Shown: piece after piece, positions 1-64,000 of the stretch | Numbering within the stretch: the stretch's first letter is position 1 | Layout of the letters: each line of letters opens with the position of its first letter | DNA from: Gammaproteobacteria bacterium | GTDB taxonomy: Bacteria; Pseudomonadota; Gammaproteobacteria; Steroidobacterales; Steroidobacteraceae | DNA length: 64,000 nucleotides | Direction: 5' to 3' | Assembly: GCA_030038755.1 (NCBI GenBank) | Contig: JASHSK010000221.1 | Location: 1,104 to 65,103 of the forward strand | Made by a program: the position numbers and the translations under genes | The notes under the pieces: model-generated | The model's input: only the letters and a program-made list of their open reading frames with translations | The model's database searches: none | Told to the model about the DNA's origin: nothing

Positions 1-4296
<4,296 letters not shown>

Positions 4297-4306
4297 CCGT
4301 CGCGTC

Positions 4307-4337
4307 GGGCCGGGCCGGCATGCACAGCCGGTCCGGC
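4307..4337 (+). terminator. GC-rich hairpin just after rpoC stop (possible terminator, no T-tract)
   Basis: gggccgggccggc / atgcaca / gccggtccggc: imperfect inverted repeat starting 11 nt after the TAG at 4294-4296. Confidence 0.3.
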
Positions 4338-4369
4338 GACCTGAAGCGAGATCGACCTGAAGCGAGATC
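4338..4369. repeat. 16-bp perfect tandem duplication (gacctgaagcgagatc x2)
   Basis: Read directly: 4338-4353 and 4354-4369 are identical. Intergenic. Confidence 0.9.
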
Positions 4370-4520
4370 GATCGGGGCGGCGGCCCGTGGCCGTCTTGCC
4401 GGCCGGCGGCCGATGAGGTCATACTGAACCTGAGCGGCCGGTCGCGGATGGGGTGCGCGCGGCCACTACAATAGAGCCGTAGCGACAGCAAATCGGTCAA
4501 GTGACATGGGGGAAGAGTCG

Positions 4521-5090
4521 ATGCGAAATTCACTGCTGCTGATTGCACTGTATTGCGCGTGTTCGGTGGCGATGGCCCAGCAGCCGGCAAAGCACCGGGT
4601 GTCAAAAGACGCCGCCGCCGTCGCTCGCGGCCGCTATCTGGTGACCGTCGGCGGCTGCAATGACTGCCATTCCCCGAAAATCCAGACGGCGCAGGGCCCC
4701 GTGGTCGACACGAGCCGGCTCCTGTCAGGGCATCCGGCCAATGAGCGGTTGCCGGAGCTGCCGCCCGGCTTGCTGGCCCCAGGTCAATGGGGCGCAGTGA
4801 CGACCTCCGATGAGACGGCCTGGGTGGGCGCCTGGGGGACGAGCTTCGCGGCCAATCTCACGCCCGATCCGACCGGGCTGGGGAATTGGACCGTGGAGAT
4901 GTTCATCAACTCCATGCGCAACGGCAAGTATATGGGCATCAGCCGGCCGATATTGCCGCCGATGCCCTGGGCCTATTACGGCAAGATGTCGGATAAGGAT
5001 CTCGAGGCGATATTTGCCTACCTGAGGTCGCTGCGCCCTATTGCGAACCTGGTGCCGGAGGCACTGCCGCCGGCGGGTACCTCTCGCTGA
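4521..5090 (+). CDS. secreted monoheme c-type cytochrome
   Basis: Signal peptide MRNSLLLIALYCACSVAMAQ and a single CNDCH haem motif. C-terminal block PPMPW..Y..MSDKDLEAIFAYLRSL is typical of cytochrome c domains. The purine-rich gggggaagag tract precedes the ATG at 4521; the ORF could also start at 4506. Confidence 0.8.
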   Translation: MRNSLLLIALYCACSVAMAQQPAKHRVSKDAAAVARGRYLVTVGGCNDCHSPKIQTAQGPVVDTSRLLSGHPANERLPELPPGLLAPGQWGAVTTSDETAWVGAWGTSFAANLTPDPTGLGNWTVEMFINSMRNGKYMGISRPILPPMPWAYYGKMSDKDLEAIFAYLRSLRPIANLVPEALPPAGTSR

Positions 5091-5097
5091 TCAGGCG

Positions 5098-5129
5098 CCC
5101 TTCGCCGGCGCGAGCGCGCCGGCGAAGGG
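5098..5129. terminator. perfect 15-bp-arm inverted repeat between convergent genes (bidirectional terminator candidate)
   Basis: cccttcgccggcgcg-ag-cgcgccggcgaaggg lies between the cytochrome c stop (5090) and the NmrA-like stop (5176). Confidence 0.6.
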
Positions 5130-5175
5130 TTGGATGCTCATCGCCCGGAAGCCGCGTCTGCGGCGCGACCGCTGC

Positions 5176-6123
5176 TCATTCCAGCGGGATACGCGATTTA
5201 TTCTTCGCGAGCCACTGGTCGAAGGTCTGCAGCGCCGGGTTCAACGAGCGCGCGACCTTCAGATCGCGTGCGCCGACGAACTGCGTTTCGAAGTCGCGGT
5301 AATACTGGAACATGTTGCCGAGGTCCTCGGCGCCGGGGAAGCCGAACTTGCGATACGCGTCGGGCGATACTTCGTTGTAACGCACTTCCGTGCCGAACGC
5401 CTTCGACAGCGACTCGGCCATCTGCTTGCCGGTCAGGTGCTCGCCGGCGATGGCCACGCGCTTGCCGATGTACTCCGGCTTCTTGAAGATGCCGTAGGCG
5501 ACCTTGCCGATGTCCTCGGCGGCGATGCCGGACATGCGCTTGTCGCCCACGGGGAAGGTGATCGCGTACTTGCCGTCCGGCCCCTTCTTCGGGCCCATGC
5601 CGAACAGGTACATGTTGTCCCAGTAGAAGGTCGTCAGCAGGAACGTGACCGGCAGTCCCGCGTCCGTGAAGAAGTGATCGGCCTCACCCTTGGAATCGAA
5701 GTGCGGGCACTTGTACTTGCCCTGCAGTGTCGGCATGCGATTGTCGCTGAGCGGTACGAGCTTGCGCGTGTCCTCGAGCGTCGACCAGATCACATGCTTG
5801 ACGCCGGCGTGCTTCGCGGCCGTCGCCATGTTGCGGGCGTGCGCCTGCTCCTTTTCCGGGGAGAAGTGCGCCCAGAAGAAGGTTACGCAATAGACGCCGT
5901 AGGCGCCGGCAAAGGCGCGCTCCAGGCTCTTCTCATCGTCCAGATCGGCGGCCACGACCTGCACGCCCTGTTTGGCGAGCGCCTTGGCCTTCTCGCTGTT
6001 CACATCGCGGGTGATCGCGCGGGCCTGGAAGCCGCCGTTGGGGTCATCGAGGATGGCGCGAATCAGTCCCGAGCCTTGCGAGCCGGTGGCGCCCATGACG
6101 GCGATGATCTTTTTGTCAGCCAT
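5176..6123 (-). CDS. NmrA-family NAD(P)-binding protein
   Basis: N-terminal Rossmann motif IAVMGATGSQGSGL. Overall NmrA/HSCARG-like pattern over ~315 aa (VHIWSTLED.., KCPHFDSKGE). Confidence 0.85.
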   Translation of the reverse strand: MADKKIIAVMGATGSQGSGLIRAILDDPNGGFQARAITRDVNSEKAKALAKQGVQVVAADLDDEKSLERAFAGAYGVYCVTFFWAHFSPEKEQAHARNMATAAKHAGVKHVIWSTLEDTRKLVPLSDNRMPTLQGKYKCPHFDSKGEADHFFTDAGLPVTFLLTTFYWDNMYLFGMGPKKGPDGKYAITFPVGDKRMSGIAAEDIGKVAYGIFKKPEYIGKRVAIAGEHLTGKQMAESLSKAFGTEVRYNEVSPDAYRKFGFPGAEDLGNMFQYYRDFETQFVGARDLKVARSLNPALQTFDQWLAKNKSRIPLE

Positions 6124-6223
6124 GTTGGTGGTGCCTCTCTAAAGCGAAGTTATCTCTGGTCTCGCCGGCGCATCCCAAGATCGCGCCGACGAGGCCGCTG
6201 CGCACGCGCGACGGAGCGTGCGC

Positions 6224-7336
6224 CTATCCGGCGATTTCCTTGCGGACGATCTTTGCGCCATCGACCAGCGCCTTCAATTTCATCCGGGCGACGGTGCGGG
6301 ACAGCGGCTTCATGCCGCAATCGGTGGACAGATAGACCCTCTCGGGAGGCACCACCTTCAGGACCTTCCTGATCCGCTCGGCAACGTGCTCCGGCGATTC
6401 GACCATCATCGTACGGATGTCGAGCACGCCCACCTGCACTTCCTTGTTCTTGGGCAGCGACTTCAGGCACTCGATGTCCGCCATCTCCCGATTGGCGAAG
6501 TCGAGCACGAACTGATCGATCGGCACGTCGTAGAAGTACGGCAGCACCACTTCATAGCCCTTCGGGAAGATGCCGCTGAGCGCATTGCCCCAGGCATTAC
6601 CGAAGCAGAAGTGCCAGGCGATCTTGGCATCGACGCCCTCGACACACTTGGTGATCACGTCCGCGATCCACTTGTAATCGTTGGGATCGTTCGTGAACAG
6701 CGGCAGCCAGGCCCCCAGGTCCTCGATCTGCAGGTACTTCGCGCCCGCCGCCACCAGCTCCTTCATCTCGGCATTGAAGATCGGCGCCAGCGCCAGGCTC
6801 AGCTCGCGCGGATTCTTGTAATGCTTGAAGTGCACGTGCCAGGCGAGGTTGACCGGTCCCGCTCCCACCGACACCTTGATCGGCTTGTCGGTGAAGCGCT
6901 TTGCGATCCTGTAGAGATCGGCGAGGCGGATGGGCCCGTGCTTGACGGGGCCGCTGTTGATCACACCGCCCCAGTCCGCCAGCAGCTCCACCTCCTTGGT
7001 GCGCACCGCGGCGCCCACCTCGGAAGGGTGCGGCTCCTTGGCCGGCTCGAAGCCCGGAATGCGCTCGTACATGTACCAGCAGAACGAGCCGATCACTCCG
7101 ACATAATCGTCGTAGCTCATCTGGCCGTCGGTGACGATATCCAGACCGGCGTCTTCCTGGTCCGTGATCGCGGCGCGCGTGGCGTCATCGTATGCTTCGG
7201 CGTGTCCGACGTGCTTGAAGGCCACGCGCACATCCTTGCCGAGCAGCTGATACTTGTACCACTCCGGCCGCGGGTACGATCCCACCATCGTGGTGGGGAG
7301 AATGGTGTCTACGATCTTACGTGCCATAAGCGTCAC
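6224..7336 (-). CDS. short MetE-like (cobalamin-independent methionine synthase C-terminal domain family) Zn-methyltransferase
   Basis: LPTTMVGSYPRPEWY N-terminus. Zn-ligand motifs are retained: WHFCFGN (His-x-Cys) and STDCGM (Cys). Length is ~370 aa, i.e. catalytic domain only. Confidence 0.85.
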   Translation of the reverse strand: MTLMARKIVDTILPTTMVGSYPRPEWYKYQLLGKDVRVAFKHVGHAEAYDDATRAAITDQEDAGLDIVTDGQMSYDDYVGVIGSFCWYMYERIPGFEPAKEPHPSEVGAAVRTKEVELLADWGGVINSGPVKHGPIRLADLYRIAKRFTDKPIKVSVGAGPVNLAWHVHFKHYKNPRELSLALAPIFNAEMKELVAAGAKYLQIEDLGAWLPLFTNDPNDYKWIADVITKCVEGVDAKIAWHFCFGNAWGNALSGIFPKGYEVVLPYFYDVPIDQFVLDFANREMADIECLKSLPKNKEVQVGVLDIRTMMVESPEHVAERIRKVLKVVPPERVYLSTDCGMKPLSRTVARMKLKALVDGAKIVRKEIAG

Positions 7337-7471
7337 TGACCCCTTGTTTGGTTTCGATCACCGGCGGTGACAAGCCTGTTGGTGGAAAACTGCCGCTGCC
7401 CGTCAGACTGCTGAACAGCTACGGGAAAGACTTGAGGCAGGCCCCCGCTGAAAATGATTAAGAATGCTATC

Positions 7472-7593
7472 GGGGGCGGATCACGTCAAGCCGCAGTCCG
7501 GCGCCTTGACGCGAGCCGCGCACTGGCTTTACGCTAACAGATCGCTCGGGGCAAATCGGTTCGCTGCGGCGAGCGGTCCCGCCCCCATCCGCC
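7472..7593 (+). promoter_or_regulatory. candidate structured 5' leader (nested stems) ahead of MetE-like gene at 7622
   Basis: Outer pairing ggcggat (7475-7481) / atccgcc (7587-7593) encloses three stems: cgtcaag (7484-7490)/cttgacg (7505-7511), agcc/ggct (7514-7528), and a 9-bp stem gatcgctcg (7540-7548)/cgagcggtc (7570-7578). No family assignment. Confidence 0.3.
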
Positions 7594-7621
7594 ATCGAAT
7601 TCAGTCCCCGGGGAGACTCTC

Positions 7622-8806
7622 GTGTTCAAAGCGTCCGCCAGCGTCGTATTGCCGACGTCGATCATCGGCTCGCTGCCGCGTCCAGGCTGGTACACCGTAC
7701 AGCTCGGTTCGCGCAGCTTTCTCGAGGCGATGGTGAATCTGCGCTACCGCGAGCAGTACGAAGACGCCGTGTCGGCGCACCTGCGCTCGCAGGAAACCGC
7801 CGGCCTGGACATCCTGACGGACGGCGACGCGCATTATGACGATGAGGTGGGTGGCCTGAGCTGGCAGAGCTATCCGACCACGCATATGGCGGGTTTCTCC
7901 CCCACGCCCGAGCCTTCGCAGTACAACGTCGGCGCGGTCGCCTATCCGCGCGGCCATATCCTGCACGACTATCTGGAAGCGCGCGTGTTGCCGCGCATTG
8001 TCGGGCCGGTCGGGCCCGGTAACCTGCAATACGCGGCCATGTGGAAGACCGCGCAGCGGCTGACCACGCGTCCGGTGAAGTTCGGCACCATACTGCCGGA
8101 GCTGCTGGCCGCGACGGTGGCCGACAGTTACTACAAGGATCCCGTCGAACGCACCATGGCGCTGTCGCAGGCGCTCAACCAGGAGCTCAACTCGCTGGCC
8201 GATGCCGGCTGTCCGGTGATCCAGCTCGAGGAGCCTCAGATCCACATGGTCCCGGCGCGTGGCAAGGCCTTCGGCAAGCTCGGCACCGAGGAGCTGCTGG
8301 ATATCTTCAACAGGACGGTCAAGGGGCTGCGTGGCAAGACCGAGGTGTGGTGCCACACCTGCTGGGGGAACCCCTCCCAGCAGCGCATGTTCGTCGACAC
8401 GCAGAGCTATCAGCCGACCCTCGAGGTGCTCAGCCGCGTCGATGCCGATGCGATCACTTTCGAAACCTGCTCGTCGGGCCCGGAGGATCTGGAAGCGATC
8501 GGCAGAATCATTCGCGACAAGAAGATCGTCATCGGCGTGATCGATCATCACACGCTGCAGGTGGAGCGACCGGAGCAGATCGCCGCGCTGATCCGCACCG
8601 CGCTGAAGTACATCCCGCCCGAGCGGCTCATCATCTCTTCGGACTGCGGCATGGGGCGCGAGGGCATGAGCCGCCGGCATGCCGTCTATAAGATGGTGGC
8701 GATGGTGCTCGGCACGAACATCGTGCGCAAGGAGCTGGGGCTTCCGGAAGCGCAGTGCCTGGCGGCCGACCCGCGTTACACGCTGACCGTCACGAAGTCG
8801 GGCTGA
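7622..8806 (+). CDS. short MetE-like Zn-methyltransferase (paralogue, divergent from 6224-7336)
   Basis: GTG start. Has LPTSIIGSLPRPGWY, CHTCWGN (His-x-Cys) and SSDCGMG (Cys). ~394 aa. Confidence 0.85.
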   Translation: MFKASASVVLPTSIIGSLPRPGWYTVQLGSRSFLEAMVNLRYREQYEDAVSAHLRSQETAGLDILTDGDAHYDDEVGGLSWQSYPTTHMAGFSPTPEPSQYNVGAVAYPRGHILHDYLEARVLPRIVGPVGPGNLQYAAMWKTAQRLTTRPVKFGTILPELLAATVADSYYKDPVERTMALSQALNQELNSLADAGCPVIQLEEPQIHMVPARGKAFGKLGTEELLDIFNRTVKGLRGKTEVWCHTCWGNPSQQRMFVDTQSYQPTLEVLSRVDADAITFETCSSGPEDLEAIGRIIRDKKIVIGVIDHHTLQVERPEQIAALIRTALKYIPPERLIISSDCGMGREGMSRRHAVYKMVAMVLGTNIVRKELGLPEAQCLAADPRYTLTVTKSG

Positions 8807-8830
8807 GCCCCGGGTCATGGACGCGCGCGA

Positions 8831-11566
8831 TCAGAAGGTCACGCGCGCCTCGATGCCGTAGGTGGTCGGGGGCCCCTCGGTCCAGCGCGGTCGTCCCGGA
8901 TCCTCCGCCGCCGTCGACAGCTCGTCGCTGAGGTTCGGGTGTATACCGCCCATGTTCCTGACGAACAGCGCATATTCGGCCGGTCCCCTGAGGATGCTGA
9001 ATCTGCCATTCAGCAGGAAGTAGGCGGGTATCAGCCGTGGAAACTCCGGAGAGTTGGCCACGGAGTAGCGGTGGCCGGTATAGCTCCAGTCGAGGTGGAA
9101 GTCCCAATCCATAGCGGGCGTCAACGGGTGCCGATAGTCGCCCGCCGCATTGGCAGTCAGCGGTGCGACCTCCTGGATCGGCGAGCCGGCGGGCGGAATG
9201 GAGATCAGCGCCCCGGGTGAGATGATCCGCGCGTAGTCGTAGCCGATCCCGCCGCTGAGACTGAGCCCCTGGAACGCGACGGCGGAGAACTCCAACTCCG
9301 CCCCCTTGCTGACCGCACTGCCGGAATTGATCGTGGCGCCCTCGCCGCACAGGAACATCAATTCCTCCTGAATGTTGGTCCAGTTGATCCAGTACACCGA
9401 GCTGTCGAGCGAGAAACGGCGGTTGTCGAAAAACGCCTTCTCGCCGAGCTCGTAGTCCCACACCCAGTCCGGCCCATAGTGCGACAGTTCCGTGGGCGTC
9501 AGATGGTCGGCCGCGTAATCGGCCGAGCACAGATTGAGCCCGGGAGGAAATTGCCCGGCGCCGGGACGAAAGCCCTTGGCCGCGTCGGCGTAGACATTCA
9601 GGTTCGGATTGGGCTGGTACTTCACCACGTACTTGGGCGTGAGGACGGTGTCCGATTCGCGGCTGGCCAGACTCAGCGTCGAGGCCGCGTAGGTGATGTC
9701 GGGGTAGGCGATGGCTCCCCACAGCTTGCCACCGGACACCTCTCTGTCCTCCGAGTAGCGCTCACCGAGGATGACGGACCACTGGGAGGTGATGTTCCAG
9801 GTCAGCTCCCCGTAGACCGCTTCTTCCGTGTACGTCGTGGGGTTCCACAGCTCCGCCGTGTTGTTGGTGCCGTAGGCATACCCATAGCCGCTGACCGGCG
9901 TGGCGAAGCCGTCGATGTACTGGTTGAACATCAGTACGGCATCGTTCTTCTCGTAGTACAGACCTGCCGTGAATGTCAGCGGAAAATTCCATGAGGATGC
10001 AAAGCGCAGCTCCTGGGTAATGTCATGCGTATTGGTGAACACGGCCATCGGCGAGGCCAGCAGCGGTGTGCGGTAGCTGAACGCGGTGAACTCGGAGTCG
10101 TCCTCGTAGTCGCGCTCGTGCCGATCGAAGGCGGAGGTCGCGGAGGTGATGGTACCGGCCGGAGTCGCGTAGTCGATGGTCCCGCCATAGAACATGAACT
10201 GATCATAGATGCCTTCGGCAATGTCGAAGTGCATGTAGTTGGTGGTGTTGGCCGCGCTGTAGTTGCCCAGCGGCAGGCCGTTGGAATCCTCCTTCTGATA
10301 CAGGAACTTCGGCCGGATGGAGAGGTTGGAAAGCGGTTTCCACAGGATCTGCGCGTTCAGACCGTCGTAATCCTCCTGGGCGACGTCCTGCACCTCTCCG
10401 GGTACACATTGGCAGTCGTAGGTGAGCGTTTTCTGATCCCCCGGCGGGGCCACGCCGCTCGTATAGCCCGGCACGGGCCACTTGCGGGTGATCCAGCCGC
10501 CGTCCTGCCCGCGGTAGGGCGTGATGCGTAGCGCCAGGGTGTCGGTGACGATCGGCACGTTCAGGGTGAGATAACCCAGATACCCGGCGCTGCCGCCGTC
10601 GAGCTGCGTGCCCTGGGCGTCGGCGACGCCGGAGAAACGGGTCAGGTCTGGGGCCGTGGTGATCTCGCGGATGGTGCCGCCCATGGAGCGGGCGCCATAG
10701 AGCGTGCCCTGCGGGCCCTCCAGCACCTCGATGCGATCGAGGTCCACCACGCGGGGATCCAGTGAGATCGGCATCGGCAGGTCGTCGAGGTAGAAGCCGG
10801 TGGTGTTGGTGCCCTCGATGCCGCGGATGGCCACGCCGCGGTCATCGACGCTGCCGCCCTCGCTGTAGTCGAAGTTCACATTGGGCACCTGCACGGCGAA
10901 GTCGTCGAAGACTTTGACCTCCGATTGCGACATTTCCTCGGGTGAAATCACATCGATGCTCATCGGCACGTCCAGCGCCGCCTCGCTGCGCCGCTCGGCC
11001 GTGACGACGACTTCCTGCAGCTGGGCCGGCCCCCCGGAAGATATCGCGTCGGCCTGAACATCCGGCGTGCCGTGCGTCGAAGCGCCTCCTGGCAGCGAGC
11101 CGGCGATCAGCTGAGTGAGCACCGCCGCGATGGTTTCACCCCAGCGCGCCAGCTTCGAGGTCTGCGATCGCGTGATCACTATCACGCCGGAGTGCGTGAT
11201 CTCGTAGTCGAGGTCCGTGCCGCCCAGCAGCCGCCCGAGCGCCTGATCGAGCGTGAAGCGTCCCTCAAGCGGCGGGCTGACGATACCGGCGACGATCGAA
11301 GAGCGATAGAACAGGCGGTGATCGCAGATCAGCGCGAAGCTCTGCAGGGCGTCGCGCAGCTGCTGCGGCGGGATGTCGAAGTCGTAAAGGGTGCTCGCGA
11401 CGGCGCTGCCCGTCGCCGTGTCGGGCCTCACCGTGTCGGACGTCACCGGGTCGGGCCTCGCCGTGCCCGCGGCGGCGACACTCATGTGAACGGCCAGGAT
11501 GGCGCAGAGGCACACGCGCGCAGCGCGTTGCCGCACACGGGTCGGCACACGAAGATTCCAGCGCAC
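8831..11566 (-). CDS. TonB-dependent receptor/transducer with N-terminal STN signalling domain (FecA-type)
   Basis: STN-like block YDFDIPPQQLRDALQSFALICDHRLFY..LEGRFTLDQALGRLLGGTDLDY. Plug motif LQEVVVTAERR..IDVISPEEM, GVAIRGIEG and a terminal aromatic (..ARVTF). The ORF is open to 11827 but that overlaps FecR. The GTG at 11566 gives a signal-like N-terminus; start is uncertain. Confidence 0.85.
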   Translation of the reverse strand: MRWNLRVPTRVRQRAARVCLCAILAVHMSVAAAGTARPDPVTSDTVRPDTATGSAVASTLYDFDIPPQQLRDALQSFALICDHRLFYRSSIVAGIVSPPLEGRFTLDQALGRLLGGTDLDYEITHSGVIVITRSQTSKLARWGETIAAVLTQLIAGSLPGGASTHGTPDVQADAISSGGPAQLQEVVVTAERRSEAALDVPMSIDVISPEEMSQSEVKVFDDFAVQVPNVNFDYSEGGSVDDRGVAIRGIEGTNTTGFYLDDLPMPISLDPRVVDLDRIEVLEGPQGTLYGARSMGGTIREITTAPDLTRFSGVADAQGTQLDGGSAGYLGYLTLNVPIVTDTLALRITPYRGQDGGWITRKWPVPGYTSGVAPPGDQKTLTYDCQCVPGEVQDVAQEDYDGLNAQILWKPLSNLSIRPKFLYQKEDSNGLPLGNYSAANTTNYMHFDIAEGIYDQFMFYGGTIDYATPAGTITSATSAFDRHERDYEDDSEFTAFSYRTPLLASPMAVFTNTHDITQELRFASSWNFPLTFTAGLYYEKNDAVLMFNQYIDGFATPVSGYGYAYGTNNTAELWNPTTYTEEAVYGELTWNITSQWSVILGERYSEDREVSGGKLWGAIAYPDITYAASTLSLASRESDTVLTPKYVVKYQPNPNLNVYADAAKGFRPGAGQFPPGLNLCSADYAADHLTPTELSHYGPDWVWDYELGEKAFFDNRRFSLDSSVYWINWTNIQEELMFLCGEGATINSGSAVSKGAELEFSAVAFQGLSLSGGIGYDYARIISPGALISIPPAGSPIQEVAPLTANAAGDYRHPLTPAMDWDFHLDWSYTGHRYSVANSPEFPRLIPAYFLLNGRFSILRGPAEYALFVRNMGGIHPNLSDELSTAAEDPGRPRWTEGPPTTYGIEARVTF

Positions 11567-11589
11567 CCGCTGGATGCGCGTATCAGGCT

Positions 11590-12642
11590 CTATGGCGCGG
11601 GCGCCAGGATCAGCAGATTGGGGCCCGCATGCCGTGCGATCACGGGCAGGGAGGACTGTACGGCCTCGGCGAACACTTCGGTGTCGCCGAGATCGAAGAC
11701 ACCGCTGATGCGCTCGGCCGCCAATGAAGCATCCCCGATCTGCAGCTGCAGACTCGAGTAACGATTCAGCCGCCGTAAGGCGTCCCCCAGGGGAGTATCC
11801 TTGAAGATGATCTTGCCCTGACGCCACGCGATGGCGGCGTCGATGTCGGCATTATGCAGGACCCGTGGCTGCTCCCCCGGCCCTACGTCGAGTTCCTCAC
11901 CGGCCGCCAGATCCAGCATACGGTCGGCACGCAGTGGGTGCAACGGTGCAACTGCGGGCGCGCGGGCACCTGCGCCTGTGCCTGCGGCGGCGGCCGGCGC
12001 CGGCGCCGGCGCGGGGACGGCGACCGTGACCTTGCCGTCGACCATGTCGATCTTCATGCGCTTGTCGAGATATTCGACGTTGAAGGAAGTGCCCACCGCG
12101 GTGATCGTATTGGCGCCCACCTCCACGAGGAATGGGCGCCGCGGATCGTGGGCCACCATGAACTGTGCCTGTCCCTCGAGCAGGTTCACCACACGCGCAT
12201 CCCGCGTCATCCTCACGCGCAGCGACGTTGCCGCATCGAGCGCGATCCGCGATCGATCCGTCAGCTCCACGACCCGCTGCTCGCCGATTCCGGTCTGGTA
12301 GCCGACGCGCCCGACGCTGTGCAGTCCGAGCCAGAGACCTGCCGCGCACAGCATGACCAGCGCGGCGATGGCCCACGGTCGCCGCAGCACGTGGTCGTGA
12401 CGCAGTGCGTCCCGGCGCAGCGCAATGAGCTCGGGCGAGGCCGAATGCGTGCCCACCGCGCGCCAGGCCCGACGCACGATGCTGAACGCGCGCGCGTGGG
12501 CCGGGTCGGCCAGCCACGCCGTCAATTTCTCCTCATCGTGAGACGTCCACTGGTCCGATTTCGCCCGGATGAGGGCCGAGGCGGCCTGCTCCTCGAGGCT
12601 CGCGGACACAGCGTCCGGTGCGGGTTTATCTTCCGGATCCAT
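11590..12642 (-). CDS. FecR-family anti-sigma factor / transmembrane sensor
   Basis: N-terminal anti-sigma region (AASALIRAKSDQWTSHDEEKLTAWLADPAHARAF), a single TM (WAIAALVMLCAAGLWLGL) and a FecR periplasmic domain (IALDAATSLRV...LLEGQAQFMV). It sits between the ECF sigma and the STN-receptor. Confidence 0.85.
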   Translation of the reverse strand: MDPEDKPAPDAVSASLEEQAASALIRAKSDQWTSHDEEKLTAWLADPAHARAFSIVRRAWRAVGTHSASPELIALRRDALRHDHVLRRPWAIAALVMLCAAGLWLGLHSVGRVGYQTGIGEQRVVELTDRSRIALDAATSLRVRMTRDARVVNLLEGQAQFMVAHDPRRPFLVEVGANTITAVGTSFNVEYLDKRMKIDMVDGKVTVAVPAPAPAPAAAAGTGAGARAPAVAPLHPLRADRMLDLAAGEELDVGPGEQPRVLHNADIDAAIAWRQGKIIFKDTPLGDALRRLNRYSSLQLQIGDASLAAERISGVFDLGDTEVFAEAVQSSLPVIARHAGPNLLILAPAP

Positions 12643-13153
12643 CGTTATCCATCCGCCGAGCCAAATGGGCCAATGCCCGGGCGAGGTGCTGACCGACCGC
12701 GCTCACGGAGATGCCCATCAGCTGCGCGATGTCCGCCTGCTTCATGTTTTCCAGCCGGTACAGCACAAAGATCTCCCGGGTACGCTGGCCAAGCTCGCGC
12801 AGCGCGCTCACGATTCTTTCCAGCTCCTGTCTGCCAGAGAGTACGCGCTCAGGCGATTTTTCCTCAGCCAGGCCTGGCGTCTGCTCGCTGCAATCCACGA
12901 CCGTGCCGTGCGTCAGCTTGCGGCGGCCACGGTCGCGCCAGCAGTTGATCGCAATCCGGAAGATGTAGCTTCTGGCCTGCTCGGCCGAAGCCCATTGCGA
13001 GTGGGTCAGCGCGCGCAGTATGACGTCCTGCGCGAGGTCCTCCGCCTCCGCAGGGTCGCCGCAGCGGCGCAGGAAGAAGGCGATCAGCGCCGGTCGCAGC
13101 GGCACGATCAGTGCCGCCGCATCGACGCAGCGTGGGGTGGCTTGGGGCGGCAT
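12626..13153 (-). CDS. ECF (FecI-like) RNA polymerase sigma-70 factor
   Basis: Region 2 DPAEAEDLAQDVILRAL..IFRIAINCWRD and region 4 REIFVLYRLENMKQADIAQLMGISVSAVGQHLARA. The ORF is open to 13372, but M at 13153 gives a typical ~175 aa ECF. It overlaps the FecR start by 17 nt. Confidence 0.85.
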   Translation of the reverse strand: MPPQATPRCVDAAALIVPLRPALIAFFLRRCGDPAEAEDLAQDVILRALTHSQWASAEQARSYIFRIAINCWRDRGRRKLTHGTVVDCSEQTPGLAEEKSPERVLSGRQELERIVSALRELGQRTREIFVLYRLENMKQADIAQLMGISVSAVGQHLARALAHLARRMDNDGSGR

Positions 13154-13200
13154 GCGCGATGTTGGCACTACTGCGCCGCCAAGGTTGCACAACCGGTGCC

Positions 13201-13228
13201 GTGCTTGCAACGTCGTGCTTGCAACGTG
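13201..13228. repeat. 14-bp tandem direct repeat (gtgcttgcaacgtc / gtgcttgcaacgtg) in sigma/receptor divergent intergenic region
   Basis: Read directly; 13 of 14 positions identical. A related ggttgcacaacc dyad lies at 13183-13194. Confidence 0.85.
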
Positions 13229-13334
13229 GGAGGGATGTGGATTTCGATGAGTCACGCGTATTGGACTAGATAAGAGTGTCGCGTTTTTGCTGAGCGGCGA
13301 AGGGTTCCTCTTCACCGGCCGCGCAAAGACCCTA

Positions 13335-13368
13335 GAAGAAGTCGGACTCAGGAAGAAGTCGGATTCAG
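13335..13368. repeat. 17-bp tandem direct repeat (gaagaagtcggactcag / gaagaagtcggattcag)
   Basis: Read directly; 16 of 17 identical. It ends 16 nt before the ATG at 13385. Confidence 0.85.
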
Positions 13369-13384
13369 GCACGGGGAGCTTCGC

Positions 13385-15949
13385 ATGATCTCAAAATCCT
13401 GGAATTTCCCAAGATCCGGTGCTGACTTGCGTGCACTCGCGCCGATCGGCGACAGACTCGTGATCGACGGCGGGCGAGCGGTGTTGCGGTCACGCCGCGC
13501 CAGCGTCGCGGCGACGCTACTGATGGGACTGCTGGCGGCCGGACTTCCCGCAGGCGCCTGGGCCCAGAGCGGGCAGGGCGCCCAGAGTGCCCAGAGCGCC
13601 CAGAGCCCCCAAAGCGCCCAAAGCCCCCAAAGTGCCCAGACTGCCCAGAGTCCGCCGCCGAGCTCGACGCTGGTCGCCCAGGCGGGCGCGGGAACTCAGA
13701 CGGAGGCGGGGGACCAGGCGCAGACGACGGACCAGGGGACGGGATTGCAGGAGGTCGTCGTCACAGCCACGCGGCGCAGCGAGCAGGAGCAGAACGTGCC
13801 GATGAGCATCTCGGTGATCACTCCCCAGCAGATGCAACAAAATGAAATCAAGACTTTCGACGACTTTGCGGTGGAAGTCCCGAATCTGAGCTTCAATTAC
13901 AGCCAGGGCGGCAGCGTCAACGACCGCGGCGTGGCGATCCGCGGCATCGAGGGTCCCAATACCACCGCGTTCTACCTCGATGACCTGCCGATGGATCTGT
14001 CGCTCGACCCGCGCGTGGTTGACCTGGACCACATCGAGGTGTTGGAGGGCCCGCAGGGCACGCTCTATGGCGCACGCTCCATGGGCGGCACCATCCGCGA
14101 GATCACCACGGCCCCGGACCTGACCAAGTTCTCCGGTGTCGCCGATGCCCAAGGTATGAAGGCTGACGGCGGCAACGTCGGTTACGAGACCTACCTCACG
14201 TTGAACATTCCGATCGTCACGGACAGCCTGGCGGTGCGGTTGACGCCCTACCGCGGAGAAGATCCGGGCTGGATCACCCGCGAATGGCCCGTGCCCGGCT
14301 ATGCGGCGGGCGTGGCCAGTGACCTCGAGCCTAAATGGTGGAACACCACCACGTATGAGTGCAATTGCACGCCCGGCGAGCAGCAGGATACGGCCGAGCA
14401 GCAATACGAAGGGCTGAACCTGCAAGCACTCTGGAAGCCGAGCGCCAACCTCGCCATCCGGCCGAAGTTCCTCTACCAGAAGCTGGACTCCAACGGTCTG
14501 CCGCTCGGCAATTACAGTGCGAACAATACGACCAACTACATGCACTTCGATATCCCCGAGGGTATCTGGGACCGCTGGATGTTCTATGGCGGCACCATCG
14601 ATTACACGACCCCCATTGGCACCATCACCTCGGCGACCTCGGGGCTCGACCGGCACAACCGCGACACCGAGGACGCCTCCGAGTTCACCTCCTCCAGCTA
14701 CACCACGCCACTGCTGGCCTCGCCGATCGACGTGATCGGCAACGAGCAGGACATCACCGAGGAGATACGCTTCGCCTCCTCATGGAAAGGTCCGCTGCAG
14801 GCCACCGCCGGTTACTACTACGAGAGGAGCGAGCAATGGTCGGCCTTCAATCAATATATTGCCGGCTTCGCCGACGCACCCACCCTCTTCGGCATTAGCT
14901 ACGGCACCAACAACACGGCAGAGTTGTGGAGCCCGACCAATACCTGGGAGAAGGCATACTACGGACAGCTCATCTACCACATCACTCCGAAGTGGTCCGT
15001 CACCTGGGGCGAGCGCTACTCGTGGGATATCTATGAAACGAGCGGCAAATTGTGGGGAGCGATCGCGTACCCCACCATAAGCTACGCTGATTCCACCTAC
15101 AACCTCGCCTCTACCGAAAACGATCACATCCTCACCCCACGGTACGTGCTGCAGTATCAGCCAGACCCGAACCTGAACCTGTATGCCGATGCGGCGAAGG
15201 GCTTCCGTCCGGGCGGCGGGCAGGTGCCGCCGGGACTGAATCTGTGCGCGGCGGATTACGCGGCCGATCACCTCACGCCTTCAGAGCTGTCGCACTTCGG
15301 GCCGGACTAGGTTTGGGAGTATGAGATCGGCGAGAAGGCGTTCCTGGACGACCGGCGCGTTTCGATCGACAGCTCGGTTTTCTATATCAACTGGACCGAC
15401 ATTCAGGAGTACCTCATTTTCGTTTGTGGTGAGGGCGGGACGATCAACTCCGGCAAGGCGGTGAGCAAGGGCGCGGAGGTCGACTTTTCAGCGATCCCGT
15501 TCCACGGTATGAATCTCAATGGCGGTATCGGCTATGACTACGCGCGCATCACCGAGCCGGGAGCGCTGCTTGCCTATCCCCCGCCGGGCTCGCCGATCCA
15601 GCAGGTCGCACCGCTGACGGCCAATGCGGCCGCCGACTATACGCATCCACTGACGCCCAGCATGAGCTGGGATGCTCACCTGGACTGGAGCTACACCGCA
15701 CATCGCTATTCCGCGGCCAACACCATCTACCCGGTGCTCCCGCGAGTGGTGCCGGCGTACTTCCTGATCAACAGCAAGTTCAGCATCCTGAGAGGTCCGG
15801 GCGAGTATTCCGTGTACGTCAGGAACATGGGCGGCATACATCCCAATCTCAGCGATGAGCTGTCAAACGCTGCGGAGGATCCCGGGCGACCGCGCTGGAC
15901 CGAGGGACCTCCCGCGGAGTACGGCATCGAGGCGCACTACACCTTTTGA
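13385..15949 (+). pseudogene. TonB-dependent receptor (paralogue of 8831-11566, no STN domain) interrupted by one in-frame TAG at 15308-15310
   Basis: The two track ORFs (13385-15310 and 15461-15949) are in the same frame, with no other stop between them. The TAG replaces the Trp of GPDWVW in the paralogue (GPD*VWEYEIGEK). Plug and barrel motifs and the terminal ..AHYTF are intact. The true start may be the GTG at 13481. Confidence 0.8.
13581..13652 (+). repeat. 9-bp in-frame tandem repeat x8 (cccagagyg / cccaaagyg) encoding (S/P)AQ repeats in receptor N-terminal linker
   Basis: Read directly. It translates to the eight-unit run AQSAQSAQSPQSAQSPQSAQTAQS just after the predicted signal peptide. 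Confidence 0.9.
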
Positions 15950-15959
15950 AGCCGCGTTC

Positions 15960-15999
15960 AACCCCACCGCCGCGGCGGCATGACTGCGGCGGTGGGGTT
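15960..15999 (+). terminator. perfect 14-bp stem hairpin after the interrupted receptor (terminator/attenuator candidate)
   Basis: aaccccaccgccgc - 12-nt loop - gcggcggtggggtt, starting 11 nt after the TGA at 15947-15949. Confidence 0.5.
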
Positions 16000-16034
16000 C
16001 GCATGGCCTCCGTCCCCGGTCCTGATAACCTAGT

Positions 16035-16865
16035 GTGATGATGAGGCCGAACGCACTGAGTCGCACCCTGGCGCTCGCGCTGCCGCTGCTGTGCGCGGCC
16101 CCCTATGCGCAGGCGCAGCGCTCGCGCCCGGCGTCTGCGCCGGCAGCAGCGAATCGCGGCGCCACGCAGCCTGCACCCACGGCCCGTGCGCAGGCGCCAT
16201 TCGATCCGACTGGCTACTGGGTATCGCTGGTCACGGAGAACTGGCGCTACCGCATGGTGCTGCCGCAGCGGGGCGACTACGCCGGCATTCCCATCAATCC
16301 CAAGGGCAAGCAGTTCGCCGACACCTGGCAGGCAGCCGCCGACATCGCGGCCGGCAGGCAATGCGAGGCTTACGGCGCCGCCAATCTGATGCAGATACCC
16401 GAGCGGCTGCACATCGGCTGGCAGGATGATCAGACCCTGCGCGTGGATAGCGATGCCGGGATGCAGACGCGACTGCTGCACTTCGGGTCTGCACCTTCCG
16501 GCGACGCGGCCAGTCCTGCCAGCCTGCAGGGCTATTCGCAGGCGCGATGGCAGCTGTTCGCGCTGGTGAACACATTCGGTGCCCCTGCGGGTGGGGCGGG
16601 TGCCAGGCGCTATGGATCGCTCATCGTGAGCACCGATCACCTGCTGCCGGGACTGTTGCGCAAGAACGGCGTGCCCTATGGCGCGCGGACGAGGGTGATC
16701 GAGTACTGGCAGCTCAACACGGTGGTCCACGATCGATGGCTGATGATCAGTACCGAGGTGCGCGATCGCGAATACCTCGATGGGCCATACGTTTACGACT
16801 CGATCTTCCAGCCGGAGCCCGACGGTTCCAGGTGGAGTCCGAGTGCCTGCTCACTGAGCTCATGA
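16035..16865 (+). CDS. secreted protein of unknown function, family A (copy 1)
   Basis: Signal peptide LALALPLLCAAPYAQA and a Pro/Ala linker. Conserved blocks are shared with 19006-19857 (PFDPTGYWVSL.T.NW.YRMV, QCEAYGAA, PERLHI.WQDD.TLRV, LPGLLRKNGVPYGA, PYVYDSIFQ.EPDGSRW.PS.CSL). No family recognised. Confidence 0.7.
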   Translation: MMMRPNALSRTLALALPLLCAAPYAQAQRSRPASAPAAANRGATQPAPTARAQAPFDPTGYWVSLVTENWRYRMVLPQRGDYAGIPINPKGKQFADTWQAAADIAAGRQCEAYGAANLMQIPERLHIGWQDDQTLRVDSDAGMQTRLLHFGSAPSGDAASPASLQGYSQARWQLFALVNTFGAPAGGAGARRYGSLIVSTDHLLPGLLRKNGVPYGARTRVIEYWQLNTVVHDRWLMISTEVRDREYLDGPYVYDSIFQPEPDGSRWSPSACSLSS

Positions 16866-17842
16866 GCCGGTCGATGCCATCGGGAAGCCTGCGGAGCGTC
16901 CTGACGAGAGGCGGCTCGCTCATGGTTGCGGCGATGAGCCTGGCGATGCTCCTGTATGCCGCTGCTGCGCCGGCGCAGGTGGATCTGTCGGGAAACTGGG
17001 TCGCGGAGAGCATGGAAGACCCGGTGGAGCACACCGATGGCGGCTTTCCGGACATGTTTGCCGGGCTGCCGGTCAACGATAACGGCCGCCAGGCCGGCCT
17101 GACCGCTCCCGGAGACGAGATGCAGGAGCTCAACCGCGAGTGTCAGCCCTGGTCTGCGCACTACCTGCTGATCGGCCCATGGGGCGGGCGCTTCGCCGCC
17201 GTCCGCGATACCGAGGGGCACATCACCGCCTGGACCCTGAGTTCCCCTGCCTACGATCGGTTGCCGATGACGATCTGGATGGACGGGCGCAGCGCTCCCC
17301 CGCCGCTGGCGCGGCACACCTGGGAGGGCTTTTCGACCGGCCGCTGGGAGGGGGCCACGCTGGTGGTCAGTACTTCGCTGCTGAAGGACGGCTATCTGGA
17401 GGATAACGGGCTGCCGTCGAGCAACCAGGAGACCGATAGCTACTTTCTCACGCGCTACGGCGATGAGTTGACGATCATGGCCGTCATCCGCGATCCGGTA
17501 TACCTGGAGGCGCCCCTGGTACTGGGTCGAACGCTCAAGCTGCTCCCGGCCGGCAGTGTGCTGGAAGACCCGATCCTGTACTGCATGCCGGCGGAGACGA
17601 TCGCCGGTTTCTCGGATGGCTACCACAGCGCGATCGAGCTGCCGCCCAAGGAGGCGCAGCAGCAGGCCTATCTGAGCGGGCTTTACCATCTGCCGCTGAT
17701 CGCGACGCACGGCGGAGCGCAGACCATGTATCCGGAGTTCCAAAGGAAACTCACGGGCTATATGCCGCCGTCGAAATACTGCTCGCTATATTGCGGTGAG
17801 GCGGAGACCTTGCCGAGCGCGCAGAATATCCAGAGCCGCTAG
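16862..17842 (+). CDS. secreted protein of unknown function, family B (copy 1)
   Basis: The ATG at 16862 overlaps the upstream stop (ATGA). Signal peptide ..AMLLYAAAAPAQV. Blocks are shared with 19912-20859 and 20907-21848 (AQVDLSGNW, DMFAG.PVN..GRQAG, C.PW..HY.L.GPWGGRFAAV, W.G.STG.WEG.TLVVSTS.LKD.YLE.NGLP.SNQETD, DPVYLEAP, DPILYCMPAE, YCSLYC). The track ORF start at 16547 is an upstream out-of-gene extension. Confidence 0.7.
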   Translation: MSRSMPSGSLRSVLTRGGSLMVAAMSLAMLLYAAAAPAQVDLSGNWVAESMEDPVEHTDGGFPDMFAGLPVNDNGRQAGLTAPGDEMQELNRECQPWSAHYLLIGPWGGRFAAVRDTEGHITAWTLSSPAYDRLPMTIWMDGRSAPPPLARHTWEGFSTGRWEGATLVVSTSLLKDGYLEDNGLPSSNQETDSYFLTRYGDELTIMAVIRDPVYLEAPLVLGRTLKLLPAGSVLEDPILYCMPAETIAGFSDGYHSAIELPPKEAQQQAYLSGLYHLPLIATHGGAQTMYPEFQRKLTGYMPPSKYCSLYCGEAETLPSAQNIQSR

Positions 17843-17911
17843 AACGCGTAGTATCCACGAGGACTGCGCATTTCGGTGCTTCGTGCGTATTGTGAGTGGG
17901 GGAGACAAGCC

Positions 17912-19009
17912 ATGAGTCAACGGGAGCACGTGCGGTCGTGGGTGCCGCTGCTGGCGGTGGGGATCACCGCGGCCTTGAGCGCGGGGGCGGGCACGGCGCT
18001 GGCCGCGCAGGATGACGCATCCCCCCCACCGCAGGCGAATACCGCCGGCGCCGTCAGCGTCGTGCCTCTCAGAGACGGGCTCTACATGCTGGCGGTGGAC
18101 GGCGTCAACGTCGTCCTCGAGACCGGAACATTTGGCTCGATCCTGGTCGACACGGGCCCGGCATCGGGCTCGCAGGCGCTGCTGGATCAGGTCAGGCAGC
18201 TGACGGACAAGCCGATTCGCTTCATCATCGATACGAGCGCGGATCCGGAGCTGATCGGGGGCAACGCCGCCGTCGCGGGGGCGGGGCAGAGTCTGGCGAC
18301 GACGGACACCTTTGACGCCATCGAAGTCAATGGCAACACCAGCAAGGTTGACCTGCCCGGTCAGGGGAACTCGGCGACCGTCATTGCGCGACAGAACGTA
18401 CTGACCCAGATGCTCAGTCAGCCCGGGGCGAATTACGGAAGCGCCGCGCTGCCGAGCGATACATTTTCGCGTCACCAGTTCAACTTCTTCATGAACGGCA
18501 CTCCCATCGCGGTGGTCGAGCTGCCCGGTGGACACAGCGGTAGCGACGCGGCGGTGCGCTTCGATCGGCCCGACGTCGTGGTGGCCGGCGCGGTGTTCGA
18601 TCAGACGCGATTCCCGGTGATCGATCTTGCCAACGGCGGCAGCATCCAGGGCGAGATCGACGCGCTGGACCAGATCGCCAACACGCTGGCCTATGCGCAT
18701 GTGCCTGTTCTGGAGGACAGCGGAGCCACGCTGATCATTCCGGTGCGCGGGCCGGTGAGTGATGAGGACGATCTGGTGACCTATCGCGATATGGTGGGTA
18801 CGGTGCGCGATCGCATCGAGTACTACATCGAGCAGGGCAGGACGCTGCAGCAGATCCACGCGGCCAATCCCGCCCGCGGCTACATCTCGCGTTACGGCAG
18901 CGACAGCGGCAGCTGGACGACCAACGACTTCGTCGATGCCGTCTACCGGAGTCTGATGGCCGATCGCAAGGCGCACCGCGGCGGGCGGCCGGCGCAGCAG
19001 CAGGAATGA
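17912..19009 (+). CDS. secreted MBL-fold (metallo-beta-lactamase superfamily)-like protein with degenerate metal-binding motifs
   Basis: Signal peptide WVPLLAVGITAALSAGAGTALAA. The layout is typical of periplasmic MBL-fold hydrolases (LYML..GVNVVLETG..SILVDTG...KPIRFII-DTSADPEL-IGGN...LPGGHSGSDA..VVAGAVF...IPVRGP). However the HxHxDH position reads SADPEL and later ligand positions are also substituted. Confidence 0.6.
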   Translation: MSQREHVRSWVPLLAVGITAALSAGAGTALAAQDDASPPPQANTAGAVSVVPLRDGLYMLAVDGVNVVLETGTFGSILVDTGPASGSQALLDQVRQLTDKPIRFIIDTSADPELIGGNAAVAGAGQSLATTDTFDAIEVNGNTSKVDLPGQGNSATVIARQNVLTQMLSQPGANYGSAALPSDTFSRHQFNFFMNGTPIAVVELPGGHSGSDAAVRFDRPDVVVAGAVFDQTRFPVIDLANGGSIQGEIDALDQIANTLAYAHVPVLEDSGATLIIPVRGPVSDEDDLVTYRDMVGTVRDRIEYYIEQGRTLQQIHAANPARGYISRYGSDSGSWTTNDFVDAVYRSLMADRKAHRGGRPAQQQE

Positions 19010-19857
19010 TGGCGATGGATACGCGACGTGAAGGTCAGTGGCGGCGGTGCGCCGCTCGCCGTGGCGGCAGGGCGCTCGTGTGCGGTCTGTCGGCCGCGCT
19101 GCTGGCGGTGTGCCAGGCTCCCGGCGTGCAGGCTCAGCAGCCGCGCGCTGCGACCAAGCCGCCGCCGACCGCGCGGGAGCAGGCGCCGTTCGATCCGACC
19201 GGATACTGGGTGTCGCTGATCACGCAAAACTGGCAGTACCGCATGGTCGTGCCGGGACCGGGCGAGTACGCCGACATCCCGATGAATCCGCAGGCGAGGA
19301 AGGCCGCCGACGCGTGGCGCGCGGCTGCCGCCACGGCGGCCGATCAGCAATGCGAGGCGTATGGTGCCGCCGTGATCATGCGCAACCCGGAGCGCCTGCA
19401 TATCAGCTGGCAGGACGATGAGACGCTGCGGGTGCAGATCGATGAAGGTATGCAGACGCGGTTGCTGCACTTCAAGCCGGCGTCGTCGGCAACGCCGCAG
19501 GCGCCGAGCCTGCAGGGCTATTCGACGGCGCACTGGATCGTCGATTCGACCGTCAACACCTTCGGAGCCCCCGTGCGGACGGACACGGGACAGCAGCACT
19601 ATGGGTCGCTGCGTGTGGACACGAACGACATGTTGCCCGGTCTGCTGCGCAAGAACGGCGTGCCCTATGGCGCCGACACGCAAATGAGCGAGTACTGGGA
19701 TCTGCGTGCGCTGTCATCCACGCAGCAATGGATCACGGTCAGCACCAAGGTGGAGGATCCGCAGTATCTGTTCCAGCCGTACGTATACGACTCGATCTTT
19801 CAGAAGGAGCCCGACGGCTCCAGGTGGGATCCGAGTCCCTGTTCTCTGACCTCGTGA
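19006..19857 (+). CDS. secreted protein of unknown function, family A (copy 2)
   Basis: The ATG overlaps the MBL-like stop (ATGA). Signal-like LVCGLSAALLAVCQAPGVQA. Same conserved blocks as 16035-16865. Confidence 0.7.
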   Translation: MMAMDTRREGQWRRCAARRGGRALVCGLSAALLAVCQAPGVQAQQPRAATKPPPTAREQAPFDPTGYWVSLITQNWQYRMVVPGPGEYADIPMNPQARKAADAWRAAAATAADQQCEAYGAAVIMRNPERLHISWQDDETLRVQIDEGMQTRLLHFKPASSATPQAPSLQGYSTAHWIVDSTVNTFGAPVRTDTGQQHYGSLRVDTNDMLPGLLRKNGVPYGADTQMSEYWDLRALSSTQQWITVSTKVEDPQYLFQPYVYDSIFQKEPDGSRWDPSPCSLTS

Positions 19858-19911
19858 GACCGCGGAGATCGACGCAGTACCCATGCAACCCGGAAGTCCG
19901 CGGAGCCGCCG

Positions 19912-20859
19912 ATGAAAATTTCCCCATGTGCGCTTGCGACACTGGCCGGGGCGGGGCTGATGTACGCCGCCACAGCCCCTGCGCAGGTCGATCTGTCGGG
20001 TCAGTGGATATTGGAGAGCACGCAGGATGCGGTCAAATACGATGAGGGCCCGCTGACCGATATGTTTGCCGGCATTCCGGTGAACGAAGCGGGTCGTCAG
20101 GCCGGCATCACCTATCCCGGCGACGAGCAGCAGGAGCTCAACCGCCAGTGCCAGCCCTGGCCGACGCATTATTTTCTGATGGGACCCTGGGGCGGCCGGT
20201 TTGCCGCCGTCCATGATGCGGACGGGCGGCTGGTGGCCTGGACCGTCAGCTCTCCCGCCTACGACCGGCTGGCGATTACGATCTGGATGAACGGCCATGC
20301 GCCTCCGCCACCGTTGGCGCTGCACACCTTTGGCGGCTTCAACACCGGCAAATGGGAGGGTTCGACCCTGGTCGTGTCCACTTCGATGCTGAAGGATGCC
20401 TACCTGGAGCGCAACGGCCTGCCCAACAGCAACCAGGAGACCGACACCTTCTTCTTCACGCGCCATGGGGATGAGATGACGTTGATGGCCGTCATCGACG
20501 ATCCGGTGTATCTGGAAGCTCCCTGGGTCCTCGCGCGCACCCTCAAACTGCTTTCGGACGGCAGTCAGCTCAGTGATCCCATCCTGTACTGCATGCCGGC
20601 GGAAGTTCTCGCGGGGTTTACCGACGGTTACCACAGCGCCATCGAGTTGCCGCCGCGCGAGGCGCAGCAGCTGGCCTTCATGAAGAACCGCTACGATCTG
20701 CCGCTCGAGGCGACGCTCGGCGGGGCGCAGACCATGTACCCCGAGTTTGCGAAGAAACTGGACAAGGTATACAAGCCCCCCACCAAGTACTGCTCACTGT
20801 ACTGCACCGTCCAGGGTCATCTGCTGCCGACCGGGCCGGTCCATATACAGAGCCGGTAG
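19912..20859 (+). CDS. secreted protein of unknown function, family B (copy 2)
   Basis: Signal peptide MKISPCALATLAGAGLMYAATAPAQV. Family B blocks present. Near-identical over long runs to the next gene. Confidence 0.7.
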   Translation: MKISPCALATLAGAGLMYAATAPAQVDLSGQWILESTQDAVKYDEGPLTDMFAGIPVNEAGRQAGITYPGDEQQELNRQCQPWPTHYFLMGPWGGRFAAVHDADGRLVAWTVSSPAYDRLAITIWMNGHAPPPPLALHTFGGFNTGKWEGSTLVVSTSMLKDAYLERNGLPNSNQETDTFFFTRHGDEMTLMAVIDDPVYLEAPWVLARTLKLLSDGSQLSDPILYCMPAEVLAGFTDGYHSAIELPPREAQQLAFMKNRYDLPLEATLGGAQTMYPEFAKKLDKVYKPPTKYCSLYCTVQGHLLPTGPVHIQSR

Positions 20860-20906
20860 GCTCGCCGCCGTGAGAACGGCGGCGTTGGAATCTGCGGGGG
20901 TTGCCG

Positions 20907-21848
20907 ATGAAGACGCAACCATGCGTGCTTGCGATGCTGGCCTTCTCGGCGGGGTTGCTGTACGCGGCCGCCGCCGCCGCCCAGGTCGATCTGTCGGGTA
21001 ACTGGGCACTGGAAAGCACGCAGGATGCGCTCAAATACGGCGAAGGTCCCCTGACCGACATGTTTGCCGGCATTCCTCTGAACGACCAGGGTCGACAGGC
21101 CGGCATCACCTACCCCGGGGATGAGGGCCAGGAGCTCAACCGCCAGTGCCAGCCCTGGCCGACACATTATTTTCTGATGGGACCCTGGGGCGGCCGGTTT
21201 GCCGCCGTGCATGACGCGGACGGGCGGCTCTTGGCCTGGACCGTCAGCTCTCCCGCCTACGACCGGCTGGCGATTACGATCTGGATGGATGGCCGGGCAT
21301 CTCCGCCGGCACTGGCGCTGCACACCTTTGGCGGCTTCAACACCGGCAAATGGGAGGGCTCGACCCTGGTCGTGTCCACCTCGATGCTGAAGGATGCCTA
21401 TCTGGAGCGCAACGGCCTGCCCAACAGCAACCAGGAGACCGACACCTTCTTCTTCACGCGCCATGGGGATGAGATGACGTTGATGGGCGTCATCGATGAT
21501 CCGGTGTATCTGGAGGCCCCGTGGGTGCTGGCCCGGACTCTCAAGCTGATCTCGGCCGGCAGTGTGGTCTCCGACCCGATCCTCTACTGCATGCCCGCCG
21601 AGGTGCTTGCCGGGTTCACCGACGGCTACCACAGCGCCATCGAGCTGCCGCCGCGCGAAGCGCAACAGCTGGCATTCATGCCAAAGCGCTACAATCTGCC
21701 CGCCATCGCGACGCTGGGCGGCGCGCAGACCATGTACCCGGAGTTTGCAAAAAAAATCGATCGTGAATACCAGCCGCCCACTGCCTACTGTTCACTCTAC
21801 TGCACGCGCCCAATGCGGGTGCAGCCTCCCAGCATTCAAAGCCGCTAG
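20907..21848 (+). CDS. secreted protein of unknown function, family B (copy 3; tandem duplicate of copy 2)
   Basis: The ATG at 20907 (MKTQPCVLAMLAF..) parallels the copy 2 start; the track ORF begins at a TTG at 20901. Long identical runs with copy 2, e.g. QELNRQCQPWPTHYFLMGPWGGRFAAVHDADGRL. Confidence 0.7.
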   Translation: MKTQPCVLAMLAFSAGLLYAAAAAAQVDLSGNWALESTQDALKYGEGPLTDMFAGIPLNDQGRQAGITYPGDEGQELNRQCQPWPTHYFLMGPWGGRFAAVHDADGRLLAWTVSSPAYDRLAITIWMDGRASPPALALHTFGGFNTGKWEGSTLVVSTSMLKDAYLERNGLPNSNQETDTFFFTRHGDEMTLMGVIDDPVYLEAPWVLARTLKLISAGSVVSDPILYCMPAEVLAGFTDGYHSAIELPPREAQQLAFMPKRYNLPAIATLGGAQTMYPEFAKKIDREYQPPTAYCSLYCTRPMRVQPPSIQSR

Positions 21849-21869
21849 ATCGCGGGCACCGGGACCCGT

Positions 21870-23195
21870 ATGGCGCTGAGCCCCGAAGCACTGCAGTCCT
21901 GGTGGATGCCGTTCACGGCGAACCGCTACTTCAAGGCGCACCCGCGCCTGATCGTCGAAGCTCAAGGGGCCTACTACACGCTGGCCGATGGCCGCCGCGT
22001 GTTCGACTGCCTCTCGGGAATGTGGTGTACGCCGCTGGGCCACGCCCACCCGGGCGTCGTGCAGGCAGTGCAGCGTCAGGTGCAGAAGCTCGATTTCAGC
22101 CCGACTTTTCAGATCGGACATCCGGACGCGTTCGAGCTTGCCGCCCGGATCGCAGCTCTGGCGGGTCGCGAGCAGGACCGCGTGTTCTTCGTCAACTCCG
22201 GATCCGAGGCGGTCGATACCGCTCTGAAAGTCGCGATCGCCTATCACCGCGCGCGCGGCGAGGCAACGCGCACCCGTCTGATCGGCCGCGAGCGGGCGTA
22301 TCACGGCGTGGGCCTTGGCGGCCTGTCGGTCGGCGGCATCGGCGCCAACCGTAAAATGTTCACGTCGCTGATGCCGAGCGGCATCGACCATCTGCCACAC
22401 ACGTATTCACCGCGCGATATGGCCTTCACGCGCGGTCAACCTGACTGGGGGAAGCATCTTGCCGATGAGCTCGAGCGTCTGGTCGCCCTGCACGATGCCT
22501 CTACGATCGCGGCCGTCATCGTGGAGCCGGTGCAGGGCTCCACGGGTGTCATCGTCCCGCCGCGCGGCTACCTCGAGCGGCTGCGTGAAATCTGCACGCG
22601 CCACGGCATCCTGCTGATCTTCGACGAGGTGATCACGGGTCTGGGCCGGCTCGGCAGACCCTTCGCCGCGCAGTACTTCGGCGTGCGCCCCGATCTGATC
22701 ACGTTTGCCAAGGCGATCACCAACGGTGTCGTGCCGATGGGTGGCGTGCTGGTGAGCGCGGACATTTACGAAGCGTTCATGACCGGGCCCCCGCACGCGA
22801 TCGAGTTCTTCCACGGCCATACCTACTCGGGCCACCCGCTGGCCGTGGCGGCAGCGCATGCGTCGCTCGATGCGCTCACCGGGGAGGGTCTGATCGAGCG
22901 TGCGGCCGCGCTCGCGCCGCTGCTGGAGCGCGCCGCGCACGGTCTGCGTGGGGAGCCCCATGTGATCGACATCCGCAATATCGGACTGACTGCGGCCGTA
23001 GAGCTCGCGCCGTACACCGGTCAGCCGGGCGTCGTGGCGCTGCAGGTGTTCGAGCGCGCACTGTCCGAGGGGCTGCTGGTGCGCTACGCGGGGGACGTGA
23101 TCGAGCTCGCGCCGCCGTTCATCTCCACGGAGCAGCAGATCGAGTCGATGATCGAAGCGCTGCGACGCTGCCTGCGGGCGGTCCCTGCTGCCTGA
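21870..23195 (+). CDS. class III (omega-amino acid:pyruvate type) PLP aminotransferase
   Basis: WMPFTANR..F...PR.I..A.G.Y N-terminus typical of omega-transaminases. Also SGSEAVDTALK, LLIFDEVITGLGRLG and THGHTYSGHPLA. It starts 21 nt after the upstream stop. Confidence 0.88.
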   Translation: MALSPEALQSWWMPFTANRYFKAHPRLIVEAQGAYYTLADGRRVFDCLSGMWCTPLGHAHPGVVQAVQRQVQKLDFSPTFQIGHPDAFELAARIAALAGREQDRVFFVNSGSEAVDTALKVAIAYHRARGEATRTRLIGRERAYHGVGLGGLSVGGIGANRKMFTSLMPSGIDHLPHTYSPRDMAFTRGQPDWGKHLADELERLVALHDASTIAAVIVEPVQGSTGVIVPPRGYLERLREICTRHGILLIFDEVITGLGRLGRPFAAQYFGVRPDLITFAKAITNGVVPMGGVLVSADIYEAFMTGPPHAIEFFHGHTYSGHPLAVAAAHASLDALTGEGLIERAAALAPLLERAAHGLRGEPHVIDIRNIGLTAAVELAPYTGQPGVVALQVFERALSEGLLVRYAGDVIELAPPFISTEQQIESMIEALRRCLRAVPAA

Positions 23196-23203
23196 GATCG
23201 GCC

Positions 23204-24487
23204 TCAGCGCTGCCTCGCAACGTCCGCCGGCGTTACGGTGCCGCCACGATTGCTCCAGCTGCCTCGGACATAGTTGCTGACCGCGGCGATCTCGGCGTCG
23301 CTCAGGTCGTTGCGGTAGGGCTTCATGGTTTCCCATCCGCCCAGCTTGATGTCCTGCGGCTGGTCCGGTCCATACAGGATGATATTGATCAGCGATGCCG
23401 GGTCACCGGCCTGCACCACCGCGCTTGCCGACAGCGGCGGTGCGCTGAACAGCCCGCCGCGGCCCGAGGACATGTGACATTCCTCGCAATTGTCGCTGTA
23501 GAGTCTGGCGCCGGCCGTCACCGCGGCCTTCGGGGGCGCCGCCTCGCCCGACCGCTGTGGCGGCAGGCTCTTGAGATATACCGCCATGGCATGCACGTCA
23601 TCGTCGCTGAGGTTCCTGAGGCTCCTGTCGACCACGTCATTCATGGGCCCGAAAACTCCGGCGCGCAGCGAAAACCCGGTTTTCAGATACCCGGCGAGAT
23701 TGTCCACTGACCAGGCCGCAAGCCCGGTCCTGGACGAGGTGAGATTGACCGCCGACCAGCGGCGGGTCTGTCCGCCAGGGACCTGCTCGTCAAAAGTGCC
23801 GCCGGAGTAAGCCCGGCTCGTCTGTTCGGCCATGAAGAAATTGCGCGGGCTATGACAGGCATCACAATGGCCGAGACCTTCGACCAGGTAGGCGCCGCGG
23901 TTCCATTGCCCCGACTGTCTGGGGTCAGGCTCGAAGCGGCCGGATTTGAAGAACAGTGGGTTCCAGAACGCCATGGCCCAGCGCTGCCTGAAGAGCAGGC
24001 TATCCGCGGGAGGCGCATAACGCACCGGCTGCAGCGTGCGCAGATAGGCGTAGATCGCGGCCACGTCTGCGTCGCTGACCCTGGTGAATGAAGTGTACGG
24101 AAAGGCAGGAAAGAGATGGCGCCCGCCGGGCGCGATGCCGTCGTGCATGGCGGTGCGGAAGTCGTCGAGGCTCCACGCGCCGATCCCGGTTTGATCGTCG
24201 GGTGTGATGTTGGACGAATAAATCGTGCCCAGCTTGGTGATGACGGGCACGCCGCCGGAGAATGCGGCACCCCCGGGCCGTGTGTGGCAGCTCGCGCAGT
24301 CACCCGCAGCGGCCAGATATTTCCCCTGCTGGATCGTCGAATCGGCAGTGCGTGGAGCGGCGGATCCCGCGCCCGATGCCTGCGCGCCGCCTTGAGCTCG
24401 ACACGCCCGTCCGATCAGCAGTCCAATCACGGTGCCCGCGACAAGCAGCGCCGGGACGCAAAAAAAAGCGGAGCGGCTTTTCTTCAT
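23204..24487 (-). CDS. triheme c-type cytochrome (cytochrome subunit type of membrane dehydrogenases)
   Basis: Signal/anchor MKKSRSAFFCVPALLVAGTVIGLL. Three CxxCH motifs (CASCH, CDACH, CEECH) in three cytochrome c domains, ~427 aa. Confidence 0.85.
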   Translation of the reverse strand: MKKSRSAFFCVPALLVAGTVIGLLIGRACRAQGGAQASGAGSAAPRTADSTIQQGKYLAAAGDCASCHTRPGGAAFSGGVPVITKLGTIYSSNITPDDQTGIGAWSLDDFRTAMHDGIAPGGRHLFPAFPYTSFTRVSDADVAAIYAYLRTLQPVRYAPPADSLLFRQRWAMAFWNPLFFKSGRFEPDPRQSGQWNRGAYLVEGLGHCDACHSPRNFFMAEQTSRAYSGGTFDEQVPGGQTRRWSAVNLTSSRTGLAAWSVDNLAGYLKTGFSLRAGVFGPMNDVVDRSLRNLSDDDVHAMAVYLKSLPPQRSGEAAPPKAAVTAGARLYSDNCEECHMSSGRGGLFSAPPLSASAVVQAGDPASLINIILYGPDQPQDIKLGGWETMKPYRNDLSDAEIAAVSNYVRGSWSNRGGTVTPADVARQR

Positions 24488-24623
24488 GGCCTACCTTGCG
24501 CGCAACGAGGTGAAGTGCGTACTGTAACCAGTGCGCCATGGTGCAGCTAGATCGCGGCGGCGATCTTCGGTGATAATGAGCCTCCGGGGGATCAAGCGGC
24601 CTGTGATTCGGTAGCGCCAGACA

Positions 24624-25232
24624 ATGAGCCGACGCAATTGCACGATGCCCGCTGCCGAGCGCCGCGCGCCGCGCATCCTGAATGCGATGTCGTCCATCGT
24701 CATCGGCGCGCTCGTGATATCGGTCCCTCGCGCGGGCCTGTCGGACAGCCGGGCGCCGCAGCCGATCGACGCATGCGGGCTATTGATGGCGCGCGACCTG
24801 TCGACTCTCCTGGGTATGCCGGTCGAAGCCGCAGAACGTCACGACGCCGGTGTGACCCGGCAAGGGGCCTATTCCTCGACGTGCCTGTGGAAGGTGCGCA
24901 ATGCCCGCCTGCGGCTGCACGACCCGAACGCGACTCTCGGAGGAGCGGATTTCGCCATCCTGAACGTATCCTCGTGGCTCTCCAGCGAGGGCGCGAAGAC
25001 GTTCGTGCAGTCGTTCTGGACCGCTGCGGACAATCACGAGATCCCAACGCGCCCGCTCGCCCTTCACATCGGCGACGACAGCTTATGGTGGGGAGACGGC
25101 GTGGCCGTCCAGAAAGGCACGGTGAGTTTCGGTGTTTCCGTCGTATTGAATTCGGCCGATCGCGATCAGCGGCGCGCATGGGAAGAATCGCTGGCCAGGA
25201 AGATCGTGGACCGGATTCGTACCGACCATTGA
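24624..25232 (+). CDS. hypothetical exported protein
   Basis: GC3-rich ORF with a hydrophobic N-region (ILNAMSSIVIGALVISV). No recognised motifs. Start uncertain (24624, 24645 or 24687). Confidence 0.4.
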   Translation: MSRRNCTMPAAERRAPRILNAMSSIVIGALVISVPRAGLSDSRAPQPIDACGLLMARDLSTLLGMPVEAAERHDAGVTRQGAYSSTCLWKVRNARLRLHDPNATLGGADFAILNVSSWLSSEGAKTFVQSFWTAADNHEIPTRPLALHIGDDSLWWGDGVAVQKGTVSFGVSVVLNSADRDQRRAWEESLARKIVDRIRTDH

Positions 25233-25325
25233 GAGTGAGAATGAGCGTCGCTCGCGGGGGGCGGCGGCGTAAAACATCATCGATAGGGATTCGCAGCGCC
25301 TGGTCGCCTCACGCGGAGAACAACC

Positions 25326-26930
25326 TTGTTTCATCAACTATTGACCCCCGTTCACGGCAATCTGCCGCTGTCGTTTCTCGTGGCGGTGATTCCGATCGCA
25401 ACCGTGCTGGTTCTATTGGGGATTCTCAAGCGGCCCGCGTGGCAGTCTTCTCTGGCGGGTCTCGCGGTCGCGTTCGGGGTCGCGATCGGAGTGTGGCGCT
25501 TCCCCGTCAACCTCGCCATCGAGAGCACCATCGCGGGTGTGGCCTTTGCGCTCTGGCCGATCATGTGGATCGTGTTCTCGGCCCTCGTGCTTTACAACGT
25601 CGCCATCATCTCCGGCCGATTCGACGCTTTCCGGCGCTGGGTCATCGAGCATCTGCCGAATGATCGGCGCATCATCCTCGTCGTCATCGGCTATTGCTTC
25701 GGCGCGCTGCTCGAAGGGGTCACCGGTTTCGGCGCGCCGGTGGCCATCATCAGCTCGCTGCTGATCATGCTCGGCTTCGACGCCCTCGATGCAATCGTCT
25801 ATGCGCTGATATTCAATACCGCACCGGTGGCGTTCGGCTCCATCGGGGTACCGGTCACCACGCTCGCCGGCGTCACGGGACTGCCGGATACGGTACTGGG
25901 CGCGATGATCGGCCGGCAGCTGCCGTTTCTTGCGTTCCTGCTGCCCTTCTATGCCATCGCGATGTATGGCGGGTGGCGCTCGGTGCGTGCGATCTGGCCG
26001 GTGCTGCTGGTCGCGGGCACGACCGGCGCGCTCGCTCAGTTCGTGACGGCAAATTACATCAGCTACCAGTTGACGAATATCGTGTCCTCGCTCGTTTCGC
26101 TGGCGCTGACGGTCGCTTTTCTGAAGGTGTGGAAGCCCGCTCACGATCCCGCCTATGCCGTAGCCGAGGCGCCGGCCACTCTCGAGAAGGCACATGCCCA
26201 CATTCCGGTATGGCAGGGGTGGATTCCGTGGCTGATCGTCGCCGTGGTCGTGACCTTGTGGACGACGTGGAAATTCGCCGCCTTTCATCAGATGAACCTG
26301 CCGTGGGCGGGTCTGCATGATGCCGTATTCATTACGCTGTACAAAAAGCCCTATGCCGCGGTGTTCAACTTCCAGCCGCTCACCACCGGGACCGCGATAC
26401 TGATATCGAGCATACTGACGGGGCTGGCGGTCGGAGTCGGCGTCAACGGCTACATACAGGCCATGGCCCGGACCTGGAAGCAGATCCGCCTGCCAACCTT
26501 CACGGTGACGGCGATCGTCGGCCTTGCCTTCCTGATGAACTATTCGGGCATCGCCTACACGCTCGGTCTCGGTGTGGCGTCCGTGGGCGCTCTGTTTCCG
26601 CTGTTGTCCGCCTTCCTCGGTTGGCTCGCGGTCTTTCTGTCGGGAAGCGACTCCTCGGGCAATGCGCTGTTCGGCAATCTGCAGGTCGTCGCGGCCCGAC
26701 AGCTCAATCTCAGCCCCATCCTCATCGCGGCCACCAATTCTTCGGGCGGAGTACTGGGTAAGATGATCTCGCCGCAAAACATCGCGACCGGCTGCGCGAC
26801 CAGCAATCTGACGGGCCATGAAGGCGCGATGTTTGCGCGCACGTTCCTGCACAGCGTCTTTCTCACCGTACTGCTCGGCTGTCTCGTCTGGCTGCAGCAA
26901 TACGTGTGGCCGTGGATGATCGCGAGCTAG
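25326..26930 (+). CDS. L-lactate/glycolate permease family (LctP) transporter
   Basis: 534 aa, many TM segments. N-terminal LSFLVAVIPI..VLLG.LKRPAW and the GFGAPVAI, SGSDSSGNALFG and NSSGGVLGKMISPQNIA blocks are characteristic of the LctP family. Apparent TTG start. Confidence 0.88.
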   Translation: MFHQLLTPVHGNLPLSFLVAVIPIATVLVLLGILKRPAWQSSLAGLAVAFGVAIGVWRFPVNLAIESTIAGVAFALWPIMWIVFSALVLYNVAIISGRFDAFRRWVIEHLPNDRRIILVVIGYCFGALLEGVTGFGAPVAIISSLLIMLGFDALDAIVYALIFNTAPVAFGSIGVPVTTLAGVTGLPDTVLGAMIGRQLPFLAFLLPFYAIAMYGGWRSVRAIWPVLLVAGTTGALAQFVTANYISYQLTNIVSSLVSLALTVAFLKVWKPAHDPAYAVAEAPATLEKAHAHIPVWQGWIPWLIVAVVVTLWTTWKFAAFHQMNLPWAGLHDAVFITLYKKPYAAVFNFQPLTTGTAILISSILTGLAVGVGVNGYIQAMARTWKQIRLPTFTVTAIVGLAFLMNYSGIAYTLGLGVASVGALFPLLSAFLGWLAVFLSGSDSSGNALFGNLQVVAARQLNLSPILIAATNSSGGVLGKMISPQNIATGCATSNLTGHEGAMFARTFLHSVFLTVLLGCLVWLQQYVWPWMIAS

Positions 26931-27040
26931 CATCGCAACCGTGGTCAACCGGCGACTTTCACGGCCGCAGCGGCGCGTGCTAAGCTGCCCGCGCGACTCC
27001 TCACGCTCAGCCATCCGGAGTTGATGCGGGTCCCGCCACC

Positions 27041-27502
27041 ATGAAGCGACTCTCCATATTGAGCTGCTCGTGCGCGCTGATGCTCACGGCGGCGCCGGTT
27101 CTGGCATCGGATCAGGACGTGATCCAATACCGGGAGGCCATCATGAATACACTCAATGAGGAGTCCGCAGCGCTCGGCCAGATCGCCTCGGGCGTCATCC
27201 CGGACGACAGTCTGGTGGCGCATATGAACATACTGGCGCTGGCCGCATCGGCTGGCGTCAAGGCGTTCCAGCCCAAAGTTCCCGGCGGTAAGGCGAAGCC
27301 CGATGTGTGGGCCAACTGGGCGGACTTCTCCAAGCGCATGAACGATTTCGCGCAAATGACGGCGGCGGGCGCCAAGGTCGCGAAGGATCAAGGCAAGGAC
27401 GCGGCCCTGGTGGCGCTGATCAATTACGCGGATGCCTGCAAGGGCTGTCACGATATGTATCGGCAGAATCAGAAGGGAGGCGGAGACAGCTCCGCCCAAT
27501 AG
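27041..27502 (+). CDS. cytochrome c' (class II, four-helix-bundle) family protein
   Basis: Signal peptide, ~150 aa, and a single haem motif near the C-terminus (ADACKGCHDMYRQ). Also VIQYREAIMN and KPDVWANWADF blocks. Confidence 0.8.
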   Translation: MKRLSILSCSCALMLTAAPVLASDQDVIQYREAIMNTLNEESAALGQIASGVIPDDSLVAHMNILALAASAGVKAFQPKVPGGKAKPDVWANWADFSKRMNDFAQMTAAGAKVAKDQGKDAALVALINYADACKGCHDMYRQNQKGGGDSSAQ

Positions 27503-27516
27503 CGACTCGGCGCTGA

Positions 27517-27882
27517 TCAGGCGCTGAAGTGCAATACATGCCAGACGCCGCCCGCGCCGTCACGGGTGGGCCTGTCGGGTCTGTCGTGCAGGTACGTATA
27601 GACCGCATACCGCTCGAAGGCCCACTGGCGCCGGCCGTCCTTACGCACGAATATCGTCCACTCGCCCAGGGGTTTCTCGCCCGTGGGCGCCAACAGCGGA
27701 ATCCACTGCTTCTCGCACGTGCTATTGCAGGCGGTTTCGCCGGGCGAAGCGGATTCGTTGACGTACAGCGGCAGGTTCGAGGAGCTCTGCAGGAAGGTCC
27801 AGCCCATCCGGTCCTGCACGAGTGAAACCTCTGCAGGATAGGGCAGCTGCGTGTTCAACGATGTCGGAAGGCTCGCTCTCAA
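27517..27882 (-). CDS. COG4315 / PF03640-type 'secreted repeat' single-module protein
   Basis: PLYVNESASPGETACNSTCEKQWIPLLAP...EWTIFVRKDGRRQWAFERYAVYTY matches the repeat seen three times in 34011-35357. No obvious signal peptide in the available ORF. Confidence 0.55.
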   Translation of the reverse strand: MRASLPTSLNTQLPYPAEVSLVQDRMGWTFLQSSSNLPLYVNESASPGETACNSTCEKQWIPLLAPTGEKPLGEWTIFVRKDGRRQWAFERYAVYTYLHDRPDRPTRDGAGGVWHVLHFSA

Positions 27883-27960
27883 GCAACGCCAGGCATATTG
27901 ACCCCGTGGGAATCGAACAACCGGCGGCCGCGAAGATCGATTTGGCCGGCCACGGTCCCG

Positions 27961-28449
27961 TTACTTTTGCATGTAGACGTCGTGGCAGCCCATGCAGCCA
28001 AGCGCCGCGACCTTGGAAGCAGTCGCCGTGACGTCACCTGACTTCGCGGCCTTGGCGAGATCATCGGTGCCGGCGACCAGCGCATCCAGCCGCCGGGAAA
28101 AATCAGCCCAGTTGGTCCAGACGTCCGGCTTGGACTTGCCGCCCGCGACATTGGGCATGAAGGCGCCCCTGGCGGTCGTGGCGGATATCGCGAGGATCTG
28201 CGTGAACGTGGCCAGGTCCTCCGGCGGTGCCTTTTTCTGCAGGATCTGGCTGATCAGTGTCATCTGAGCGCCCATCGTCTTCATGATGTGCTGGCGGTAA
28301 TCGATGACGTCCTGATCGTCGGCGCGTGCAATCGCCGGCAGCAGCGTGATCGCGAGCAATGCGGCGGCGCCAACCAGGGACGGCAGCAGGCGCTTCGCGG
28401 GACGGAACGCAGCGCCATGAGCACGCTGCAAAGCAAGACTTGCATACAC
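27961..28449 (-). CDS. cytochrome c' family protein (paralogue of 27041-27502)
   Basis: C-terminal LGCMGCHDVYMQK. VIDYRQHIMK and KPDVWTNWADF parallel the other copy. Signal peptide LLPSLVGAAALLAITLLPAIARA. The GTG at 28449 is preceded by gaggag; the ORF is open to 28611, so the start is uncertain. Confidence 0.75.
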   Translation of the reverse strand: MYASLALQRAHGAAFRPAKRLLPSLVGAAALLAITLLPAIARADDQDVIDYRQHIMKTMGAQMTLISQILQKKAPPEDLATFTQILAISATTARGAFMPNVAGGKSKPDVWTNWADFSRRLDALVAGTDDLAKAAKSGDVTATASKVAALGCMGCHDVYMQK

Positions 28450-28555
28450 GGGGCGTTCTCCTCGGGGAATCGGTACGCCTGTCAAGCGCCCTGCGCGCAT
28501 CAGCCGGCGCCTACACGATCTTTCGGGTTTCTCGTTCGGCTCCGGCCTGCGGGGC

Positions 28556-28873
28556 TCAGCTCTCTTTTGCGGTCCATGAATCGCAGTAGCCCGTCGCATA
28601 CGTGGGGCCATTGAGAATCATGCACATGCCGCAGCCCCCCGAAGTCGCGGTGAAGAACTGGCACATCGAGCAGCTTTTGTCCGAATGAGTGGACATGGCG
28701 GTCCAGTGCAACGAATTGCGTCCGGTCACGGCGTCCGCGCTCAGCGTCTTCGGATCGACGCAGGCGCTCTCGGCAGCATTCGCGGATTCGACGGCAACGG
28801 AGGCGAGCGCACCGCCGATTGAAATCTGAACGACTCGGGTAAGGAGTTTGCGCCGTGAAATCGACCTGCTCAT
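28556..28873 (-). CDS. high-potential iron-sulfur protein (HiPIP) with Tat signal
   Basis: Twin-arginine signal SRRKLLTRVVQISIGGALA. Cys pattern CSMC-x12-C-x12-C followed by DSW is typical of HiPIP. Strong RBS aaaggagg. Confidence 0.75.
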   Translation of the reverse strand: MSRSISRRKLLTRVVQISIGGALASVAVESANAAESACVDPKTLSADAVTGRNSLHWTAMSTHSDKSCSMCQFFTATSGGCGMCMILNGPTYATGYCDSWTAKES

Positions 28874-28893
28874 AGCCCCGCCTCCTTTCGATC

Positions 28894-28922
28894 ATTATAA
28901 AAATTAACGCGACTCGGGACAA
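28894..28922 (-). promoter_or_regulatory. sigma-70-type promoter candidate for HiPIP gene (TTGTCC-17 nt-TATAAT)
   Basis: On the minus strand: TTGTCC (28922-28917), a 17-nt spacer, then a perfect TATAAT (28899-28894). It sits in a locally AT-rich patch ~20 nt upstream of the ATG. Confidence 0.5.
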
Positions 28923-29202
28923 TTAGCGTTGCCGCGTGTTACCGCGCCTTACTGCGCCGGTGAAGCCCGTGCAGCAGAGGTTTGGTGTAACCGTTGGGTT
29001 GACCTCGCGCACTCGAGGGTCAGCGCGCGCGCAGGTTGCGATCATCGCAGGCCCGCAGCCAGACGCTGCTTTATCATCTGCCGCTTCCATCGCGCTGCCA
29101 CTCACGGGTCGTCGCGCTGCCGCTTGCGGGCCATCGCGCCTGCCCGCATCGATGCGTGGATCGCATCCTCGTCCATCACGCCGACTTTGATACTGTGACG
29201 CT

Positions 29203-29272
29203 TCAGGTCCAACGGATCAGGTCCAGCAGATCAGGTCCGGCAGATCAGGTCCGGCAGATCAGGTCCGGCAGA
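29203..29272. repeat. 14-bp tandem repeat x5 (tcaggtccggcaga; first two copies degenerate)
   Basis: Read directly: tcaggtccaacgga, tcaggtccagcaga, then three perfect tcaggtccggcaga copies. The unit is not a multiple of 3. It lies in a 760-bp intergenic region. Confidence 0.9.
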
Positions 29273-29634
29273 TTTCCGACGGCATCGAACCCACCGACGC
29301 AGGAAGTCCCGATAGGTTCGCTCAAACGGGGCCTGGCCCCGAGCGGTCCGTGCCCATTGGCCCGCGCCAATCATCGATCTGCGCCGCAACGCATTGCGCG
29401 TCGCACGCGCGGTGTGATTCGCGCGCGGGCCATGCTGCTAAGCGGTTGAAAAACATCCAAATCCGAGCGCGATCAAAGGCCTGCGAGGCTCGAGGAAATC
29501 CACCGCCGTCGTGCTTCAGGTGCCGGCGATGGAGATTGTGGTTTTTGTGCAATCGTGAACTTGACGCTCCTCTTTGTGTCAACCTACGATGCTCGGTGCA
29601 CCAAGGCAGGGAGTGGGGTCCAGGGGGTTTTGCC

Positions 29635-30798
29635 ATGGGTGACTGGGTGGGGCTGTTCAAACCGAAACCGTTGTTTCCGTTGACGGTTGCGGGTATTTCG
29701 CTGGGTGCGATTCTATCGATTGCTCCGCTCCAAAGTGCGGCCGGCGGTGAGACGAGAAGCTATGTCCTGAGCTCCTTCACGAATGCGGCGTACTCGACCA
29801 AGGATGATTGCCAGGGCGGCATCGATCCGGATCAGACGGAACAATATAAGTTGGATCTGCTCGCGCTGGGCATGCCCCTCGAGAAGATCCAGAAGGTCAT
29901 GGACGGGTACCCGGGCTTTGCAACCATGGCCGTGCTGGTCAACCGCGGTCGCATCGACGGCAAGCCGGTCAATGCGTACACCAATCCGGCCTCCGCGATC
30001 GACCCGAAGCTTCACATGGTGACCGGTCACTACGCCTACGGCTTCAACCTCGATGGCAAGGGCGCCGATTCTCCGAATTCCTTCCAAGACCCGGCAACGC
30101 ATCAGTCAGGCATCGACAATCAGCTTTTCCGGGTATTCGGCTGTGCCAAGAATTTTCGCGGTCCGCCGGCCAATGCAACCCCCCCGATGTTTTATGGCAT
30201 CGAGTGGAGCACGCTGCGACCGTCGTTCCCCGCCTGGGTGATCACGATCACCGGGGATGATCTGAGCAGGGACGGACCGGTCACGGTGAGCATCGATCGA
30301 TCCATCGATCATGTGCTGCTCGATGCAGCCGGAAATACCGAGGCGTACACGACGTTCAGAATCGATCCGGCCCCGGGCTCGGTCAACGTTTTCCAGGGAC
30401 GACTGCAGAACGGAGTCGTGACGCTCACCGATCATCACGATCTTCATCTGGTCGGCGACCCGGTGCTGATCAGCGATCTGGATCTATCGCAGACCCATCT
30501 GCGGCTGACCCTGGAGCCCAATGGCGAGCTCGATGGTCTGGTGGGTGGCTATCAGCCATGGTGGGAGGTCTTCCTGCCCATCGGTCACGGGGGAGAGAAT
30601 TTCGAGGAAAACCAGGGAATCGACGTCCCCGGTCTGTACTACGCATTGAAGCACCTCGCTGACGCGGATCCCGATCCGAAGACGGGAGAAAATCGGCGCA
30701 TATCGGTCGCGTGGCAGCTGGAGGCGGTGCCCGCCTTCGTGGTGCCCGCGGAAGGCTACGCCCCGCCGGAACTGTCGGCCGCGAGTAACCCGAAATGA
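29635..30798 (+). CDS. secreted protein of unknown function (first gene of DUF1592/DUF1552 operon)
   Basis: The ATG at 29635 gives a signal peptide (LFPLTVAGISLGAILSIAPLQSAAG). GC3-rich. Its stop overlaps the next ATG (ATGA). No recognised motifs. The track ORF start at 29350 is an upstream extension. Confidence 0.6.
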   Translation: MGDWVGLFKPKPLFPLTVAGISLGAILSIAPLQSAAGGETRSYVLSSFTNAAYSTKDDCQGGIDPDQTEQYKLDLLALGMPLEKIQKVMDGYPGFATMAVLVNRGRIDGKPVNAYTNPASAIDPKLHMVTGHYAYGFNLDGKGADSPNSFQDPATHQSGIDNQLFRVFGCAKNFRGPPANATPPMFYGIEWSTLRPSFPAWVITITGDDLSRDGPVTVSIDRSIDHVLLDAAGNTEAYTTFRIDPAPGSVNVFQGRLQNGVVTLTDHHDLHLVGDPVLISDLDLSQTHLRLTLEPNGELDGLVGGYQPWWEVFLPIGHGGENFEENQGIDVPGLYYALKHLADADPDPKTGENRRISVAWQLEAVPAFVVPAEGYAPPELSAASNPK

Positions 30799-32612
30799 GC
30801 GACGCAACGGGCCAGGGCCCGGAGGTCCGAAGAATGGGCGAGCAGACGTCATCAGCCGGCGGCCGCGGCTGCGCCCGGGCGCTTTGCCTGGCCTCGGCAT
30901 CTGTGGCGATGGCGCTGGCGTGCGGCAGCGTGCAGGCAGCTCCCCCGAACCAGACATCCGTTGCCGTGGCATCCGAGCCTGCCGGTCCAACTGCAGCTAC
31001 CGGTCCCACTCAAGCGGCCGGTCCGGCGATGCTCAGGCGGCTGAGCCCGGACCAATACCGTCAGACCGTCGCGGATATCTTTGGGTCCGACATCACGATC
31101 GGAGGCCGGTTCGCGCCCGAAATACGCGCCAGCGGCCTGCTCGCGGTCGGTGCCGGCAACGAGAGCATCACCGGCGATGAGCTGGAACAGTACCACGCCA
31201 TGGCGCAGACCATCGCCGCCCAGGTCGTCGATCAGTCACACCGGGGCGTGCTGATACCGTGCACTCCGGAGGCCGCCTCGACCGCCGACGATCGCTGTGC
31301 CGGGAAATTCCTCGATGCGGTGGGCGAGCTGCTCTATCGGCGGCCCCTCACCAGGGACGAGCTGCAGGTTCAGGTTGGAATCGCCCATGCGGCTGCCGTG
31401 CAGGAGAAGGATTTCTATGCGGGGCTGCGCGAGAGCCTGGCCCAAATGCTGGTCTCCCCGGAATTCCTGTTCCGATGGTCCGACGTCAACGGCCCGCTGG
31501 GAGGGAAGGGATACTCAACGCTCGATGGCTATGCGCGGGCGGCGCAGCTGAGTTTCTTCCTGTGGAATTCAGCCCCCGACCAGACGCTGCTCAACGATGC
31601 CCGCCGCGGCCGGCTGAACTCGCCGAGGGGCCTGACTCGCGAGGTGAACCGCATGTTGGCGTCGCCGCGTGTGGAGGCCGGTGTGCGGGCATTCTTCTCC
31701 GACATGCTGCAGTTCTCCTGCGCCGAGGATCCGTGCCTGGACGCCAGTTTCTCGAAGGACAGCACCATTTATCCGCGCTTCACCCCTCAAGTGGCTGCCG
31801 ATGCGCAGGAACAGACGCTGCGGACGCTGGTGGATCTGCTGCTCACACACGACGGCGATTACCGCGACGTGTTCACCACCCCCAGGACATTTCTGACCCC
31901 GGATCTGGCCGCGGTCTACGGCGTGCCGCTGCCGCGCACCACGCCCAATGGCGAGCCGAGCAAGTGGCAGCCGTATATCTACCCGGCCGGCGACCCCAGG
32001 GCGGGAATTCTCTCCGAGGTCAGTTTCGTCGCGTTGCATTCGCACCCGGGCGTATCCTCGGCGGTGCTGCGAGGCAGAGCTCTGCGCGAGGTGATCCTGT
32101 GTGAGAAAGTGCCCGATCCGCCGCCGAACGTGAGCTTCAAGCTCGTTCTGGATACGACCAATCCCAAATACCCGACCATGCGTTCGCGGCTCGACGCTCA
32201 TATCACCAACCCGGTGTGTGCCGGCTGCCATCGACTGATGGACCCTCCCGGTCTGGCGATGGAGAATTTCAACGGCGATGGGAGTTTCCGCACGCGGGAA
32301 AATGGGGTTCTCATCGACGCGAGCGGCGCGCTGGACGGGAAGAAGTTCGATGGGATGCAGGGGCTCGATCAAACGGTCGCCAGCGATCCGGCGGCGCCTG
32401 CGTGCCTCGTGAGCCGCCTGGCGGAGTACGCGTTGGGCCGGGCCCCGGCCGGGGACGAAGTTCAGTGGGTCAAGCAGTTGAAGACGGATTTCATCGCCGA
32501 TCACTATCGCCTTCCCGCATTGCTGCGCGAGATCGCGACCAGTGACGAGCTTTATCGGGTCGAATGGAAGGGTGCCGCGGTGCATACCACGGTGGCATCC
32601 GCCGCGAAGTAG
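30795..32612 (+). CDS. DUF1587/DUF1592/DUF1595/DUF1588/DUF1585-type multidomain protein
   Basis: LRRLSPDQYRQTVADIFG (DUF1587-like) near the N-terminus. C-terminal CAGCHRLMDPPGLAMENFNGDGSFR and LAEYALGR blocks are typical of this family. Signal-like N-terminus. Confidence 0.7.
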   Translation: MSDATGQGPEVRRMGEQTSSAGGRGCARALCLASASVAMALACGSVQAAPPNQTSVAVASEPAGPTAATGPTQAAGPAMLRRLSPDQYRQTVADIFGSDITIGGRFAPEIRASGLLAVGAGNESITGDELEQYHAMAQTIAAQVVDQSHRGVLIPCTPEAASTADDRCAGKFLDAVGELLYRRPLTRDELQVQVGIAHAAAVQEKDFYAGLRESLAQMLVSPEFLFRWSDVNGPLGGKGYSTLDGYARAAQLSFFLWNSAPDQTLLNDARRGRLNSPRGLTREVNRMLASPRVEAGVRAFFSDMLQFSCAEDPCLDASFSKDSTIYPRFTPQVAADAQEQTLRTLVDLLLTHDGDYRDVFTTPRTFLTPDLAAVYGVPLPRTTPNGEPSKWQPYIYPAGDPRAGILSEVSFVALHSHPGVSSAVLRGRALREVILCEKVPDPPPNVSFKLVLDTTNPKYPTMRSRLDAHITNPVCAGCHRLMDPPGLAMENFNGDGSFRTRENGVLIDASGALDGKKFDGMQGLDQTVASDPAAPACLVSRLAEYALGRAPAGDEVQWVKQLKTDFIADHYRLPALLREIATSDELYRVEWKGAAVHTTVASAAK

Positions 32613-32659
32613 TCGTTCCGGGACACCGGGAATTCAGGCGGGTTTGGAGAGAGTGGCCA

Positions 32660-33991
32660 ATGAGTACCAAAGTCAATCGTAGGAGAGTGCTGCGCGGCAT
32701 GCTGGGCGGCGCGGCGATCAGCGTCGGGCTGCCGCTCCTGGATTGTTTCCTCAACGACAATGGCACCGCTCTCGCCGACGGGGCGCCGCTGCCGGTGTGC
32801 TTCGGTACGTGGTTCGCCGCCATGGGGTACAACCCGGGATTCTGGGAACCCACGCTGGTCGGGTCGCATTACGAGATGAAGCCCCAGCTGAAAGTGCTCG
32901 ATCCCTTCAAGGACAAGATCAACGTCTTCAGCGGCATGCAGACCTTCCTGGATGGGCGCCCATTGGCGACCCACGAGACGGGTGCACAGATCTGCACGAC
33001 GGGCTCGATCCCGGTAGGCCAGGATATCGACGTTCCGAGTATCGACCAGCTGGTCGCGGACACGATCGGGAGCAGGACGCGCTTCCGCTCGATAGAGGTG
33101 TCCTACGAGGGCGTTCCCTCGAGTTGGAGCCGCCGCAGCTCCAGCTCCGTGAACGCGTCGGAAGTGTCCCCGCTGGCGCTGTATCAGAAAATTTTCGGTC
33201 CGAGCTTCGTGGACCCGAATTCCGCGACTTTCACACCCGATCCGTCCGTCATGCTGGAGCGCAGTGTCCTGTCGACCGTTTCCGATCAGCGTGCCAGCCT
33301 CGTCAATAGCCTGGGGACAGCCGACCGGGCGCGTTTGGATGAGTACTTCACGTCGCTGCGTCAGCTCGAGCACGAGCTCGACGTGCAGCTGCAGAAACCG
33401 ATGCCGATGGTCGCCTGTTCGAAGCCCACGGCTCCTGGGGACGGGCCCCATGGCCAGGCCATTGACCTGGTGATGACGAACGGCAAGCTGTTCACGGGAC
33501 TCATTGCGCATGCGCTGGCGTGCGGCCAGACCCGTGTCTTCAACGCCGTTGGAACCATGGGGGCGTCGTCGGTGCATAAGGTCGGCAGCGAGGCCACCTT
33601 CCATATCGATACGCACGAAGAGCCGGTCGACGCGCAACTCGGCTATCAGCCCGAGGTCACCTGGTACATGGCGAGATTTTTGGACTGTTTCTCCGACCTG
33701 CTCACACAGCTGAACAGCGTTCGCGAGGGTCCGAGGACATTGCTGGACCGCACGGTCATCTACTGTTCGACCGATCACGGCTATGCGCGACTGCATACGC
33801 TGACGAACATTCCGCTGCTGACCGCGGGCGGCGCCAACGGCAAGCTGAAGACGGGCTATCACCTCACCGCACCGGGCGACACCGTCGCCCGGGTGGGGTT
33901 GACGGTCATGCAGGCGATCGGGCTGCCGCTCAGCAGCTGGGGAACGATGTCCAATCACACGACCAAGCCGTTCAGCGAGCTGCTCGCTTGA
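32660..33991 (+). CDS. DUF1552-family protein with twin-arginine signal
   Basis: MSTKVNRRRVLRGMLGGAAISVGLPLLDCF is the characteristic DUF1552 N-terminus. It is the usual genomic partner of DUF1592-type proteins. The track ORF start at 32564 is an extension. Confidence 0.7.
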   Translation: MSTKVNRRRVLRGMLGGAAISVGLPLLDCFLNDNGTALADGAPLPVCFGTWFAAMGYNPGFWEPTLVGSHYEMKPQLKVLDPFKDKINVFSGMQTFLDGRPLATHETGAQICTTGSIPVGQDIDVPSIDQLVADTIGSRTRFRSIEVSYEGVPSSWSRRSSSSVNASEVSPLALYQKIFGPSFVDPNSATFTPDPSVMLERSVLSTVSDQRASLVNSLGTADRARLDEYFTSLRQLEHELDVQLQKPMPMVACSKPTAPGDGPHGQAIDLVMTNGKLFTGLIAHALACGQTRVFNAVGTMGASSVHKVGSEATFHIDTHEEPVDAQLGYQPEVTWYMARFLDCFSDLLTQLNSVREGPRTLLDRTVIYCSTDHGYARLHTLTNIPLLTAGGANGKLKTGYHLTAPGDTVARVGLTVMQAIGLPLSSWGTMSNHTTKPFSELLA

Positions 33992-34010
33992 GGTGCCGGA
34001 GGAGCGGGTG

Positions 34011-35357
34011 ATGACACAGCGTGGAGCTGTCAAAGCGGGCGGCGTAGTCGCGCTGGCGGCAATCGGCACGTTCGGATGCGTGCTGCCCAGTCTGGCGGCA
34101 TCCGGCGATGTTGCAGTCGCAACGCCACCGGGTATCACGCTGCAACCACTGGGCAGAGCCCAGGGCTATGGAATGGAGGCGCTGCTCACCGAGGTGCCGC
34201 GAACGCAGATTGCGTTTGCGGACGCCGCGGGGATGACGCTTTATACCTACGACAAGGACTCGCGGGACCAGTCACGGTGCACCGGCGCCTGCGCGAAATT
34301 CTGGCGCCCCACGCTGGCGCCCCGTTCTGCGAGGCCGATTGGAGACTGGAGCACATTCAGACGTCCGGACGGCACGAGGCAATGGCAGTACAAGGGCGAG
34401 CCTGTCTATACATTCGTCCGCGACACCGACATCGGCTCGGTGTTCGGCATCAGCCCGCAGCACCTGCGTCAGTTCGTCGGGTATCTGGCGCGTCAGCGCG
34501 GGGGTGACGGCCCGCAGCAACCTTCGGGATGGCATCCGGCTCTGGTGTTTCCGGTGAGCGGTATCCCGATGCCGGAGGGCATCGCAATCAAGGAGGTCGG
34601 AGACGCCAACGGGCTGGCCCTCGTCAATCAGGAGGGTATGACGCTCTACGCCTATGAAGGGCGCGGAGGTGCGAGAGCGGTCGTGGGCCTGGCGGATCAG
34701 ACCCAGTGGAAGCCGCTGGCCGCCCCTGAACTGGCGCAACCCATCGGCGACTGGTCAATCATCGATAGAAGCGACGGCATCCGGCAGTGGACCTTCAGGG
34801 GTAAGCCGCTGTTTACGTTTGCCGGGGACCTGACTCCCGGTGACGCGAACGGCGTCGGCTTGAGCAAGGATTGGGATGCGGCGTTGGCGGTGTCGTTCTA
34901 CCTGCCGCCCGACGTCCGTTTTGAGCAGACCCTTGACCGCGGCAGGGTGCTGGCGACCGCGGCGGGTCTGACCCTGTATCGACGCGACGGCGTAGCCCTG
35001 GATACCGGAGGGGGTCAGAGTCTGCGACATGGCGTTCCGATCAGGCCGGGGATCGGCAGGAATATCGGAATCAGCGGCTGCGAGGGCGACTGCCTGAAGT
35101 CGTGGCATCCATTTTTGGCTCCTGCCAATGCTCAACCGGACGGCTACTGGGACAGCGTGGCGCGGCCGGATGGCACCCGGCAGTGGGTGTATCAGGGTTA
35201 CGCGTTGTATACGTACGCCGGTGATCAGAAGCCCGGGGACATGAACGGGAACGACATCTTCAACATGGTGTTGAGCGACAGCCCGGATCATGTGAACACC
35301 GTGGGTACGCCCATGCACGGCACCGCCGGTCTCTATTGGACGATAGCCTACCCCTAG
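34011..35357 (+). CDS. secreted protein with three COG4315/PF03640 double-repeat modules
   Basis: Signal peptide, then three modules. Examples: GMTLYTYDKDSRDQSRCTGACAKFWRPTLAP..DWSTFRRPDGTRQWQYKGEPVYTF, and GLTLYRRDG...CEGDCLKSWHPFLAP..RPDGTRQWVYQGYALYTY. RBS ggaggag lies before the ATG at 34011. Confidence 0.7.
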   Translation: MTQRGAVKAGGVVALAAIGTFGCVLPSLAASGDVAVATPPGITLQPLGRAQGYGMEALLTEVPRTQIAFADAAGMTLYTYDKDSRDQSRCTGACAKFWRPTLAPRSARPIGDWSTFRRPDGTRQWQYKGEPVYTFVRDTDIGSVFGISPQHLRQFVGYLARQRGGDGPQQPSGWHPALVFPVSGIPMPEGIAIKEVGDANGLALVNQEGMTLYAYEGRGGARAVVGLADQTQWKPLAAPELAQPIGDWSIIDRSDGIRQWTFRGKPLFTFAGDLTPGDANGVGLSKDWDAALAVSFYLPPDVRFEQTLDRGRVLATAAGLTLYRRDGVALDTGGGQSLRHGVPIRPGIGRNIGISGCEGDCLKSWHPFLAPANAQPDGYWDSVARPDGTRQWVYQGYALYTYAGDQKPGDMNGNDIFNMVLSDSPDHVNTVGTPMHGTAGLYWTIAYP

Positions 35358-35370
35358 TCCCAAACCGCGC

Positions 35371-36453
35371 TCACCGCGGTGCGAACTGCAGATAGCTGAT
35401 CTGATTTCCCCTGGCGTCGGTGAACCAGAGGCGGTTGACCAGCCGGGTCGGCGGCTGCCGGTCACTGCCGGCCGATAACCCCACCGCCAGTGCGCCGTCA
35501 CCGGCGGAAAACTCGGTGATTTCGCCGCGGGGCGTGACCCGACCGAGCTTGCCGCCGCGCGAATACCAGACGTTGCGGTCCGGTCCTACGGCGATGTTGA
35601 TCGGCGAGGGCCCCTGTGCAGGCATCGCAAATTCGGTGATCGACCCGCTCATCGTGATGCGGCCGATCCGCTTGCCGTTCGTGAACTGGCCGTCCATGCC
35701 TCCGGACAGCTCTACGAACCACATCGCCCCGTCCGCGCCCGCCGTGATGTCTCCCGGACCGGAATTCGGCCGTGGCAGGGTGAACTCGGTGACCCGGCCC
35801 TGGGGCGTGATGCGGCCAATCCTGTCGGTCCGGTACTCCGAAAACCAGATGTTGCCGTCGGGTCCCGCCGCGAGCGCCCGCGGACCGCTGTCTGGAGTCG
35901 GGATCGGGAACTCGCTGACGACACCCGCGGGTGTAACGCGACCGATCTTTCCGGCGGCGAACATACCAAACCAGATGTTGCCGTCGGCGCCCAGCGCGAT
36001 GGCGCGCGGCTGGCTGGCCGGCGTCGAAATGTCGAATTCGGAAATTGTTCCGTCCGGCGTGATGCGCCCCATGCGGTTGCCCGCATGCTCCGAGAACCAC
36101 ATGTTGCCGTCGGCGCCCCGTGCAATGATGCGCGGCGAGCTCGCCGGATGCGGCAGCTCGAACTCCACCAGGTGGCTGCCGTCCGGGTTCATGCGGCCGA
36201 TGCGGTTAGCGCTGCTTTCCGTGAACCACACGCGGCCGTCGGCCGCGATCGCGATCGTGGTGGGGGCGCTGCGCGCGTGGGGCAGTGGGAACGAGTGAAC
36301 CTGGCCGTCCGTCACCCATGAGGTGGAGCGTGACGAGAGCCAGTGCTGTGGAGCATCCGCCGCCAGTGCGACGGTCGCGGCGGCCACGACCGATGACGCC
36401 ATCACCGCGTGCCTCAGTAGTCTCGCGAGGCGTGGCCTGGGTCGCATCTTCAT
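35371..36453 (-). CDS. secreted seven-bladed beta-propeller protein, virginiamycin B lyase (Vgb)-like repeats
   Basis: Seven ~42-aa repeats of the pattern P..I..G.DGN.WF.E....RIGR.TP.G...EF..P. Signal peptide after MKMRPRPRLARLL. RBS gagagg lies before the ATG at 36453; the ORF is open to 36837. Confidence 0.7.
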   Translation of the reverse strand: MKMRPRPRLARLLRHAVMASSVVAAATVALAADAPQHWLSSRSTSWVTDGQVHSFPLPHARSAPTTIAIAADGRVWFTESSANRIGRMNPDGSHLVEFELPHPASSPRIIARGADGNMWFSEHAGNRMGRITPDGTISEFDISTPASQPRAIALGADGNIWFGMFAAGKIGRVTPAGVVSEFPIPTPDSGPRALAAGPDGNIWFSEYRTDRIGRITPQGRVTEFTLPRPNSGPGDITAGADGAMWFVELSGGMDGQFTNGKRIGRITMSGSITEFAMPAQGPSPINIAVGPDRNVWYSRGGKLGRVTPRGEITEFSAGDGALAVGLSAGSDRQPPTRLVNRLWFTDARGNQISYLQFAPR

Positions 36454-36784
36454 CTTGACCTCTCGAATCATGGGTTGGCGGTATCGGCCTTGTCCGATGA
36501 TCAGTGTAGTCGAATCCTTGCACGGAACTGCGCCGCTCGGGCACTGACTGTCAGCGAAGTCGTCCCGGAAAGTAGGACTCGTTCCAGATTGATTTGTATG
36601 CCGCGAGGCGGGGCCTTTTGTCCGATGCCGGTGGTATATAAGCCAACGCGGAATATACAGCACCGCCCGGTTCGATGCGGGCACACAACACAAGGGGGAC
36701 ATCAGCGAGGCTTCGCCAAATCCATGTAGCGTTGATGACAACCGTGCTGCCTTGGTTGTCGCCTGACGACATAGGGAGAATAAA

Positions 36785-39349
36785 GTGGCTGGAAAAAAAT
36801 TCAGAGCTTCAAGACTCAGTCTCAGGTCCTCGATCATCCTATCAGCGGCCGCGGGGTTGGCCGTGGCGGCATGGTTGCCGTCAGGCGTCCTGGCCCAGGC
36901 GGCCGGCGACGCGGCGGCACCGGCCGATGCTCAGGCCGGCCAGCAGGGCGCCGGGGATCAGACCGCACAGAGCGGGCAGAACAGCGCCGCCACGGGCACA
37001 CTGCAGGAAGTCGTGGTGACGGCCGAGAAGCGCGCCACCGACATTCAGACCACGCCGATCTCGATGGAGGCGATCTCGAGCAACACGCTGGAGTCGCAGA
37101 ATCAGAGGGAGATCATCGACCTGCAGACCACCGAGCCGGGTCTGCAGGTCTCCAACATCGGCCTGGCCTATACCGCCCCGAACATTCGCGGCATCGGCAA
37201 CGATCAGTTCTCCGTGGCCGAGACCCCGGGCGTCGCGACGATCCGGGACGGGCTGTTCCTGCAGGGCATCCACGACACGACCGATCCGTTCTTCGACATG
37301 AGCGATGTCGAAGTGCTGCGCGGCCCGCAGGGCGACTTCATCGGCTTCAGCTCCACCGGTGGCGCGATAGAGCTGAACTCGGCCAATCCGACCTTCAACG
37401 GCAACAATGGCTATCTGGAAATGGAGGTCGGCAATTACAGCGACAAGCGGATCGACGGCGCGCTGAACGCGCCGGTCACGGATACGTTCGCGGCGCGTCT
37501 GGCCTTCAACGAGGAGACGATGGGCAGTTTCTACCGCGATATCGGCTCGCTGGTGACCCCTGATTCTCCGGGCGGCAACGGTACCTTCCCCATACAGGAC
37601 CCGGGTTCGGTGGATGACAAGAACATGCGCCTGAGCCTGCTCTGGAAGCCGCTCGACAACTTCCAGGCGCTGCTGAAGATAGAGTACAACTCCTCGAACC
37701 CGGGGGCGCTCTCGGGAGAGCCCAATCAGGTTCCCTTCACCCTGCCGGCGAAAGCGATCGCCAACGGCTGTCCCGATGCGATCGCGCCCGGCGGCGTCAC
37801 GCCCGCCGGTCCCGGAGGCACCTGCTACTCGGAGTTCTATCCCTATTCCACGCATATCCCGTTCGTGATCAATTACGGCTGGGGCGGCGATTCCGCAGGC
37901 CAGGCGAGCTCGATCTACGAGCGGCTCCCGGCACTGGGAGAGCCGTTCACCGACTATCGTGACGGCCTGCATCTGCAGTACACGCTGCCCGACGGCATAC
38001 AGATCACGTCGATCACGGGTTTCCAGCAGCAACAGTGGAACGATCTGTCGTTGAGCTGTGCCTGCGACCTGGCGACTTCGGGCGTGGGCTACGAATACGT
38101 TCCAAAGGATGACTACTACAGCCAGGAGTTCGATTTCCTGTCGCCCAGCAGCGGGAAGTTCACCTGGATCGGCGGGGTGTCCTGGTTCGCGCGCTGGTCG
38201 GGGGTGGACGACACCAGCATCACCTCGACCTCGCCCTATTCACTGACAGACCCGGAGATCGTCGCGAGCAATACCCTCACGGTCCAGCGCATGGTGGGTG
38301 TGTTCTATCGGGCGAGCTATCAGTTCACGCCGGCGTGGCAGCTGCAGGTCGGGGTGCGCGATAACTGGGACAACAACTATGCGCGCGGGCCCATCGATCA
38401 GGTCGAGGAGAGCACGCTGAGCCCCACGACGCACCCGTGCACGGAAGCGCCCGCGCTGCTGGCGGGCTATGGCTGCGTGAACCTGCCGACCAACAGCGGA
38501 TTCAAGGACACGGTGCCGACCGGCAAGGTGACGCTGAACTGGAGTCCGGCGCAGGGGCAGTTCTTCTATGTGTTCTACGCGCGCGGCTACACCCCCGGCG
38601 GTTACGTCGCCGGCACGTCGGCACCCTACCTGCCCGAGCACGTCAGTGACTACGAGGTGGGCTGGAAGACGACGCAGCTCGACGGCCACCTGCAGGGCTC
38701 ACTGGGCGGTTACTGGATGATCTACCAGAACATGCAGCAGACCGTCTATGACACCAGTACCGGAACGTCCGGCACCGGCAACCTCGGCACCTCGCACCTC
38801 AGGGGCATCGAGACGACGTGGACCGTGCGCGAGGCAGGCTTCGGTCTCACCGTGACGGGCGCATTCGAGAAGTCGTCACTCGGCGCCATCACGACGGTTG
38901 CGACCTATGCGTTGCCAGGGTCGGCGGCGAACAAGGGGCAGTGCACGGGACCTGGCGGAACCACGGTGGGGCCCGGGCAGGCCAATTGCTTCAACTTCAA
39001 CCCGTACCTGGTGAACCTCTCCGGCGAGCCGAACCCGTTCGCACCCGAGTTCTCCGGTGGCGTGACGCTGGACTATGGCATTGCGCTCGGCGGCGGCACG
39101 CTCGATCCGAAGATCCAGTACAACTACACGGGGACGATGTATGGCTCGATTTTCCAGATCCCGTACTACGAGCTGGGCGCGCGCCGTCTGTGGAATGCAT
39201 ACCTCACGTACGATAAGGGCCAGTGGGACGCGGAGGCCTTCATAACGAACTTCACCAACCAGGTGTACATCTCGGGCGACTTCGGCGGCAGCGACGTCTA
39301 CTACGGCAACCCGATGCAGGTCGGCGTGCGCTTCCGCAAGGACTTCTAG
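36785..39349 (+). CDS. TonB-dependent receptor
   Basis: Signal peptide, Gln/Ala-rich linker, plug motif LQEVVVTAEKR..ISMEAIS, VEVLRGPQG, and a C-terminal ..VGVRFRKDF with terminal Phe. GTG start. Confidence 0.88.
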   Translation: MAGKKFRASRLSLRSSIILSAAAGLAVAAWLPSGVLAQAAGDAAAPADAQAGQQGAGDQTAQSGQNSAATGTLQEVVVTAEKRATDIQTTPISMEAISSNTLESQNQREIIDLQTTEPGLQVSNIGLAYTAPNIRGIGNDQFSVAETPGVATIRDGLFLQGIHDTTDPFFDMSDVEVLRGPQGDFIGFSSTGGAIELNSANPTFNGNNGYLEMEVGNYSDKRIDGALNAPVTDTFAARLAFNEETMGSFYRDIGSLVTPDSPGGNGTFPIQDPGSVDDKNMRLSLLWKPLDNFQALLKIEYNSSNPGALSGEPNQVPFTLPAKAIANGCPDAIAPGGVTPAGPGGTCYSEFYPYSTHIPFVINYGWGGDSAGQASSIYERLPALGEPFTDYRDGLHLQYTLPDGIQITSITGFQQQQWNDLSLSCACDLATSGVGYEYVPKDDYYSQEFDFLSPSSGKFTWIGGVSWFARWSGVDDTSITSTSPYSLTDPEIVASNTLTVQRMVGVFYRASYQFTPAWQLQVGVRDNWDNNYARGPIDQVEESTLSPTTHPCTEAPALLAGYGCVNLPTNSGFKDTVPTGKVTLNWSPAQGQFFYVFYARGYTPGGYVAGTSAPYLPEHVSDYEVGWKTTQLDGHLQGSLGGYWMIYQNMQQTVYDTSTGTSGTGNLGTSHLRGIETTWTVREAGFGLTVTGAFEKSSLGAITTVATYALPGSAANKGQCTGPGGTTVGPGQANCFNFNPYLVNLSGEPNPFAPEFSGGVTLDYGIALGGGTLDPKIQYNYTGTMYGSIFQIPYYELGARRLWNAYLTYDKGQWDAEAFITNFTNQVYISGDFGGSDVYYGNPMQVGVRFRKDF

Positions 39350-39448
39350 AGTCTCCGCGAGCCCGACAGACGCGAGCCTGGCAGAAGCTCCGCAGACGAT
39401 GCGCGCAAAACCGGTTAGAATTGCCGCTTCCCCCTACGGAGTCCAGCC

Positions 39449-40690
39449 ATGCCCTACCAGCCGGGTCGACATTTCCTGCAGGTACCCGGGCCGACCAACA
39501 GTCCGGTCGCGGTGCTGCAGGCGCTGGCCTTGCCGACGATCGATCACCGCGGCCCCGAATTCGCCAGGCTGGGTCGCGAAGTACTCGATGCCATCAAGTC
39601 GATCTTCCGCACCACCCAGCCCGTCATCATCTATTCCTCATCGGCCACCGGGGCCTGGGAGGCGGCGCTGGTGAACACGCTTTCGCCCGGCGATCGGGTG
39701 CTGATGTACGAGACCGGGCAGTTCTCGGCGCTGTGGCAGCGCGTGGCGCAGCGGCTCGGCCTGCAGGTCGACTATCTGCCCGGCGACTGGCGCTCGGGCG
39801 TGGATGCCGCGGCGATCGGGGCGCGCCTGGCAGAGGATCGCGAGCAGCGGATCAAGGCGGTCGCCGTGGTTCACAACGAAACCGCCACCGGGGTGCTCTC
39901 GGGTGTGGCGGCGGTGCGCGCGGCGATCGACGCAGCCCATCACCCGGCTCTGCTGATGGTCGATGCGGTCTCCTCGCTCGGATCGGTGGACTACCGGCAT
40001 GACGACTGGGGGGTGGACGTCACCATCAGCGGCTCACAGAAGGGCCTGATGCTGCCGCCGGGCCTGGCGTTTACCGCGATTTCGGGCAAGGCCCTTGCCG
40101 CCAACCGCAGCGCGCGCCTGCCGCGCTCCTACTGGGATTGGCAGGACATGCTCGGCTCCAACGAGGGCGGCTACTTCCCCTACACGCCCAATACCAATCT
40201 ACTGCAGGCGCTGCGCGTGGCGATCCAGCTGCTGCACGAGGAGGGCCTCGAGCAGGTGTTCGCGCGGCACCGTCGCGCCGGCGAGGCGACGCGGCGTTGC
40301 GTGCAGCATTGGGGCCTGGATCTGCAGTGCCGCGTGCCGGCGGAGTATTCCCCGGTCGTCACGGCAGTGCGCGTGCCCGAGGGACACTCGGCCGATCAGC
40401 TGCGCTCGATGATCCTGACGGCCAGTAACCTGTCGCTGGGCGCGGGTCTCGGCAAGGTGGCCGACAAAGTGTTCCGCATCGGACACATCGGCGATTTTCA
40501 TGATCTCATCGTGATCGGCACGCTCGCCGGCGTCGAGATGGGGCTGAAGACGGCCCACATCGCCTATCGGCCGGGAGGTGTTCAGGCGGCGATGGATCAT
40601 CTGCAGCAGGTCGCCTCCGGCCTTTCGGCGCGTCGTCCGGTGTGGAACGAGGCCGATCCGGACGCCCTGAGATCTACTGCCGCGGTCTGA
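39449..40690 (+). CDS. class V PLP aminotransferase (serine/alanine-glyoxylate aminotransferase type)
   Basis: HFLQVPGPTN.P..V..A......HRGPEF N-terminus, the VDAVSSLG block and the PLP-lysine motif SGSQKGLMLPPG. Confidence 0.85.
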   Translation: MPYQPGRHFLQVPGPTNSPVAVLQALALPTIDHRGPEFARLGREVLDAIKSIFRTTQPVIIYSSSATGAWEAALVNTLSPGDRVLMYETGQFSALWQRVAQRLGLQVDYLPGDWRSGVDAAAIGARLAEDREQRIKAVAVVHNETATGVLSGVAAVRAAIDAAHHPALLMVDAVSSLGSVDYRHDDWGVDVTISGSQKGLMLPPGLAFTAISGKALAANRSARLPRSYWDWQDMLGSNEGGYFPYTPNTNLLQALRVAIQLLHEEGLEQVFARHRRAGEATRRCVQHWGLDLQCRVPAEYSPVVTAVRVPEGHSADQLRSMILTASNLSLGAGLGKVADKVFRIGHIGDFHDLIVIGTLAGVEMGLKTAHIAYRPGGVQAAMDHLQQVASGLSARRPVWNEADPDALRSTAAV

Positions 40691-40868
40691 GCGCGCGAGC
40701 GGTCATTGCGGTGGCGCCCCGTGCCGCTGCGGCCGGGCGCGCCCGCCACCGGTGCCGGCGGTCAGCTGAAGGTTCAATGATAATGGATGTGCTATCCTTC
40801 GCGTTCCCAGCTGCCGGCGCCGCCGCGTCGCGCTGCGAGAATTCAAACCCCGGTACGGAGTGATCGCC

Positions 40869-41897
40869 ATGGCGCAGTTGAGGGCCGCGATTGTCGGGTT
40901 GGGGTGGTGGGGCGGCACGCTGATCGATGCCGTGCGCGACAGTCCGCTGATCCGCTTCGTTGCCGCTGCCACGCGCAAGCGCTCAGCACACGACCAGGAG
41001 CTCGCCACCAAGTACGGTATCCGCCTCACCGGCAGCCTCGAGGAGCTCACGGCGGATCGCGACGTGGACGCCATCGTGCTCGCCACCCCGCCGGCCGGTC
41101 ATCCCGAGCAGATCATTCAATGCGCCCGGGCCGGCAAACACGTGTTCTGCGAGAAGCCGCTGTCGGCGAGCAAGAGCGCGGCGCAGGAGGCGCTGACGGC
41201 CGTGCAGCGTGCCGGCGTGACGCTGGCGCTGGGCTACAACCGTCGCTTCCATCCTTCCTGGGTGGACCTCAAGCGCCGCATCGCGGCCGGCGAGCTGGGG
41301 ATTATCTGTCATGCGGAATGCACCATGAGCGGCCCCAATGCGCTGCTGATGAGCCACGATGCGTGGCGCGCCCAGCCGGCAGAGGCTCCGTGCGGCGGGC
41401 TGCTGCCGATGGGCGTGCACGCGATCGACGGGCTGATCGATCTGTTCGGACAGATCGAGGGTGTTTACTGCCAGAGCCTGCGACGGGCAGCGAGCGGGCC
41501 GAACGATGACACCACCTCCATGCTGTTTCGCCTGAAGGCGGGTCCGACGGCCTACCTTGCCACGATGATGTCGACCGCCGGCAGTTTCCGCTTCCAGGTC
41601 TACGGTTCCAAGGCGATGGCGCTGCTGGGTGGGGCCGTCCACGTGGCGGGCCAGTCCTCCGAGCAGCGCCGCAGCGGCCTGTTCGGCAGCTATCTGCTGC
41701 AGCCGATCAAGGGCGATGCGCAGTCACTCGATGTGCCCGCCTTCGACGTCAATCGCGCCGAGCTCGATGCGTTTGCGACGGCCGCCCAGGGAGGCGCGCC
41801 GTTCCCGATTCCACCCGAGCAGATGCTGCACGGCGTGGCGGTCACCGAGGCCGTGCTGGTCTCGGCGAGATCCGGAAAGTACGAGAGCGTGGCCTAG
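40869..41897 (+). CDS. Gfo/Idh/MocA-family NAD(P)-dependent oxidoreductase
   Basis: Rossmann AIVGLGWWG and the family EKP motif (HVFCEKPL). The ATG at 40869 lies 8 nt after ggag; an alternative GTG is at 40860. Confidence 0.85.
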   Translation: MAQLRAAIVGLGWWGGTLIDAVRDSPLIRFVAAATRKRSAHDQELATKYGIRLTGSLEELTADRDVDAIVLATPPAGHPEQIIQCARAGKHVFCEKPLSASKSAAQEALTAVQRAGVTLALGYNRRFHPSWVDLKRRIAAGELGIICHAECTMSGPNALLMSHDAWRAQPAEAPCGGLLPMGVHAIDGLIDLFGQIEGVYCQSLRRAASGPNDDTTSMLFRLKAGPTAYLATMMSTAGSFRFQVYGSKAMALLGGAVHVAGQSSEQRRSGLFGSYLLQPIKGDAQSLDVPAFDVNRAELDAFATAAQGGAPFPIPPEQMLHGVAVTEAVLVSARSGKYESVA

Positions 41898-41916
41898 AAG
41901 CCGCAGGAGACGAACG

Positions 41917-43146
41917 GTGGACCTCGGTAAATTCGGACAGTTGACCTACTCGACGCTGGTGCATCCGGGCGACACCTGGCCCGAAATCTGGCACAGCCTC
42001 ACGACCTATGTTCCCAAGGTGAAGGCGCGTATCGCGCCGCAGACGCCATTCGGAGTCTCACTGCGGCTCTCGGCCGCTTCCGCGGCGGCGCTGACGCGCG
42101 ATCCCGCCGAGCGCCGCAAGCTCAAGAGCTTCCTCGACGACCATGATATGTATCTGTACACGGTCAATGCGTTCCCGTATGGGCCTTTCAAAAACACCAT
42201 CGTCAAGGAACAGGTGTACGAGCCGGACTGGCGTACCGCGCAGCGCGTGGAGTACACCAAGCAGGTCGCGGATATTCTCGCCGAGGTCTGTCCACCGTTC
42301 GTCAATCCCTCGATCCAGAGCCCGCCGCTCGGGTTCAAGCCACGCGTCACCGACGCCGGTGTCGTGGCCAGCTATGCGGCCAACGTGCGTCACCTGGCCG
42401 TGCACCTGCACCGCCTGCGCGAGCGCACCGGCCGCACCGTGACGCTGGCGCTGGAGCCCGAGCCGCTGTGCTTTCTGGAGACCACCGAGGAGACCGTGGC
42501 GTTCTTCAATGGCTCGCTGCGCAACGAGCAGTCGATCGCCGAGCTGGCACGCGAGCTGGGCGGCAGCGCGGCGCAGGCGCGTGAGGTGCTGCGCCGGCAC
42601 GTCGGCACCGTCTACGACATCTGTCACCAGGCGGTGGAGTTCGAGAACATCGCCGCTTCGCTGCAGAGCCTGGTGGACCACGACATCCCGGTGTTCAAGC
42701 TGCAGGAAGCCGCGGCGATGCAGATCCCGGAGGTGACGCCGGAGGTGGTCGAGGCGCTGCGCGAGTATGCGGACTCCATCTATCTGACGCAGACGGTGCA
42801 GCGGCGCGACGGGGTGCTCACGCGCTTTACCAATCTGGAGGATGCCTTCGCCGCGTTCGAAAAGGACCCTTCGGGCAAGCGCGAGTGGCGCACGCATTTT
42901 CACGTACCGGTGTTCCTGGAGCGCCTCGGCGAGCACTTCAGGACCACGCGCTTCGCGATCGAGGAGGCGCTGGCGTTTCACCGGGCGCGGCCGCTGAGCG
43001 CACAGCTGGAGATCGAGACATACACCTGGGACGTGCTGCCCGAGCATCTGAAAACCGGAGATATCGTCGATTACGTCACCCGCGAGCTGGAATGGGTGCG
43101 CGATCAGCTGCAGCAGCCGGCTCACGCGGTGCGCGCGGCCGGTTGA
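41917..43146 (+). CDS. xylose-isomerase-like TIM-barrel protein (EboE-like sugar phosphate isomerase/epimerase family)
   Basis: LTYSTLVHPGDTW...FGVSLRLS...LYTVNAFPYGPFKNTIVKEQVYEPDW...LALEPEP pattern as I remember it for the EboE/AP_endonuc_2 fold. GTG at 41917 lies 6 nt after aggaga. The track ORF start at 41629 overlaps the previous gene. Confidence 0.55.
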   Translation: MDLGKFGQLTYSTLVHPGDTWPEIWHSLTTYVPKVKARIAPQTPFGVSLRLSAASAAALTRDPAERRKLKSFLDDHDMYLYTVNAFPYGPFKNTIVKEQVYEPDWRTAQRVEYTKQVADILAEVCPPFVNPSIQSPPLGFKPRVTDAGVVASYAANVRHLAVHLHRLRERTGRTVTLALEPEPLCFLETTEETVAFFNGSLRNEQSIAELARELGGSAAQAREVLRRHVGTVYDICHQAVEFENIAASLQSLVDHDIPVFKLQEAAAMQIPEVTPEVVEALREYADSIYLTQTVQRRDGVLTRFTNLEDAFAAFEKDPSGKREWRTHFHVPVFLERLGEHFRTTRFAIEEALAFHRARPLSAQLEIETYTWDVLPEHLKTGDIVDYVTRELEWVRDQLQQPAHAVRAAG

Positions 43147-43168
43147 TACATCAAGGAGCCAGAGGATC

Positions 43169-44323
43169 ATGAAACGCAGTGTGGATCGGATTCTGACCAC
43201 TCACGCCGGCAGTCTGCCGCGACCTGACGATCTGACACGGATGATGTGGGATGCGATCGACGGCAAGCCGCCGGAACAGGACAGGTTCCGCGCGCGCATC
43301 AGGAGCGCCGTTGCCGAGATGGTCCAGATGCAGAAGGAAGCGGGCGTCGACGTCATCAGCGACGGTGAGATGAGCAAGTTCGGCTTCAGCAATTACGTGG
43401 TACAGCGCTACTCGGGCTTCGGCAAAGCCGCGGGCTTCGTGGCCACCGATCTGGGTGACTTCCCCGAGATCGTGAAGAAGATCTTCGCCAACGAGGGTGG
43501 TGCGCATCTGCAGCTGCCGAACGTCGAGGGACCGATCGAGCTGAAGGATCCCGACGCAGTCAAGCGCGACATCGACAACCTGAAGGCGGCGCTCAACGGG
43601 CGTGATCCGGACGGCGCCTTCATTCCGTCGGTCACCCCCGGGCAGATGCTGTTCAACTTCCCGAACAAGTACTACAAGAGCGACGCCGAATATCTGCAGG
43701 CGGCCGCCAGGGCGATGGCGCACGAATACAAGGCGATCATCGCCGCCGGTTTCAACCTGCAGCTCGATGCACCGGATCTGCCGATGAACTCGCACAGCTA
43801 CGCCGGCAACGCCGGCACCAAGGCGGTGCGCGATCACGTGCCCGCCGCCATCGAAGCCATGAACGAGGCCATCAAGGGCCTGCCTGCCGAGAAGATCCGG
43901 CTGCACCTGTGCTGGGGAAACTATGCGGGTCCCCACCATCACGATATCGAGCTCAAGGAGCTGATCGAACCGGTGCTCAAGACCAAGGCCGGTTTCCTGT
44001 ACGTCGAGGCCGCCAATCCGCGCCACGAGCACGAGTGGGAGGTCTGGCAGGATCACAAGCTGCCCGACGGCAAGGGGCTGATCGTAGGCGTCATCGACGT
44101 GCTGACCAATCACGTCGAGCATCCGCGCCTGATCGCGCAGCGCCTGGAACGCTTCGCCAATATCATCGGCAGGGAGAACGTGCTCGCGGGCACGGACTGC
44201 GGGTTCGGGACGTTCGTCGGCTGGTCGGGCTGCGATCCGAAGGTCGCGTGGCTGAAACTCAAGAGCCTGTCGGACGGTGCGGCGATCGCCTCCGATCGGC
44301 TGTGGGGGAAGAGCAAGCGCTGA
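43169..44323 (+). CDS. short MetE-like Zn-methyltransferase (third paralogue)
   Basis: ILTTHAGSLPRP N-terminus. LHLCWGN (His-x-Cys) and GTDCGFG (Cys) Zn-ligand motifs. 384 aa. Confidence 0.8.
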   Translation: MKRSVDRILTTHAGSLPRPDDLTRMMWDAIDGKPPEQDRFRARIRSAVAEMVQMQKEAGVDVISDGEMSKFGFSNYVVQRYSGFGKAAGFVATDLGDFPEIVKKIFANEGGAHLQLPNVEGPIELKDPDAVKRDIDNLKAALNGRDPDGAFIPSVTPGQMLFNFPNKYYKSDAEYLQAAARAMAHEYKAIIAAGFNLQLDAPDLPMNSHSYAGNAGTKAVRDHVPAAIEAMNEAIKGLPAEKIRLHLCWGNYAGPHHHDIELKELIEPVLKTKAGFLYVEAANPRHEHEWEVWQDHKLPDGKGLIVGVIDVLTNHVEHPRLIAQRLERFANIIGRENVLAGTDCGFGTFVGWSGCDPKVAWLKLKSLSDGAAIASDRLWGKSKR

Positions 44324-44357
44324 GCCGGCCGGGCTCACCGAGCCAACCGAGCTCGCA

Positions 44358-47300
44358 TCAACGGTCCGCGGCCGCGTCTCCCGTCCGCGCTCCGCGGAGC
44401 GCCGACGCCAGCACGCGCGCCACGTGCTGGGCCTCGCGCCCCAGGCAGTCGCGGATCTGGTGCCGGCAGCTCGTGCCGTCGGCGACCACGAGGTCGTCGC
44501 TGCCGGCCGCGCGTAGCGCCGGCAACAGCGACAGCTCCGCCATCGCGCGCGAGACCGCCGCAGTTTCGGCCGCGTAGCCAAAGGCACCGGCCATCCCGCA
44601 GCAGCTGGACTCGATGGGCTTGACCGTCAGGCCGGGCACACGCCCGAGCAGACTCTCCACGGCTCCCATCGCATCGAAGGCTTTCTGGTGGCAATGTCCG
44701 TGCAGATGGGCCACGCGCCCGTGCTGCCCGGAGAACGCGAGCTCGATCATTCCGGCGCGCAGATCGGCCTCGAGGAGCTCTTCGAACAGCAGGGCGTTGC
44801 GCGACAGCGGGCGCACTTCGGCCGCCGGCAGCAGCGCCGCGTACTCATCGCGAAAGCTCAGCAGACAGGAAGGCTCCAGACCCACCACGCGCGCGCCGCG
44901 CGCGATCCAGGGCTGCAGGGCCGCGAGCGTACGCCGTGCCTCGCGTCGCGCATTGTCGATGTCCCCCACGGCCAGATAGGTCCGTCCGCAGCACAGCGCC
45001 CGGGCGCCGTCCGCGCGCGGATGATGCACTCGATAGCCGGCCGCCTGCAGCACGCGTCCGGCGGCGCGCAGGTTCTCCGGCTCGAAATAACGGTTGAAGG
45101 TGTCGGCGAACAACACCAGGTCCATGCCTGCGCCGGCCGCGGAGCTGCCCGCGGAGCTGGCTGCGGAGCCGTCTGCCGAGCTGGCTGCGCGCCAGGGCCT
45201 GCGCCAGGCAGGGAGGGTGCGCTGCGCGCTCAGTCCCAGCAGCTTCTCGCTGAGCCAGGCCAATCCGGGGATCGCATCGCGCACATTGCTGAGCGGAGCG
45301 AGCGCCGCGGCCAGCGGTGCGTAGCGCGGCAGGTGGCCGATCAGCCGCTCGCGCAGCGGGCGTCGATGCCGCGCGTAGTAGTGATGCAGGAACTCGATCT
45401 TCATGCGCGCCATGTCGACGCCGGTCGGACACTCGCGCCGGCATCCCTTGCACGACACGCACAGCTCGAGCGTGGCCTTCATCTGCGGCGCCGTGAAGGC
45501 GCCGGGACCGAGCTGCCCGGAGATCGCGAGCCGCAGCGTATTGGCGCGGCCGCGCGTGCTGTGCTGTTCATCGCGGGTCGCGCGGTAGGAAGGGCACATC
45601 GTGCCGTTCGCGAACTGCCGACACGCGCCGTTGTTGTTGCACATCTCAACGGCGCCGCCGAAACCGCCCCATTCGGACCAGTCGAGCGCCGCGCGTGCCG
45701 GCTCGGCGGTGCGGTAGCCCTCCGGATAGCGCATCAGCGAGCGGTCGTCCATGCGATAGGGGCGCACCAGCTTGCCGGGGTTGAGCTGGCCGCGCGGATC
45801 GAACTGCTCCTTGACCGCCTCGAAGGCGCGCGTCAGGCGCGCGCCGAAGGTCGGTGCGATGAATTCGGAGCGCGAGATGCCATCGCCATGCTCGCCCGAA
45901 TACGCGCCGTGGAAGTTCCTGACGAGCTCGCACGCCGCCTCGGCGATCGAGCGCATCTTGCGAACGTCCTCCTGTTGTTTGACGTTCAGGATCGGGCGCA
46001 CGTGCAGACAGCCGACCGAGGCATGTGCATACCAGGTGCCGCGCGTGCCGTGACGGGCGAACAGCTCATTGATCGCGTCGGTGTACGCCGCCAGGGACTG
46101 GAGCGGCACGGCGCAATCTTCGATGAAGGAGACGGGCTTGCCATCGCCCTTCATCGAAACCACGACATTGAGGCACGCCTCGCGCATCTCCCAGACGCGG
46201 CGCTGGCGCGCCGCCTCGGTGATGGGCAGGAGCGCATCGGCGAACCCGTGATCGGACAGACACTCGCCCAGCCGGCGCAGCTGCTGTTCGAGCGGCGGCA
46301 GCTGCTCGCCGGCAAACTCCACCAGCAGCAGCGCGCGCGGCTGCCCGCGCACCACCTCGGCGAGCGTGCGCTGAAACAGCGGCAGCTGTGCGCCGAGAGA
46401 CAGCACCGTGTCGTCCATGAGCTCGACCGCGGTGGGGCCCAGCTGCACGATGTGCTGCGTGATCTGCATGCTGTCGCGAAACGTCGGGAAATGGCAGACC
46501 CCGAGCACGCGATGGGCCGGCAGCCGCGCGAGCTTCAGATGCAGCTCGCTGAACAGCGCGAGCGTGCCCTCGGAGCCGACCAGCAGGCCCGGCAGATTGG
46601 GTGCCGGGCGCAGCAGCTCATCGAGGTTGTAGCCACCGACGCGACGCTGCAGCTTCGGGAAGCGGCGCTCGACCTCCTCGCGCTCTGCCGCCGCGAGCGC
46701 CAGCAGGCGCTGCGTCAGCTGCTGGATGCGCTGTCCACCGGCCGCCGGCGCGGCCGGGCCCACGGACGTAGCCGCGCCCACGGACGTAGCCGGGCTCACG
46801 GTCGCGGCCGGGCGCGGCGCTCCGGCGGGAGGTTGCGTGAATCGAAACGTCTGCCCGTCGGCCAGCAGGCCCGCCACGGCGCTGACGTTGTCGACCATCT
46901 TGCCGTAACGCAGGGAGCGCGCGCCGCAGGAGTTGTTGCCGGTCATGCCGCCGAGCGTGCAGCGCGACGCCGTGGACGGCTCGACCGGAAAGAAAAGGCC
47001 GTCGGCCCGCAGCCTTGCGTTGAGCCGCTCGAGCACGAGACCGGGCTCGACGACCACCTCGCCGGCCAGCGGATCGTAGTGTTTCACGGCGTGCAGGTGA
47101 CGGCTGAAGTCCACGATCAGTCCCGCGCCCAGAGGCTGGCCGTTCTGAGACGTGCCCGCGCCGCGGGCGATGACGCTCACGCCATGCTCGGCCGCGATCT
47201 TCACCACCGCCTCTACGTCGGTGGCCGTGCGCGGGAAGACCACGCCGGCCGGCATGATCTGATAGATCGATGCATCCGTGGCGTAGCGTCCGCGGGTGAA

Positions 47301-47381
47301 GGCGTCGAACGCGACTTCGCCCTGCAGCGCCGCCGACAGGCGCCGTTCCAGGGGTGTGTTACGGACGGCGGGCGAGCTCAA
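44358..47381 (-). CDS. FAD-binding (GlcD-like) + Fe-S (GlcF-like) fusion dehydrogenase, E. coli YdiJ-like
   Basis: ~1000 aa. N-terminal FAD-binding PCMH domain (VVFPRTATDVEAVVKIAAEHGVSVIARGAGTSQNG). Two ferredoxin-type Cys clusters (CNNNGAC..C; CVSCKGCRREC). C-terminal CCG-type domains (CCGMAG). Apparent TTG start. Confidence 0.85.
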   Translation of the reverse strand: MSSPAVRNTPLERRLSAALQGEVAFDAFTRGRYATDASIYQIMPAGVVFPRTATDVEAVVKIAAEHGVSVIARGAGTSQNGQPLGAGLIVDFSRHLHAVKHYDPLAGEVVVEPGLVLERLNARLRADGLFFPVEPSTASRCTLGGMTGNNSCGARSLRYGKMVDNVSAVAGLLADGQTFRFTQPPAGAPRPAATVSPATSVGAATSVGPAAPAAGGQRIQQLTQRLLALAAAEREEVERRFPKLQRRVGGYNLDELLRPAPNLPGLLVGSEGTLALFSELHLKLARLPAHRVLGVCHFPTFRDSMQITQHIVQLGPTAVELMDDTVLSLGAQLPLFQRTLAEVVRGQPRALLLVEFAGEQLPPLEQQLRRLGECLSDHGFADALLPITEAARQRRVWEMREACLNVVVSMKGDGKPVSFIEDCAVPLQSLAAYTDAINELFARHGTRGTWYAHASVGCLHVRPILNVKQQEDVRKMRSIAEAACELVRNFHGAYSGEHGDGISRSEFIAPTFGARLTRAFEAVKEQFDPRGQLNPGKLVRPYRMDDRSLMRYPEGYRTAEPARAALDWSEWGGFGGAVEMCNNNGACRQFANGTMCPSYRATRDEQHSTRGRANTLRLAISGQLGPGAFTAPQMKATLELCVSCKGCRRECPTGVDMARMKIEFLHHYYARHRRPLRERLIGHLPRYAPLAAALAPLSNVRDAIPGLAWLSEKLLGLSAQRTLPAWRRPWRAASSADGSAASSAGSSAAGAGMDLVLFADTFNRYFEPENLRAAGRVLQAAGYRVHHPRADGARALCCGRTYLAVGDIDNARREARRTLAALQPWIARGARVVGLEPSCLLSFRDEYAALLPAAEVRPLSRNALLFEELLEADLRAGMIELAFSGQHGRVAHLHGHCHQKAFDAMGAVESLLGRVPGLTVKPIESSCCGMAGAFGYAAETAAVSRAMAELSLLPALRAAGSDDLVVADGTSCRHQIRDCLGREAQHVARVLASALRGARTGDAAADR

Positions 47382-47402
47382 GCGGGCATCGCGACAGGTT
47401 CC

Positions 47403-47729
47403 TCAGGGCGCGGCACGGCGCGCAGCGCCGTGGAAGCAGCGGGGCAGGGAGGCGTCGCGCTGATCTGCGGATAGTTGGAACGAGCAGCCGGTGGGTTGCA
47501 CGCCCGATGTGGCACGCGCGAGCAGTGCCCCGATCGCGACCAGCACCACGCCACACAGCGACAGCAGCACCTGCCGGTCCGCCCGCGTCCGCTGCGATTG
47601 CATCTGCAGGGACGCCGAGGGCCCGTGCGATCGCCCCGGCACCCGGCCCAGCCACAGCATCAGCAGACCGCTCGCGATGCTTATGGCGCCCACCACCTCG
47701 GATGCATGCACGTGCGCCAGGCCGCTCAT
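47403..47729 (-). CDS. small hypothetical membrane protein
   Basis: From M at 47729: two hydrophobic segments (VVGAISIASGLLMLWLG; VLLSLCGVVLVAIGALLA). It lies between the kinase gene and the YdiJ-like gene on the same strand. No homology recognised. Confidence 0.35.
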   Translation of the reverse strand: MSGLAHVHASEVVGAISIASGLLMLWLGRVPGRSHGPSASLQMQSQRTRADRQVLLSLCGVVLVAIGALLARATSGVQPTGCSFQLSADQRDASLPRCFHGAARRAAP

Positions 47730-47835
47730 GCGCCCAGTGTACCGCCGCGGCGGCTGGCTGGGGGGCCGACTGCGCCCGCGGCCCGAGGCACGAGCCCGGA
47801 CGATGGCGGCGCGTGTCGGTTCGGCTCGTGTCGGC

Positions 47836-48786
47836 TCAGCGGCGCTGCAGGGAGAGGATGCGCCGCTGAGCGTCGAGGGTGACGAGTACGTCGGCGCGCG
47901 ACGGCATCTCCTCGAGGATGTGCCGCGAGAGACGCTCGTAATGCATGATGAAGCGCCCAAGCTCGGCATCGCTCATCACGTGCGGCAAGCCCGCGACGCC
48001 GGCCGCGGCCCCGGCGCGTCCGGTGGGCGGGGGCTCGACGATCGCAGCGCGCGCCGCGAGCTTGTGCTCCTGCTCGCGTCGCCAGCGGAACACCACGTCG
48101 AATCCCGGGGCGCGCAGCATGACCAGCCGATCGAGCAGGGCGAACAGTTCGCGATAGGGACCTTGCAGCTGTGCGTTGACATACCCGCGCCAGCGGCTGT
48201 CGGCATCCAGCTCGCGCTCGAGCTCATTCACAGGCTGCGACAGCGCGGCGGGCAGCTGCGGCTGCGCCCCCACGCACCAACCCTCGAACAGCACCACGTC
48301 CGCCTTGCCCGTGAACGTCTCCCACTGCGCAGCCGGGCGGGGCTCGTCCACCAGCTTGTCGAAGCGCGGCAGCCGCGTGAGGGCGCCGGGCGGCGCCCGC
48401 CGCAGCTGCTCGATGACCTGCACGCCGAGCCGCACGTCGTGCGTGCCCGGCACTCCGCGCGTGCGCAGCAGCGGGTGTACCTGTGCCGCCAGCCGCACTC
48501 GCTCATGCGAAGGCAGATACAGGTCATCGAGCGACAGCACCGCCACCGCCAGACCCGCCCCACGCTGCAGCGCTTCCCGCAGCACGCGTGCCAGGAGTGT
48601 CTTACCCGAGCCCTGGGCGCCGCAGATGCCGACCACCGGCGCCTGCCCGCTGCGACGCTCGCGCAGCGCCAGCACGTCGGCGAGCAGCTGTGCATAGTAG
48701 GGACGCAGCGCTCTGGCCTGAGCGACGGGAATGCCCTCCGACTCGAACAGAGCCGGCAGCGCCTCGAAGGGATCGTTTGGCGGCAT
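47836..48786 (-). CDS. P-loop kinase of the COG4240 / D-glycerate 3-kinase-like family
   Basis: Walker A ICGAQGSGKTLL. LSLDDLYL, the LLRTRGVPGTHD block and FDKL..... are typical of this family. Confidence 0.7.
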   Translation of the reverse strand: MPPNDPFEALPALFESEGIPVAQARALRPYYAQLLADVLALRERRSGQAPVVGICGAQGSGKTLLARVLREALQRGAGLAVAVLSLDDLYLPSHERVRLAAQVHPLLRTRGVPGTHDVRLGVQVIEQLRRAPPGALTRLPRFDKLVDEPRPAAQWETFTGKADVVLFEGWCVGAQPQLPAALSQPVNELERELDADSRWRGYVNAQLQGPYRELFALLDRLVMLRAPGFDVVFRWRREQEHKLAARAAIVEPPPTGRAGAAAGVAGLPHVMSDAELGRFIMHYERLSRHILEEMPSRADVLVTLDAQRRILSLQRR

Positions 48787-48909
48787 CGGCGCGGCGATCG
48801 TAACACGGTCGCAGAACCGGCCGTTCTGGTAGGATCGGTCAGTGAAGCGATGCCGATGCGTCGGCCGGATGCTTCACCCTTGAGAGCGAATGACGGCGGA
48901 GGGCATACG

Positions 48910-49395
48910 ATGAGAATCAGTGCCTCGATACGCGCGGCAGGCTGTGGCGCGCTGCTGGTGGGCTCGCTGCTGCTGGGTGGCGCCGGGTTGAGCTGCGCAC
49001 AGGATGCGCCGGCGGCGGCGCCGGCGGGAGCACCTGCGTCGGCGGCTGCGCACCGTCCCTTCATCCTGATGGTCGAGCTGACGGTGAAGCCGGACCGGGA
49101 GCAGGACTTCCTCAAGCTGCTGCAACAGATGAAGCAGCGCGTCGTGCATCAGGACCATGGCAACCTCGTCTACGAGCTGTTCGCCGTCGCACCCGCACGC
49201 CCGGCAGGGGCCGCGGCGGCGGCACAGGGCGCTGCGTCAGCCCCGGCGCACCAGTACGTCTTCCTCGAGGAGTGGCGCGATCAGGCGGCGGCGGCCGCCC
49301 ACGGTAAGTGGGCCGGGCCGATCGTGCGCACGAGCTGGCGCGAGATGACCGAGAGCATGCGGCTGGTGCCGCTGGATCGCGTCGCGCTGCGATAG
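48910..49395 (+). CDS. secreted ABM (antibiotic biosynthesis monooxygenase)-fold domain protein
   Basis: Signal peptide AAGCGALLVGSLLLGGAGLSCAQ, then FILMVELTVKPDREQDFLKLL...YVFLEEWRDQAAAAAH, typical of ABM/dimeric alpha-beta barrels. Only the last 161 codons of the 634-aa track ORF look real. Confidence 0.6.
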   Translation: MRISASIRAAGCGALLVGSLLLGGAGLSCAQDAPAAAPAGAPASAAAHRPFILMVELTVKPDREQDFLKLLQQMKQRVVHQDHGNLVYELFAVAPARPAGAAAAAQGAASAPAHQYVFLEEWRDQAAAAAHGKWAGPIVRTSWREMTESMRLVPLDRVALR

Positions 49396-49431
49396 GGCAA
49401 CGAGCGATCACCGCTGCAGCGGTGCGCAGAT

Positions 49432-51882
49432 ATGTCCACGACGCCTTCACCCGCACAGCCGCGCCGGACGGACCCGCTGCAGCAGCGCCTCGACGACGTG
49501 GGCTTCATGACCTGCATGACCATCGTGCTGCTGGGCAATTACGCGCAGACGGGTCATTTCGGCGGGCCGCTCGCCTATACGCCTTACAACGTCTGCGCAC
49601 ACCTGGCGGGGGCCGATCTGGGTGGCCTGAGATACGACTATCGCCGACCCAAGCACCCCTTCGGCGATAAGTTCATGCTGGCGGGTGGGCATAACATCCC
49701 GACCGGGTATGCGTTGTGGATGATCCTGGGGCAGGCGCTGGAACGCCGCTACCGGCTCACGGGCGACCGGCGCTATTACGTGGATCCGAAGGTCGCCATT
49801 CTGCCGATCGACGCCCTCGGGTTCCGGCGCGGCGCAGGCGCGCTCGAGACACTGTTACGCGACTGCGACCTGGCCGGTCATCCGTTGTTCGAGCAGGCGC
49901 GCCTGCGGGGCATCAAGGCCCTTGCCGGACATGCCGAGAGCACGGATGTCACCAACGACGTGAATGGCGGCCCCTCCGGCGTCGGCATTGCAACGGCCGC
50001 GGGCAAGGCCGCGTTCTGGGACATGATCGGGGCACCGCAGTCCCTCAAGATCATCGCGTTCGAGGGTGAGTTCGCCATGACGGAAGGTCATGCGCAGGAG
50101 CTCAAGACCCAGGCCCTGGCGCTGCAGGTGGGCAAGCGCCTGCGGATCCTGCTGTCCCACAACAACGCCGGCATCGATGACGTGCTGGTCGGCGGAGTCA
50201 TCCCCGCGAAGTTCAGCGGGTACGACCTGGTCAAACAATGGACCTCGTACGGCTGGAATGTCTTCGAGCTGGAAGATGGCAATGACTATGAGCAGATCAT
50301 CGGCGCCCTGACTGCCATGGAGCGATGGGATCCGGATGACCGGCGACCCATGATCGTCATTGGCCGCACGACGAAGGGGTACTGGCCCTGTCCGGTCGAG
50401 CGCCAGGTGGTCAGTTATCAGAGCCACCCCTACGGCATGAAGATGAACTCGGACTACTTCGTATCGCTGGCGAGGACGTTCGAGGAGCGATACGGGGTGC
50501 AGTTTCAGGGCATTCGCGCGGGTCCCGTCACCGACCCGCGTGAGCGGCTGATCCAGTTCAAGACCAATATCGACGTCGTGATGTCGGTACTCGACCGTCA
50601 TGGGCTCGGAGACTGGCTGGCGGACCGCCTCGTCGAGATCGGCGACAGCGTGCGGGACGATTTCCCCGTTCAGATCGATATCGGCACGGATCCGTTCCTC
50701 GACGAGCGGTTGCGCGTGGCGAACCTGCCCACCGAATCGCGGACGGTCACCGCGATCAACCGGGTCTCCGGCGCCGAAAAGCCGCTCTCCATTCGCCTGT
50801 TCCGTGAGCCCGGAGAAGTCGCCGGCACTCGCCGGGCAATCTCCGAAATCATCCGGTGGCTGAACTATGTCACCGGTGATCGGATGATCACGCTGGCGGC
50901 CGATCTGTCCGAATCGATCAATCTCGAGCACGGCAGCCTCTGGGGGCATTACGACCCGGTCACGAACCCGCTGGGAACGCGCGTCAAGGCCGCCATCCAG
51001 GAGGCTGGGAACGTATCGACGGCCATCGGCCTCGTGAGCCAGAGCGCGAGCCTCGATCCGACCCGATTCGCGGGGCTATGGGCGATCAGCGGAACGTATG
51101 GCGCATTCACCCCGCTCATGTACACGCCGGCGCGCGTGTGGAGCCAGCAGAATCAGGACAGCAGATTTCGCATGGGTGTGCTGCACATCCTGGCGGGCCA
51201 TTCCGGGCCCGAAACCGCGGCCGACGGACGCACTCACTTCGGCATCTTTGCCACGCAGGTGTGGAAGCTTTTCCCGCGAGGTCAGACCATTCATCTGAAC
51301 TTCTGGGATTACAATGATGTGGCTCCGGGCTATTTCGCCGCGGCGGAAATCGCGGCGCGGGATCCCAGGGTCGGGATCATTTCCATCGAGGTTGCGCGCC
51401 CGGACTTCCCGGTATCCGATCGCAGCAGATTCGCGGACCGGGATCTCAAGGCCGCCGCCAAGGGCTTATACGTGATCCGCGACTTCAGTGCCGGCCATCC
51501 GCGGCAGGGCTATGTGCTCGTGCAGGGCAGCAGCTCGACCGTGAATCTCGTGAGGCAGCTGCCGCACATCGAGCAGGCCGGCCTGAACGTCAAGATCATC
51601 GCCGTGGTCAGCGAAGAGCTGTTCGACCGCCAGCCCGCCGGCTATCGGCATGCGGTACTGCCACCCGAGGCGTATGGCGACGCCATGGTCATCAGCACGG
51701 GCACGCGCCGCCTGTGGCCGATCCGCAATCTCGGCCCGCAGACGGATGAATATTCCCTCACCTCCGACTGGCATGACGAATGGCTGACCGGGGGCCTGGA
51801 GGCGGATGTCATTGCCGAGGCTCATCTGGACGAGCACTCGATCTTCGACGGCATCAAAAGGTTTGCGTCGCGGCCTCGGTGA
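49432..51882 (+). CDS. divergent transketolase-like thiamine-diphosphate enzyme (816 aa)
   Basis: Blocks align to transketolase N-terminal motifs. GHFGGP corresponds to GHPGG, FMLAGGH to VLSNGH, AGHAES to GHPE, GGPSGVG to GPLGQG, and FEGEFAMTEG...SHNNAGID to GDGCLMEG...DDNGISID. Pyrimidine-binding and C-terminal-like regions follow. Confidence 0.65.
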   Translation: MSTTPSPAQPRRTDPLQQRLDDVGFMTCMTIVLLGNYAQTGHFGGPLAYTPYNVCAHLAGADLGGLRYDYRRPKHPFGDKFMLAGGHNIPTGYALWMILGQALERRYRLTGDRRYYVDPKVAILPIDALGFRRGAGALETLLRDCDLAGHPLFEQARLRGIKALAGHAESTDVTNDVNGGPSGVGIATAAGKAAFWDMIGAPQSLKIIAFEGEFAMTEGHAQELKTQALALQVGKRLRILLSHNNAGIDDVLVGGVIPAKFSGYDLVKQWTSYGWNVFELEDGNDYEQIIGALTAMERWDPDDRRPMIVIGRTTKGYWPCPVERQVVSYQSHPYGMKMNSDYFVSLARTFEERYGVQFQGIRAGPVTDPRERLIQFKTNIDVVMSVLDRHGLGDWLADRLVEIGDSVRDDFPVQIDIGTDPFLDERLRVANLPTESRTVTAINRVSGAEKPLSIRLFREPGEVAGTRRAISEIIRWLNYVTGDRMITLAADLSESINLEHGSLWGHYDPVTNPLGTRVKAAIQEAGNVSTAIGLVSQSASLDPTRFAGLWAISGTYGAFTPLMYTPARVWSQQNQDSRFRMGVLHILAGHSGPETAADGRTHFGIFATQVWKLFPRGQTIHLNFWDYNDVAPGYFAAAEIAARDPRVGIISIEVARPDFPVSDRSRFADRDLKAAAKGLYVIRDFSAGHPRQGYVLVQGSSSTVNLVRQLPHIEQAGLNVKIIAVVSEELFDRQPAGYRHAVLPPEAYGDAMVISTGTRRLWPIRNLGPQTDEYSLTSDWHDEWLTGGLEADVIAEAHLDEHSIFDGIKRFASRPR

Positions 51883-52465
51883 CGACACAGTCCATGCGGA
51901 TGTCGTGCGCCAGCGGATGGATCGTGGGGATGCGCGCCAGCTCGCAGGCGATTCCCACCAGACGCGGGCGCGGAACCAGCGTCGCCACGGTACGGTCGTA
52001 GTAGCCGCCGCCGTAGCCGAGTCGGAACCCCGCGGCATCGAAGCCCACCATGGGGATGAGCAGCGTATCGGGCTGCACGACGGCGCCGTCGGCCGGGTAG
52101 GGGATGTCGTAGACACCCACCTGCATGCGCGCACCGGGCTGCCAGAGGCGGAACTCCAGGGGCTCCTTCTTGACGCGAATCGTGGGCAGTGCGACCTGCA
52201 TGCCCTCGGCGATGCACTGTTGCAGCAGCGGCAGGGGATTGAACTCGCGCCGAATCGGCCAGTAGGCCCCCAGGATCGCCGGATGCAACGCTCCGAGCAC
52301 CGCCCCGAGGCGCTCGGCGATGGCCGCGGTAGCGGCCCGATGCGCGGCCGTCGGCACGTCGAGGCGCGCGGCCAGGAGCCGCTCGCGCTCGGCGCGCCGG
52401 AACGCCATGATGGCGTGGCGCGCCTCGGTCGCGCCCTCCGCAGCTGGTCCGCGCTCCCCGGACAT
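51854..52465 (-). CDS. 5-formyltetrahydrofolate cyclo-ligase
   Basis: R..LL..R motif, ILGAYWPIRREFN, and LIPMVGFDAAGFRLGYGGGYYDR, the signature of the 5-FCL family. The start lies 3 nt after the fhs stop. Confidence 0.85.
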   Translation of the reverse strand: MSGERGPAAEGATEARHAIMAFRRAERERLLAARLDVPTAAHRAATAAIAERLGAVLGALHPAILGAYWPIRREFNPLPLLQQCIAEGMQVALPTIRVKKEPLEFRLWQPGARMQVGVYDIPYPADGAVVQPDTLLIPMVGFDAAGFRLGYGGGYYDRTVATLVPRPRLVGIACELARIPTIHPLAHDIRMDCVVTEAATQTF

Positions 52466-52468
52466 TCC

Positions 52469-54178
52469 TCAGGACAGGCCGGAGATCAGGCCGTCGGCGC
52501 TGACCTGGATGTCTTCGGCCGAGGGCGCACGCGGCAGCCCCGGCATCGTCATGATCTCCCCGCAGATGACCACCACGAACTCCGCGCCGGCCGACAGGCG
52601 CACCTCGCGGACCGGCAGGGCGAAGCCGCTCGGGGCGCCGCGCAGCTCCGGATCGGCCGAGAAGCTGTACTGCGTCTTGGCCATGCACACCGGCAGGCGG
52701 CCGAATCCCAGCTGCTCGAACTCCTTGAGCCGATCGGCGACCGGCTTGGGGATCACGACTTCGCCGGCGCCGTAGATCTGCGTGGCGATCGTCTCGATCT
52801 TCTTGGCAAGCGGCAGCTCGTCCGGGTAGAGGGGTCGGAAATCGGCCTTGCCGCTCTCGACCGTCGACACCACGACACGGGCCAGTGCCTCGGCCCCGGC
52901 GCCGCCCTTGGCAAAGTGCTCGCACACCACCGCCGTGACGCCCACGGCGGCGCAACCGTCCACGACGGCGGCAAGCTCCGCCTCGGTGTCGCTGCCGAAG
53001 CGGTTGATGCACACGACCGCGGGCACGCCGAAGCGCGCGACGTTGTCCAGGTGGCGGCGCAGATTGGCGAGGCCGCGGGTGACGGCCGAGGGGTTCGGCG
53101 TGGCGAGCTCGGCCTTGGGAGCTCCGCCGTGCATCTTCAATGCGCGCACGCTGGCGACCACCACGGCGACGTCCGGCGTCAGCCCGGCCTTGCGGCACTT
53201 GATGTCGAAGAACTTCTCCGCGCCCAGGTCCGCGCCGAAGCCGCACTCGGTGACCGTGTAGTCGGCCAGGCGCAGCGCGAGAGAAGTGGCGATCACGGAG
53301 TTGCAGCCGTGCGCGATGTTGGCGAACGGTCCGCCGTGCACGAAGGCCGGATTGTTCTCCAGCGTCTGTACCAGATTGGGCTTGAGAGCATCCTTCAGCA
53401 GCGCGGTCAGCGCGCCCTCGGCCTTGAGATCACCGGCGCGCACCGGCTTCTTGTCGCGCGTGCTGGCCACCACGATGTTGGCCAGGCGGCGCTGCAGATC
53501 CTGCAGCGAGGTCGCCAGGCACAGGATCGCCATGATCTCGCTGGCCGCGGTGATGTCGAACCCGTCCTCGCGCGGATAGCCGTTGGCGGCTCCGCCGAGG
53601 GACGAAACGATCGAGCGCAGTGCGCGGTCGTTCATATCGAGACAGCGCCGCCAGGTCACGCGACGCGAATCGATGCCCAGGGAGTTACCCCAGTACACGT
53701 GGTTGTCGATCAGCGCCGCGAGCAGGTTGTTCGCGGCGGTCACGGCGTGGATATCGCCGGTGAAATGCAGGTTGATCTCGTCCATCGGCACGACCTGCGA
53801 GCGGCCACCGCCGGCCGCGCCGCCCTTCATGCCGAAGCACGGGCCCAGGCTCGCCTCGCGCAGGCAGATTGCCGTGCGCTTGCCGATGCGGTTGAGCGCA
53901 TCGCCGAGCCCCACCGTCGTGGTGGTCTTGCCCTCGCCGGCAGGCGTCGGGTTGATCGCCGTGACCAGTACCAGCCGCCCCGGTCGCCGTTCGGCCAGCA
54001 CCTTGCGGATGAACGCCATGCTGATCTTCGCCTTGGTCTGGCCATAGGGCTCGACCGCGTCGGCGGGAATCCCGAGCTTTTCCTGTGCAATGCGCGTGAT
54101 GGGCCACAGTTGCGCGGCGTTGGCAATCTCCCAGTCGCTCTGCGGGACTGCCTTGGCCGTTGCGGTGCTGGTGCTCAT
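52469..54178 (-). CDS. fhs: formate-tetrahydrofolate ligase
   Basis: [16 protein letters not shown]-loop, [14 protein letters not shown], and [21 protein letters not shown]. ~569 aa. Confidence 0.95.
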
Positions 54179-54244
54179 GTTGGGTGACTCGCAGTAGGGG
54201 TTGCCTGGTGGTGGTTGGTGGACGGGGGCGCTGATGGATTGACG

Positions 54245-55180
54245 CTAGCTGGTCCCGGCGCGCGCGCACGCCGCGTCGATGGTATTGGACAGCAGCATGG
54301 CAATGGTCATCGGGCCCAGGCCGCCGGGGACGGGCGTGATCCAGCCGGCCCGCTCGGCCGCGCGCTCGAACTCGACGTCGCCGCACAGCTTGCCGTTGGC
54401 TGCCCAGCTGATGCCGACGTCGAACACGGCCGCGCCGGGGCGGATCCAGTCGCCACGGATCAGGCCGGCCTTGCCGACCGCCGACACCAGCACCTCGGCG
54501 CGCTCCACGTCCGCACGCAGGTCACGCGTGGCGATGTGGCAGACCGTGACCGTCGCTTCGGCGAGCAGCAGCTCCATGGCCATCGGGCGACCCACGATGG
54601 TGGAGTCTCCGACCACCGTGGCCTTCACGCCGCGCAGCGCGATGCCGTATTCCTGCGCCAGCCGGATGACGCCGTAGGGGGTGCACGGTCGCAGACGCGG
54701 GCGCTTCTGGGCCAGCAGCCCGAAGTTGACCGGGTGAAAGCCGTCGACGTCCTTGCGCGGATCGATGGCGTCCATGATGCGATCCGGGCTCAACCCGCCC
54801 GGCAGCGGCAGCTGCACCAGGATGCCATCCACCCGCTCGTCGCGGTTCAATTCCGCGATCAGCGCGAGCAGCTGCGACTCCGCCGTGGCCGCGGGCAGGT
54901 CATGTCCGAAGGACTCGATACCCGCCTCCTGGCAGGCCTTGCGCTTGTAGCTCACGTAGACGCTCGAGGCGCGGTCCTCGCCGACCTGCACGACCGCGAG
55001 GCCGGGACGCCGGCCGGTACGCGCCGCGAAGCCCGCAGCGCGTGCCGCGACCTCGTGGCGAACCTTTCTCGCCAGCGCGGCACCGTCCATGACGACGGCA
55101 CGACCCGCCGGCGCACTCGACGCGCTGCGCGCCGCCGGGGCCGCCGGCCTGGCCGCTGTGACTGCCTCGCGCTCGGACAT
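54245..55180 (-). CDS. folD: bifunctional methylene-THF dehydrogenase / methenyl-THF cyclohydrolase
   Basis: Has ..DGAALARKVR..., PGLAVVQVGEDRASSVYV..K, DGILVQLPLP, VVGDSTIVGRPMA and TPVPGGLGPMT. The start may be the internal M at 55090. Confidence 0.92.
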   Translation of the reverse strand: MSEREAVTAARPAAPAARSASSAPAGRAVVMDGAALARKVRHEVAARAAGFAARTGRRPGLAVVQVGEDRASSVYVSYKRKACQEAGIESFGHDLPAATAESQLLALIAELNRDERVDGILVQLPLPGGLSPDRIMDAIDPRKDVDGFHPVNFGLLAQKRPRLRPCTPYGVIRLAQEYGIALRGVKATVVGDSTIVGRPMAMELLLAEATVTVCHIATRDLRADVERAEVLVSAVGKAGLIRGDWIRPGAAVFDVGISWAANGKLCGDVEFERAAERAGWITPVPGGLGPMTIAMLLSNTIDAACARAGTS

Positions 55181-55328
55181 CCTCTGCTACCTCGATCTAC
55201 TGCCCGTGCGCGCCACGCGCACGGCGTGCCGCGCGCCACGGGGCGCACCAGGGCTGTCTGCCTGCGATGATCGGACCGGACACCGCGTCGCTGCCCTGAG
55301 GATGCGGGCGCGGTGTCCGCGCATTCGA

Positions 55329-56750
55329 TCAGTACCGGTAATGATCGGCCTTGTACGGGCCAGCCTTGCTGACGCCGATGTACCTGGCCTGCACGTCGGA
55401 GAGCTCGGTGAGCTGCGCATTGAGCTTCTTCAACTGCAGCCGCGCGACCTTCTCGTCCAGGTGCTTGGGCAGCACGTACACGCCGATCGGGTATTTCGCC
55501 GTGTGGGTGAACAGCTCGATCTGCGCCATGGTCTGATTGGCGAACGAGGAGCTCATCACGTAGCTGGGATGCCCGGTGCCGCAGCCCAGATTCACCAGCC
55601 GCCCTTCGGCCAGCAGGATGATGCGCCTGCCGTCCGGGAAGATGATGTGATCGACCTGTGGCTTGATGTTCTCCCACTGGTACTGCTTGAGCGCCGCGAC
55701 CTCGATCTCGTTGTCGAAGTGCCCGATGTTGCACACGATCGCGTTGTTCTTCATACGCTTCATGTGCTCGTGGGTGATGACGTGGAAGTTGCCGGTGGCG
55801 GTCACGAAGATGTCGGCCTTGTCGGCGGCGTAGTCCATGGTGACCACGCGATAGCCCTCCATCGCGGCCTGCAGCGCGCAGATCGGATCGATCTCGGTCA
55901 CCCACACCTGCGCCGACAGGGCGCGCAGCGCCTGGGCCGAGCCCTTGCCCACATCGCCGTAGCCCGCGACCAGGGCGATCTTGCCGGCCACCATCACGTC
56001 GGTGGCGCGCTTGATGCCGTCGACCAGCGATTCGCGGCAGCCGTACAGGTTGTCGAACTTGGACTTGGTGACCGAGTCGTTGACGTTGAAGGCCGGGAAT
56101 GCGAGCTCCCCGTCCTTGGCCATGTGATACAGGCGCTTGACCCCCGTGGTGGTCTCCTCGCTGACGCCCTTGATGGCCTTCAGGCGCGTGGAGTACCAGG
56201 TCGGATCCTTTTTCAGCGTCTCGCGGATGGCCGCGAACAGCGCCTCCTCTTCCTCGCTGGTCGGCTTGGCGATGACCGAGGGGTCACGCTCGGCCTTCGT
56301 GCCCAGGTGCAGCAGCAGTGTCGCGTCCCCGCCGTCATCGAGGATCATGTTCGAGTAGCCGCCGTCCGGCCACACGAAGGTACGGTGCGTGAAGTCCCAG
56401 TACTCGGTCAGCGACTCGCCCTTGTAGGCGAACACCGCGGTACCGCGCGCGGCGATGGCCGCGGCGGCATGATCCTGCGTCGAGAAGATGTTGCACGAAG
56501 CCCAGCGCACCTGGGCACCGAGTGCCTGCAGCGTCTCGATCAGCACCGCCGTCTGGATCGTCATGTGCAACGAGCCGGTGATGCGCGCGCCGCGCAGCGG
56601 CTGGCTGGCGGCATACTCCTCGCGGATGGCCATCAGGCCGGGCATCTCGGTCTCCGCGATGAGGATTTCCTTGCGTCCCCAGTCCGCGAGCTTGATGTCG
56701 GCGATTCGGTAGGGATCCTTGCCGACGCTCGATTGCAGTACTGCGTTCAT
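55329..56750 (-). CDS. ahcY: adenosylhomocysteinase
   Basis: [42 protein letters not shown], and NAD motif [11 protein letters not shown]-terminal KADHYRY. M at 56750 is preceded by ggagaa; the track ORF extends to 56810. Confidence 0.95.
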
Positions 56751-56822
56751 TGATCTGTTCTCCATCCGATAGGTACGGCCGTCACCGGCCACCGCGGGCA
56801 GTGCCCGCATTCGCTGTGCCTC

Positions 56823-58007
56823 TCAACCGACGGCGCGCGCCTTCACACCGGCATCGGCTGCCAGCGCCTGTGCCTTGTCGGTCTTCTCCCAGGTGAAGCT
56901 CGGCAGCTCGCGGCCGAAGTGACCGTAGGCCGCGGTCTGCTGATAGATCGGGCGCAGCAGGTCGAGCATCTGGATGATGCCCTTCGGGCGCAGGTCGAAG
57001 TGCTTGAGCACCAGCTCCTCGAGCTTCTCGTCGGAGATCTTGCTGGTGCCGAAGGTGGTCACCATGACGCTCGTGGGGCGCGCGACGCCGATCGCATAGG
57101 ACACCTGCACCTGGGCGCGCGTGGCGAGCCCGGCGGCGACGATGTTCTTGGCGACGTAGCGGGCGGCATAGGCAGCCGAGCGATCGACCTTGGAAGGATC
57201 CTTGCCCGAGAACGCGCCGCCACCGTGAGGAGCGGCACCGCCGTAGGTGTCCACGATGATCTTGCGACCGGTCAGACCGCAGTCACCCTGCGGTCCGCCG
57301 ACCACGAAGCGGCCGGTGGGGTTCACCAGAAAGCGGATGCTCTTGCCGATCAAGTCCTTCGGCAGCACCGGCTTGATGATCTCCTCGATCACCGCCTCGG
57401 AGAGCTTGCCGTGCTCGATCTCAGGCGCGTGCTGCGTGGAGATCACGACGGTGTCGATATCCTTGGGCTTGCCATCCACGTAGCGCAGCGTGACCTGCGA
57501 CTTGGCGTCCGGGCGCAGCCACGGAAGCCTGCCCGAGCGACGCAGCTCCGCCTGGCGCTCCACCAGGCGGTGGGCCAGATGGATCGGCAGCGGCATCAGC
57601 TCCGGGGTCTCGTTGCAGGCGTAGCCGAACATCATGCCCTGGTCGCCCGCGCCCTGCTCGAGGTTCAGCCCGCGCCCCTCGTCAACGCCCTGCGCGATGT
57701 CCGGGGACTGCTTGTCGTAGGCGACCAGCACGGCGCAGCCGCGGTAGTCGATGCCGTACTCGGTATTGTCGTAGCCGATGCGCTTGATGGTCTCGCGCGC
57801 CAGCGTCTGGTAGTCGACCGTGGCCTTGGAGGTGATTTCGCCTGCGAGCACTACCAGGCCCGTGCTGACCAGCGTCTCGGCGCCTACGCGGGAATATTTG
57901 TCCTGTTCCAGCAGCGCGTCGAGAATCGTGTCCGAGATTGCATCGGCGACCTTGTCCGGATGTCCTTCGGAGACCGACTCGGAGGTAAACAGATATTCGT
58001 TGGCCAT
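56823..58007 (-). CDS. metK: S-adenosylmethionine synthetase
   Basis: [34 protein letters not shown]...[20 protein letters not shown] at 58007; the 553-aa track ORF is an upstream extension. Confidence 0.95.
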
Positions 58008-58093
58008 GGCGTAATCCTGCAATAGGTGTGAGTTTCGTGTAGGGAAGATTGATGTGTGAATCGCTGGTGAAGAATCCCGTGAATGCGTACTGA

Positions 58094-59134
58094 TCAGCTG
58101 CCGGTGCGCGTGCGCGCGGCGCCCGCGGCACTCGCGGCGCCCGCGCCGAAGCTTTCGGCGAGCCGCCGGTCGAATTCCTCGCGCGTGAAGCGATGATTCT
58201 GCGTGCCGCGCGTCTCGATCTTGATCGCCCCCATCAGCGAGGCGATGCGTCCGGTGCTCTGCCAGTCCAGGCCGTGCAGCAGGCCGTGCAGGATACCGGC
58301 GCGATAGGCATCGCCGCAGCCGGTCGGATCGACCACGGCGCGCGGCTTGGCGCTGGGAATCTCCAGATCCCCGTCGCGCGTGTGTATGAGCGAGCCCTGC
58401 GAGCCGCGCGTGACGATCAGCGCCTGCACGCGCGCCGTGAGGTCGCGCACGCTCCAGCCGGTCTTCTGCTGCACCATCTGCCACTCGTAGTCGTTGACCG
58501 CGACCCAGGTGGCCTGGCCGACGAAGGTGTCCAGCTCCTCGCGCCCGAACATCGGCAGGCCCTGGCCGGGATCGAAAATGAAGGGGATGCCGGCGTCGGC
58601 GAACTGCTTGGCGTGCTGGATCATGCCATCGCGCCCGTCGGGAGCGACGATGCCGACGGCGATGTCACGCGCGTCGGTGGCGCGATTGAGGTGCGAGGAC
58701 TGCATGGCGCCGGGGTGAAAGGCGGTGATCTGGTTATCGTCCAGATCGGTGGTGATGAACGCCTGCGCGGTCAGCGCGTCCTCGATCACGCGGATGTAAT
58801 CGGTCGGCACGCCGTTCGTCACCATCCACTCACGGTAGGCGCCGAAGTCGCTGCCGACGGTGGCCATCGGATAGCCGCGGTCGCCGAGCAGCTTGAGCCC
58901 GTAGGCGATGTTGCCCGCACAGCCGCCGTACTCGCGCCGCAGCTGCGGCACGAGGAACGATACGTTCAGCATGTGGATCTTGTCGGGCAGGATGTGGTTC
59001 TTGAAGCGATCGCCGAACACCATGATGTTGTCGAACGCGACCGATCCACAGATCAGGGCGCTGCGCGATGCGCCGGCGGCGCGCGGCGCACCGTGCGCGG
59101 CGGCGTGCGCGGCTGGGGCGGGGGAATTGGCCAT
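58094..59134 (-). CDS. PfkB-family carbohydrate/nucleoside kinase, adenosine kinase-like
   Basis: PfkB signatures GG.AGN.A and [12 protein letters not shown]. Bacterial adenosine-kinase-like length. Methyl-cycle context (adenosine is the AhcY product). Confidence 0.7.
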
Positions 59135-59201
59135 GGATACGGTTCTCGCTGTCTGTCGGGTCAGGTTGCCATCGATTGCGGATATCGGTGCCGGGGTGCG
59201 C

Positions 59202-60128
59202 TCAGCTCATCTGGAACTTGCCGCCATCCTCCGGCAGCTCGAAGCGTCCCTCGGCCACGCGCCGCAGCCACTGTGCGGTGGCGACCGTGCCTCCGAACGC
59301 GAAGAAGTGCGGCTTCACCAGATGCGTCGTGCCGCTGCCGGCGCCCAGGCCCACCAGTTCCACGAGCATCTCGTCGGGGGAGGTGGCCAAGCCCACCATT
59401 TTACGCATGGTCGCCATGTTCTTCATCACCGCGCGGAGCGAGGCACCCACGCCACATTGCATCGCGAACTTGATCAGCTTGGGCAGCGGCGTCGGTCCGG
59501 CGATGCCCACGTGCACCGGCAGGCCGATGCCGTGCTCTTTCAGGGCGCGCTCGAAACCGCCCACGGCCTGCGGATCGAAGCTGAACTGCGTGACGATGTG
59601 CACCTTCAGGCCGCTGGCCAGCGCAAACGCCTGCTTGCGCGTCAGCGCCTGCCACAGCGCCGCGGTGCCGATGGCGGGATTGCCCTCGGGGTGGCCGGCG
59701 ACGCCGATGCGCGGCATGCGCACCTGCTCCAGACAGCCCGAATCGAGCACATCGAGCGTACTGGTGAAACCGCCGGCCGGCTCGGCCAGATCCCCGGCGA
59801 TGAGCAGCACCTGCTCGACGCCGCCCTCGCGCAGCTGGCCGAGCGCGCGCGCCAGGGCCTCGCGGCTCTGCAGGCGCCGCGCGACGATGTGCGGGGAGGC
59901 CGGCAGGCCCAGGGCCTGCAGCTTCACCGCGACGCGCACCACCTGATCGAGCGTGGCTTTGGGCGTGTGCGCCACGTAGACGGGAGTGCCGGGCGGCAGC
60001 TCCGCGGCGAGCGTCGCCAACTGCTCCTCGTCGTGCGTGGAGATCTCGATGGAGGCGTCGCGCGCAAAATCGACAATGCGGCGCTTGAGCTGCTCCGCCG
60101 TCAGCGGCGTTGTGATCACGGCGTTCAT
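59202..60128 (-). CDS. metF: methylenetetrahydrofolate reductase (MetF) family protein, divergent type
   Basis: Blocks align with E. coli MetF. LIAGD corresponds to ALRGD, VAGHPEGNP to AAYPEVHPEA, IVTQFSFD to AITQFFFD, and VGIAGP to IPGILP. Confidence 0.75.
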   Translation of the reverse strand: MNAVITTPLTAEQLKRRIVDFARDASIEISTHDEEQLATLAAELPPGTPVYVAHTPKATLDQVVRVAVKLQALGLPASPHIVARRLQSREALARALGQLREGGVEQVLLIAGDLAEPAGGFTSTLDVLDSGCLEQVRMPRIGVAGHPEGNPAIGTAALWQALTRKQAFALASGLKVHIVTQFSFDPQAVGGFERALKEHGIGLPVHVGIAGPTPLPKLIKFAMQCGVGASLRAVMKNMATMRKMVGLATSPDEMLVELVGLGAGSGTTHLVKPHFFAFGGTVATAQWLRRVAEGRFELPEDGGKFQMS

Positions 60129-61321
60129 GGCTTGCGTCGCGCGACCGTGAAGGTCTCATCGTTGAACCACAGCCCGCCGTGCTTCTGCAGCACCGCCTGC
60201 GTCGCCTCCAGATAGGCGCCGTTGTTGGCCGGCTCGAGCCGCTCGTCCTCGATCTGATTGACGTAGATGGCGGCATTCCAGGCTGCGTACAGCGTGGAGG
60301 TGCCGATGCGGTCGCTGATTTCCGAGGGCAGCGTGTGCATGTCGTAACGGAACACCGCCTTCTCGTCCGCGTAGGAGCCGAAGGTGAAGTCCCTGGCGTC
60401 ACGCCCGAGCTCGGTCTTGAGGGCGGCGATGAGCTGATGACGGTCGACCGCGAAGGGGTTCTCCCCCGGCCACACGCGCTGGATGATCTCGAGGCCCGGA
60501 TCCTTGCCGAAGGACTGGATCACGAGCATGCGCCCATTGGGTGCCAGGCTCGAGGCGAGCGGCGCGAGCACTTTCTGTGCCTTGAACTGTGCCGACATGC
60601 GCGCGCGCCAGGGCTGCGAGGCGAGCACCAGATCGTAACTGTCGAAGATGCGCCCGGGCTTGGGGATCACCGCATCGAGCAGGAACTTGTGATCGTCGCG
60701 ATAGATGACGAGCACCGAGGGACGCACGTGAATCGGATTGCCGGTCTTGGGACTCGGTCTGGTCTGCCACCCATAGAAAAGCGTGGGCGCGAGCTCCTCG
60801 ATCTGCTCGGAGTACTCGGCCGAGGAGTCGCCCGTGAGGCGCACTTCCTGCCAGTTCAGAGCGGCCACCGAGGGCTCGTCACGCGGCATCAGCCGCGGGG
60901 CCTCGGCATAGTTGAGATTGGTGACCACCAGCACCGTGGCCGGATGCTCGTAGAAGCGATCGGGCATCTTGTCCAGACCGAGGCGCACATCCTCGAGGGA
61001 AATTTCCTTCGCGACTGCCAGCAGCGGGACGGTGGGAAACAGGTGGTGCGTGCTGCGCATGAGGCGCGAGAGCACCGTGGCATCGCCCATGCCCGCATCA
61101 AACACACGCAGCGCCGGCGGCGAGGGGCGCAGATGACCGAGCTCCTGCGCGGCGCGGCGCGCGACCGCGGACTTCTCGTTGCAGGTGTTGACGAAGGCGA
61201 GATATTTCTGACGGTTGTCGTAGAAGCGAAACGGCGGCTTGCCGTCCGCCGCTGCGGCGGGCGCTGCATCCGGCGCAGCAGTCTTCAGCTCGGTGGTTTT
61301 GGAATTGGGTGCGAGGTTCAT
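60125..61321 (-). CDS. uncharacterised protein with class I SAM-methyltransferase-like motifs
   Basis: VFDAGMGDATVL (motif I-like), LLAVAKEIS (acidic post-I position) and LAPNGRMLVIQSFG (motif IV/V-like). Its stop overlaps the metF-like ATG (ATGA). ATG at 61321; the track ORF extends to 61384. Confidence 0.45.
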   Translation of the reverse strand: MNLAPNSKTTELKTAAPDAAPAAAADGKPPFRFYDNRQKYLAFVNTCNEKSAVARRAAQELGHLRPSPPALRVFDAGMGDATVLSRLMRSTHHLFPTVPLLAVAKEISLEDVRLGLDKMPDRFYEHPATVLVVTNLNYAEAPRLMPRDEPSVAALNWQEVRLTGDSSAEYSEQIEELAPTLFYGWQTRPSPKTGNPIHVRPSVLVIYRDDHKFLLDAVIPKPGRIFDSYDLVLASQPWRARMSAQFKAQKVLAPLASSLAPNGRMLVIQSFGKDPGLEIIQRVWPGENPFAVDRHQLIAALKTELGRDARDFTFGSYADEKAVFRYDMHTLPSEISDRIGTSTLYAAWNAAIYVNQIEDERLEPANNGAYLEATQAVLQKHGGLWFNDETFTVARRKP

Positions 61322-61378
61322 TGGCTCCGGCCCCCTTTGCGGAGCGCAAACAGTACCGGTTTGCCGCGCGGCAATGAA

Positions 61379-61393
61379 ATCCAAAGTTTGGAT
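61379..61393. promoter_or_regulatory. perfect 15-bp palindrome ATCCAAAgTTTGGAT (T-N11-A, LysR-box-like) upstream of the methyl-cycle gene string
   Basis: Read directly. It lies 58-72 nt upstream of the ATG at 61321 in a locally AT-rich patch, immediately downstream of a LysR-family gene. Confidence 0.4.
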
Positions 61394-61459
61394 AACTGGT
61401 ATAGCGGCGGCGACGTGCGGGGTCCTGCGGCGCTGCAGCGGTCCAACGACGTCCGCGGC

Positions 61460-62386
61460 TCAGGCGGGTCGCGCGGCGTCCGCGATCAGGCGGCGCATCC
61501 ACGCATGGCCCGGGTCCGGCTCGCTGCGGCGGTGCCAGAACAGCATGACGCGACCCTGCAGCGTCAGCCCCGGGGGCAGCGGGAAGATGCGGATCGCCAG
61601 CGAGGGGCGCAGCAGCGTCGCGAGCGTTTCGGGCATGATGGCCAGCAGCGTCGTCCCCGGCAGCATGAAGGGCACCTCCAGGACGTTCTCGGTGGTGGCG
61701 CGCACATTAAGTCGCAACCCGAGCTCGCGGCGCACGATATCCTCGGTGGGCAGCATTTCCCCGGGCGAGCGCACATAGATGTGCGGCAGGCTCAGGTACT
61801 GCTCACGTGTCAGCTCCTCGCGCACCGTGGGATGATCGGCCGAGGCCACACACACCCAGTGCACCCGCAGCAGCTCGGTGCGTGCCAGCCACTCGGGAAA
61901 GCTCTGCACGCCGAGCAGCTCCGGGTTGTCGGGCATCACCAGGAAATCGATGTCGCCGGCGGCGAGCTTGTCCACGCCCGAGCGCGACCACGCGACGAAG
62001 CGCAGCTGCACTCCTGGGGCCTCCGGGACGACGCGCTGCAGCAGCCGCGCGGACAGCCGGGGTATCAGCAGATCCGACAGCATCACCGAGAAGCCGCGGC
62101 GGGTCGCCGCAGGGTCGAAGATGGGCTGCGTACCGAGCGTCGCCTGGATGTGCAGCAGCGTGCTACGCACCGGCTCGAGCAGCGAGGCACCCCGTGGCGT
62201 GAGCTCGAAGTCGCGGCCGACGCGCACCAGCAGCTCGTCGTTGAAGTACTCGCGCAGCCGGTGCAGCGCCGCGCTCATGGCGGGCTGAGAAACGTGGATA
62301 TGCTCGGCGGCGCGGGTGACGTTCTTGTGGTGCAGCACCGCGTCCAGGGCAATCAGCAGGTTCAGGTCGAAGCCGCTCAGGCGCAT
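61460..62386 (-). CDS. LysR-family transcriptional regulator
   Basis: N-terminal wHTH FDLNLLIALDAVLHHKNVTRAAEHIHVSQPAMSAALHRLREYF plus a LysR substrate-binding domain. 308 aa. Confidence 0.92.
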   Translation of the reverse strand: MRLSGFDLNLLIALDAVLHHKNVTRAAEHIHVSQPAMSAALHRLREYFNDELLVRVGRDFELTPRGASLLEPVRSTLLHIQATLGTQPIFDPAATRRGFSVMLSDLLIPRLSARLLQRVVPEAPGVQLRFVAWSRSGVDKLAAGDIDFLVMPDNPELLGVQSFPEWLARTELLRVHWVCVASADHPTVREELTREQYLSLPHIYVRSPGEMLPTEDIVRRELGLRLNVRATTENVLEVPFMLPGTTLLAIMPETLATLLRPSLAIRIFPLPPGLTLQGRVMLFWHRRSEPDPGHAWMRRLIADAARPA

Positions 62387-62502
62387 GTCAGGTTCGGTCG
62401 GACCGTGGTGCCGGCAGGGTCAGCAACCGCGCACCGCCCAGCCTCCTGGCGCTGCGGGTCCCGCGGCCCTGGCGGCGGATCCTGCTGCGGCACGACTCCC
62501 TC

Positions 62503-62526
62503 ATAATGTTTAAACAAATCAATTAT
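62503..62526. promoter_or_regulatory. AT-rich dyad ATAAT-N14-ATTAT (contains GTTTAAAC) in the lysR/fdhD divergent intergenic region
   Basis: Read directly. It is the only AT-rich patch in the 266-bp intergenic region. Confidence 0.35.
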
Positions 62527-62652
62527 ATCCGCGCGGCCGACGCGGCGGGGGTAAACCTGCATGCACCGCCGGCCGCAGCGGACAGAATCCCGGGCTGGCC
62601 CCAGCGGCGGGCTTTCCCGCAGGTGCAGGCGCCGGCTGGGCGAGGCGGTATC

Positions 62653-63537
62653 ATGACGAGCATGGAAACTGTCGTCGCGCCAGATCAGGTCGACGCGCCG
62701 CCGGCCCCCAGCGGCACGATGAACGTGCGCGTGCTGAAGGCCGGTCTCGAATCCCGATCCGAGAAGGACGATCGAGTGGCCGTCGAAGGGCCGCTGGAGT
62801 ACATGCTGCAGCATCCTCTGCTCGGTCTCGAGCCCATTTCCTTCGGGACGACCATGAGGACACCGGGAGACGATGAAAATCTCGCCGTCGGGCTGCTGTA
62901 TGGAGAAGGAATCATCAGCCGGCCCGGCGACGTCGATGCGATCGAGTCCAGCACGCGCCGCCCCAACGTCGTCAATGTTCGGCTGCGTCCGGAGGTGCAG
63001 TTCGAGCTGCAGCCACCGACGCGGCGATTCTCGGCGGGCTCGAGCTGCGGCGTCTGCGGCACGACCGGACTGGACGGTGCGATTGCCAGGGCGGCCGCCA
63101 CACGCATCGCCGAGGGCGGTGCGGTCGAGCTGGCGACGTTGCTGAGCCTGCCCGACGTCATGCGCAGGCAGCAATCGAAGTTTGGCGACACCGGCGGCGT
63201 GCACGCCGCCGCGTTGTTCGACTTCGCGGGCAATCTGCACAGCATTGCCGAGGATGTGGGGCGCCACAACGCGCTCGACAAATTGGTAGGCAGGAATTTG
63301 ATGGCTGGGCGCCTGCCACTCGAGCAACACATCGTGCTGCTGAGCGGGCGCGCCAGCTATGAGCTCGTGCAGAAGGCGCTGCGCGCCGGCGTCGCGGTGC
63401 TCGCCGCCATCGGCGCCCCCTCCAGTCTGGCAGTCAACCTGGCGCGCGCTTCGGGGCTGACACTGGCGGGTTTCGTGCGCTCGACGCAGTGTAACGTGTA
63501 CTCGAATCCGCAGCGTCTTGCCGCCGCACGGCATTGA
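62653..63537 (+). CDS. fdhD: formate dehydrogenase accessory sulfurtransferase FdhD
   Basis: SSCGVCG cysteine motif, EDVGRHNALDKLVG, and LLSGRASYELVQKA. The ATG at 62653 gives a ~294 aa product. The track ORF start at 62506 lies in the AT-rich promoter-like patch. Confidence 0.88.
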   Translation: MTSMETVVAPDQVDAPPAPSGTMNVRVLKAGLESRSEKDDRVAVEGPLEYMLQHPLLGLEPISFGTTMRTPGDDENLAVGLLYGEGIISRPGDVDAIESSTRRPNVVNVRLRPEVQFELQPPTRRFSAGSSCGVCGTTGLDGAIARAAATRIAEGGAVELATLLSLPDVMRRQQSKFGDTGGVHAAALFDFAGNLHSIAEDVGRHNALDKLVGRNLMAGRLPLEQHIVLLSGRASYELVQKALRAGVAVLAAIGAPSSLAVNLARASGLTLAGFVRSTQCNVYSNPQRLAAARH

Positions 63538-64000
63538 GCTGCGCGCTCGCGTCGCAGCCCGCTCGTGGATCGTTGGAGGCGTTACGCCTATCACCGTACA
63601 ACAGGCCGAAGAGGCCATTCTGACTCACCTCGCGGTTCTGCCGGCGGAGATGCAGCCGTTGGAGCGCTGTATCGGGCAGACGTTGCGCCAGGACGTGTTC
63701 GCCGAACGGGATAATCCTCCCTTCGATCGCGTGTGTATGGATGGGATCGCGATTGCCAGCGAGACGTTCGGGCGCGGACTGCGGCGTTTCCGGATCGAAT
63801 CCATGCAGCCTGCCGGCGCTCCTGCGCTCAGCCTATCCGATCCCGCGAACGCGGTCGAAGTGATGACAGGGGCGATGCTGCCGGCGGGCACCGATTGCAT
63901 CATTCCGCTCGAGGAGTATGAACTGGACGGGGGTGCGGCCGCTCTGAAGCCGCAGGCGATCGGGACCGCTTCGCGGAACATTCAGCGTCGCGGAGCGGAC
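63518..64000 (+). CDS. moeA: molybdopterin molybdenumtransferase MoeA, N-terminal part (runs off window)
   Basis: The frame is open to base 64000 and is not in the ORF track because no stop is seen. ITVQQAEEAIL...LERCIGQTLRQDVFAERDNPPFDRVCMDGIAI...VEVMTGAMLPAGTDCIIPLE is the canonical MoeA N-terminus. The start is unresolved; an in-frame TTG at 63518 overlaps the fdhD end. Confidence 0.8.
   Translation, partial: MPPHGIELRARVAARSWIVGGVTPITVQQAEEAILTHLAVLPAEMQPLERCIGQTLRQDVFAERDNPPFDRVCMDGIAIASETFGRGLRRFRIESMQPAGAPALSLSDPANAVEVMTGAMLPAGTDCIIPLEEYELDGGAAALKPQAIGTASRNIQRRGAD

Follow-up and report, generated by a model that had tools for sequence, protein, structure and literature searches.

The DNA analysed here (the window, 64,000 nucleotides from a gammaproteobacterium of the Steroidobacteraceae) carries a row of six genes for exported proteins, built from a conserved three-gene cassette, M-A-B. 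A and B are two related families predicted to be calycin-like β-barrels, and M is a degenerate metallo-β-lactamase (MBL)-fold protein. Tentatively, M-A-B is read as a periplasmic complex for ligand capture or processing, which would work between an outer-membrane receptor and inner-membrane uptake and here would stand under an ECF sigma/FecR/STN-receptor unit. In uncultured soil bacteria, the trio probably acts in the periplasm on imported nutrients that are aromatic or contain nitrogen. The first-pass annotation had called the row a candidate for an undescribed periplasmic system, adjacent to a TonB receptor. This description holds: the cassette is conserved in other genomes, families A and B have no Pfam, NCBIfam or PDB sequence match, and a literature search found no description of the families.

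Organization of the gene row

The row and the gene behind it are listed below.

16035-16865, + strand: A1, family A, exported, predicted calycin-like barrel, 276 aa; A-family HMM match, signal peptide
16862-17842, + strand: B1, family B, exported, predicted calycin-like barrel whose helical C-terminal extension contains Cys, 326 aa
17912-19009 (or from 17876, alternative GTG), + strand: M, exported protein with an MBL fold whose metal site is degenerate, 365/377 aa
19006-19857, + strand: A2 (A'), predicted family A barrel, 283 aa; AF2 model and Foldseek search
19912-20859, + strand: B2 (B'), predicted family B barrel, 315 aa; AF2 model and Foldseek search
20901-21848, + strand: B3 (B''), predicted family B barrel, 315 aa; apparent recent duplicate of B2
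21870-23195, + strand: cytoplasmic AptA-type omega-aminotransferase; NF052567, 670 bits (cutoff 500)

The six ORFs all lie on the plus strand in the order A-B-M-A'-B'-B'' (16035-21848), as first annotated. ATGA stop/start overlaps were read directly at A1/B1 (B1 start at 16862) and at M/A2 (A2 start at 19006). The remaining gaps are 69, 54, 41 and 21 nt, the last of which separates B3 from the AptA-type omega-aminotransferase, at the distance first annotated. Judged by this spacing, the six genes may be co-transcribed. All six products begin with a signal-peptide-like N-terminus of the Sec type, in which a hydrophobic segment is followed by an AxA-type site. No lipobox or Tat motif was found on inspection of the six N-termini, and the same pattern without these motifs was seen in 85-90% of the homologues.

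Compared with the orthologous locus L024, dN/dS was 0.09-0.24 across all six genes (A1 0.24, B1 0.16, M 0.22, B3 0.09), so the ORFs are not there by chance, and all six genes including M are under purifying selection. B2 and B3 are 86% identical, which points to a recent duplication of B2.

Conservation of the M-A-B triad

A synteny search showed that the cassette recurs in many other genomes and metagenomes. The A-B-MBL cassette proposed earlier is thus conserved elsewhere, but its conserved unit is M-A-B, and the window consists of A-B plus M-A-B-B. The triad was found in more than 100 loci. Steroidobacteraceae MAGs each carry several copies of it, with at least seven cassettes per genome, and one locus from the Acidobacteriota (Bryobacteraceae) has it as well. 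Among the 28 A-B pairs in genome loci, 19 have M upstream. In an unbiased metagenome set of 80 loci picked with A alone, M lay within 2.5 kb of A in 20 of 20 cases with enough flank and B in 19 of 20, so that the triad is nearly obligate.

Natural fusions join B to M (P0106, P0113-116), M to A (P0507) and B to A (P0368). The divergence of the three families is also mirrored (A versus B, r=0.86; M versus A, 0.88; M versus B, 0.93; Mantel p ≤ 5e-4). These fusions and the mirrored divergence argue for an interaction of M, A and B.

Families A and B are predicted calycin-like barrels

A1 and A2 are 60% identical. The B proteins share 67-86% pairwise identity, B1 being 67% identical to both B2 and B3, and the motifs quoted for them earlier are present in the sequences. 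The first-pass annotation could assign neither family to a characterised function, and the sequence searches agree with it. No A or B protein matched any Pfam or NCBIfam model at E ≤ 0.1, including the Pfam models for lipocalins, FABPs, avidins and YceI. Profile search of the PDB gave no match for family B and only two chance-level matches for family A (integrases, E ~0.5). Pfam and NCBIfam likewise gave no match of A, B or M to the periplasmic solute-binding families of the ABC, TRAP and TTT types. The five proteins had been described as paralogues in two families. All five are related, but A and B are not unrelated to each other; they are distantly homologous (hhalign 99.8%, E 8e-28) and form one calycin-like superfamily.

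The AF2 models of A2 (mean pLDDT 81.5) and B2 (77) contain nine consecutive antiparallel strands, the first of which is followed by a helical insert. Foldseek matched the A2 model to avidins and the B2 model to FABP, SAHS and UnaG with a probability of up to 0.99. The top PDB matches of both are ligand-binding calycins, and they are weak (E 3.5e-3 to 0.1, target-normalised TM ~0.5). A and B are therefore predicted, from models of this quality, to be FABP/avidin-like β-barrels. Calycin folds also include enzymes, so the fold does not distinguish binding from catalysis.

In both families, strand 1 carries a G-x-W motif. Both also have an invariant pair of Cys, which together with the signal peptides is consistent with an oxidising compartment. 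The B proteins have an additional helical tail of ~90 aa that contains Cys. Most invariant positions in A and B are Trp, Tyr, Arg, Asn or Gly, and not clusters of His, Cys, Asp or Glu.

M is a degenerate metallo-β-lactamase-fold protein

M had been annotated as a pseudo-MBL protein, and it is indeed weakly related to MBLs and lacks most of the zinc ligands. It scored 37.5 bits against TIGR04558 (quinoprotein relay system zinc metallohydrolase 1), below the cutoff of 300, and NCBIfam MBL models matched it at E 1e-9 to 1e-2. The M-family profile matched MBLs in the PDB (8d2z, E 3.5e-12; also B2 and B3 lactamases), and more distant family members carry PF00753. By these profile matches, M is homologous to the alpha-beta/beta-alpha MBL fold.

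The metal site of window M is largely gone. SADPEL stands in place of HxHxDH, D221 has become A and H263 has become R, and only the His equivalent to H196 is kept. Window M and most copies from Steroidobacteraceae are without the site-2 ligands, and the H121 position is Leu in 105 of 149 M-family sequences. Window M is thus likely a pseudoenzyme, and with most metal ligands lost, a non-catalytic scaffold or binding subunit is its most likely role.

M-A-B might instead be a periplasmic enzyme complex. It would chemically change aromatics or amines from lignin or humus ahead of their uptake and not just carry them, with catalysis by the barrels, by M in lineages whose metal site is intact, or by both. 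The ligands D-x-DH, H, D and H are retained in a Bryobacteraceae clade of M, and P0114 keeps canonical HSHGDH, H196, GD and GHG. Conserved polar residues lie on the barrel strands, among them the invariant R152, Q150 and E229 of A, and the loop GLLRKNGVP / LERNGLPxS is extremely conserved in A as well as B. Calycin-fold enzymes exist, and the weaker fold matches include a dinoflagellate luciferase domain as well as ferulic acid decarboxylase. Periplasmic oxidoreductases (PQQ dehydrogenases, a PCMH-like flavocytochrome c and a Tat-signal Zn-ADH) are encoded nearby. However, besides the loss of the site-2 ligands, no catalytic motif can be named in A or B, and their best fold matches are binders rather than enzymes. 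The enzyme complex is therefore considered unlikely.

Recurrent genomic neighbours

The neighbours that recur around the cassette are TonB-dependent receptors (TBDRs) or TBDR-like barrels, MFS plus ABM genes, ring-cleavage dioxygenases, amine oxidases or aminotransferases, DUF6152 and DUF6644. The proposed link to a TonB receptor recurs in two phyla and in about one third of the long loci. It is not obligatory; in about two thirds of the long loci no TBDR was detected in the available sequence. A TBDR adjoins the cassette co-directionally in the window, L024, L006, L028 and L029. CarboxypepD_reg/OMP_b-brl_4 barrels of the acidobacterial type do so in L026, L045 (twice), L067 and L071, and OMP_b-brl_4 is the commonest family among 119 neighbours. 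An M-A-B-MFS-ABM operon form was found in L001, L006, L014 and L032; in L006 the order is A-B-TBDR-M-A-B-MFS-ABM, 3' of FecR.

The catabolic neighbours include LigAB, intradiol dioxygenase, Fe-ADH, dienelactone hydrolase, CoA-transferase, a PCMH-like flavocytochrome, amine oxidases and aminotransferases. A possibly amine-containing substrate had been suggested from the gene context. Aminotran_3 is present in the three orthologous loci, the aminotransferase being placed in L024 and L029 as it is in the window, and flavin amine oxidase genes adjoin M in L010 and L016 and lie within the locus in L025. The suggestion is supported to this extent, but most other loci suggest aromatic catabolism. Some contexts are heterogeneous, with kinases, peptidases and even rpoBC.

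Other recurrent partners are DUF6152, whose mature N-terminus is His-His, the membrane proteins DUF6644, and cytochrome b561, whose gene adjoins a long B-like protein in L003, L017 and L019. These partners hint at redox or metal chemistry outside the capture model. A ferritin-like gene and PQQ dehydrogenases occur in L024 and L026, and HbpS-like neighbours also occur.

Upstream receptor and divergent signalling genes

The genes and elements upstream of the row are listed below.

8831-11827, - strand: STN-domain TonB-dependent receptor (signal transducer); Pfam STN, Plug, TonB_dep_Rec_b-barrel
11590-12642, - strand: FecR-type anti-sigma factor; Pfam FecR, E 5.9e-19
12626-13372, - strand: ECF sigma factor; Pfam Sigma70_r2 and Sigma70_r4_2; true start probably near 13153 (gene call in this analysis)
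13201-13227, + strand: 13-nt tandem repeat (GTGCTTGCAACGT, two copies) in the intergenic stretch between the sigma and TBDR genes, candidate regulatory site
13385-15949, + strand: TBDR, first gene of the plus-strand row; Plug and barrel domains
15962-15997, + strand: 12-bp perfect GC-rich hairpin between TBDR and A1; MFE -43.8 kcal/mol, z -3.1

Pfam confirmed both the TonB receptor immediately upstream of the array, by its Plug and barrel domains, and the divergent ECF sigma/anti-sigma/transducer genes. Sigma factor, FecR and the STN+Plug+barrel receptor are encoded by adjacent minus-strand genes (8831-13372), which makes a FecI/FecR/FecA-type unit. The same divergent layout is present in L024. 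L006 has a TBDR and FecR at the equivalent position, and the sigma gene was not called there. Through this unit, expression of the gene row is probably induced. The 13-nt repeat has two matches against 0.09 expected by chance and is partly conserved in L024. The hairpin lacks a U-tract, and L024 and L029 each have a hairpin in the corresponding place. Sigma-70 promoter prediction over 12600-23400 gave none.

The barrel of the STN receptor is 71% identical over 756 aa to that of the operon-proximal TBDR. In the window, the reading frame of the latter, with its Plug and barrel domains, is not intact as expected for a TonB-dependent transporter with a 22-strand barrel; an in-frame TAG lies at 15308-15310 (codon 642). 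This codon is Trp in both the paralogue and the L024 orthologue, which is intact (843 aa), and the TAG may be a sequencing or assembly error.

The signalling layout is the classic one for ferric citrate and siderophores, and what the unit senses and imports might accordingly be a metal chelate, with iron chelates, haem, copper and lanthanides as candidates, which M-A-B would bind or strip of its metal. The TBDRs score best against the siderophore-receptor model TIGR01783, though far below its cutoff. The DUF6152, DUF6644 and cytochrome b561 partners, the ferritin-like gene with PQQ dehydrogenases, the HbpS-like neighbours and the ABM domains, which include haem-degrading enzymes, would also suit metal acquisition. 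In contrast, the cassettes, numbering at least seven per genome, lie in carbon-catabolic neighbourhoods with MFS carriers, and the neighbours seen are not ABC importers or periplasmic siderophore-binding proteins. The residue types invariant in A and B do not favour metal binding either, and the metal ligands of M were lost, not gained. Metal acquisition is thus quite improbable.

Proposed role of the cassette

In the preferred reading, a ligand would enter through the adjacent TonB-dependent outer-membrane transporter, and the Sec-exported, co-evolving M, A and B would form the periplasmic complex that captures it. The ligand would be a small organic molecule, most likely aromatic or hydrophobic and possibly with a carboxylate or amine, which the complex may also modify in some lineages. 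We infer that it would then be handed to an inner-membrane carrier and broken down in the cytoplasm, by the aminotransferase in the window and by way of MFS and ABM monooxygenase in sister loci.

Several points weigh against this reading. The TBDR association could partly be background, the genomes being TBDR-rich; the window TBDR has an in-frame stop; and the predicted fold comes from weak Foldseek scores and models of mean pLDDT 77-82. It is very unlikely, however, that the triad is an import-unrelated periplasmic module (e.g. for envelope maintenance or toxic-aromatic detoxification) beside TBDRs merely as a by-product of such genomes: the loci without a detected TBDR, the mixed contexts and the interrupted window receptor would fit, but the cassette immediately and co-directionally adjoins two TBDR architectures in two phyla, lies inside TBDR...MFS operons and has OMP_b-brl_4 as its top neighbour family.

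Comparison with known systems

Like the calycin binders FABP, SAHS, UnaG and avidin/streptavidin, A and B have a predicted up-and-down barrel of about nine strands with G-x-W, and they share the helical insert after strand 1 with FABPs. Unlike these binders, they have no sequence-level match, are about twice as large (260-320 aa), are exported and carry a conserved disulfide pair, with the helical Cys tail in B; in addition, A is always paired with B and linked to an MBL-fold protein. E. coli yceI-yceJ encodes a YceI-type periplasmic lipocalin-fold protein beside a cytochrome b561. The predicted periplasmic calycin-like barrel and the B-like proteins beside cytochrome b561 resemble this arrangement, whereas A and B do not match the YceI Pfam model and differ in architecture and partners. 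M resembles the MBL superfamily (SoxH-related TIGR04558/9, PDB 8d2z) in profile homology over its N-terminal half and in the H196 equivalent, but it falls far under the family cutoffs (37 versus 300 bits), with HxHxDH, D221 and H263 replaced.

The ECF sigma, FecR and STN-TBDR genes, divergent from a second TBDR-led gene row, are arranged as in FecI/FecR/FecA, but the neighbouring candidate target genes encode M-A-B and an aminotransferase instead of an ABC importer for iron citrate. Like SusC/SusD, M-A-B occurs as many paralogous co-diverging cassettes per genome and combines an outer-membrane TonB-dependent barrel, putative dedicated accessory binders and catabolic genes. In contrast to SusD, which is a lipoprotein of the cell surface and has a TPR-like fold, M, A and B have no lipobox and are predicted to be periplasmic, and their neighbourhoods suggest aromatics or amines, not glycans. 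DdvK is the inner-membrane MFS partner of the receptor DdvT. The sister loci combine TBDR, MFS and ring-cleavage genes in a similar way, although no periplasmic component like M-A-B is described for DdvT, and the M-A-B hosts are uncultured Steroidobacteraceae and Acidobacteriota. An established precedent comes from Sphingobium sp. SYK-6, where DdvT is a TBDR that imports a lignin-derived aromatic dimer, organic carbon and not iron (PMC6874591).

Organisation of the six-gene row

ORF calling recovered the six + strand genes at the positions where the first-pass annotation had placed them. They form an A-B pair followed by M-A'-B'-B'', in which A and B are predicted calycin-like families and M is an MBL-fold protein.

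The six-gene row and its flanks
8831-11827, - strand, STN-domain TonB-dependent receptor (TBDR), flank
11590-12642, - strand, FecR anti-sigma, flank
12626-13372, - strand, ECF sigma, flank
13385-15949, + strand, second TBDR, 85 nt upstream of A
16035-16865, + strand, A
16862-17842, + strand, B
17876/17912-19009, + strand, M (two possible starts)
19006-19857, + strand, A'
19912-20859, + strand, B'
20901-21848, + strand, B''
starting 21 nt past B'', AptA-type omega-aminotransferase (NF052567, 670 bits)

The ATGA overlaps described earlier for A/B and M/A' are directly visible in the sequence, the other intergenic gaps are 69, 54, 41 and 21 nt, and the row may be co-transcribed. A and A' share 60% identity. 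B is 67% identical to both B' and B'', which are 86% identical to each other, and every A and B motif quoted in the first reading was found in the sequences. The signal-peptide-like N-termini also held for all six products, each of which begins with a hydrophobic stretch and then an AxA-type cleavage site. The same export-signal pattern is present in about 85–90% of the database homologues of each family. Lipoproteins and Tat substrates were ruled out for A and B, since none of the six products has a lipobox or a Tat motif. Compared with the orthologous locus L024 from another MAG, dN/dS is 0.09–0.24 for all six genes, and therefore they are functional genes rather than chance ORFs.

A and B are predicted to be calycin-like barrels

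Pfam and NCBIfam scans of A and B gave nothing at E ≤ 0.1. Sequence-profile searches of the PDB returned no match for B and only chance-level matches for A (integrases, E about 0.5). The two families are homologous to each other (BLASTP 25% identity, E 1e-7; hhalign 99.8% probability, E 8e-28, about 195 columns), and B is longer by a helical region of about 90 aa at its C-terminus, in which cysteines are conserved. AlphaFold2 models from the family alignments (pLDDT 81.5 for A' and 77 for B') have a single strand at the N-terminus, next a helical insert, and after it eight more antiparallel strands. When these models were searched against the PDB with Foldseek, neither had a match at E ≤ 1e-3. 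The weak matches of B' were almost all calycins, including FABPs, SAHS proteins, UnaG and avidins (best E 3.5e-3, probability 0.99), and those of A' were streptavidin and avidins. Because these matches are almost exclusively calycins, A and B are treated, with moderate confidence, as exported FABP/avidin-like barrels, which resemble calycins in predicted fold but fall outside their sequence families.

An invariant cysteine pair in family A, Cys116 and Cys279 in A' numbering, joins the helical insert to the post-barrel segment, and the B cysteines (QC.PW and YCMPAE motifs) fall in regions that hhalign aligns to this pair. These residues would fit an oxidising periplasm. In a library of 1.84 billion representatives, 2,765 clusters at 50% identity belong to the A superfamily (E ≤ 1e-3), and in the cluster-member look-up its named members were 'hypothetical protein' without exception.

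M is a predicted MBL-fold protein with a degenerate metal site

The M family profile matches 8d2z in the PDB at 3.5e-12, and also B2/B3 lactamases, and NCBIfam MBL models match M weakly. By profile similarity, M is thus an MBL-fold homologue, but it lacks most of the metal ligands of the fold. In the window copy SADPEL stands in place of HxHxDH, with Ala at the D221 position and Arg at the H263 position. The earlier label 'pseudo-MBL' suits this copy. Across the family, no residues other than the His equivalent to H196 and two Asp are invariant. Despite the degenerate site, purifying selection acts on M (dN/dS 0.22). A score of 37 bits against the TIGR04558 cutoff of 300 ruled out a quinoprotein-relay or SoxH-type hydrolase.

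M, A and B recur as a unit

When HMMs of A, B and M were run on 28 genome or MAG loci, the repeated unit was M-A-B(-B), and the row in the window reads as an A-B pair followed by M-A-B-B. L024 and a second orthologous locus, L029, have exactly the window gene order, including the TBDR and the aminotransferase. Single MAGs such as JOPF060 and SMAG_U15047 hold at least seven cassettes. A profile search of genome contigs found the family in MAGs only (Steroidobacteraceae, Castellaniella, Acetobacteraceae), with no cultured isolate. With the A profile alone, JGI metagenomes yielded more than 586 loci, of which 80 were kept. Most of these have the order M-A-B, and the others, B-M-A and A-B-M, are rotations of one cyclic order. 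Where an A gene had 2.5 kb or more of sequence on each side, M was nearby in 20 of 20 cases and B in 19 of 20. The triad is also carried by an acidobacterial (Bryobacteraceae) locus, L026, with HMM E-values of 1e-142, 4e-89 and 1e-99.

Natural fusions of the types B::M, M::A and B::A were found, and the divergences of the partners mirror each other across cassettes (A vs B r=0.86, M vs A 0.88, M vs B 0.93; Mantel p ≤ 5e-4). Triad conservation, fusions and mirrored divergence together indicate that the three proteins work together, and on these sequence grounds they probably form a physical complex.

Receptor and catabolic genes near the triad

A co-directional TBDR adjoins the triad in the window, L024, L029 and two further loci (L006, L028), and lies close by in L016-L019 and L035. 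Barrels of the acidobacterial type (CarboxypepD_reg/Plug/OMP_b-brl_4) flank the triad in L026, L045 (twice), L067 and L071; these were missed by the TBDR HMM, which was built from proteobacterial copies, and were found by Pfam. OMP_b-brl_4 was the commonest Pfam family among 119 unlabelled neighbours. The clearest example is L045 (13.2 kb), in which the outer-membrane barrel is duplicated along with the triad: a TBDR-like barrel of 1099 aa is followed by M, B and A, and the whole unit occurs twice, head to tail.

Directly downstream of the cassettes in L001, L006, L014 and L032 are genes for an MFS carrier, an ABM monooxygenase and a small secreted protein. In L006 the order is FecR, then A-B-TBDR-M-A-B-MFS-ABM. 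Genes of ring cleavage and lower pathways (LigAB, intradiol dioxygenase, Fe-ADH, dienelactone hydrolase, CoA-transferase, CMD) and periplasmic oxidoreductases (PQQ dehydrogenases, a PCMH-like flavocytochrome, a Tat-signal Zn-ADH) recur as neighbours. Flavin amine oxidases adjoin M in L010 and L016 and lie elsewhere in the locus in L025, and Aminotran_3 is present in three orthologous loci.

Candidate regulatory elements

The second TBDR has a barrel that shares 71% identity with the barrel of the STN receptor and 76% with the L024 orthologue. The gene of this TBDR contains an in-frame TAG (15308-15310); the codon is TGG (Trp) in the paralogue (8831-11827) as well as in the L024 orthologue. This is either a recent nonsense mutation, which would make the gene a pseudogene, or a MAG consensus error. 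Just past the TBDR stop, the gap before A holds a GC-rich hairpin (15962-15997) with a perfect 12-bp stem (-43.8 kcal/mol, z -3.1) and no U-tract. Its position, not its sequence, is kept in the orthologous loci (L024 about 5747-5786; L029 about 2736-2758). The hairpin may act as an intercistronic attenuator or stabiliser that sets the ratio of TBDR to M-A-B expression.

The divergent intergenic region between sigma and TBDR has a direct tandem repeat (13201-13227) of two GTGCTTGCAACGT copies, for which 0.09 matches are expected by chance. A related element, GCAA...CGTCGTGCT, is retained in L024, and the repeat is a candidate ECF promoter or operator. Over 12600-23400, a scan detected no sigma-70 promoter, and terminator-like sites were at background level only. 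Rfam gave zero matches across the whole window.

Other genes of the window

Two short, divergent MetE-like (Meth_synt_2) genes (6224-8806) adjoin the STN receptor, and MetE-like genes lie near cassettes in five loci. In the cluster 36785-44323, a third TBDR (36785-39349) comes first; the genes after it encode a class-V aminotransferase resembling BhcA, an oxidoreductase of the Gfo/Idh/MocA type, a TIM-barrel 'metabolite traffic protein' of the EboE type (NF035939, 410 bits) and a MetE-like protein. The Gfo-EboE-MetE-like trio directly adjoins an M-A-B cassette in L024 and L018.

The one-carbon/methyl-cycle cluster at 51854-60128 contains 5-FTHF cyclo-ligase, formate-THF ligase, FolD, AdoHcy hydrolase, SAM synthetase (recognised solely by its SEGHPDK motif), PfkB kinase and an MTHFR-like gene. 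In the sister MAGs L001, L006 and L014, an M-A-B-MFS-ABM cassette is immediately followed by the start of this cluster, and AdoHcy hydrolase, SAM-synthetase-like and PfkB genes are common to the window, L006 and L014. The arrangement is due either to synteny at the local scale or to a connection with demethylation of methoxylated substrates.

At 23204-24487 on the - strand, a gene for a multi-domain cytochrome c, with two or more c-type domains, is convergent with the aminotransferase; a lactate permease (25326-26930) lies between this cytochrome c gene and one for a cytochrome c' (27041-27502). At 30795-33991, a DUF1592/DUF1588/DUF1595/DUF1585/DUF1587 multi-domain protein is followed by a DUF1552 (HXXSHH) protein, a gene pair that is common and uncharacterised. 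On one metagenome contig (L091:228-11595), an M-A-B cassette lies immediately downstream of rpoB-rpoC. At the window start rpoC (10-4296) is followed by other genes, with no cassette there, and this difference points to rearrangement of the neighbourhood among relatives.

A possible route of import

The best-supported reading, to which we give a little less than an even chance, is a five-step path. A small organic ligand would enter through the TBDR and be bound in the periplasm by the A and B barrels together with M, which would serve as scaffold or binding partner where its site is degenerate and as hydrolase where the metal site is intact. The ligand would then pass to an inner-membrane carrier and be catabolised. 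At this locus, induction would run through the ECF sigma/FecR/STN-receptor unit.

A more specific form is tentative and, as a whole, less likely than not. M-A-B would be a heteromeric periplasmic shuttle or processing complex not recognised before, with a pseudo-MBL scaffold and a pseudo-symmetric pair of FABP-like barrels. Its cargo would be aromatics or amines of low solubility, derived from lignin or humus and taken from TonB-dependent channels to inner-membrane carriers, and a DUF6152 protein with a His terminus and membrane proteins of the DUF6644 family would sometimes be part of it. In uncultured Steroidobacteraceae and Acidobacteriota from soil, each genome would then have many cassettes specific to different substrates, and these would be the equivalent, for aromatic compounds, of polysaccharide utilisation loci.

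M-A-B could instead be a periplasmic enzyme complex, which we consider unlikely. More distant M members (Bryobacteraceae clade) retain D-x-D-H, H, D, H, and some B::M fusion proteins retain the canonical HSHGDH; the window copy has the substituted site.

A role as accessory of metal or chelate acquisition appears less likely still. It draws some support from the Fec-type layout and from DUF6152, DUF6644 and cytochrome b561 partners. In many cassettes a DUF6152 gene, whose product has a signal peptide and then a His-His mature N-terminus, lies just upstream of M or A (for example L019:7249-7716(-), L016:5252-5719, L074, L098, L099), and such genes also lie elsewhere in L017 and L019. It is often followed by two to four DUF6644 membrane-protein genes, and DUF6644 pairs or quartets recur near cassettes, sometimes with cytochrome b561. 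In L003, L017 and L019 they stand in a row with cytochrome b561 and a long B-like protein. These neighbours suggest that the system extends further, perhaps with a metal or redox component; the window is without DUF6152, DUF6644 and associated cytochrome b561 genes.

That the module has no functional tie to import is quite improbable. A TBDR was seen in about one third of long loci, and the TBDR-triad link is recurrent in two phyla, though not obligatory.

Taking TBDR import followed by periplasmic binding as the preferred reading, the locus would be a TBDR-linked uptake locus with new, unannotated component families. To our knowledge, little has been learned about the passage of organic substrates through the periplasm once a TonB-dependent receptor has imported them, except in the iron, B12 and glycan systems. 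The triad is a conserved, multi-copy and wholly unannotated gene set, found in abundant uncultured soil lineages among genes for the catabolism of aromatics and amines. Should it prove to be the missing link in the periplasm, it would provide new protein families, among them a FABP-like barrel exported by bacteria and its pseudo-MBL partner, markers for substrate-specific uptake loci in soil carbon turnover, and parts for engineering the import of compounds derived from lignin. Should the transport idea fail, the obligate association of M, A and B and the natural fusions would still make a clean target for structural and biochemical discovery.

Literature searches found no described system that combines an MBL-fold protein with paired calycin components, and nothing relevant on DUF6152, the TBDR/MBL/lipocalin combination, Steroidobacteraceae and lignin, or PDB 8D2Z. 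The closest precedent is DdvT of Sphingobium sp. SYK-6, for TBDR-dependent uptake of an organic carbon substrate (PMC6874591). In its working, M-A-B would most resemble the accessory binding proteins of TonB-dependent nutrient loci.

Follow-up and report, generated by a model that had tools for sequence, protein, structure and literature searches.

The window, the 64,000-nt stretch of DNA analysed here, contains four co-directional open reading frames, which we call A, B, C and D. All lie on the + strand, at the coordinates given in an earlier note on this DNA. The genes, with the sites that lie in and before them, are as follows:

29561..29590, + strand: sigma-70-type promoter-like site (TTGACG, 18 nt, TACGAT)
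29635..30798, + strand: gene A, predicted exported protein of 387 aa, founder of an unannotated family and apparent hub of the module
30834..32612, + strand: gene B, predicted Sec-exported monohaem PSD3-PSD5-PSD4-PSCyt3-PSD2 (DUF1592-type) protein
32217..32231, + strand: CAGCH haem-c attachment motif of B (C475, C478 and H479 in the 605-aa numbering)
32660..33991, + strand: gene C, predicted Tat-exported DUF1552 (HXXSHH) protein with an alkaline-phosphatase-superfamily fold
32675..32695, + strand: twin-arginine motif N-R-R-R-V-L-R of C, with R7/R8 invariant
33602..33796, + strand: putative metal-site residues of C (H315-I-D-T-H319-E-E, then D372 and H379)
34011..35357, + strand: gene D, predicted exported protein of 448 aa with three PF03640/COG4315 double modules

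The promoter-like site, found by a promoter scan, lies 45 nt upstream of the start codon of A. Its -35 box, ACTTGACG, is invariant across five aligned upstream regions (orthologous loci L007-L011), all of which also have an A/T-rich -10. The gaps of 47 nt between B and C and 19 nt between C and D are as described before. The ATGA that the earlier note took for an overlap of A and B does exist in the window (30795-30798), but it is probably not the real start of B. Translation from 30795, the longest open reading frame, gives 605 aa, and translation from 30834 gives 592 aa. As a GGAGG Shine-Dalgarno site lies 9 nt upstream of ATG 30834, and as the gene calls of close orthologues (including that in L001) begin at the equivalent MGKQM, this ATG is most likely the true start, leaving a gap of 35 nt and no overlap. 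Gaps of 19-47 nt and a single conserved promoter-like site support the prediction that A-B-C-D is one operon. By sequence inspection and alignment, all four products carry N-terminal hydrophobic export signals that are kept in orthologues, in agreement with the prediction that all are extracytoplasmic.

The earlier note could not place A, and profile searches indeed returned no Pfam or NCBIfam match. The idea that A is an orphan was rejected, however: a sequence search found 632 homologues and a second search 1,060 representative clusters, making A, at the sequence level, the founder of a family that comprises, at 50% identity, roughly 1,000 clusters and has no Pfam model. Its predicted structure is confident (AF2; pLDDT 87.8, pTM 0.83), and neither the model (best E 0.029, TM 0.14) nor sequence and profile searches matched anything in the PDB. 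Alignments of A orthologues show that C59 and C170 are invariant, together with many R, D and W residues.

The domain assignments proposed for the central pair were borne out by Pfam. B contains, in order, PSD3/DUF1587, PSD5/DUF1595, PSD4/DUF1592, PSCyt3/DUF1588 and PSD2/DUF1585, all above the gathering threshold, and its C-terminus gives a weak DUF1800 match below the cut-off (E 0.0037). Its signal peptide ends VQA/AP, with no conserved lipobox in the orthologue alignment. The CxxCH of B is at least 95% conserved across 70 orthologues, and an alignment of 33 shows it invariant, which indicates that B carries a conserved haem-c attachment site. H469 is also conserved; the alignments show no conserved Met, and a sixth haem ligand cannot be assigned, so that electron transfer, catalysis and sensing are all possible roles.

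C matches PF07586 (DUF1552, E 2e-39) and begins with MSTKVNRRRVLRG. The twin-arginine signal noticed earlier stands, since R7 and R8 are invariant in 53 orthologues and again in a set of 71, identifying C by its sequence as a Tat substrate. The AF2 prediction for C (pLDDT 82.4, pTM 0.78) shows an alkaline-phosphatase-superfamily fold with a conserved His/Asp/Glu cluster: the top 50 Foldseek PDB matches of the model are all enzymes of this superfamily, among them choline sulfatase 6fny (E 1e-4, prob 1.0, TM 0.40), phosphonate monoester hydrolase, LtaP, iPGM and phosphopentomutase. No PDB chain matched C at the level of sequence profiles. The segment H315-I-D-T-H319-E-E is the version of HxxSHH in C's family and, together with D372 and H379 and with H105, D129 and H401 elsewhere in the gene, makes up a set of residues that are invariant or at least 95% conserved and that, on the model, probably form a metal site.

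This fold raises the possibility of purely hydrolytic nutrient scavenging, in which C, as a hydrolase or transferase of phospho- or sulfo-esters, would free phosphate or sulfate from organic esters imported via TonB, or strip these of a blocking group; B would be a substrate-binding or structural partner whose haem does not serve electron transfer, and A and D would be binding proteins. We consider this rather unlikely. The best fold matches of C are sulfatases, phosphonate monoester hydrolases and phosphomutases, and the (D/H)xxxH ... D ... H pattern retained in C recalls the metal sites of alkaline phosphatases. Phosphatases such as PhoD and PhoX are also well known to be exported by Tat with their metal already bound. 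In Verrucomicrobia, PSCyt genes adjoin sulfatases and carry carbohydrate-binding modules (PMC5615132), which again speaks for hydrolysis. Against this, motif scans and alignment show neither a formylglycine motif (CxPxR/SxPxR) nor an identifiable nucleophile in C, and beta-strand 1 ends without an obvious Asp; hence C may be catalytically unlike its structural relatives, or a non-enzyme. Pho-box enrichment was likewise not found upstream of A.

D matches PF03640 (E 3.5e-45) and is built, as previously described, from three double modules (about 34200-34448, 34593-34853 and 34941-35249), with three Yx[FWY]xxD motifs and two CxxxC motifs. The latter lie in modules 1 and 3 (C90/C94 and C357/C361) and are missing from module 2. 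An alignment of 48 orthologues shows that module 2 of distant orthologues also bears a Cys pair and that the middle CxxxC was lost in the window's clade. The same alignment led us to reject D as a lipoprotein, because the signal-peptide Cys is not conserved. D scored 134 against the SCO0930 equivalog of NCBIfam, under the cut-off of 275, and no relative of D was found in the PDB.

The four genes are linked far beyond chance, since B-C-D follows A in 62 of the 74 A genes with enough downstream sequence. D alone follows A in a further seven loci, and variants of the order occur (e.g. B-C-D-A). Thus the genes flanking the DUF1592/DUF1552 pair, whose conservation had been in question, accompany it at about 60 loci, spread over at least 41 assemblies, at A identities down to 40%. 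The hosts are Steroidobacteraceae, Woeseiaceae, Rhodospirillaceae and other MAGs, from soil and freshwater bacteria, with up to six copies per genome. Natural fusions of A to B (P0361 and P0364) and of A to D (P0378, P0390, P0395, P0404 and P0421) exist, in all of which the second moiety lacks a signal peptide; the A::B locus is arranged [A::B]-C-D, and the A::D fusion occurs on four contigs. Because fusions of both kinds exist, A appears to be physically coupled to B and to D. Pairwise identities among A, B, C and D correlate at 0.74-0.90, and those of A and D at 0.62 among divergent paralogues. Median identity between paralogues is 54-56% for B and C and 43% for A and D. At the sequence level, then, A, B, C and D behave as one conserved, co-evolving module of exported proteins. 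That they are mere neighbours in one genome, with no common function, is scarcely credible given the retention of the set in those 62 loci between unrelated flanks, the fusions, the correlated divergence and the multiple paralogous copies, all of which keep the same composition.

The pairing of B and C is strictly one-to-one and co-evolving, which is also compatible with B being a MauG/MbnH-like haem enzyme, rather than a steady-state electron carrier, that equips exported C, A or D with a protein-derived cofactor (e.g. oxidised Cys, Ser or Trp). The absence of a conserved Met ligand in B would allow an open or His-ligated catalytic haem, and sulfatases of the alkaline-phosphatase superfamily need an oxidatively generated residue. 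We nevertheless regard a maturase role as very unlikely, as B has a single haem, against two in MauG and MbnH, and resembles cytochrome c peroxidases neither in sequence nor in profile, and as C offers no formylglycine-type motif with a conserved Cys or Ser; moreover, Tat substrates are normally already mature at export.

Four putative accessory genes and a TonB-dependent receptor gene lie near the module in the window:

27041..27502, + strand: class II cytochrome c (c'/c556 family) with a C-terminal CKGCH (PF01322, E 2e-19)
27517..27882, - strand: single-module PF03640 protein of 121 aa with CxxxC (PF03640, E 5e-10)
27961..28611, - strand: second class II cytochrome c (PF01322, E 4e-17); maximal ORF, start probably further downstream
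35371..36462, - strand: exported Vgb-lyase/SGL-type beta-propeller, convergent with D (PF24684, E 2e-107; PF08450 SGL, E 7e-11)
36785..39349, + strand: TonB-dependent receptor (plug domain, weak TonB-receptor NCBIfam matches)

An orthologue of the first cytochrome lies directly upstream of A in L007-L011. Orthologues of the second (69-76% identity) and of the 121-aa protein (52-62%, near the module) occur in L001 and L008-L011, where propeller orthologues (80-83%) also adjoin the module, there upstream of A; in seven other loci the gene immediately before A encodes an NHL-type propeller. Despite rearrangement, the propeller and the class II cytochromes c have thus stayed beside the module. The retained cytochrome genes and the strictly conserved CxxCH are hard to explain by hydrolysis without redox chemistry. 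These cytochromes and propellers, like the CxxCH of B, the fold of C and the TonB-receptor association, go beyond what the earlier note described.

TonB-dependent receptors make up 22% of neighbour genes within 400 bp and 3% beyond 5 kb. One is the immediate, co-oriented neighbour in 20 of 77 loci, and the link is missing in about 60% of loci. The window's nearest receptor lies 1.4 kb downstream of D, outside the operon, and its membership in the system is suggested. Other neighbours are heterogeneous (amidase, amidohydrolase, beta-lactamase-family, glyoxalase and catalase genes) and no glycoside hydrolase was seen among those examined, so no substrate class emerges.

The receptors could alternatively deliver Fe, Ni, Co or Cu, as metal or chelate, to a system for metal acquisition or homeostasis in which B's haem reduces the metal, C releases it, and D, by its CxxxC motifs, and A, by its Cys pair, bind or buffer it. 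Beyond the receptor enrichment, ECF sigma genes occur in eight loci and the CxxxC pairs of D are conserved. The A::D fusion is immediately preceded by a HupE_UreJ_2 (Ni/Co permease-like) gene, and in L042 A has a related segment upstream. We judge this reading improbable: HupE-like genes are confined to two or three loci, the window's clade has lost D's middle CxxxC, Fur-box enrichment was not found upstream of A, and most adjoining receptors are about 1,000 aa long and have no STN signalling domain, unlike typical siderophore transducers.

Because the genes are kept together, sometimes fused, and often beside outer-membrane importers, they most likely form one uncharacterised periplasmic machine, as the earlier note had proposed; the fusions and co-evolution strengthen that proposal. 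We tentatively favour a model in which this is a cytochrome-wired enzyme complex that processes TonB-imported substrates. Specifically, C would fold and probably gain its metal in the cytoplasm before Tat export, and B would be exported by Sec and receive haem in the periplasm. Together they would form the conserved catalytic core, with the metal centre of C acting on the substrate and the haem of B linking the reaction to soluble periplasmic c-type cytochromes (in the window's clade, the class II cytochromes c whose genes adjoin the module). A would dock onto B and D, and A and D would probably supply ligand capture and specificity, since they diverge faster and co-vary most strongly. As A-D pairs without B-C exist, these two must also function independently of the proposed core. 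The module would handle compounds imported via TonB-dependent receptors, sometimes with a beta-propeller enzyme, and each paralogous copy in a genome would serve a different substrate; the core chemistry could be oxidative, reductive, or phospho- or sulfo-group transfer. We know of no alkaline-phosphatase-superfamily enzyme with a redox partner, which counts against the cytochrome-wired model, as do the missing formylglycine motif of C, the unassigned sixth haem ligand of B, the loci without a receptor link, the mixed neighbours and the A-D pairs that lack B-C. In its favour, secreted redox proteins of cellulolytic bacteria unite an SGL propeller, cytochrome domains of the c type and a single-CxxCH domain, DUF1587-X132 (PMC8981238, PMC10916295).

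Among known systems, the type I sulfatases and phosphonate monoester hydrolases are the closest to the C model in fold, yet they match it at TM 0.35-0.40 and 9-12% identity; C lacks their CxPxR and its model has a large helical insertion at about residues 195-290. SorAB sulfite dehydrogenase and Sox (the hydrolase SoxB, the cytochromes SoxXA and the carrier SoxYZ) offer a functional analogy, in that a Tat enzyme already loaded with its cofactor, a partner with haem c and additional binding proteins may likewise come from one operon; there is no relation of sequence or fold, and C has no molybdopterin, Fe-S or dimanganese-phosphoesterase signature. DUF1800 and DUF1501 form uncharacterised pairs of an exported alpha-helical partner and a Tat-signal alkaline-phosphatase-like (sulfatase-like) protein, the same logic as B and C in different Pfam families; to our knowledge DUF1800, unlike B, has no CxxCH motif. 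The CUT/PUL-like TonB-receptor loci of Proteobacteria and Bacteroidota resemble the module in having many paralogues and, in about a quarter of module loci, an adjoining receptor, whereas the module lacks conserved glycoside hydrolases, SusD-like proteins and inner-membrane sugar transporters.

B and C are bona fide members, adjacent and in the same order, of the families that make up the PSCyt3/PSD and DUF1552 pairs of Planctomycetes and Verrucomicrobia, in which PSCyt3 genes adjoin a conserved family of unknown role and the function of neither is known (PMC5615132). Unlike those pairs as described, the module's pair has a new family on one side and a triple PF03640 protein on the other, fusions can join A to B or D, A-D can occur alone, and the genomes are of Proteobacteria type with a link to TonB-dependent receptors. 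The only relatives with any experimental data are Cbp2D of Cellvibrio japonicus and TERTU_3803 and TERTU_2913 of Teredinibacter turnerae. In Cbp2D, Pfam DUF1587 precedes the long X132 domain, which has one CxxCH (PMC8981238); judged from annotations, X132 would be the PSD5-PSD4-PSCyt3-PSD2 region of B, and NCBI names a Cellvibrio CBM2-bearing protein a DUF1592 protein (PMC6004670). These are single secreted CBM-tagged polypeptides for which no DUF1552, A or D partner is reported, yet they combine the same kinds of parts as the window's genes: X132 is joined to c-type cytochrome domains and, in TERTU_3803, also to an SGL (pf08450) propeller (PMC10916295), and cbp2D mutants are impaired on cellulose (PMC12542752).

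The four genes are co-directional on the + strand and occupy 29.6-35.4 kb of the window, as ORFs called there, with a promoter-like site ahead of them:

29561-29590, upstream of gene A: promoter-like site (TTGACG, 18 nt, TACGAT) from the promoter scan
29635-30798, + strand: gene A, ORF of 387 aa, an exported protein of an unannotated family
30795-32612, + strand: gene B, longest ORF of 605 aa, likely start at 30834, a DUF1592-type protein
32660-33991, + strand: gene C, ORF of 443 aa, a DUF1552 protein
34011-35357, + strand: gene D, ORF of 448 aa, a triple PF03640/COG4315 protein

The tight spacing claimed for the unit was reproduced on measurement, with 47 nt between B and C and 19 nt between C and D, and purine-rich Shine-Dalgarno sites precede both C and D. 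The earlier note had also described an ATGA overlap joining A to B. The tetranucleotide is present at 30795-30798, but ATG 30795 is probably not the start of B, in view of a GGAGG lying 9 nt upstream of ATG 30834 and of the starts of orthologues. Because of this site, because close orthologues of B begin at MGKQM, the equivalent of ATG 30834, and because the B gene called in the homologous locus L001 starts 34 nt past A, translation of B most likely begins at 30834, leaving a 35-nt gap after A. The -35 box of the promoter-like site is invariant across five orthologous loci, and this conserved site rules out a longer ORF for A beginning at GTG-29350. No terminator-like site interrupts the four-gene unit, Rfam found no RNA element in it, and the G+C content is unremarkable. 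Upstream of A in 85 loci, matches to Fur, Pho, FNR/CRP and ECF-promoter consensus sequences did not rise above shuffled controls. About 290 nt upstream of the promoter, a 14-bp unit, TCAGGTCCAGCAGA, is tandemly repeated 5.1 times with 94% matches (29203-29273); this region aligns poorly with orthologous loci, which carry a cytochrome c gene in its place.

We surveyed conservation in one genome per species. Of the 240 A relatives that this gave, the 79 best loci come from about 41 assemblies. These best 79 of 240 belong to Steroidobacteraceae, Woeseiaceae, Rhodospirillaceae, other Alphaproteobacteria and MAGs labelled Marinimicrobia, and include one cultured strain, Peristeroidobacter soli JW-3 (L052). 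HMMs of all four proteins were run on every ORF of the loci, counting those A genes with enough downstream sequence. A is followed by B-C-D in 62 of 74 cases, by D alone in 7, and stands alone in 4, which goes against the refuting case named in the earlier note, in which A and D would accompany the DUF1592/DUF1552 pair in no other genome. The order A-B-C-D is seen in L001 and L006 (A at 78% and 46% identity, respectively) and A-B-C-C-D in L004 (47%), all with unrelated flanks; L002 has a solitary A gene, and in a divergent subtype the genes run (B-C-)D-A. The module is multicopy within genomes, with up to six loci in one MAG. L022, from one Rhodospirillaceae MAG, packs three full modules head to tail into 21 kb, one being of the divergent D-A type, and resembles a tandem array of paralogues.

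In pairwise comparisons of 56 complete modules, B and C have median identities of 56% and 54%, against 43% for each of A and D, and the identities of the four proteins correlate with one another at 0.74-0.90. For divergent paralogues the coefficients are 0.62 (A-D), 0.53 (A-C) and 0.43 (B-C). Profile searches with A, combined with Pfam, also uncovered fusion proteins of two types, A::B (P0361, 933 aa; P0364, 963 aa) and A::D (P0378, P0390, P0395, P0404 and P0421; 723-813 aa), in which the second moiety is joined without a signal peptide of its own. The A::B fusion locus L086 reads [A::B]-C-D, and the A::D fusion P0395 was found on four contigs. The fusions point to contact of A with both B and D. 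That the four genes are neighbours by chance is countered by the synteny, the fusions and the correlated divergence, and we regard it as effectively excluded. Collectively, A-B-C-D is one conserved, co-evolving module of exported proteins.

Protein A has no match in Pfam or NCBIfam, even at E = 10, and permissive Pfam scans added nothing. A word-indexed search returned 632 homologues, and the profile of A reached 1,060 representative clusters at 50% identity among 1.84 billion proteins. The N-terminus is a signal peptide (…ILSIAPLQSA/AGG), and C59, C170 and many Arg, Asp, Trp and Gly residues are invariant. AlphaFold2 modelled A confidently from 63 sequences (pLDDT 87.8, pTM 0.83). Foldseek comparison of this model with the PDB gave nothing significant (best E 0.029, TM 0.14), nor did PDB searches with the sequence of A and the profile of its family. 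Most of the weak Foldseek matches, with E of at least 0.38, are to small closed beta-barrels (TbpB, lipocalin, nitrobindin, NanoLuc), and we treat the beta-barrel likeness of the model as a lead only. We describe A as a new protein family without a solved structural relative.

All five Pfam domains that had been read into B are present, in order and above gathering score (cut-offs 23-34 bits): PSD3/DUF1587 (36.0 bits), PSD5/DUF1595 (51.2), PSD4/DUF1592 (102.8), PSCyt3/DUF1588 (90.0) and PSD2/DUF1585 (44.8). A DUF1800 match at the C-terminus is sub-threshold, and PDB sequence and family-profile searches gave nothing significant. B carries a conserved predicted haem-c site: residues 475-479, inside the PSCyt3 domain, read CAGCH, an instance of the CxxCH motif for c-type haem attachment, which is at least 95% conserved in 70 orthologues. 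The same holds for H469 and the cysteines C156/C168 and C436/C537; no Met is conserved in the orthologue alignments. All B orthologues examined have a Sec-type signal peptide, and B is ruled out as a lipoprotein, as no lipobox is conserved among them. The DUF1552 gene lies directly downstream of B in the window and in orthologous loci. That B might act as a maturase for a protein-derived cofactor is, in our view, very unlikely.

The DUF1552 assignment of C was confirmed with ample room (PF07586, 136.3 bits against a cut-off of 30, E 2e-39). The N-terminus, NRRRVLRGMLGGAAISVGLPLL, has a twin-arginine motif followed by a hydrophobic stretch, and the arginines, within MSTKVNRRRVLRG…, do not vary in alignments of 53 and of 71 orthologues. 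The Tat signal predicted for this protein in the earlier note is thus conserved in its orthologues. C also has a predicted alkaline-phosphatase fold. Its AlphaFold2 model (pLDDT 82.4, pTM 0.78) retrieved only members of the alkaline-phosphatase superfamily among the top 50 Foldseek PDB matches, most at probability 0.9-1.0 and with E down to 1e-4. Among them are choline sulfatase 6fny (E 1e-4, probability 1.0, TM 0.40), phosphonate monoester hydrolases, LtaP, sulfamidase, iPGM and phosphopentomutase. Permissive Pfam scans of C added nothing, and PDB sequence and family-profile searches gave nothing significant.

A fold of this kind brings to mind a purely hydrolytic enzyme that scavenges phospho- or sulfo-esters, which we consider unlikely. 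C is not a formylglycine sulfatase, because the CxPxR/SxPxR motif is absent from its sequence, and neither alignment nor model places a conserved Asp after the first core strand (47-53); C may have a nucleophile of another kind. The position of the HxxSHH signature reads H315-I-D-T-H319-E, with the first and fifth positions invariant and the last His replaced by an invariant Glu in the window's subfamily. Residues conserved in the orthologues are H105, D129, H315-x3-H319-E-E, D372, H379 and H401, and these look like a putative metal site, a candidate for the (D/H)xxxH and D...H constellation of the superfamily.

D proved to consist, as proposed, of three PF03640/COG4315 double modules (PF03640 at 151.7 bits), with three Yx[FWY]xxD motifs at residues 78, 133 and 400. 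The cysteine motif attributed to two of the three was located as CxxxC in modules 1 and 3 only of the window's D; in distant orthologues module 2 has a Cys pair as well. A place in the SCO0930 family of lipoproteins (NF040526) was rejected at 133.9 bits against an equivalog cut-off of 275. Because the signal-peptide cysteine of the window protein (C23) is not conserved among orthologues, D is not a lipoprotein, and it appears to be a soluble exported protein. PDB sequence and family-profile searches found no relative of D. The module provides a first context for PF03640 repeat proteins.

TonB-dependent receptors (TBDRs) are the only widely recurrent neighbours of the module. Their share of the called genes falls from 22% within 400 bp of it to 15% at 0.4-1.5 kb, about 9% at 1.5-5 kb and only 3% at distances over 5 kb, so that they are enriched beside the module. 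In 20 of 77 loci a TBDR is the immediate neighbour, usually upstream and co-oriented; the nearest one in the window starts 1.4 kb downstream of the module, behind a convergent gene. A cluster of ~1,040-aa proteins next to HlyD, first counted as TBDRs, is more likely an RND pump. Elsewhere in the window, at 13274-15946 (+), a TBDR appears split by a single in-frame TAG (15308-15310) into the Plug and barrel start (13274-15307) and, with the frame unchanged, the barrel end (15311-15946); a pseudogene, a sequencing error and read-through are all conceivable.

Besides TBDRs, what recurs in neighbour clustering is confined to beta-propellers, class II cytochromes, lineage-specific genes and some MFS and ECF genes. 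In L019, L026, L036, L043, L044, L052 and L068 the gene directly upstream of A encodes an NHL beta-propeller, as does one in an A::D fusion locus. The locus of the cultured strain, L052, reads TBDR-TBDR-NHL-A-B-C-D. The window's clade has four accessory genes around the module:

27041-27502, + strand: class II cytochrome c
27517-27882, - strand: small single-module PF03640 protein
27961-28611, - strand: class II cytochrome c
35371-36462, - strand: Vgb-lyase/SGL-type propeller

In L001 and L008-L011 the module has orthologues of all four at its flanks (52-83% identity), otherwise arranged, the propeller and one cytochrome lying there directly upstream of A. In the window, 27517-28611 (-) couples a c-type cytochrome and a PF03640 protein a second time, in minimal form, the class II cytochrome c gene being followed 78 nt on, on the same strand, by the one-module gene, which has a CxxxC.

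We found no coherent catabolic pathway among the clustered neighbours; the others are heterogeneous (amidase, amidohydrolase, beta-lactamase-family enzymes, glyoxalase, catalase, CoA-transferase). Glycoside hydrolases are missing from the recurrent neighbours and from the annotated window genes at ~8.8-51.9 kb; one cellulase adjoins the solitary A gene of L002. A role of the module in metal acquisition is hinted at by HupE_UreJ_2 neighbours and by the CxxxC motifs, and we judge it quite unlikely. Directly upstream of an A::D fusion, L087 encodes at 1527-2900 a HupE_UreJ_2 (Ni/Co-permease-like) membrane protein of 457 aa, much of whose N-terminal side forms a long extracytoplasmic part, and L042 has a HupE_UreJ_2-related segment upstream of A (3739-4176). 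Other genes of the window include an L-lactate permease 2.7 kb upstream of the module (25287-26927, +), which L001 likewise has near its module. Another (44361-47402, -) encodes a 1,014-aa protein that fuses FAD-linked oxidase, 4Fe-4S dicluster and CCG domains and resembles glycolate/D-lactate dehydrogenase. Four consecutive ORFs of 385, 283, 333 and 324 aa (17852-21845, +), with coding-like GC3 and no Pfam match, run directly up to a class III aminotransferase gene (21849-23192) and may be another uncharacterised operon. A very long ORF of at least 1,431 aa (1-4293, +; GC3 0.93) runs off the window start.

Our data are compatible with a model, held tentatively and at somewhat less than an even chance, in which B-C would be a slowly evolving catalytic core, the haem of B connecting the putative metal centre of C to periplasmic cytochromes. 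A-D would then be a faster-evolving adaptor or recognition part, able to work without B-C, and substrates would come in via TBDRs. In a bolder and rather unlikely form, the module would constitute a periplasmic redox enzyme of a new class, with C supplying a metal centre of alkaline-phosphatase fold, the covalently bound haem of B wiring it to the soluble cytochrome c pool, A, whose fold would be one not seen before, and the PF03640 repeat protein D serving as exchangeable substrate-recognition subunits, and each paralogue oxidising or reducing its own TonB-imported compound. If true, this would supply the large PSCyt/DUF1552 expansions in Planctomycetes and Verrucomicrobia, as well as the X132 domain of Cbp2D-type proteins, with their first function.

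The literature searched contains no functional study of DUF1552, the DUF1587-1595 set, PF03640 or COG4315. The B-C pairing is already known, though uncharacterised. What appears to be undescribed so far is the four-gene module, family A, the A::B and A::D fusions, the minimal A-D pair, and the links to TBDRs, cytochromes and propellers. A conserved family without a known role adjoins PSCyt3 genes, and some PSCyt proteins bear carbohydrate-binding modules, nothing being known of PSCyt function by the authors' own statement (He et al., 2017; PMC5615132). In Cellvibrio japonicus, Cbp2D has the architecture CBM2-X158-FN3-X183(cytochrome c)-DUF1587-X132, with a single CxxCH in X132 (Branch et al., 2021; PMC8981238). 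In Teredinibacter turnerae, X132, which has no characterised homologue, occurs alongside X183 cytochromes and a pf08450 (SGL) propeller (PMC10916295). A CBM2 protein of Cellvibrio found on lignocellulose was named a DUF1592 protein, a name taken from NCBI (PMC6004670), and Cbp2D plays an important part when cells grow on insoluble cellulose (PMC12542752). The annotations in two of these papers (DUF1587 in PMC8981238, the DUF1592 name in PMC6004670) offer a lead that X132 may correspond to the PSD5-PSD2 region of B.

Few unexplained gene families of Planctomycetes and Verrucomicrobia are as large as those of the PSCyt/PSD haem proteins and their DUF1552/DUF1501 partners, which papers term intriguing, with 'nothing known about their functions'. 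Here, the Rosetta-stone fusions point to who binds whom, the accessory cytochromes suggest an electron path, and the module is linked to TonB-dependent import; with these partners and a cultured host, Peristeroidobacter soli JW-3, the question of function is open to genetics and biochemistry. Cbp2D, needed for growth on cellulose, bears the putatively related domain X132, and the locus is a compact, four-component proteobacterial version of these systems with clear partner proteins.

Follow-up and report, generated by a model that had tools for sequence, protein, structure and literature searches.

An eight-gene string joining the SAM cycle to folate one-carbon interconversion, a possible methyl-group hub in a Steroidobacteraceae lineage

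The survey of proteobacterial methionine regulons by Leyn et al. (2014, PMC4239095) lists ahcY-metF groups and SahR regulons, and mentions neither adenosine kinase nor fhs. [quoted passage not shown] The characterised Mfr enzymes are NADH-dependent reductases that serve methionine synthesis (PMC11094777), and the core MetE families are reported not to use methyl-THF (PMC7857596). A description of the full eight-gene arrangement considered below was not found in the literature searched.

The window, by which is meant the whole stretch of 64,000 nucleotides that was analyzed, belongs to a MAG that is 86% complete; the host is a soil bacterium. On its minus strand, downstream of a LysR gene, lie eight co-directional genes, all of whose ORFs were recovered by the ORF check:

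60125..61321, minus strand: MT, 398 aa, an uncharacterised protein with a predicted class I methyltransferase fold, from the clade without a DNA-binding head
59202..60128, minus strand: Mfr-type (flavin-independent) MTHFR, whose start overlaps the MT stop (ATGA)
58094..59134, minus strand: PfkB-family adenosine/nucleoside kinase (AdoK), PF00294
56823..58007, minus strand: metK, S-adenosylmethionine synthetase (TIGR01034, 599 bits, cut-off 309)
55329..56810, minus strand: ahcY, S-adenosylhomocysteine hydrolase (TIGR00936, 598 bits, cut-off 498)
54245..55180, minus strand: folD, methylene-THF dehydrogenase/methenyl-THF cyclohydrolase (NF008058, 390 bits, cut-off 355)
52469..54178, minus strand: fhs, formate-tetrahydrofolate ligase (NF010030, 890 bits, cut-off 652)
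51854..52465, minus strand: MTHFS, 5-formyl-THF cyclo-ligase (TIGR02727, 131 bits, cut-off 85)

The gaps from MT to MTHFS are, in order, -4, 67, 86, 12, 148, 66 and 3 nt, and metK is likely to start at the ATG at 58007. An earlier note had proposed this minus-strand string with its order and gaps, and both ORFs and spacing were reproduced; the gene identities it gave also hold, with the refinement that the metF-like gene is assigned to the flavin-free Mfr type. The kinase (58094-59134) matches the B. thailandensis nucleoside kinase 3b1n (E 7e-116) and the M. tuberculosis adenosine kinase 2pkf (E 2.7e-57).

The exact string is present in 3 of 41 related genomes including the source, or 2 of 40 relatives; the full arrangement is not commonplace. 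The two relatives (G007 and G014) are of the same genus and keep the full order, including the LysR gene, at 65-90% protein identity. Partial strings are found in G004 and G032, and most same-genus genomes contain only the metK-ahcY pair, as do relatives without MT. The string is a derived expansion of this ancestral pair. The order MT-Mfr-metK-AdoK-ahcY-fhs, with a convergent core MetE gene, is found at loci L049-L058; in part of a sister family, such shorter variants, accompanied by a short MetE-like gene, are the rule, and other families and classes have related strings built from these genes. Because the order and the LysR gene are kept in two other genomes, and partial versions exist in other lineages, the arrangement is beyond chance; the layout is rare and undescribed, but it is made of known parts. 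It is extremely unlikely that the adjacency has no functional meaning and that these are housekeeping genes transcribed separately: there is room for promoters in three of the gaps (66-148 nt), and promoter and terminator scans are uninformative in G+C-rich DNA, but three genomes share gene order and strand despite diverged intergenic sequence, and the related strings of other families and classes tell against it as well.

The preferred reading, which is judged to have about an even chance of being correct, is that the string serves as the methyl-group hub in a Steroidobacteraceae lineage that degrades lignin aromatics, has lost MetH and lacks a full-length MetE. Such a hub would link demethylase-derived methyl-folate, the regeneration of methionine and SAM, and oxidation to formate. 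LigM-type O-demethylases would make 5-methyl-THF from methoxylated aromatics, and Mfr would interconvert this compound and methylene-THF. One fate of methyl-THF would be the transfer of its methyl group to homocysteine, for which the likeliest enzyme would be a core MetE of the type designated c11; this would close the SAM cycle, in which MetK would feed the cellular methyltransferases, AhcY would follow, and the kinase would remove adenosine. The other fate would be oxidation to formate by FolD and Fhs, freeing THF. By analogy with a sister clade that bears a DNA-binding head, MT would most likely bind SAM or SAH as a sensor or regulatory partner, while in this lineage the promoter would have come under the control of the neighbouring LysR protein, which would act at a conserved dyad of 15 bp. 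The oxidation of methyl-THF by NAD+ is thermodynamically uphill, as judged from textbook redox potentials, which counts against the hub, as do the reductive character of the Mfr family, the reported failure of core MetE to use methyl-THF, the location of LigM and c11 outside the string in this genome, and the incompleteness of the MAG.

The following further features lie beside or within the string:

61460..62386, minus strand: LysR-family regulator, HTH_1 and LysR_substrate domains
61379..61393, no strand assigned: 15-bp dyad ATCCAAA-N-TTTGGAT of T-N11-A type, a candidate LysR operator or promoter element
62506..63537, plus strand: fdhD, formate dehydrogenase accessory protein (PF02634, NF001943), divergent from the LysR gene
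55181..55328, minus strand: ahcY-folD spacer, 148 nt, with a G+C-rich hairpin directly 3' of the ahcY stop

The LysR gene lies 138 nt upstream of the string on the same strand, and its counterparts in G007 and G014, 82-85% identical, are placed likewise. Within the leader, conservation in these two genomes is confined to about 30 nt around the dyad, and the dyad is unique in the source genome, allowing up to 2 mismatches. The riboswitch search found no SAH or SAM riboswitch for the string. The spacer hairpin is found at the same place, with other sequence, in G007 and G014; its fold z-score in the source genome (-1.19) is not significant, and the terminator scan, which like the promoter scan is limited by G+C-rich DNA, found no terminator-like site on the coding strand of the string. 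The spacer is a possible boundary between two expression units.

The metF-like gene (59202-60128) scores only 31.7 bits against PF02219 and falls below the TIGR00676 cut-off, but aligns over about 270 residues with the flavin-independent MTHFR 7xg9 (E 2.2e-45). The Mfr residues Glu28, Gln181 and Asp113 are conserved in 28/28, 28/28 and 27/28 cluster homologues, respectively. On these comparisons, the gene is assigned to the mycobacterial-type flavin-free Mfr enzymes.

MT, listed in the earlier note as a methyltransferase-like unknown, has no sequence match in Pfam, NCBIfam or the PDB. Its AF2 model (pLDDT 85.8) finds histamine N-methyltransferase with Foldseek (E 8e-9) and small-molecule methyltransferases with VIA (Z 16.6 and 16.4), and on this model MT has a class I methyltransferase fold. 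The sequence contains a motif I rich in glycine, numerous polar residues are invariant throughout the domain, and MT is conserved over its full length (84-86% identity in the genus, about 60% between classes). A sister clade bears a Cro/C1-like DNA-binding head, which half of the sampled family carries on the same domain; headless MT forms a separate clade (SH-aLRT 99 in a quick tree), and the source genome has no separate gene for a head of this type.

These properties bear on a rather unlikely alternative, according to which the string is dedicated to regenerating SAM for a methyltransferase of high flux, and MT is a true SAM-dependent small-molecule methyltransferase. Formate or serine carbon would pass through Fhs, FolD and Mfr to methyl-THF, and then through methionine to SAM, while AhcY and the kinase would clear SAH. 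The complete fold, whose nearest structures are small-molecule N-, O- and S-methyltransferases, fits this proposal together with motif I and the invariant polar residues, and the headless clade persists as a large and well conserved group, which must therefore have a role that does not depend on binding DNA. MetE-like and aromatic ring-cleavage genes accompany MT in several genomes, and actinomycete biosynthetic clusters are reported to carry SAM-recycling gene sets. The genome search, however, found metK, ahcY, folD and fhs in single copy, all inside the string, and the adenosine kinase and MTHFS were also counted as sole copies; being the only copies in the genome, the string genes are housekeeping genes and not an additional set kept for one purpose. 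None of the conserved neighbours is substrate-specific, MT matches no Pfam methyltransferase model, and the headed half of the family must also be accounted for. The sensor role that MT would have in the hub faces objections of its own, since sensors rarely lack an output domain and the full-length conservation would fit an enzyme too; a further point against the hub is that about one third of MT loci have no methyl-cycle neighbour within 10 kb.

The hub requires a methionine synthase, the one step which the earlier note had found missing. Profile searches detected no MetH domains in the source genome, G007 or G014, and no full-length MetE or MetE N-domain, but only short MetE-like genes. The homocysteine synthesis genes of the MetH-less genomes resemble those of a MetH-bearing relative; homocysteine synthesis being unchanged, a methionine synthase should be needed. 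Two genes about 45 kb from the string, in the same window, are relevant:

6224..7336, minus strand: short 'core' MetE-like protein of c11 type, a single Meth_synt_2 domain with HxC and DCG zinc motifs
5176..6123, minus strand: NmrA-like NAD(P)-binding protein (PF05368), downstream of the core MetE gene

The c11 protein scores below every NCBIfam methionine synthase cut-off, and shows 63.5% identity with the last gene of the MT-...-fhs clusters in other genomes; the NmrA-like protein is 62% identical to family c29, which flanks MT clusters elsewhere. Among the 41 relatives, c11 is confined to four MetH-less genomes with clusters, and in the order sample (401 genomes) to the source and 33 of 63 genomes of family f9. 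MT is present as well in 31 of these 33, as a rule on the contig that carries c11, at a distance of 6-11 kb. In this sample MT is present in 40/74 MetH-less and 22/327 MetH-bearing genomes; many MT-bearing genomes keep MetH (12 of 13 in family f11), which counts against the hub. These phyletic counts, like those for LigM below, are drawn from related genomes and overstate independence. A search for MesX gave zero matches, as it did in control genomes.

Among the MetH-less members of family f9, MT and c11 co-occur almost perfectly, which could also mean that MT assists the core MetE and/or Mfr, either in catalysis or by presenting the substrate, and that methionine is made from methyl-THF by a cobalamin-independent route not yet described. 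An MTHFR lies directly 3' of MT in 26 of 72 loci having downstream sequence (24 Mfr, 2 canonical), and a MetE-like gene precedes MT in several. This is nevertheless very unlikely: the known methyl-folate enzymes are TIM barrels and not Rossmann-type methyltransferases, many MT-bearing genomes have MetH and lack c11, and regulation explains the DNA-binding head of the sister clade more simply.

The demethylase source of methyl-THF in the hub is suggested by LigM, which occurs in all 13 of the genomes found to have MT and at least three methyl-cycle genes, lending support to a remark in the earlier note on THF-dependent demethylation. LigM lies inside the cluster in some genomes, and a cluster-associated homologue matches 5tl4 with E 7.5e-177; in the source it is on another contig, outside the string. 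The order sample contains 40 genomes with MT and LigM, 22 with MT only, 28 with LigM only and 311 with neither. This association fits the hub, but also a distinctly unlikely alternative, in which the string would in essence oxidise one-carbon units catabolically, after the manner of ligM-metF-ligH in SYK-6 (the precedent, PMC11868366), and would use Mfr, FolD, Fhs and MTHFS to regenerate THF from demethylase-made methyl-THF, yielding formate, ATP and reducing power, the SAM-cycle genes being mere neighbours that derive from the ancestral metK-ahcY pair. LigM adjoins an Mfr homologue in G019; fdhD lies near MT here, and FdhD and formate dehydrogenase-sized genes lie upstream of MT in L019 and L023; no recognised methyl-THF-using methionine synthase was found in the genome; and the 148-nt spacer with its hairpin divides the SAM half from the folate half. 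However, Mfr stands in the SAM half, overlapping the MT stop and away from folD and fhs, and belongs to the NADH-type reductase family and not to the type-4 oxidising MTHFRs, to which it has no PDB match. The sole folD copy is required for biosynthesis regardless, and the variant clusters of unrelated lineages retain metK, AdoK and ahcY.

The putative hub can finally be set beside the described systems. It resembles Sphingobium lignivorans SYK-6 (PMC11868366) in having an MTHFR and a formate-THF ligase in a LigM-bearing genome, but its Mfr is predicted to be flavin-free, in contrast to the type-4 FAD (methyl-THF-oxidising) MTHFR of SYK-6, and here the string includes SAM-cycle genes while LigM lies elsewhere. 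With the mycobacterial Mfr enzymes (MSMEG_6649, Rv2172c, hMfr; PMC11094777) it shares the Gln and Asp positions as well as the glutamate of the ...S-I/L-E-I... strand; unlike them, its Mfr is gammaproteobacterial, translationally coupled to a protein of predicted methyltransferase fold and placed inside a putative SAM-cycle operon. Like MesA-MesD (Price et al. 2021, PMC7857596), c11 consists of one MetE catalytic domain bearing zinc motifs and is found in aerobic bacteria without MetH and MetE, but its companions are MT, Mfr, Fhs and the NmrA-like protein. As in the metK/ahcY/metH/metF regulons (SAH riboswitch, SahR, SamR; PMC4239095), SAM-cycle genes are grouped with an MTHFR, but the string adds adenosine kinase, folD, fhs and MTHFS, and metH is absent. 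A methyltransferase-fold protein heads the gene group, as SahR does in proteobacterial regulons, but MT lacks DNA-binding domains of the ArsR or any other type, and its sequence matches none of the known methyltransferase families. The nearest counterparts of MT itself are fusions of a Cro-like HTH to a homologous methyltransferase-fold domain (58-67% identity), which have the same neighbours (Mfr or MTHFR, metK, ahcY and MetE-like genes); unlike these fusions, the MT of the string is headless, and a LysR gene fills the position of the regulator.

Eight open reading frames are present on the minus strand as the earlier note described them, and the spacing that it gave is borne out, the successive gaps in transcription order being -4, 67, 86, 12, 148, 66 and 3 nt when the metK start is taken as the ATG at 58007. 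The principal features of the window are as follows.

51854-61321, minus strand: string of eight genes, in the order MT, Mfr, AdoK, metK, ahcY, folD, fhs and MTHFS (5-formyl-THF cyclo-ligase)
60125-61321, minus strand: MT, a 398-residue protein with a predicted class I methyltransferase fold
59202-60128, minus strand: Mfr, a methylene-THF reductase (MTHFR) homologue of the flavin-independent type
61379-61393: 15-bp dyad in the leader of the string
61460-62386, minus strand: LysR gene, 138 nt upstream of the string
49432-51882, convergent on the MTHFS gene with a 29-nt overlap: transketolase-like gene
6224-7336, minus strand: c11, a short "core" MetE-like gene
7622-8806, plus strand: second short MetE-like gene
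43169-44323: third short MetE-like gene

The identities of metK, ahcY, folD, fhs and the cyclo-ligase gene are established by scores above curated equivalog cut-offs in the Pfam and NCBIfam searches (NCBIfam score/cut-off: MetK 599/309, AhcY 598/498, FolD 390/355, Fhs 890/652, MTHFS 131/85). The kinase gene is assigned to PF00294 (PfkB), and its product closely resembles characterized adenosine and nucleoside kinases (Burkholderia thailandensis nucleoside kinase 3b1n, E 7e-116; M. tuberculosis adenosine kinase 2pkf, E 2.7e-57), from which its substrate is predicted. A tblastn search of the whole assembly (3.74 Mb in 376 contigs, 86% complete and 3% contaminated, the window lying at 1104-65103 of contig C297) detected no second copy of any of the eight string proteins, the only match being a weak and partial one to PfkB; the string is therefore the cell's working set for the SAM cycle and folate interconversion rather than a spare one. 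The database proteins most similar to those of the window carry the name Steroidobacteraceae. The G+C content ranges from 62 to 71% across the window, with no compositional break at the cluster. The convergent gene at 49432-51882 encodes 816 residues that match the transketolase N- and C-terminal domains only weakly.

The gene that had been called metF-like requires a more specific assignment. Its homology to MTHFR stands, but the canonical MetF identity does not, since the protein scores 43 bits against the TIGR00676 cut-off of 293.7 and only 31.7 bits against PF02219. It belongs instead with the MSMEG_6649/hMfr class, to which its similarity is clearly stronger than to FAD-dependent MetF: the match to the M. 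smegmatis enzyme 7xg9 has an E value of 2.2e-45 over about 270 residues, compared with 4e-9 for the best FAD-type match. The catalytic glutamate (position A) and the pterin-binding Gln and acidic (Asp) positions discussed for the flavin-independent class (PMC11094777) have counterparts in Glu28, Gln181 and Asp113, Glu28 being aligned to the SLEITP glutamate of 7xg9; the first two are kept in 28 of 28 homologues adjoining MT genes and the third in 27 of 28. The correspondence with hMfr Glu9 and Gln177 rests on homology and not on structure. Direct hydride transfer from NADH without a flavin is the property predicted for the string's Mfr from its class. No chain of the type-4 MTHFR, the FAD-containing kind that oxidizes methyl-THF and is marked by Leu-Pro, Arg and Pro motifs in three loops, occurs among the PDB matches to Mfr at E values up to 1.

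The earlier note did not recognize the full arrangement from elsewhere, and the synteny survey agrees. MT was found in 6 of 40 relatives, and the complete order including the LysR gene was found in only two of the 40, G007 and G014, both of the same genus as the host genome G000. Shorter versions are present in G004 (MT-AdoK-metK-ahcY) and in G032, which belongs to another family (MT-metK-ahcY-fhs). Among five genomes of the genus that lack MT, four have metK-ahcY only; the contig of the fifth begins about 600 nt from ahcY, which leaves metK out of view. In 80 MT loci from other species, Mfr directly follows MT in 24 of the 72 with downstream sequence and a canonical MTHFR does so in 2; six loci have the order MT-Mfr-metK-AdoK-ahcY-fhs, and in four to six of these, depending on the gene calls, a convergent c11 gene is also present. 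No methyl-cycle neighbour lies within 10 kb in 29 of 78 MT loci. These counts show that the exact eight-gene layout is rare and that its theme recurs in several lineages. The unpublished genomes G005, G040 and G444 enter some of the tallies only, and no specific claim is built on them. A search of a library of papers turned up no description of the arrangement, and a survey of proteobacterial regulons (PMC4239095) mentions neither adenosine kinase nor fhs.

The absence of a methionine synthase gene from the string, also remarked upon previously, extends to the whole genome, in which there is no MetH and no full-length MetE: the MetH activation domain, the homocysteine-binding S-methyltransferase domain and the MetE N-domain (Meth_synt_1) were all sought in G000 and none was found. 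MetH and the MetE N-domain are likewise absent from G007 (100% complete) and G014 (92%), while in most of the genus metF and metH stand side by side. Methionine synthesis is nevertheless to be expected, because genes for homocysteine synthesis are present: G000 encodes a MetX-like acyltransferase and several Cys/Met PLP enzymes, just as a MetH-bearing relative does. Three of the genome's several short MetE-like genes lie in the window, and the HxC and DCG zinc motifs are retained in all four that were examined. The gene at 6224-7336, about 45 kb from the string, has a single MetE catalytic domain (Meth_synt_2 only) with both motifs, and is orthologous, at 63.5% identity, to the c11 gene found at the end of the clusters in other genomes.

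The phyletic distribution of c11 fits a candidate for the missing enzyme. Among 41 relatives it occurs only in G000, G007, G014 and G032, the very four that combine a lack of MetH with a metK-ahcY-fhs string, and in an order-wide sample of 401 genomes it is confined to G000 and to 33 of the 63 members of family f9; MT is found in 31 of these 33, as a rule 6-11 kb from c11 on one contig. MT itself is present in 40 of 74 MetH-less and 22 of 327 MetH-bearing genomes of the sample, and within f9 in 32 of 33 and 3 of 30 respectively. All these counts come from related genomes with only a handful of independent events and are not to be read as probabilities. A straightforward replacement of MetH by MT is rejected, because many genomes with MT keep MetH, including 12 of the 13 MT genomes of family f11. 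A search for MesX as a partner of core MetE gave no match and is uninformative, since the control genomes were silent too. A sizeable group of the Steroidobacterales thus has a methionine/SAM cycle that runs with neither of the textbook methionine synthases, and for this reason the core MetE of the c11 type is a concrete candidate.

Several other MetE-like genes and lineages were observed. Within 5176-8806, the genes at 6224-7336 and 7622-8806 form a divergent pair, 35% identical and both with zinc motifs; an NmrA-like gene follows the former, and the latter matches c11 in its narrow distribution across the 41 relatives. The third gene, at 43169-44323, stands at the end of a string encoding a TonB receptor, an aminotransferase, an oxidoreductase and a TIM-barrel protein, and is 47% identical to a MetE-like family found directly before MT in other Steroidobacteraceae, where it adjoins CoA-transferase, glyoxalase-type and intradiol dioxygenase genes. 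Family f21 of the order-wide sample is a MetH-less lineage with a different solution, none of its 10 genomes having the MetH activation domain, MT or c11.

The assignment of MT cannot proceed from sequence. Sequence and profile searches of Pfam, NCBIfam and the PDB, with the family profile included, and of the ESM Atlas produced no family match, their whole yield being clusters of "hypothetical protein" and a weak CheR lead. An AF2 model built on 18 homologues (pLDDT 85.8) has the Rossmann-like, seven-stranded class I methyltransferase fold with an insertion of about 90 residues. Its nearest structural neighbours are small-molecule enzymes such as histamine N-methyltransferase and a mycobacterial fatty-acid O-methyltransferase: the Foldseek E value is 8e-9, and in VIA comparisons the model aligns with 5f2k (Z 16.6, rmsd 4.8, 277 residues) and 1jqd (Z 16.4, rmsd 4.5, 262 residues). 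A glycine-rich motif I (FDAGMGDA) comes after strand 1, and strand 2 leads into the acidic Glu106. Within the family F74 is invariant and G79 nearly so; E106 does not vary among the closer homologues. With this fold MT may bind SAM and transfer methyl groups; no Pfam methyltransferase model matches it.

The family comprises 1107 representatives at 50% identity and was found in at least 562 species genomes, nearly all of them MAGs. These belong to the Gamma-, Alpha- and Betaproteobacteria, apart from some bins assigned to Actinomycetota and individual ones assigned to Myxococcota or Bacteroidota. In 39 of 75 members sampled there is a conserved N-terminal head of about 60 residues, modelled (AF2 pLDDT 89.7) as a four-helix Cro/C1-like domain whose top Foldseek matches are HipB, SinR and C.Esp1396I (TM about 0.55-0.72, with weak E values of 0.07 or worse). 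A quick maximum-likelihood tree separates headed from headless members at a single branch (SH-aLRT 99; 39 and 36 rows), and the host MT is headless, as is its whole clade. Longer database entries carry no Pfam domain apart from one with a PEMT-like N-terminus; the majority are probably frameshifted metagenome calls, and they were set aside as a clue to function. In the entry P0185, part of the MT domain is fused to a PEMT/ICMT-like membrane methyltransferase domain, perhaps as a read-through of two genes.

MT adjoins SAM-cycle genes, as do the SAM-cycle regulators SahR and SamR, and a comparable control of these genes by MT is conceivable. The ArsR-type fusion of SahR and SamR is not seen in it, no HTH domain being found in the 398 residues, and the idea of a DNA-binding head split off as a separate gene was dropped, since none was found in the G000 genome or at the headless loci. 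The existence of the headless clade implies that the function of the domain does not always depend on DNA binding, which constrains a SahR-like reading. The reading favoured here is that MT is a SAM/SAH-binding sensor or partner, because the protein is headless, because the headed and headless clades have the same neighbour genes, and because its conservation (84-86% identity within the genus, compared with 70% for Mfr) is on a par with that of the housekeeping enzymes alongside. It is possible that MT is a true methyltransferase, and possible also that it is a partner of Mfr or of core MetE.

We infer that transcription of the string has been taken over by the adjacent LysR protein. The only conserved part of the leader across G000, G007 and G014 is the 30 nt or so around the dyad at 61379-61393, which is unique in the G000 genome. 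That the dyad is an operator common to the whole MT family is ruled out by its confinement to these three genomes; looser ATC-N9-GAT sites occur in four other headless loci (L017, L019, L023 and L037), with LysR matches in three. Riboswitch control was dropped because Rfam at gathering thresholds has no match in the window. No terminator-like site was found on the coding strand of the string. A G+C-rich hairpin lies directly 3' of ahcY, and a hairpin of other sequence occupies the same place in G007 and G014; its folding energy in G000 is unexceptional (z -1.19), and it may mark the boundary between the SAM-cycle half and the folate half.

The suggestion that the folate genes serve THF-dependent demethylation gains support from the genes that accompany MT. 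A GcvT-family gene that recurs within the clusters or next to them is clearly orthologous to LigM, the folate-dependent O-demethylase (5tl4, E 7.5e-177). All 13 genomes found to combine MT with at least three methyl-cycle genes have LigM, as do 20 of 40 diverse MT genomes, and in the order-wide sample 40 genomes have both genes, 22 MT only, 28 LigM only and 311 neither, the same caution about relatedness applying. It is encoded inside the cluster at four loci (L019, L023, L049 and L056); in the host it lies on another contig (C328), where a TonB receptor gene and a LysR gene flank it, so that G000 has no module encoding LigM together with MTHFR and formate-THF ligase. Formate metabolism is represented by fdhD, divergent beside the LysR gene in the window, and at L019 and L023 by FdhD and three further ORFs, similar in size to formate dehydrogenase subunits, preceding MT. 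In G019, a genome without MT, a LigM orthologue stands directly beside an Mfr-type MTHFR 35% identical to that of the string (C4:85766-88086), a hint of a pairing between Mfr enzymes and folate-dependent demethylases.

Two related genes were noted separately. At C374:15876-18399 of the host (L104:5877-8400), the gene of an HpaB-like flavin monooxygenase is overlapped at its end by a divergent member of the MTHFR family, which adjoins an AraC regulator and is 52% identical to the MTHFR found after headed MT at L060 and L061; this coupling, and the distance of this MTHFR from all solved ones, make it unlikely to be the housekeeping metF. Five genomes (G052:C22, G053:C13, G054:C5, G221:C13 and G285:C22) have a LigM paralogue, about 52% identical to the query, that contains one in-frame TAG; a pseudogene common to them, an artefact of assembly or codon recoding could each account for it.

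The analysis supports the earlier note's reading of the string overall, and the best model is that of a methyl-group hub. Methyl-THF derived from demethylases and made by Mfr would feed the hub, methionine and SAM would be regenerated through core MetE, and methyl carbon would also be oxidized to formate. The gene identities, the synteny and the phyletic patterns behind this model are observed; the direction of flux, the identity of the methionine synthase, the part played by MT and the control by LysR are inferred. A more specific proposal, to which only a small probability is given, is that MT, Mfr and c11 form an undescribed cobalamin-independent path in bacteria lacking MetH and MetE. It would carry methyl groups from methyl-THF, obtained by LigM from the methoxy groups of lignin, to homocysteine, with MT acting either as the missing folate-side partner of core MetE or as a subunit of Mfr that SAM/SAH gates. 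The cluster bears on the physiology of uncultured soil and sediment Steroidobacterales, for which genomes are the sole source of knowledge. That a mycobacterial flavin-free type of MTHFR occurs in Proteobacteria, next to or together with lignin O-demethylases, is relevant to the route by which methoxy carbon is brought into one-carbon metabolism.

The layout is rare and undescribed, and its parts are of known kinds. As a gated subunit of Mfr, MT would resemble the regulatory domain of eukaryotic MTHFR. A parallel to the association of LigM with MTHFR is the ligM-metF-ligH operon of Sphingobium SYK-6, in which a type-4 MTHFR oxidizes methyl-THF (PMC11868366), whereas the MTHFR of the host is of the Mfr type.
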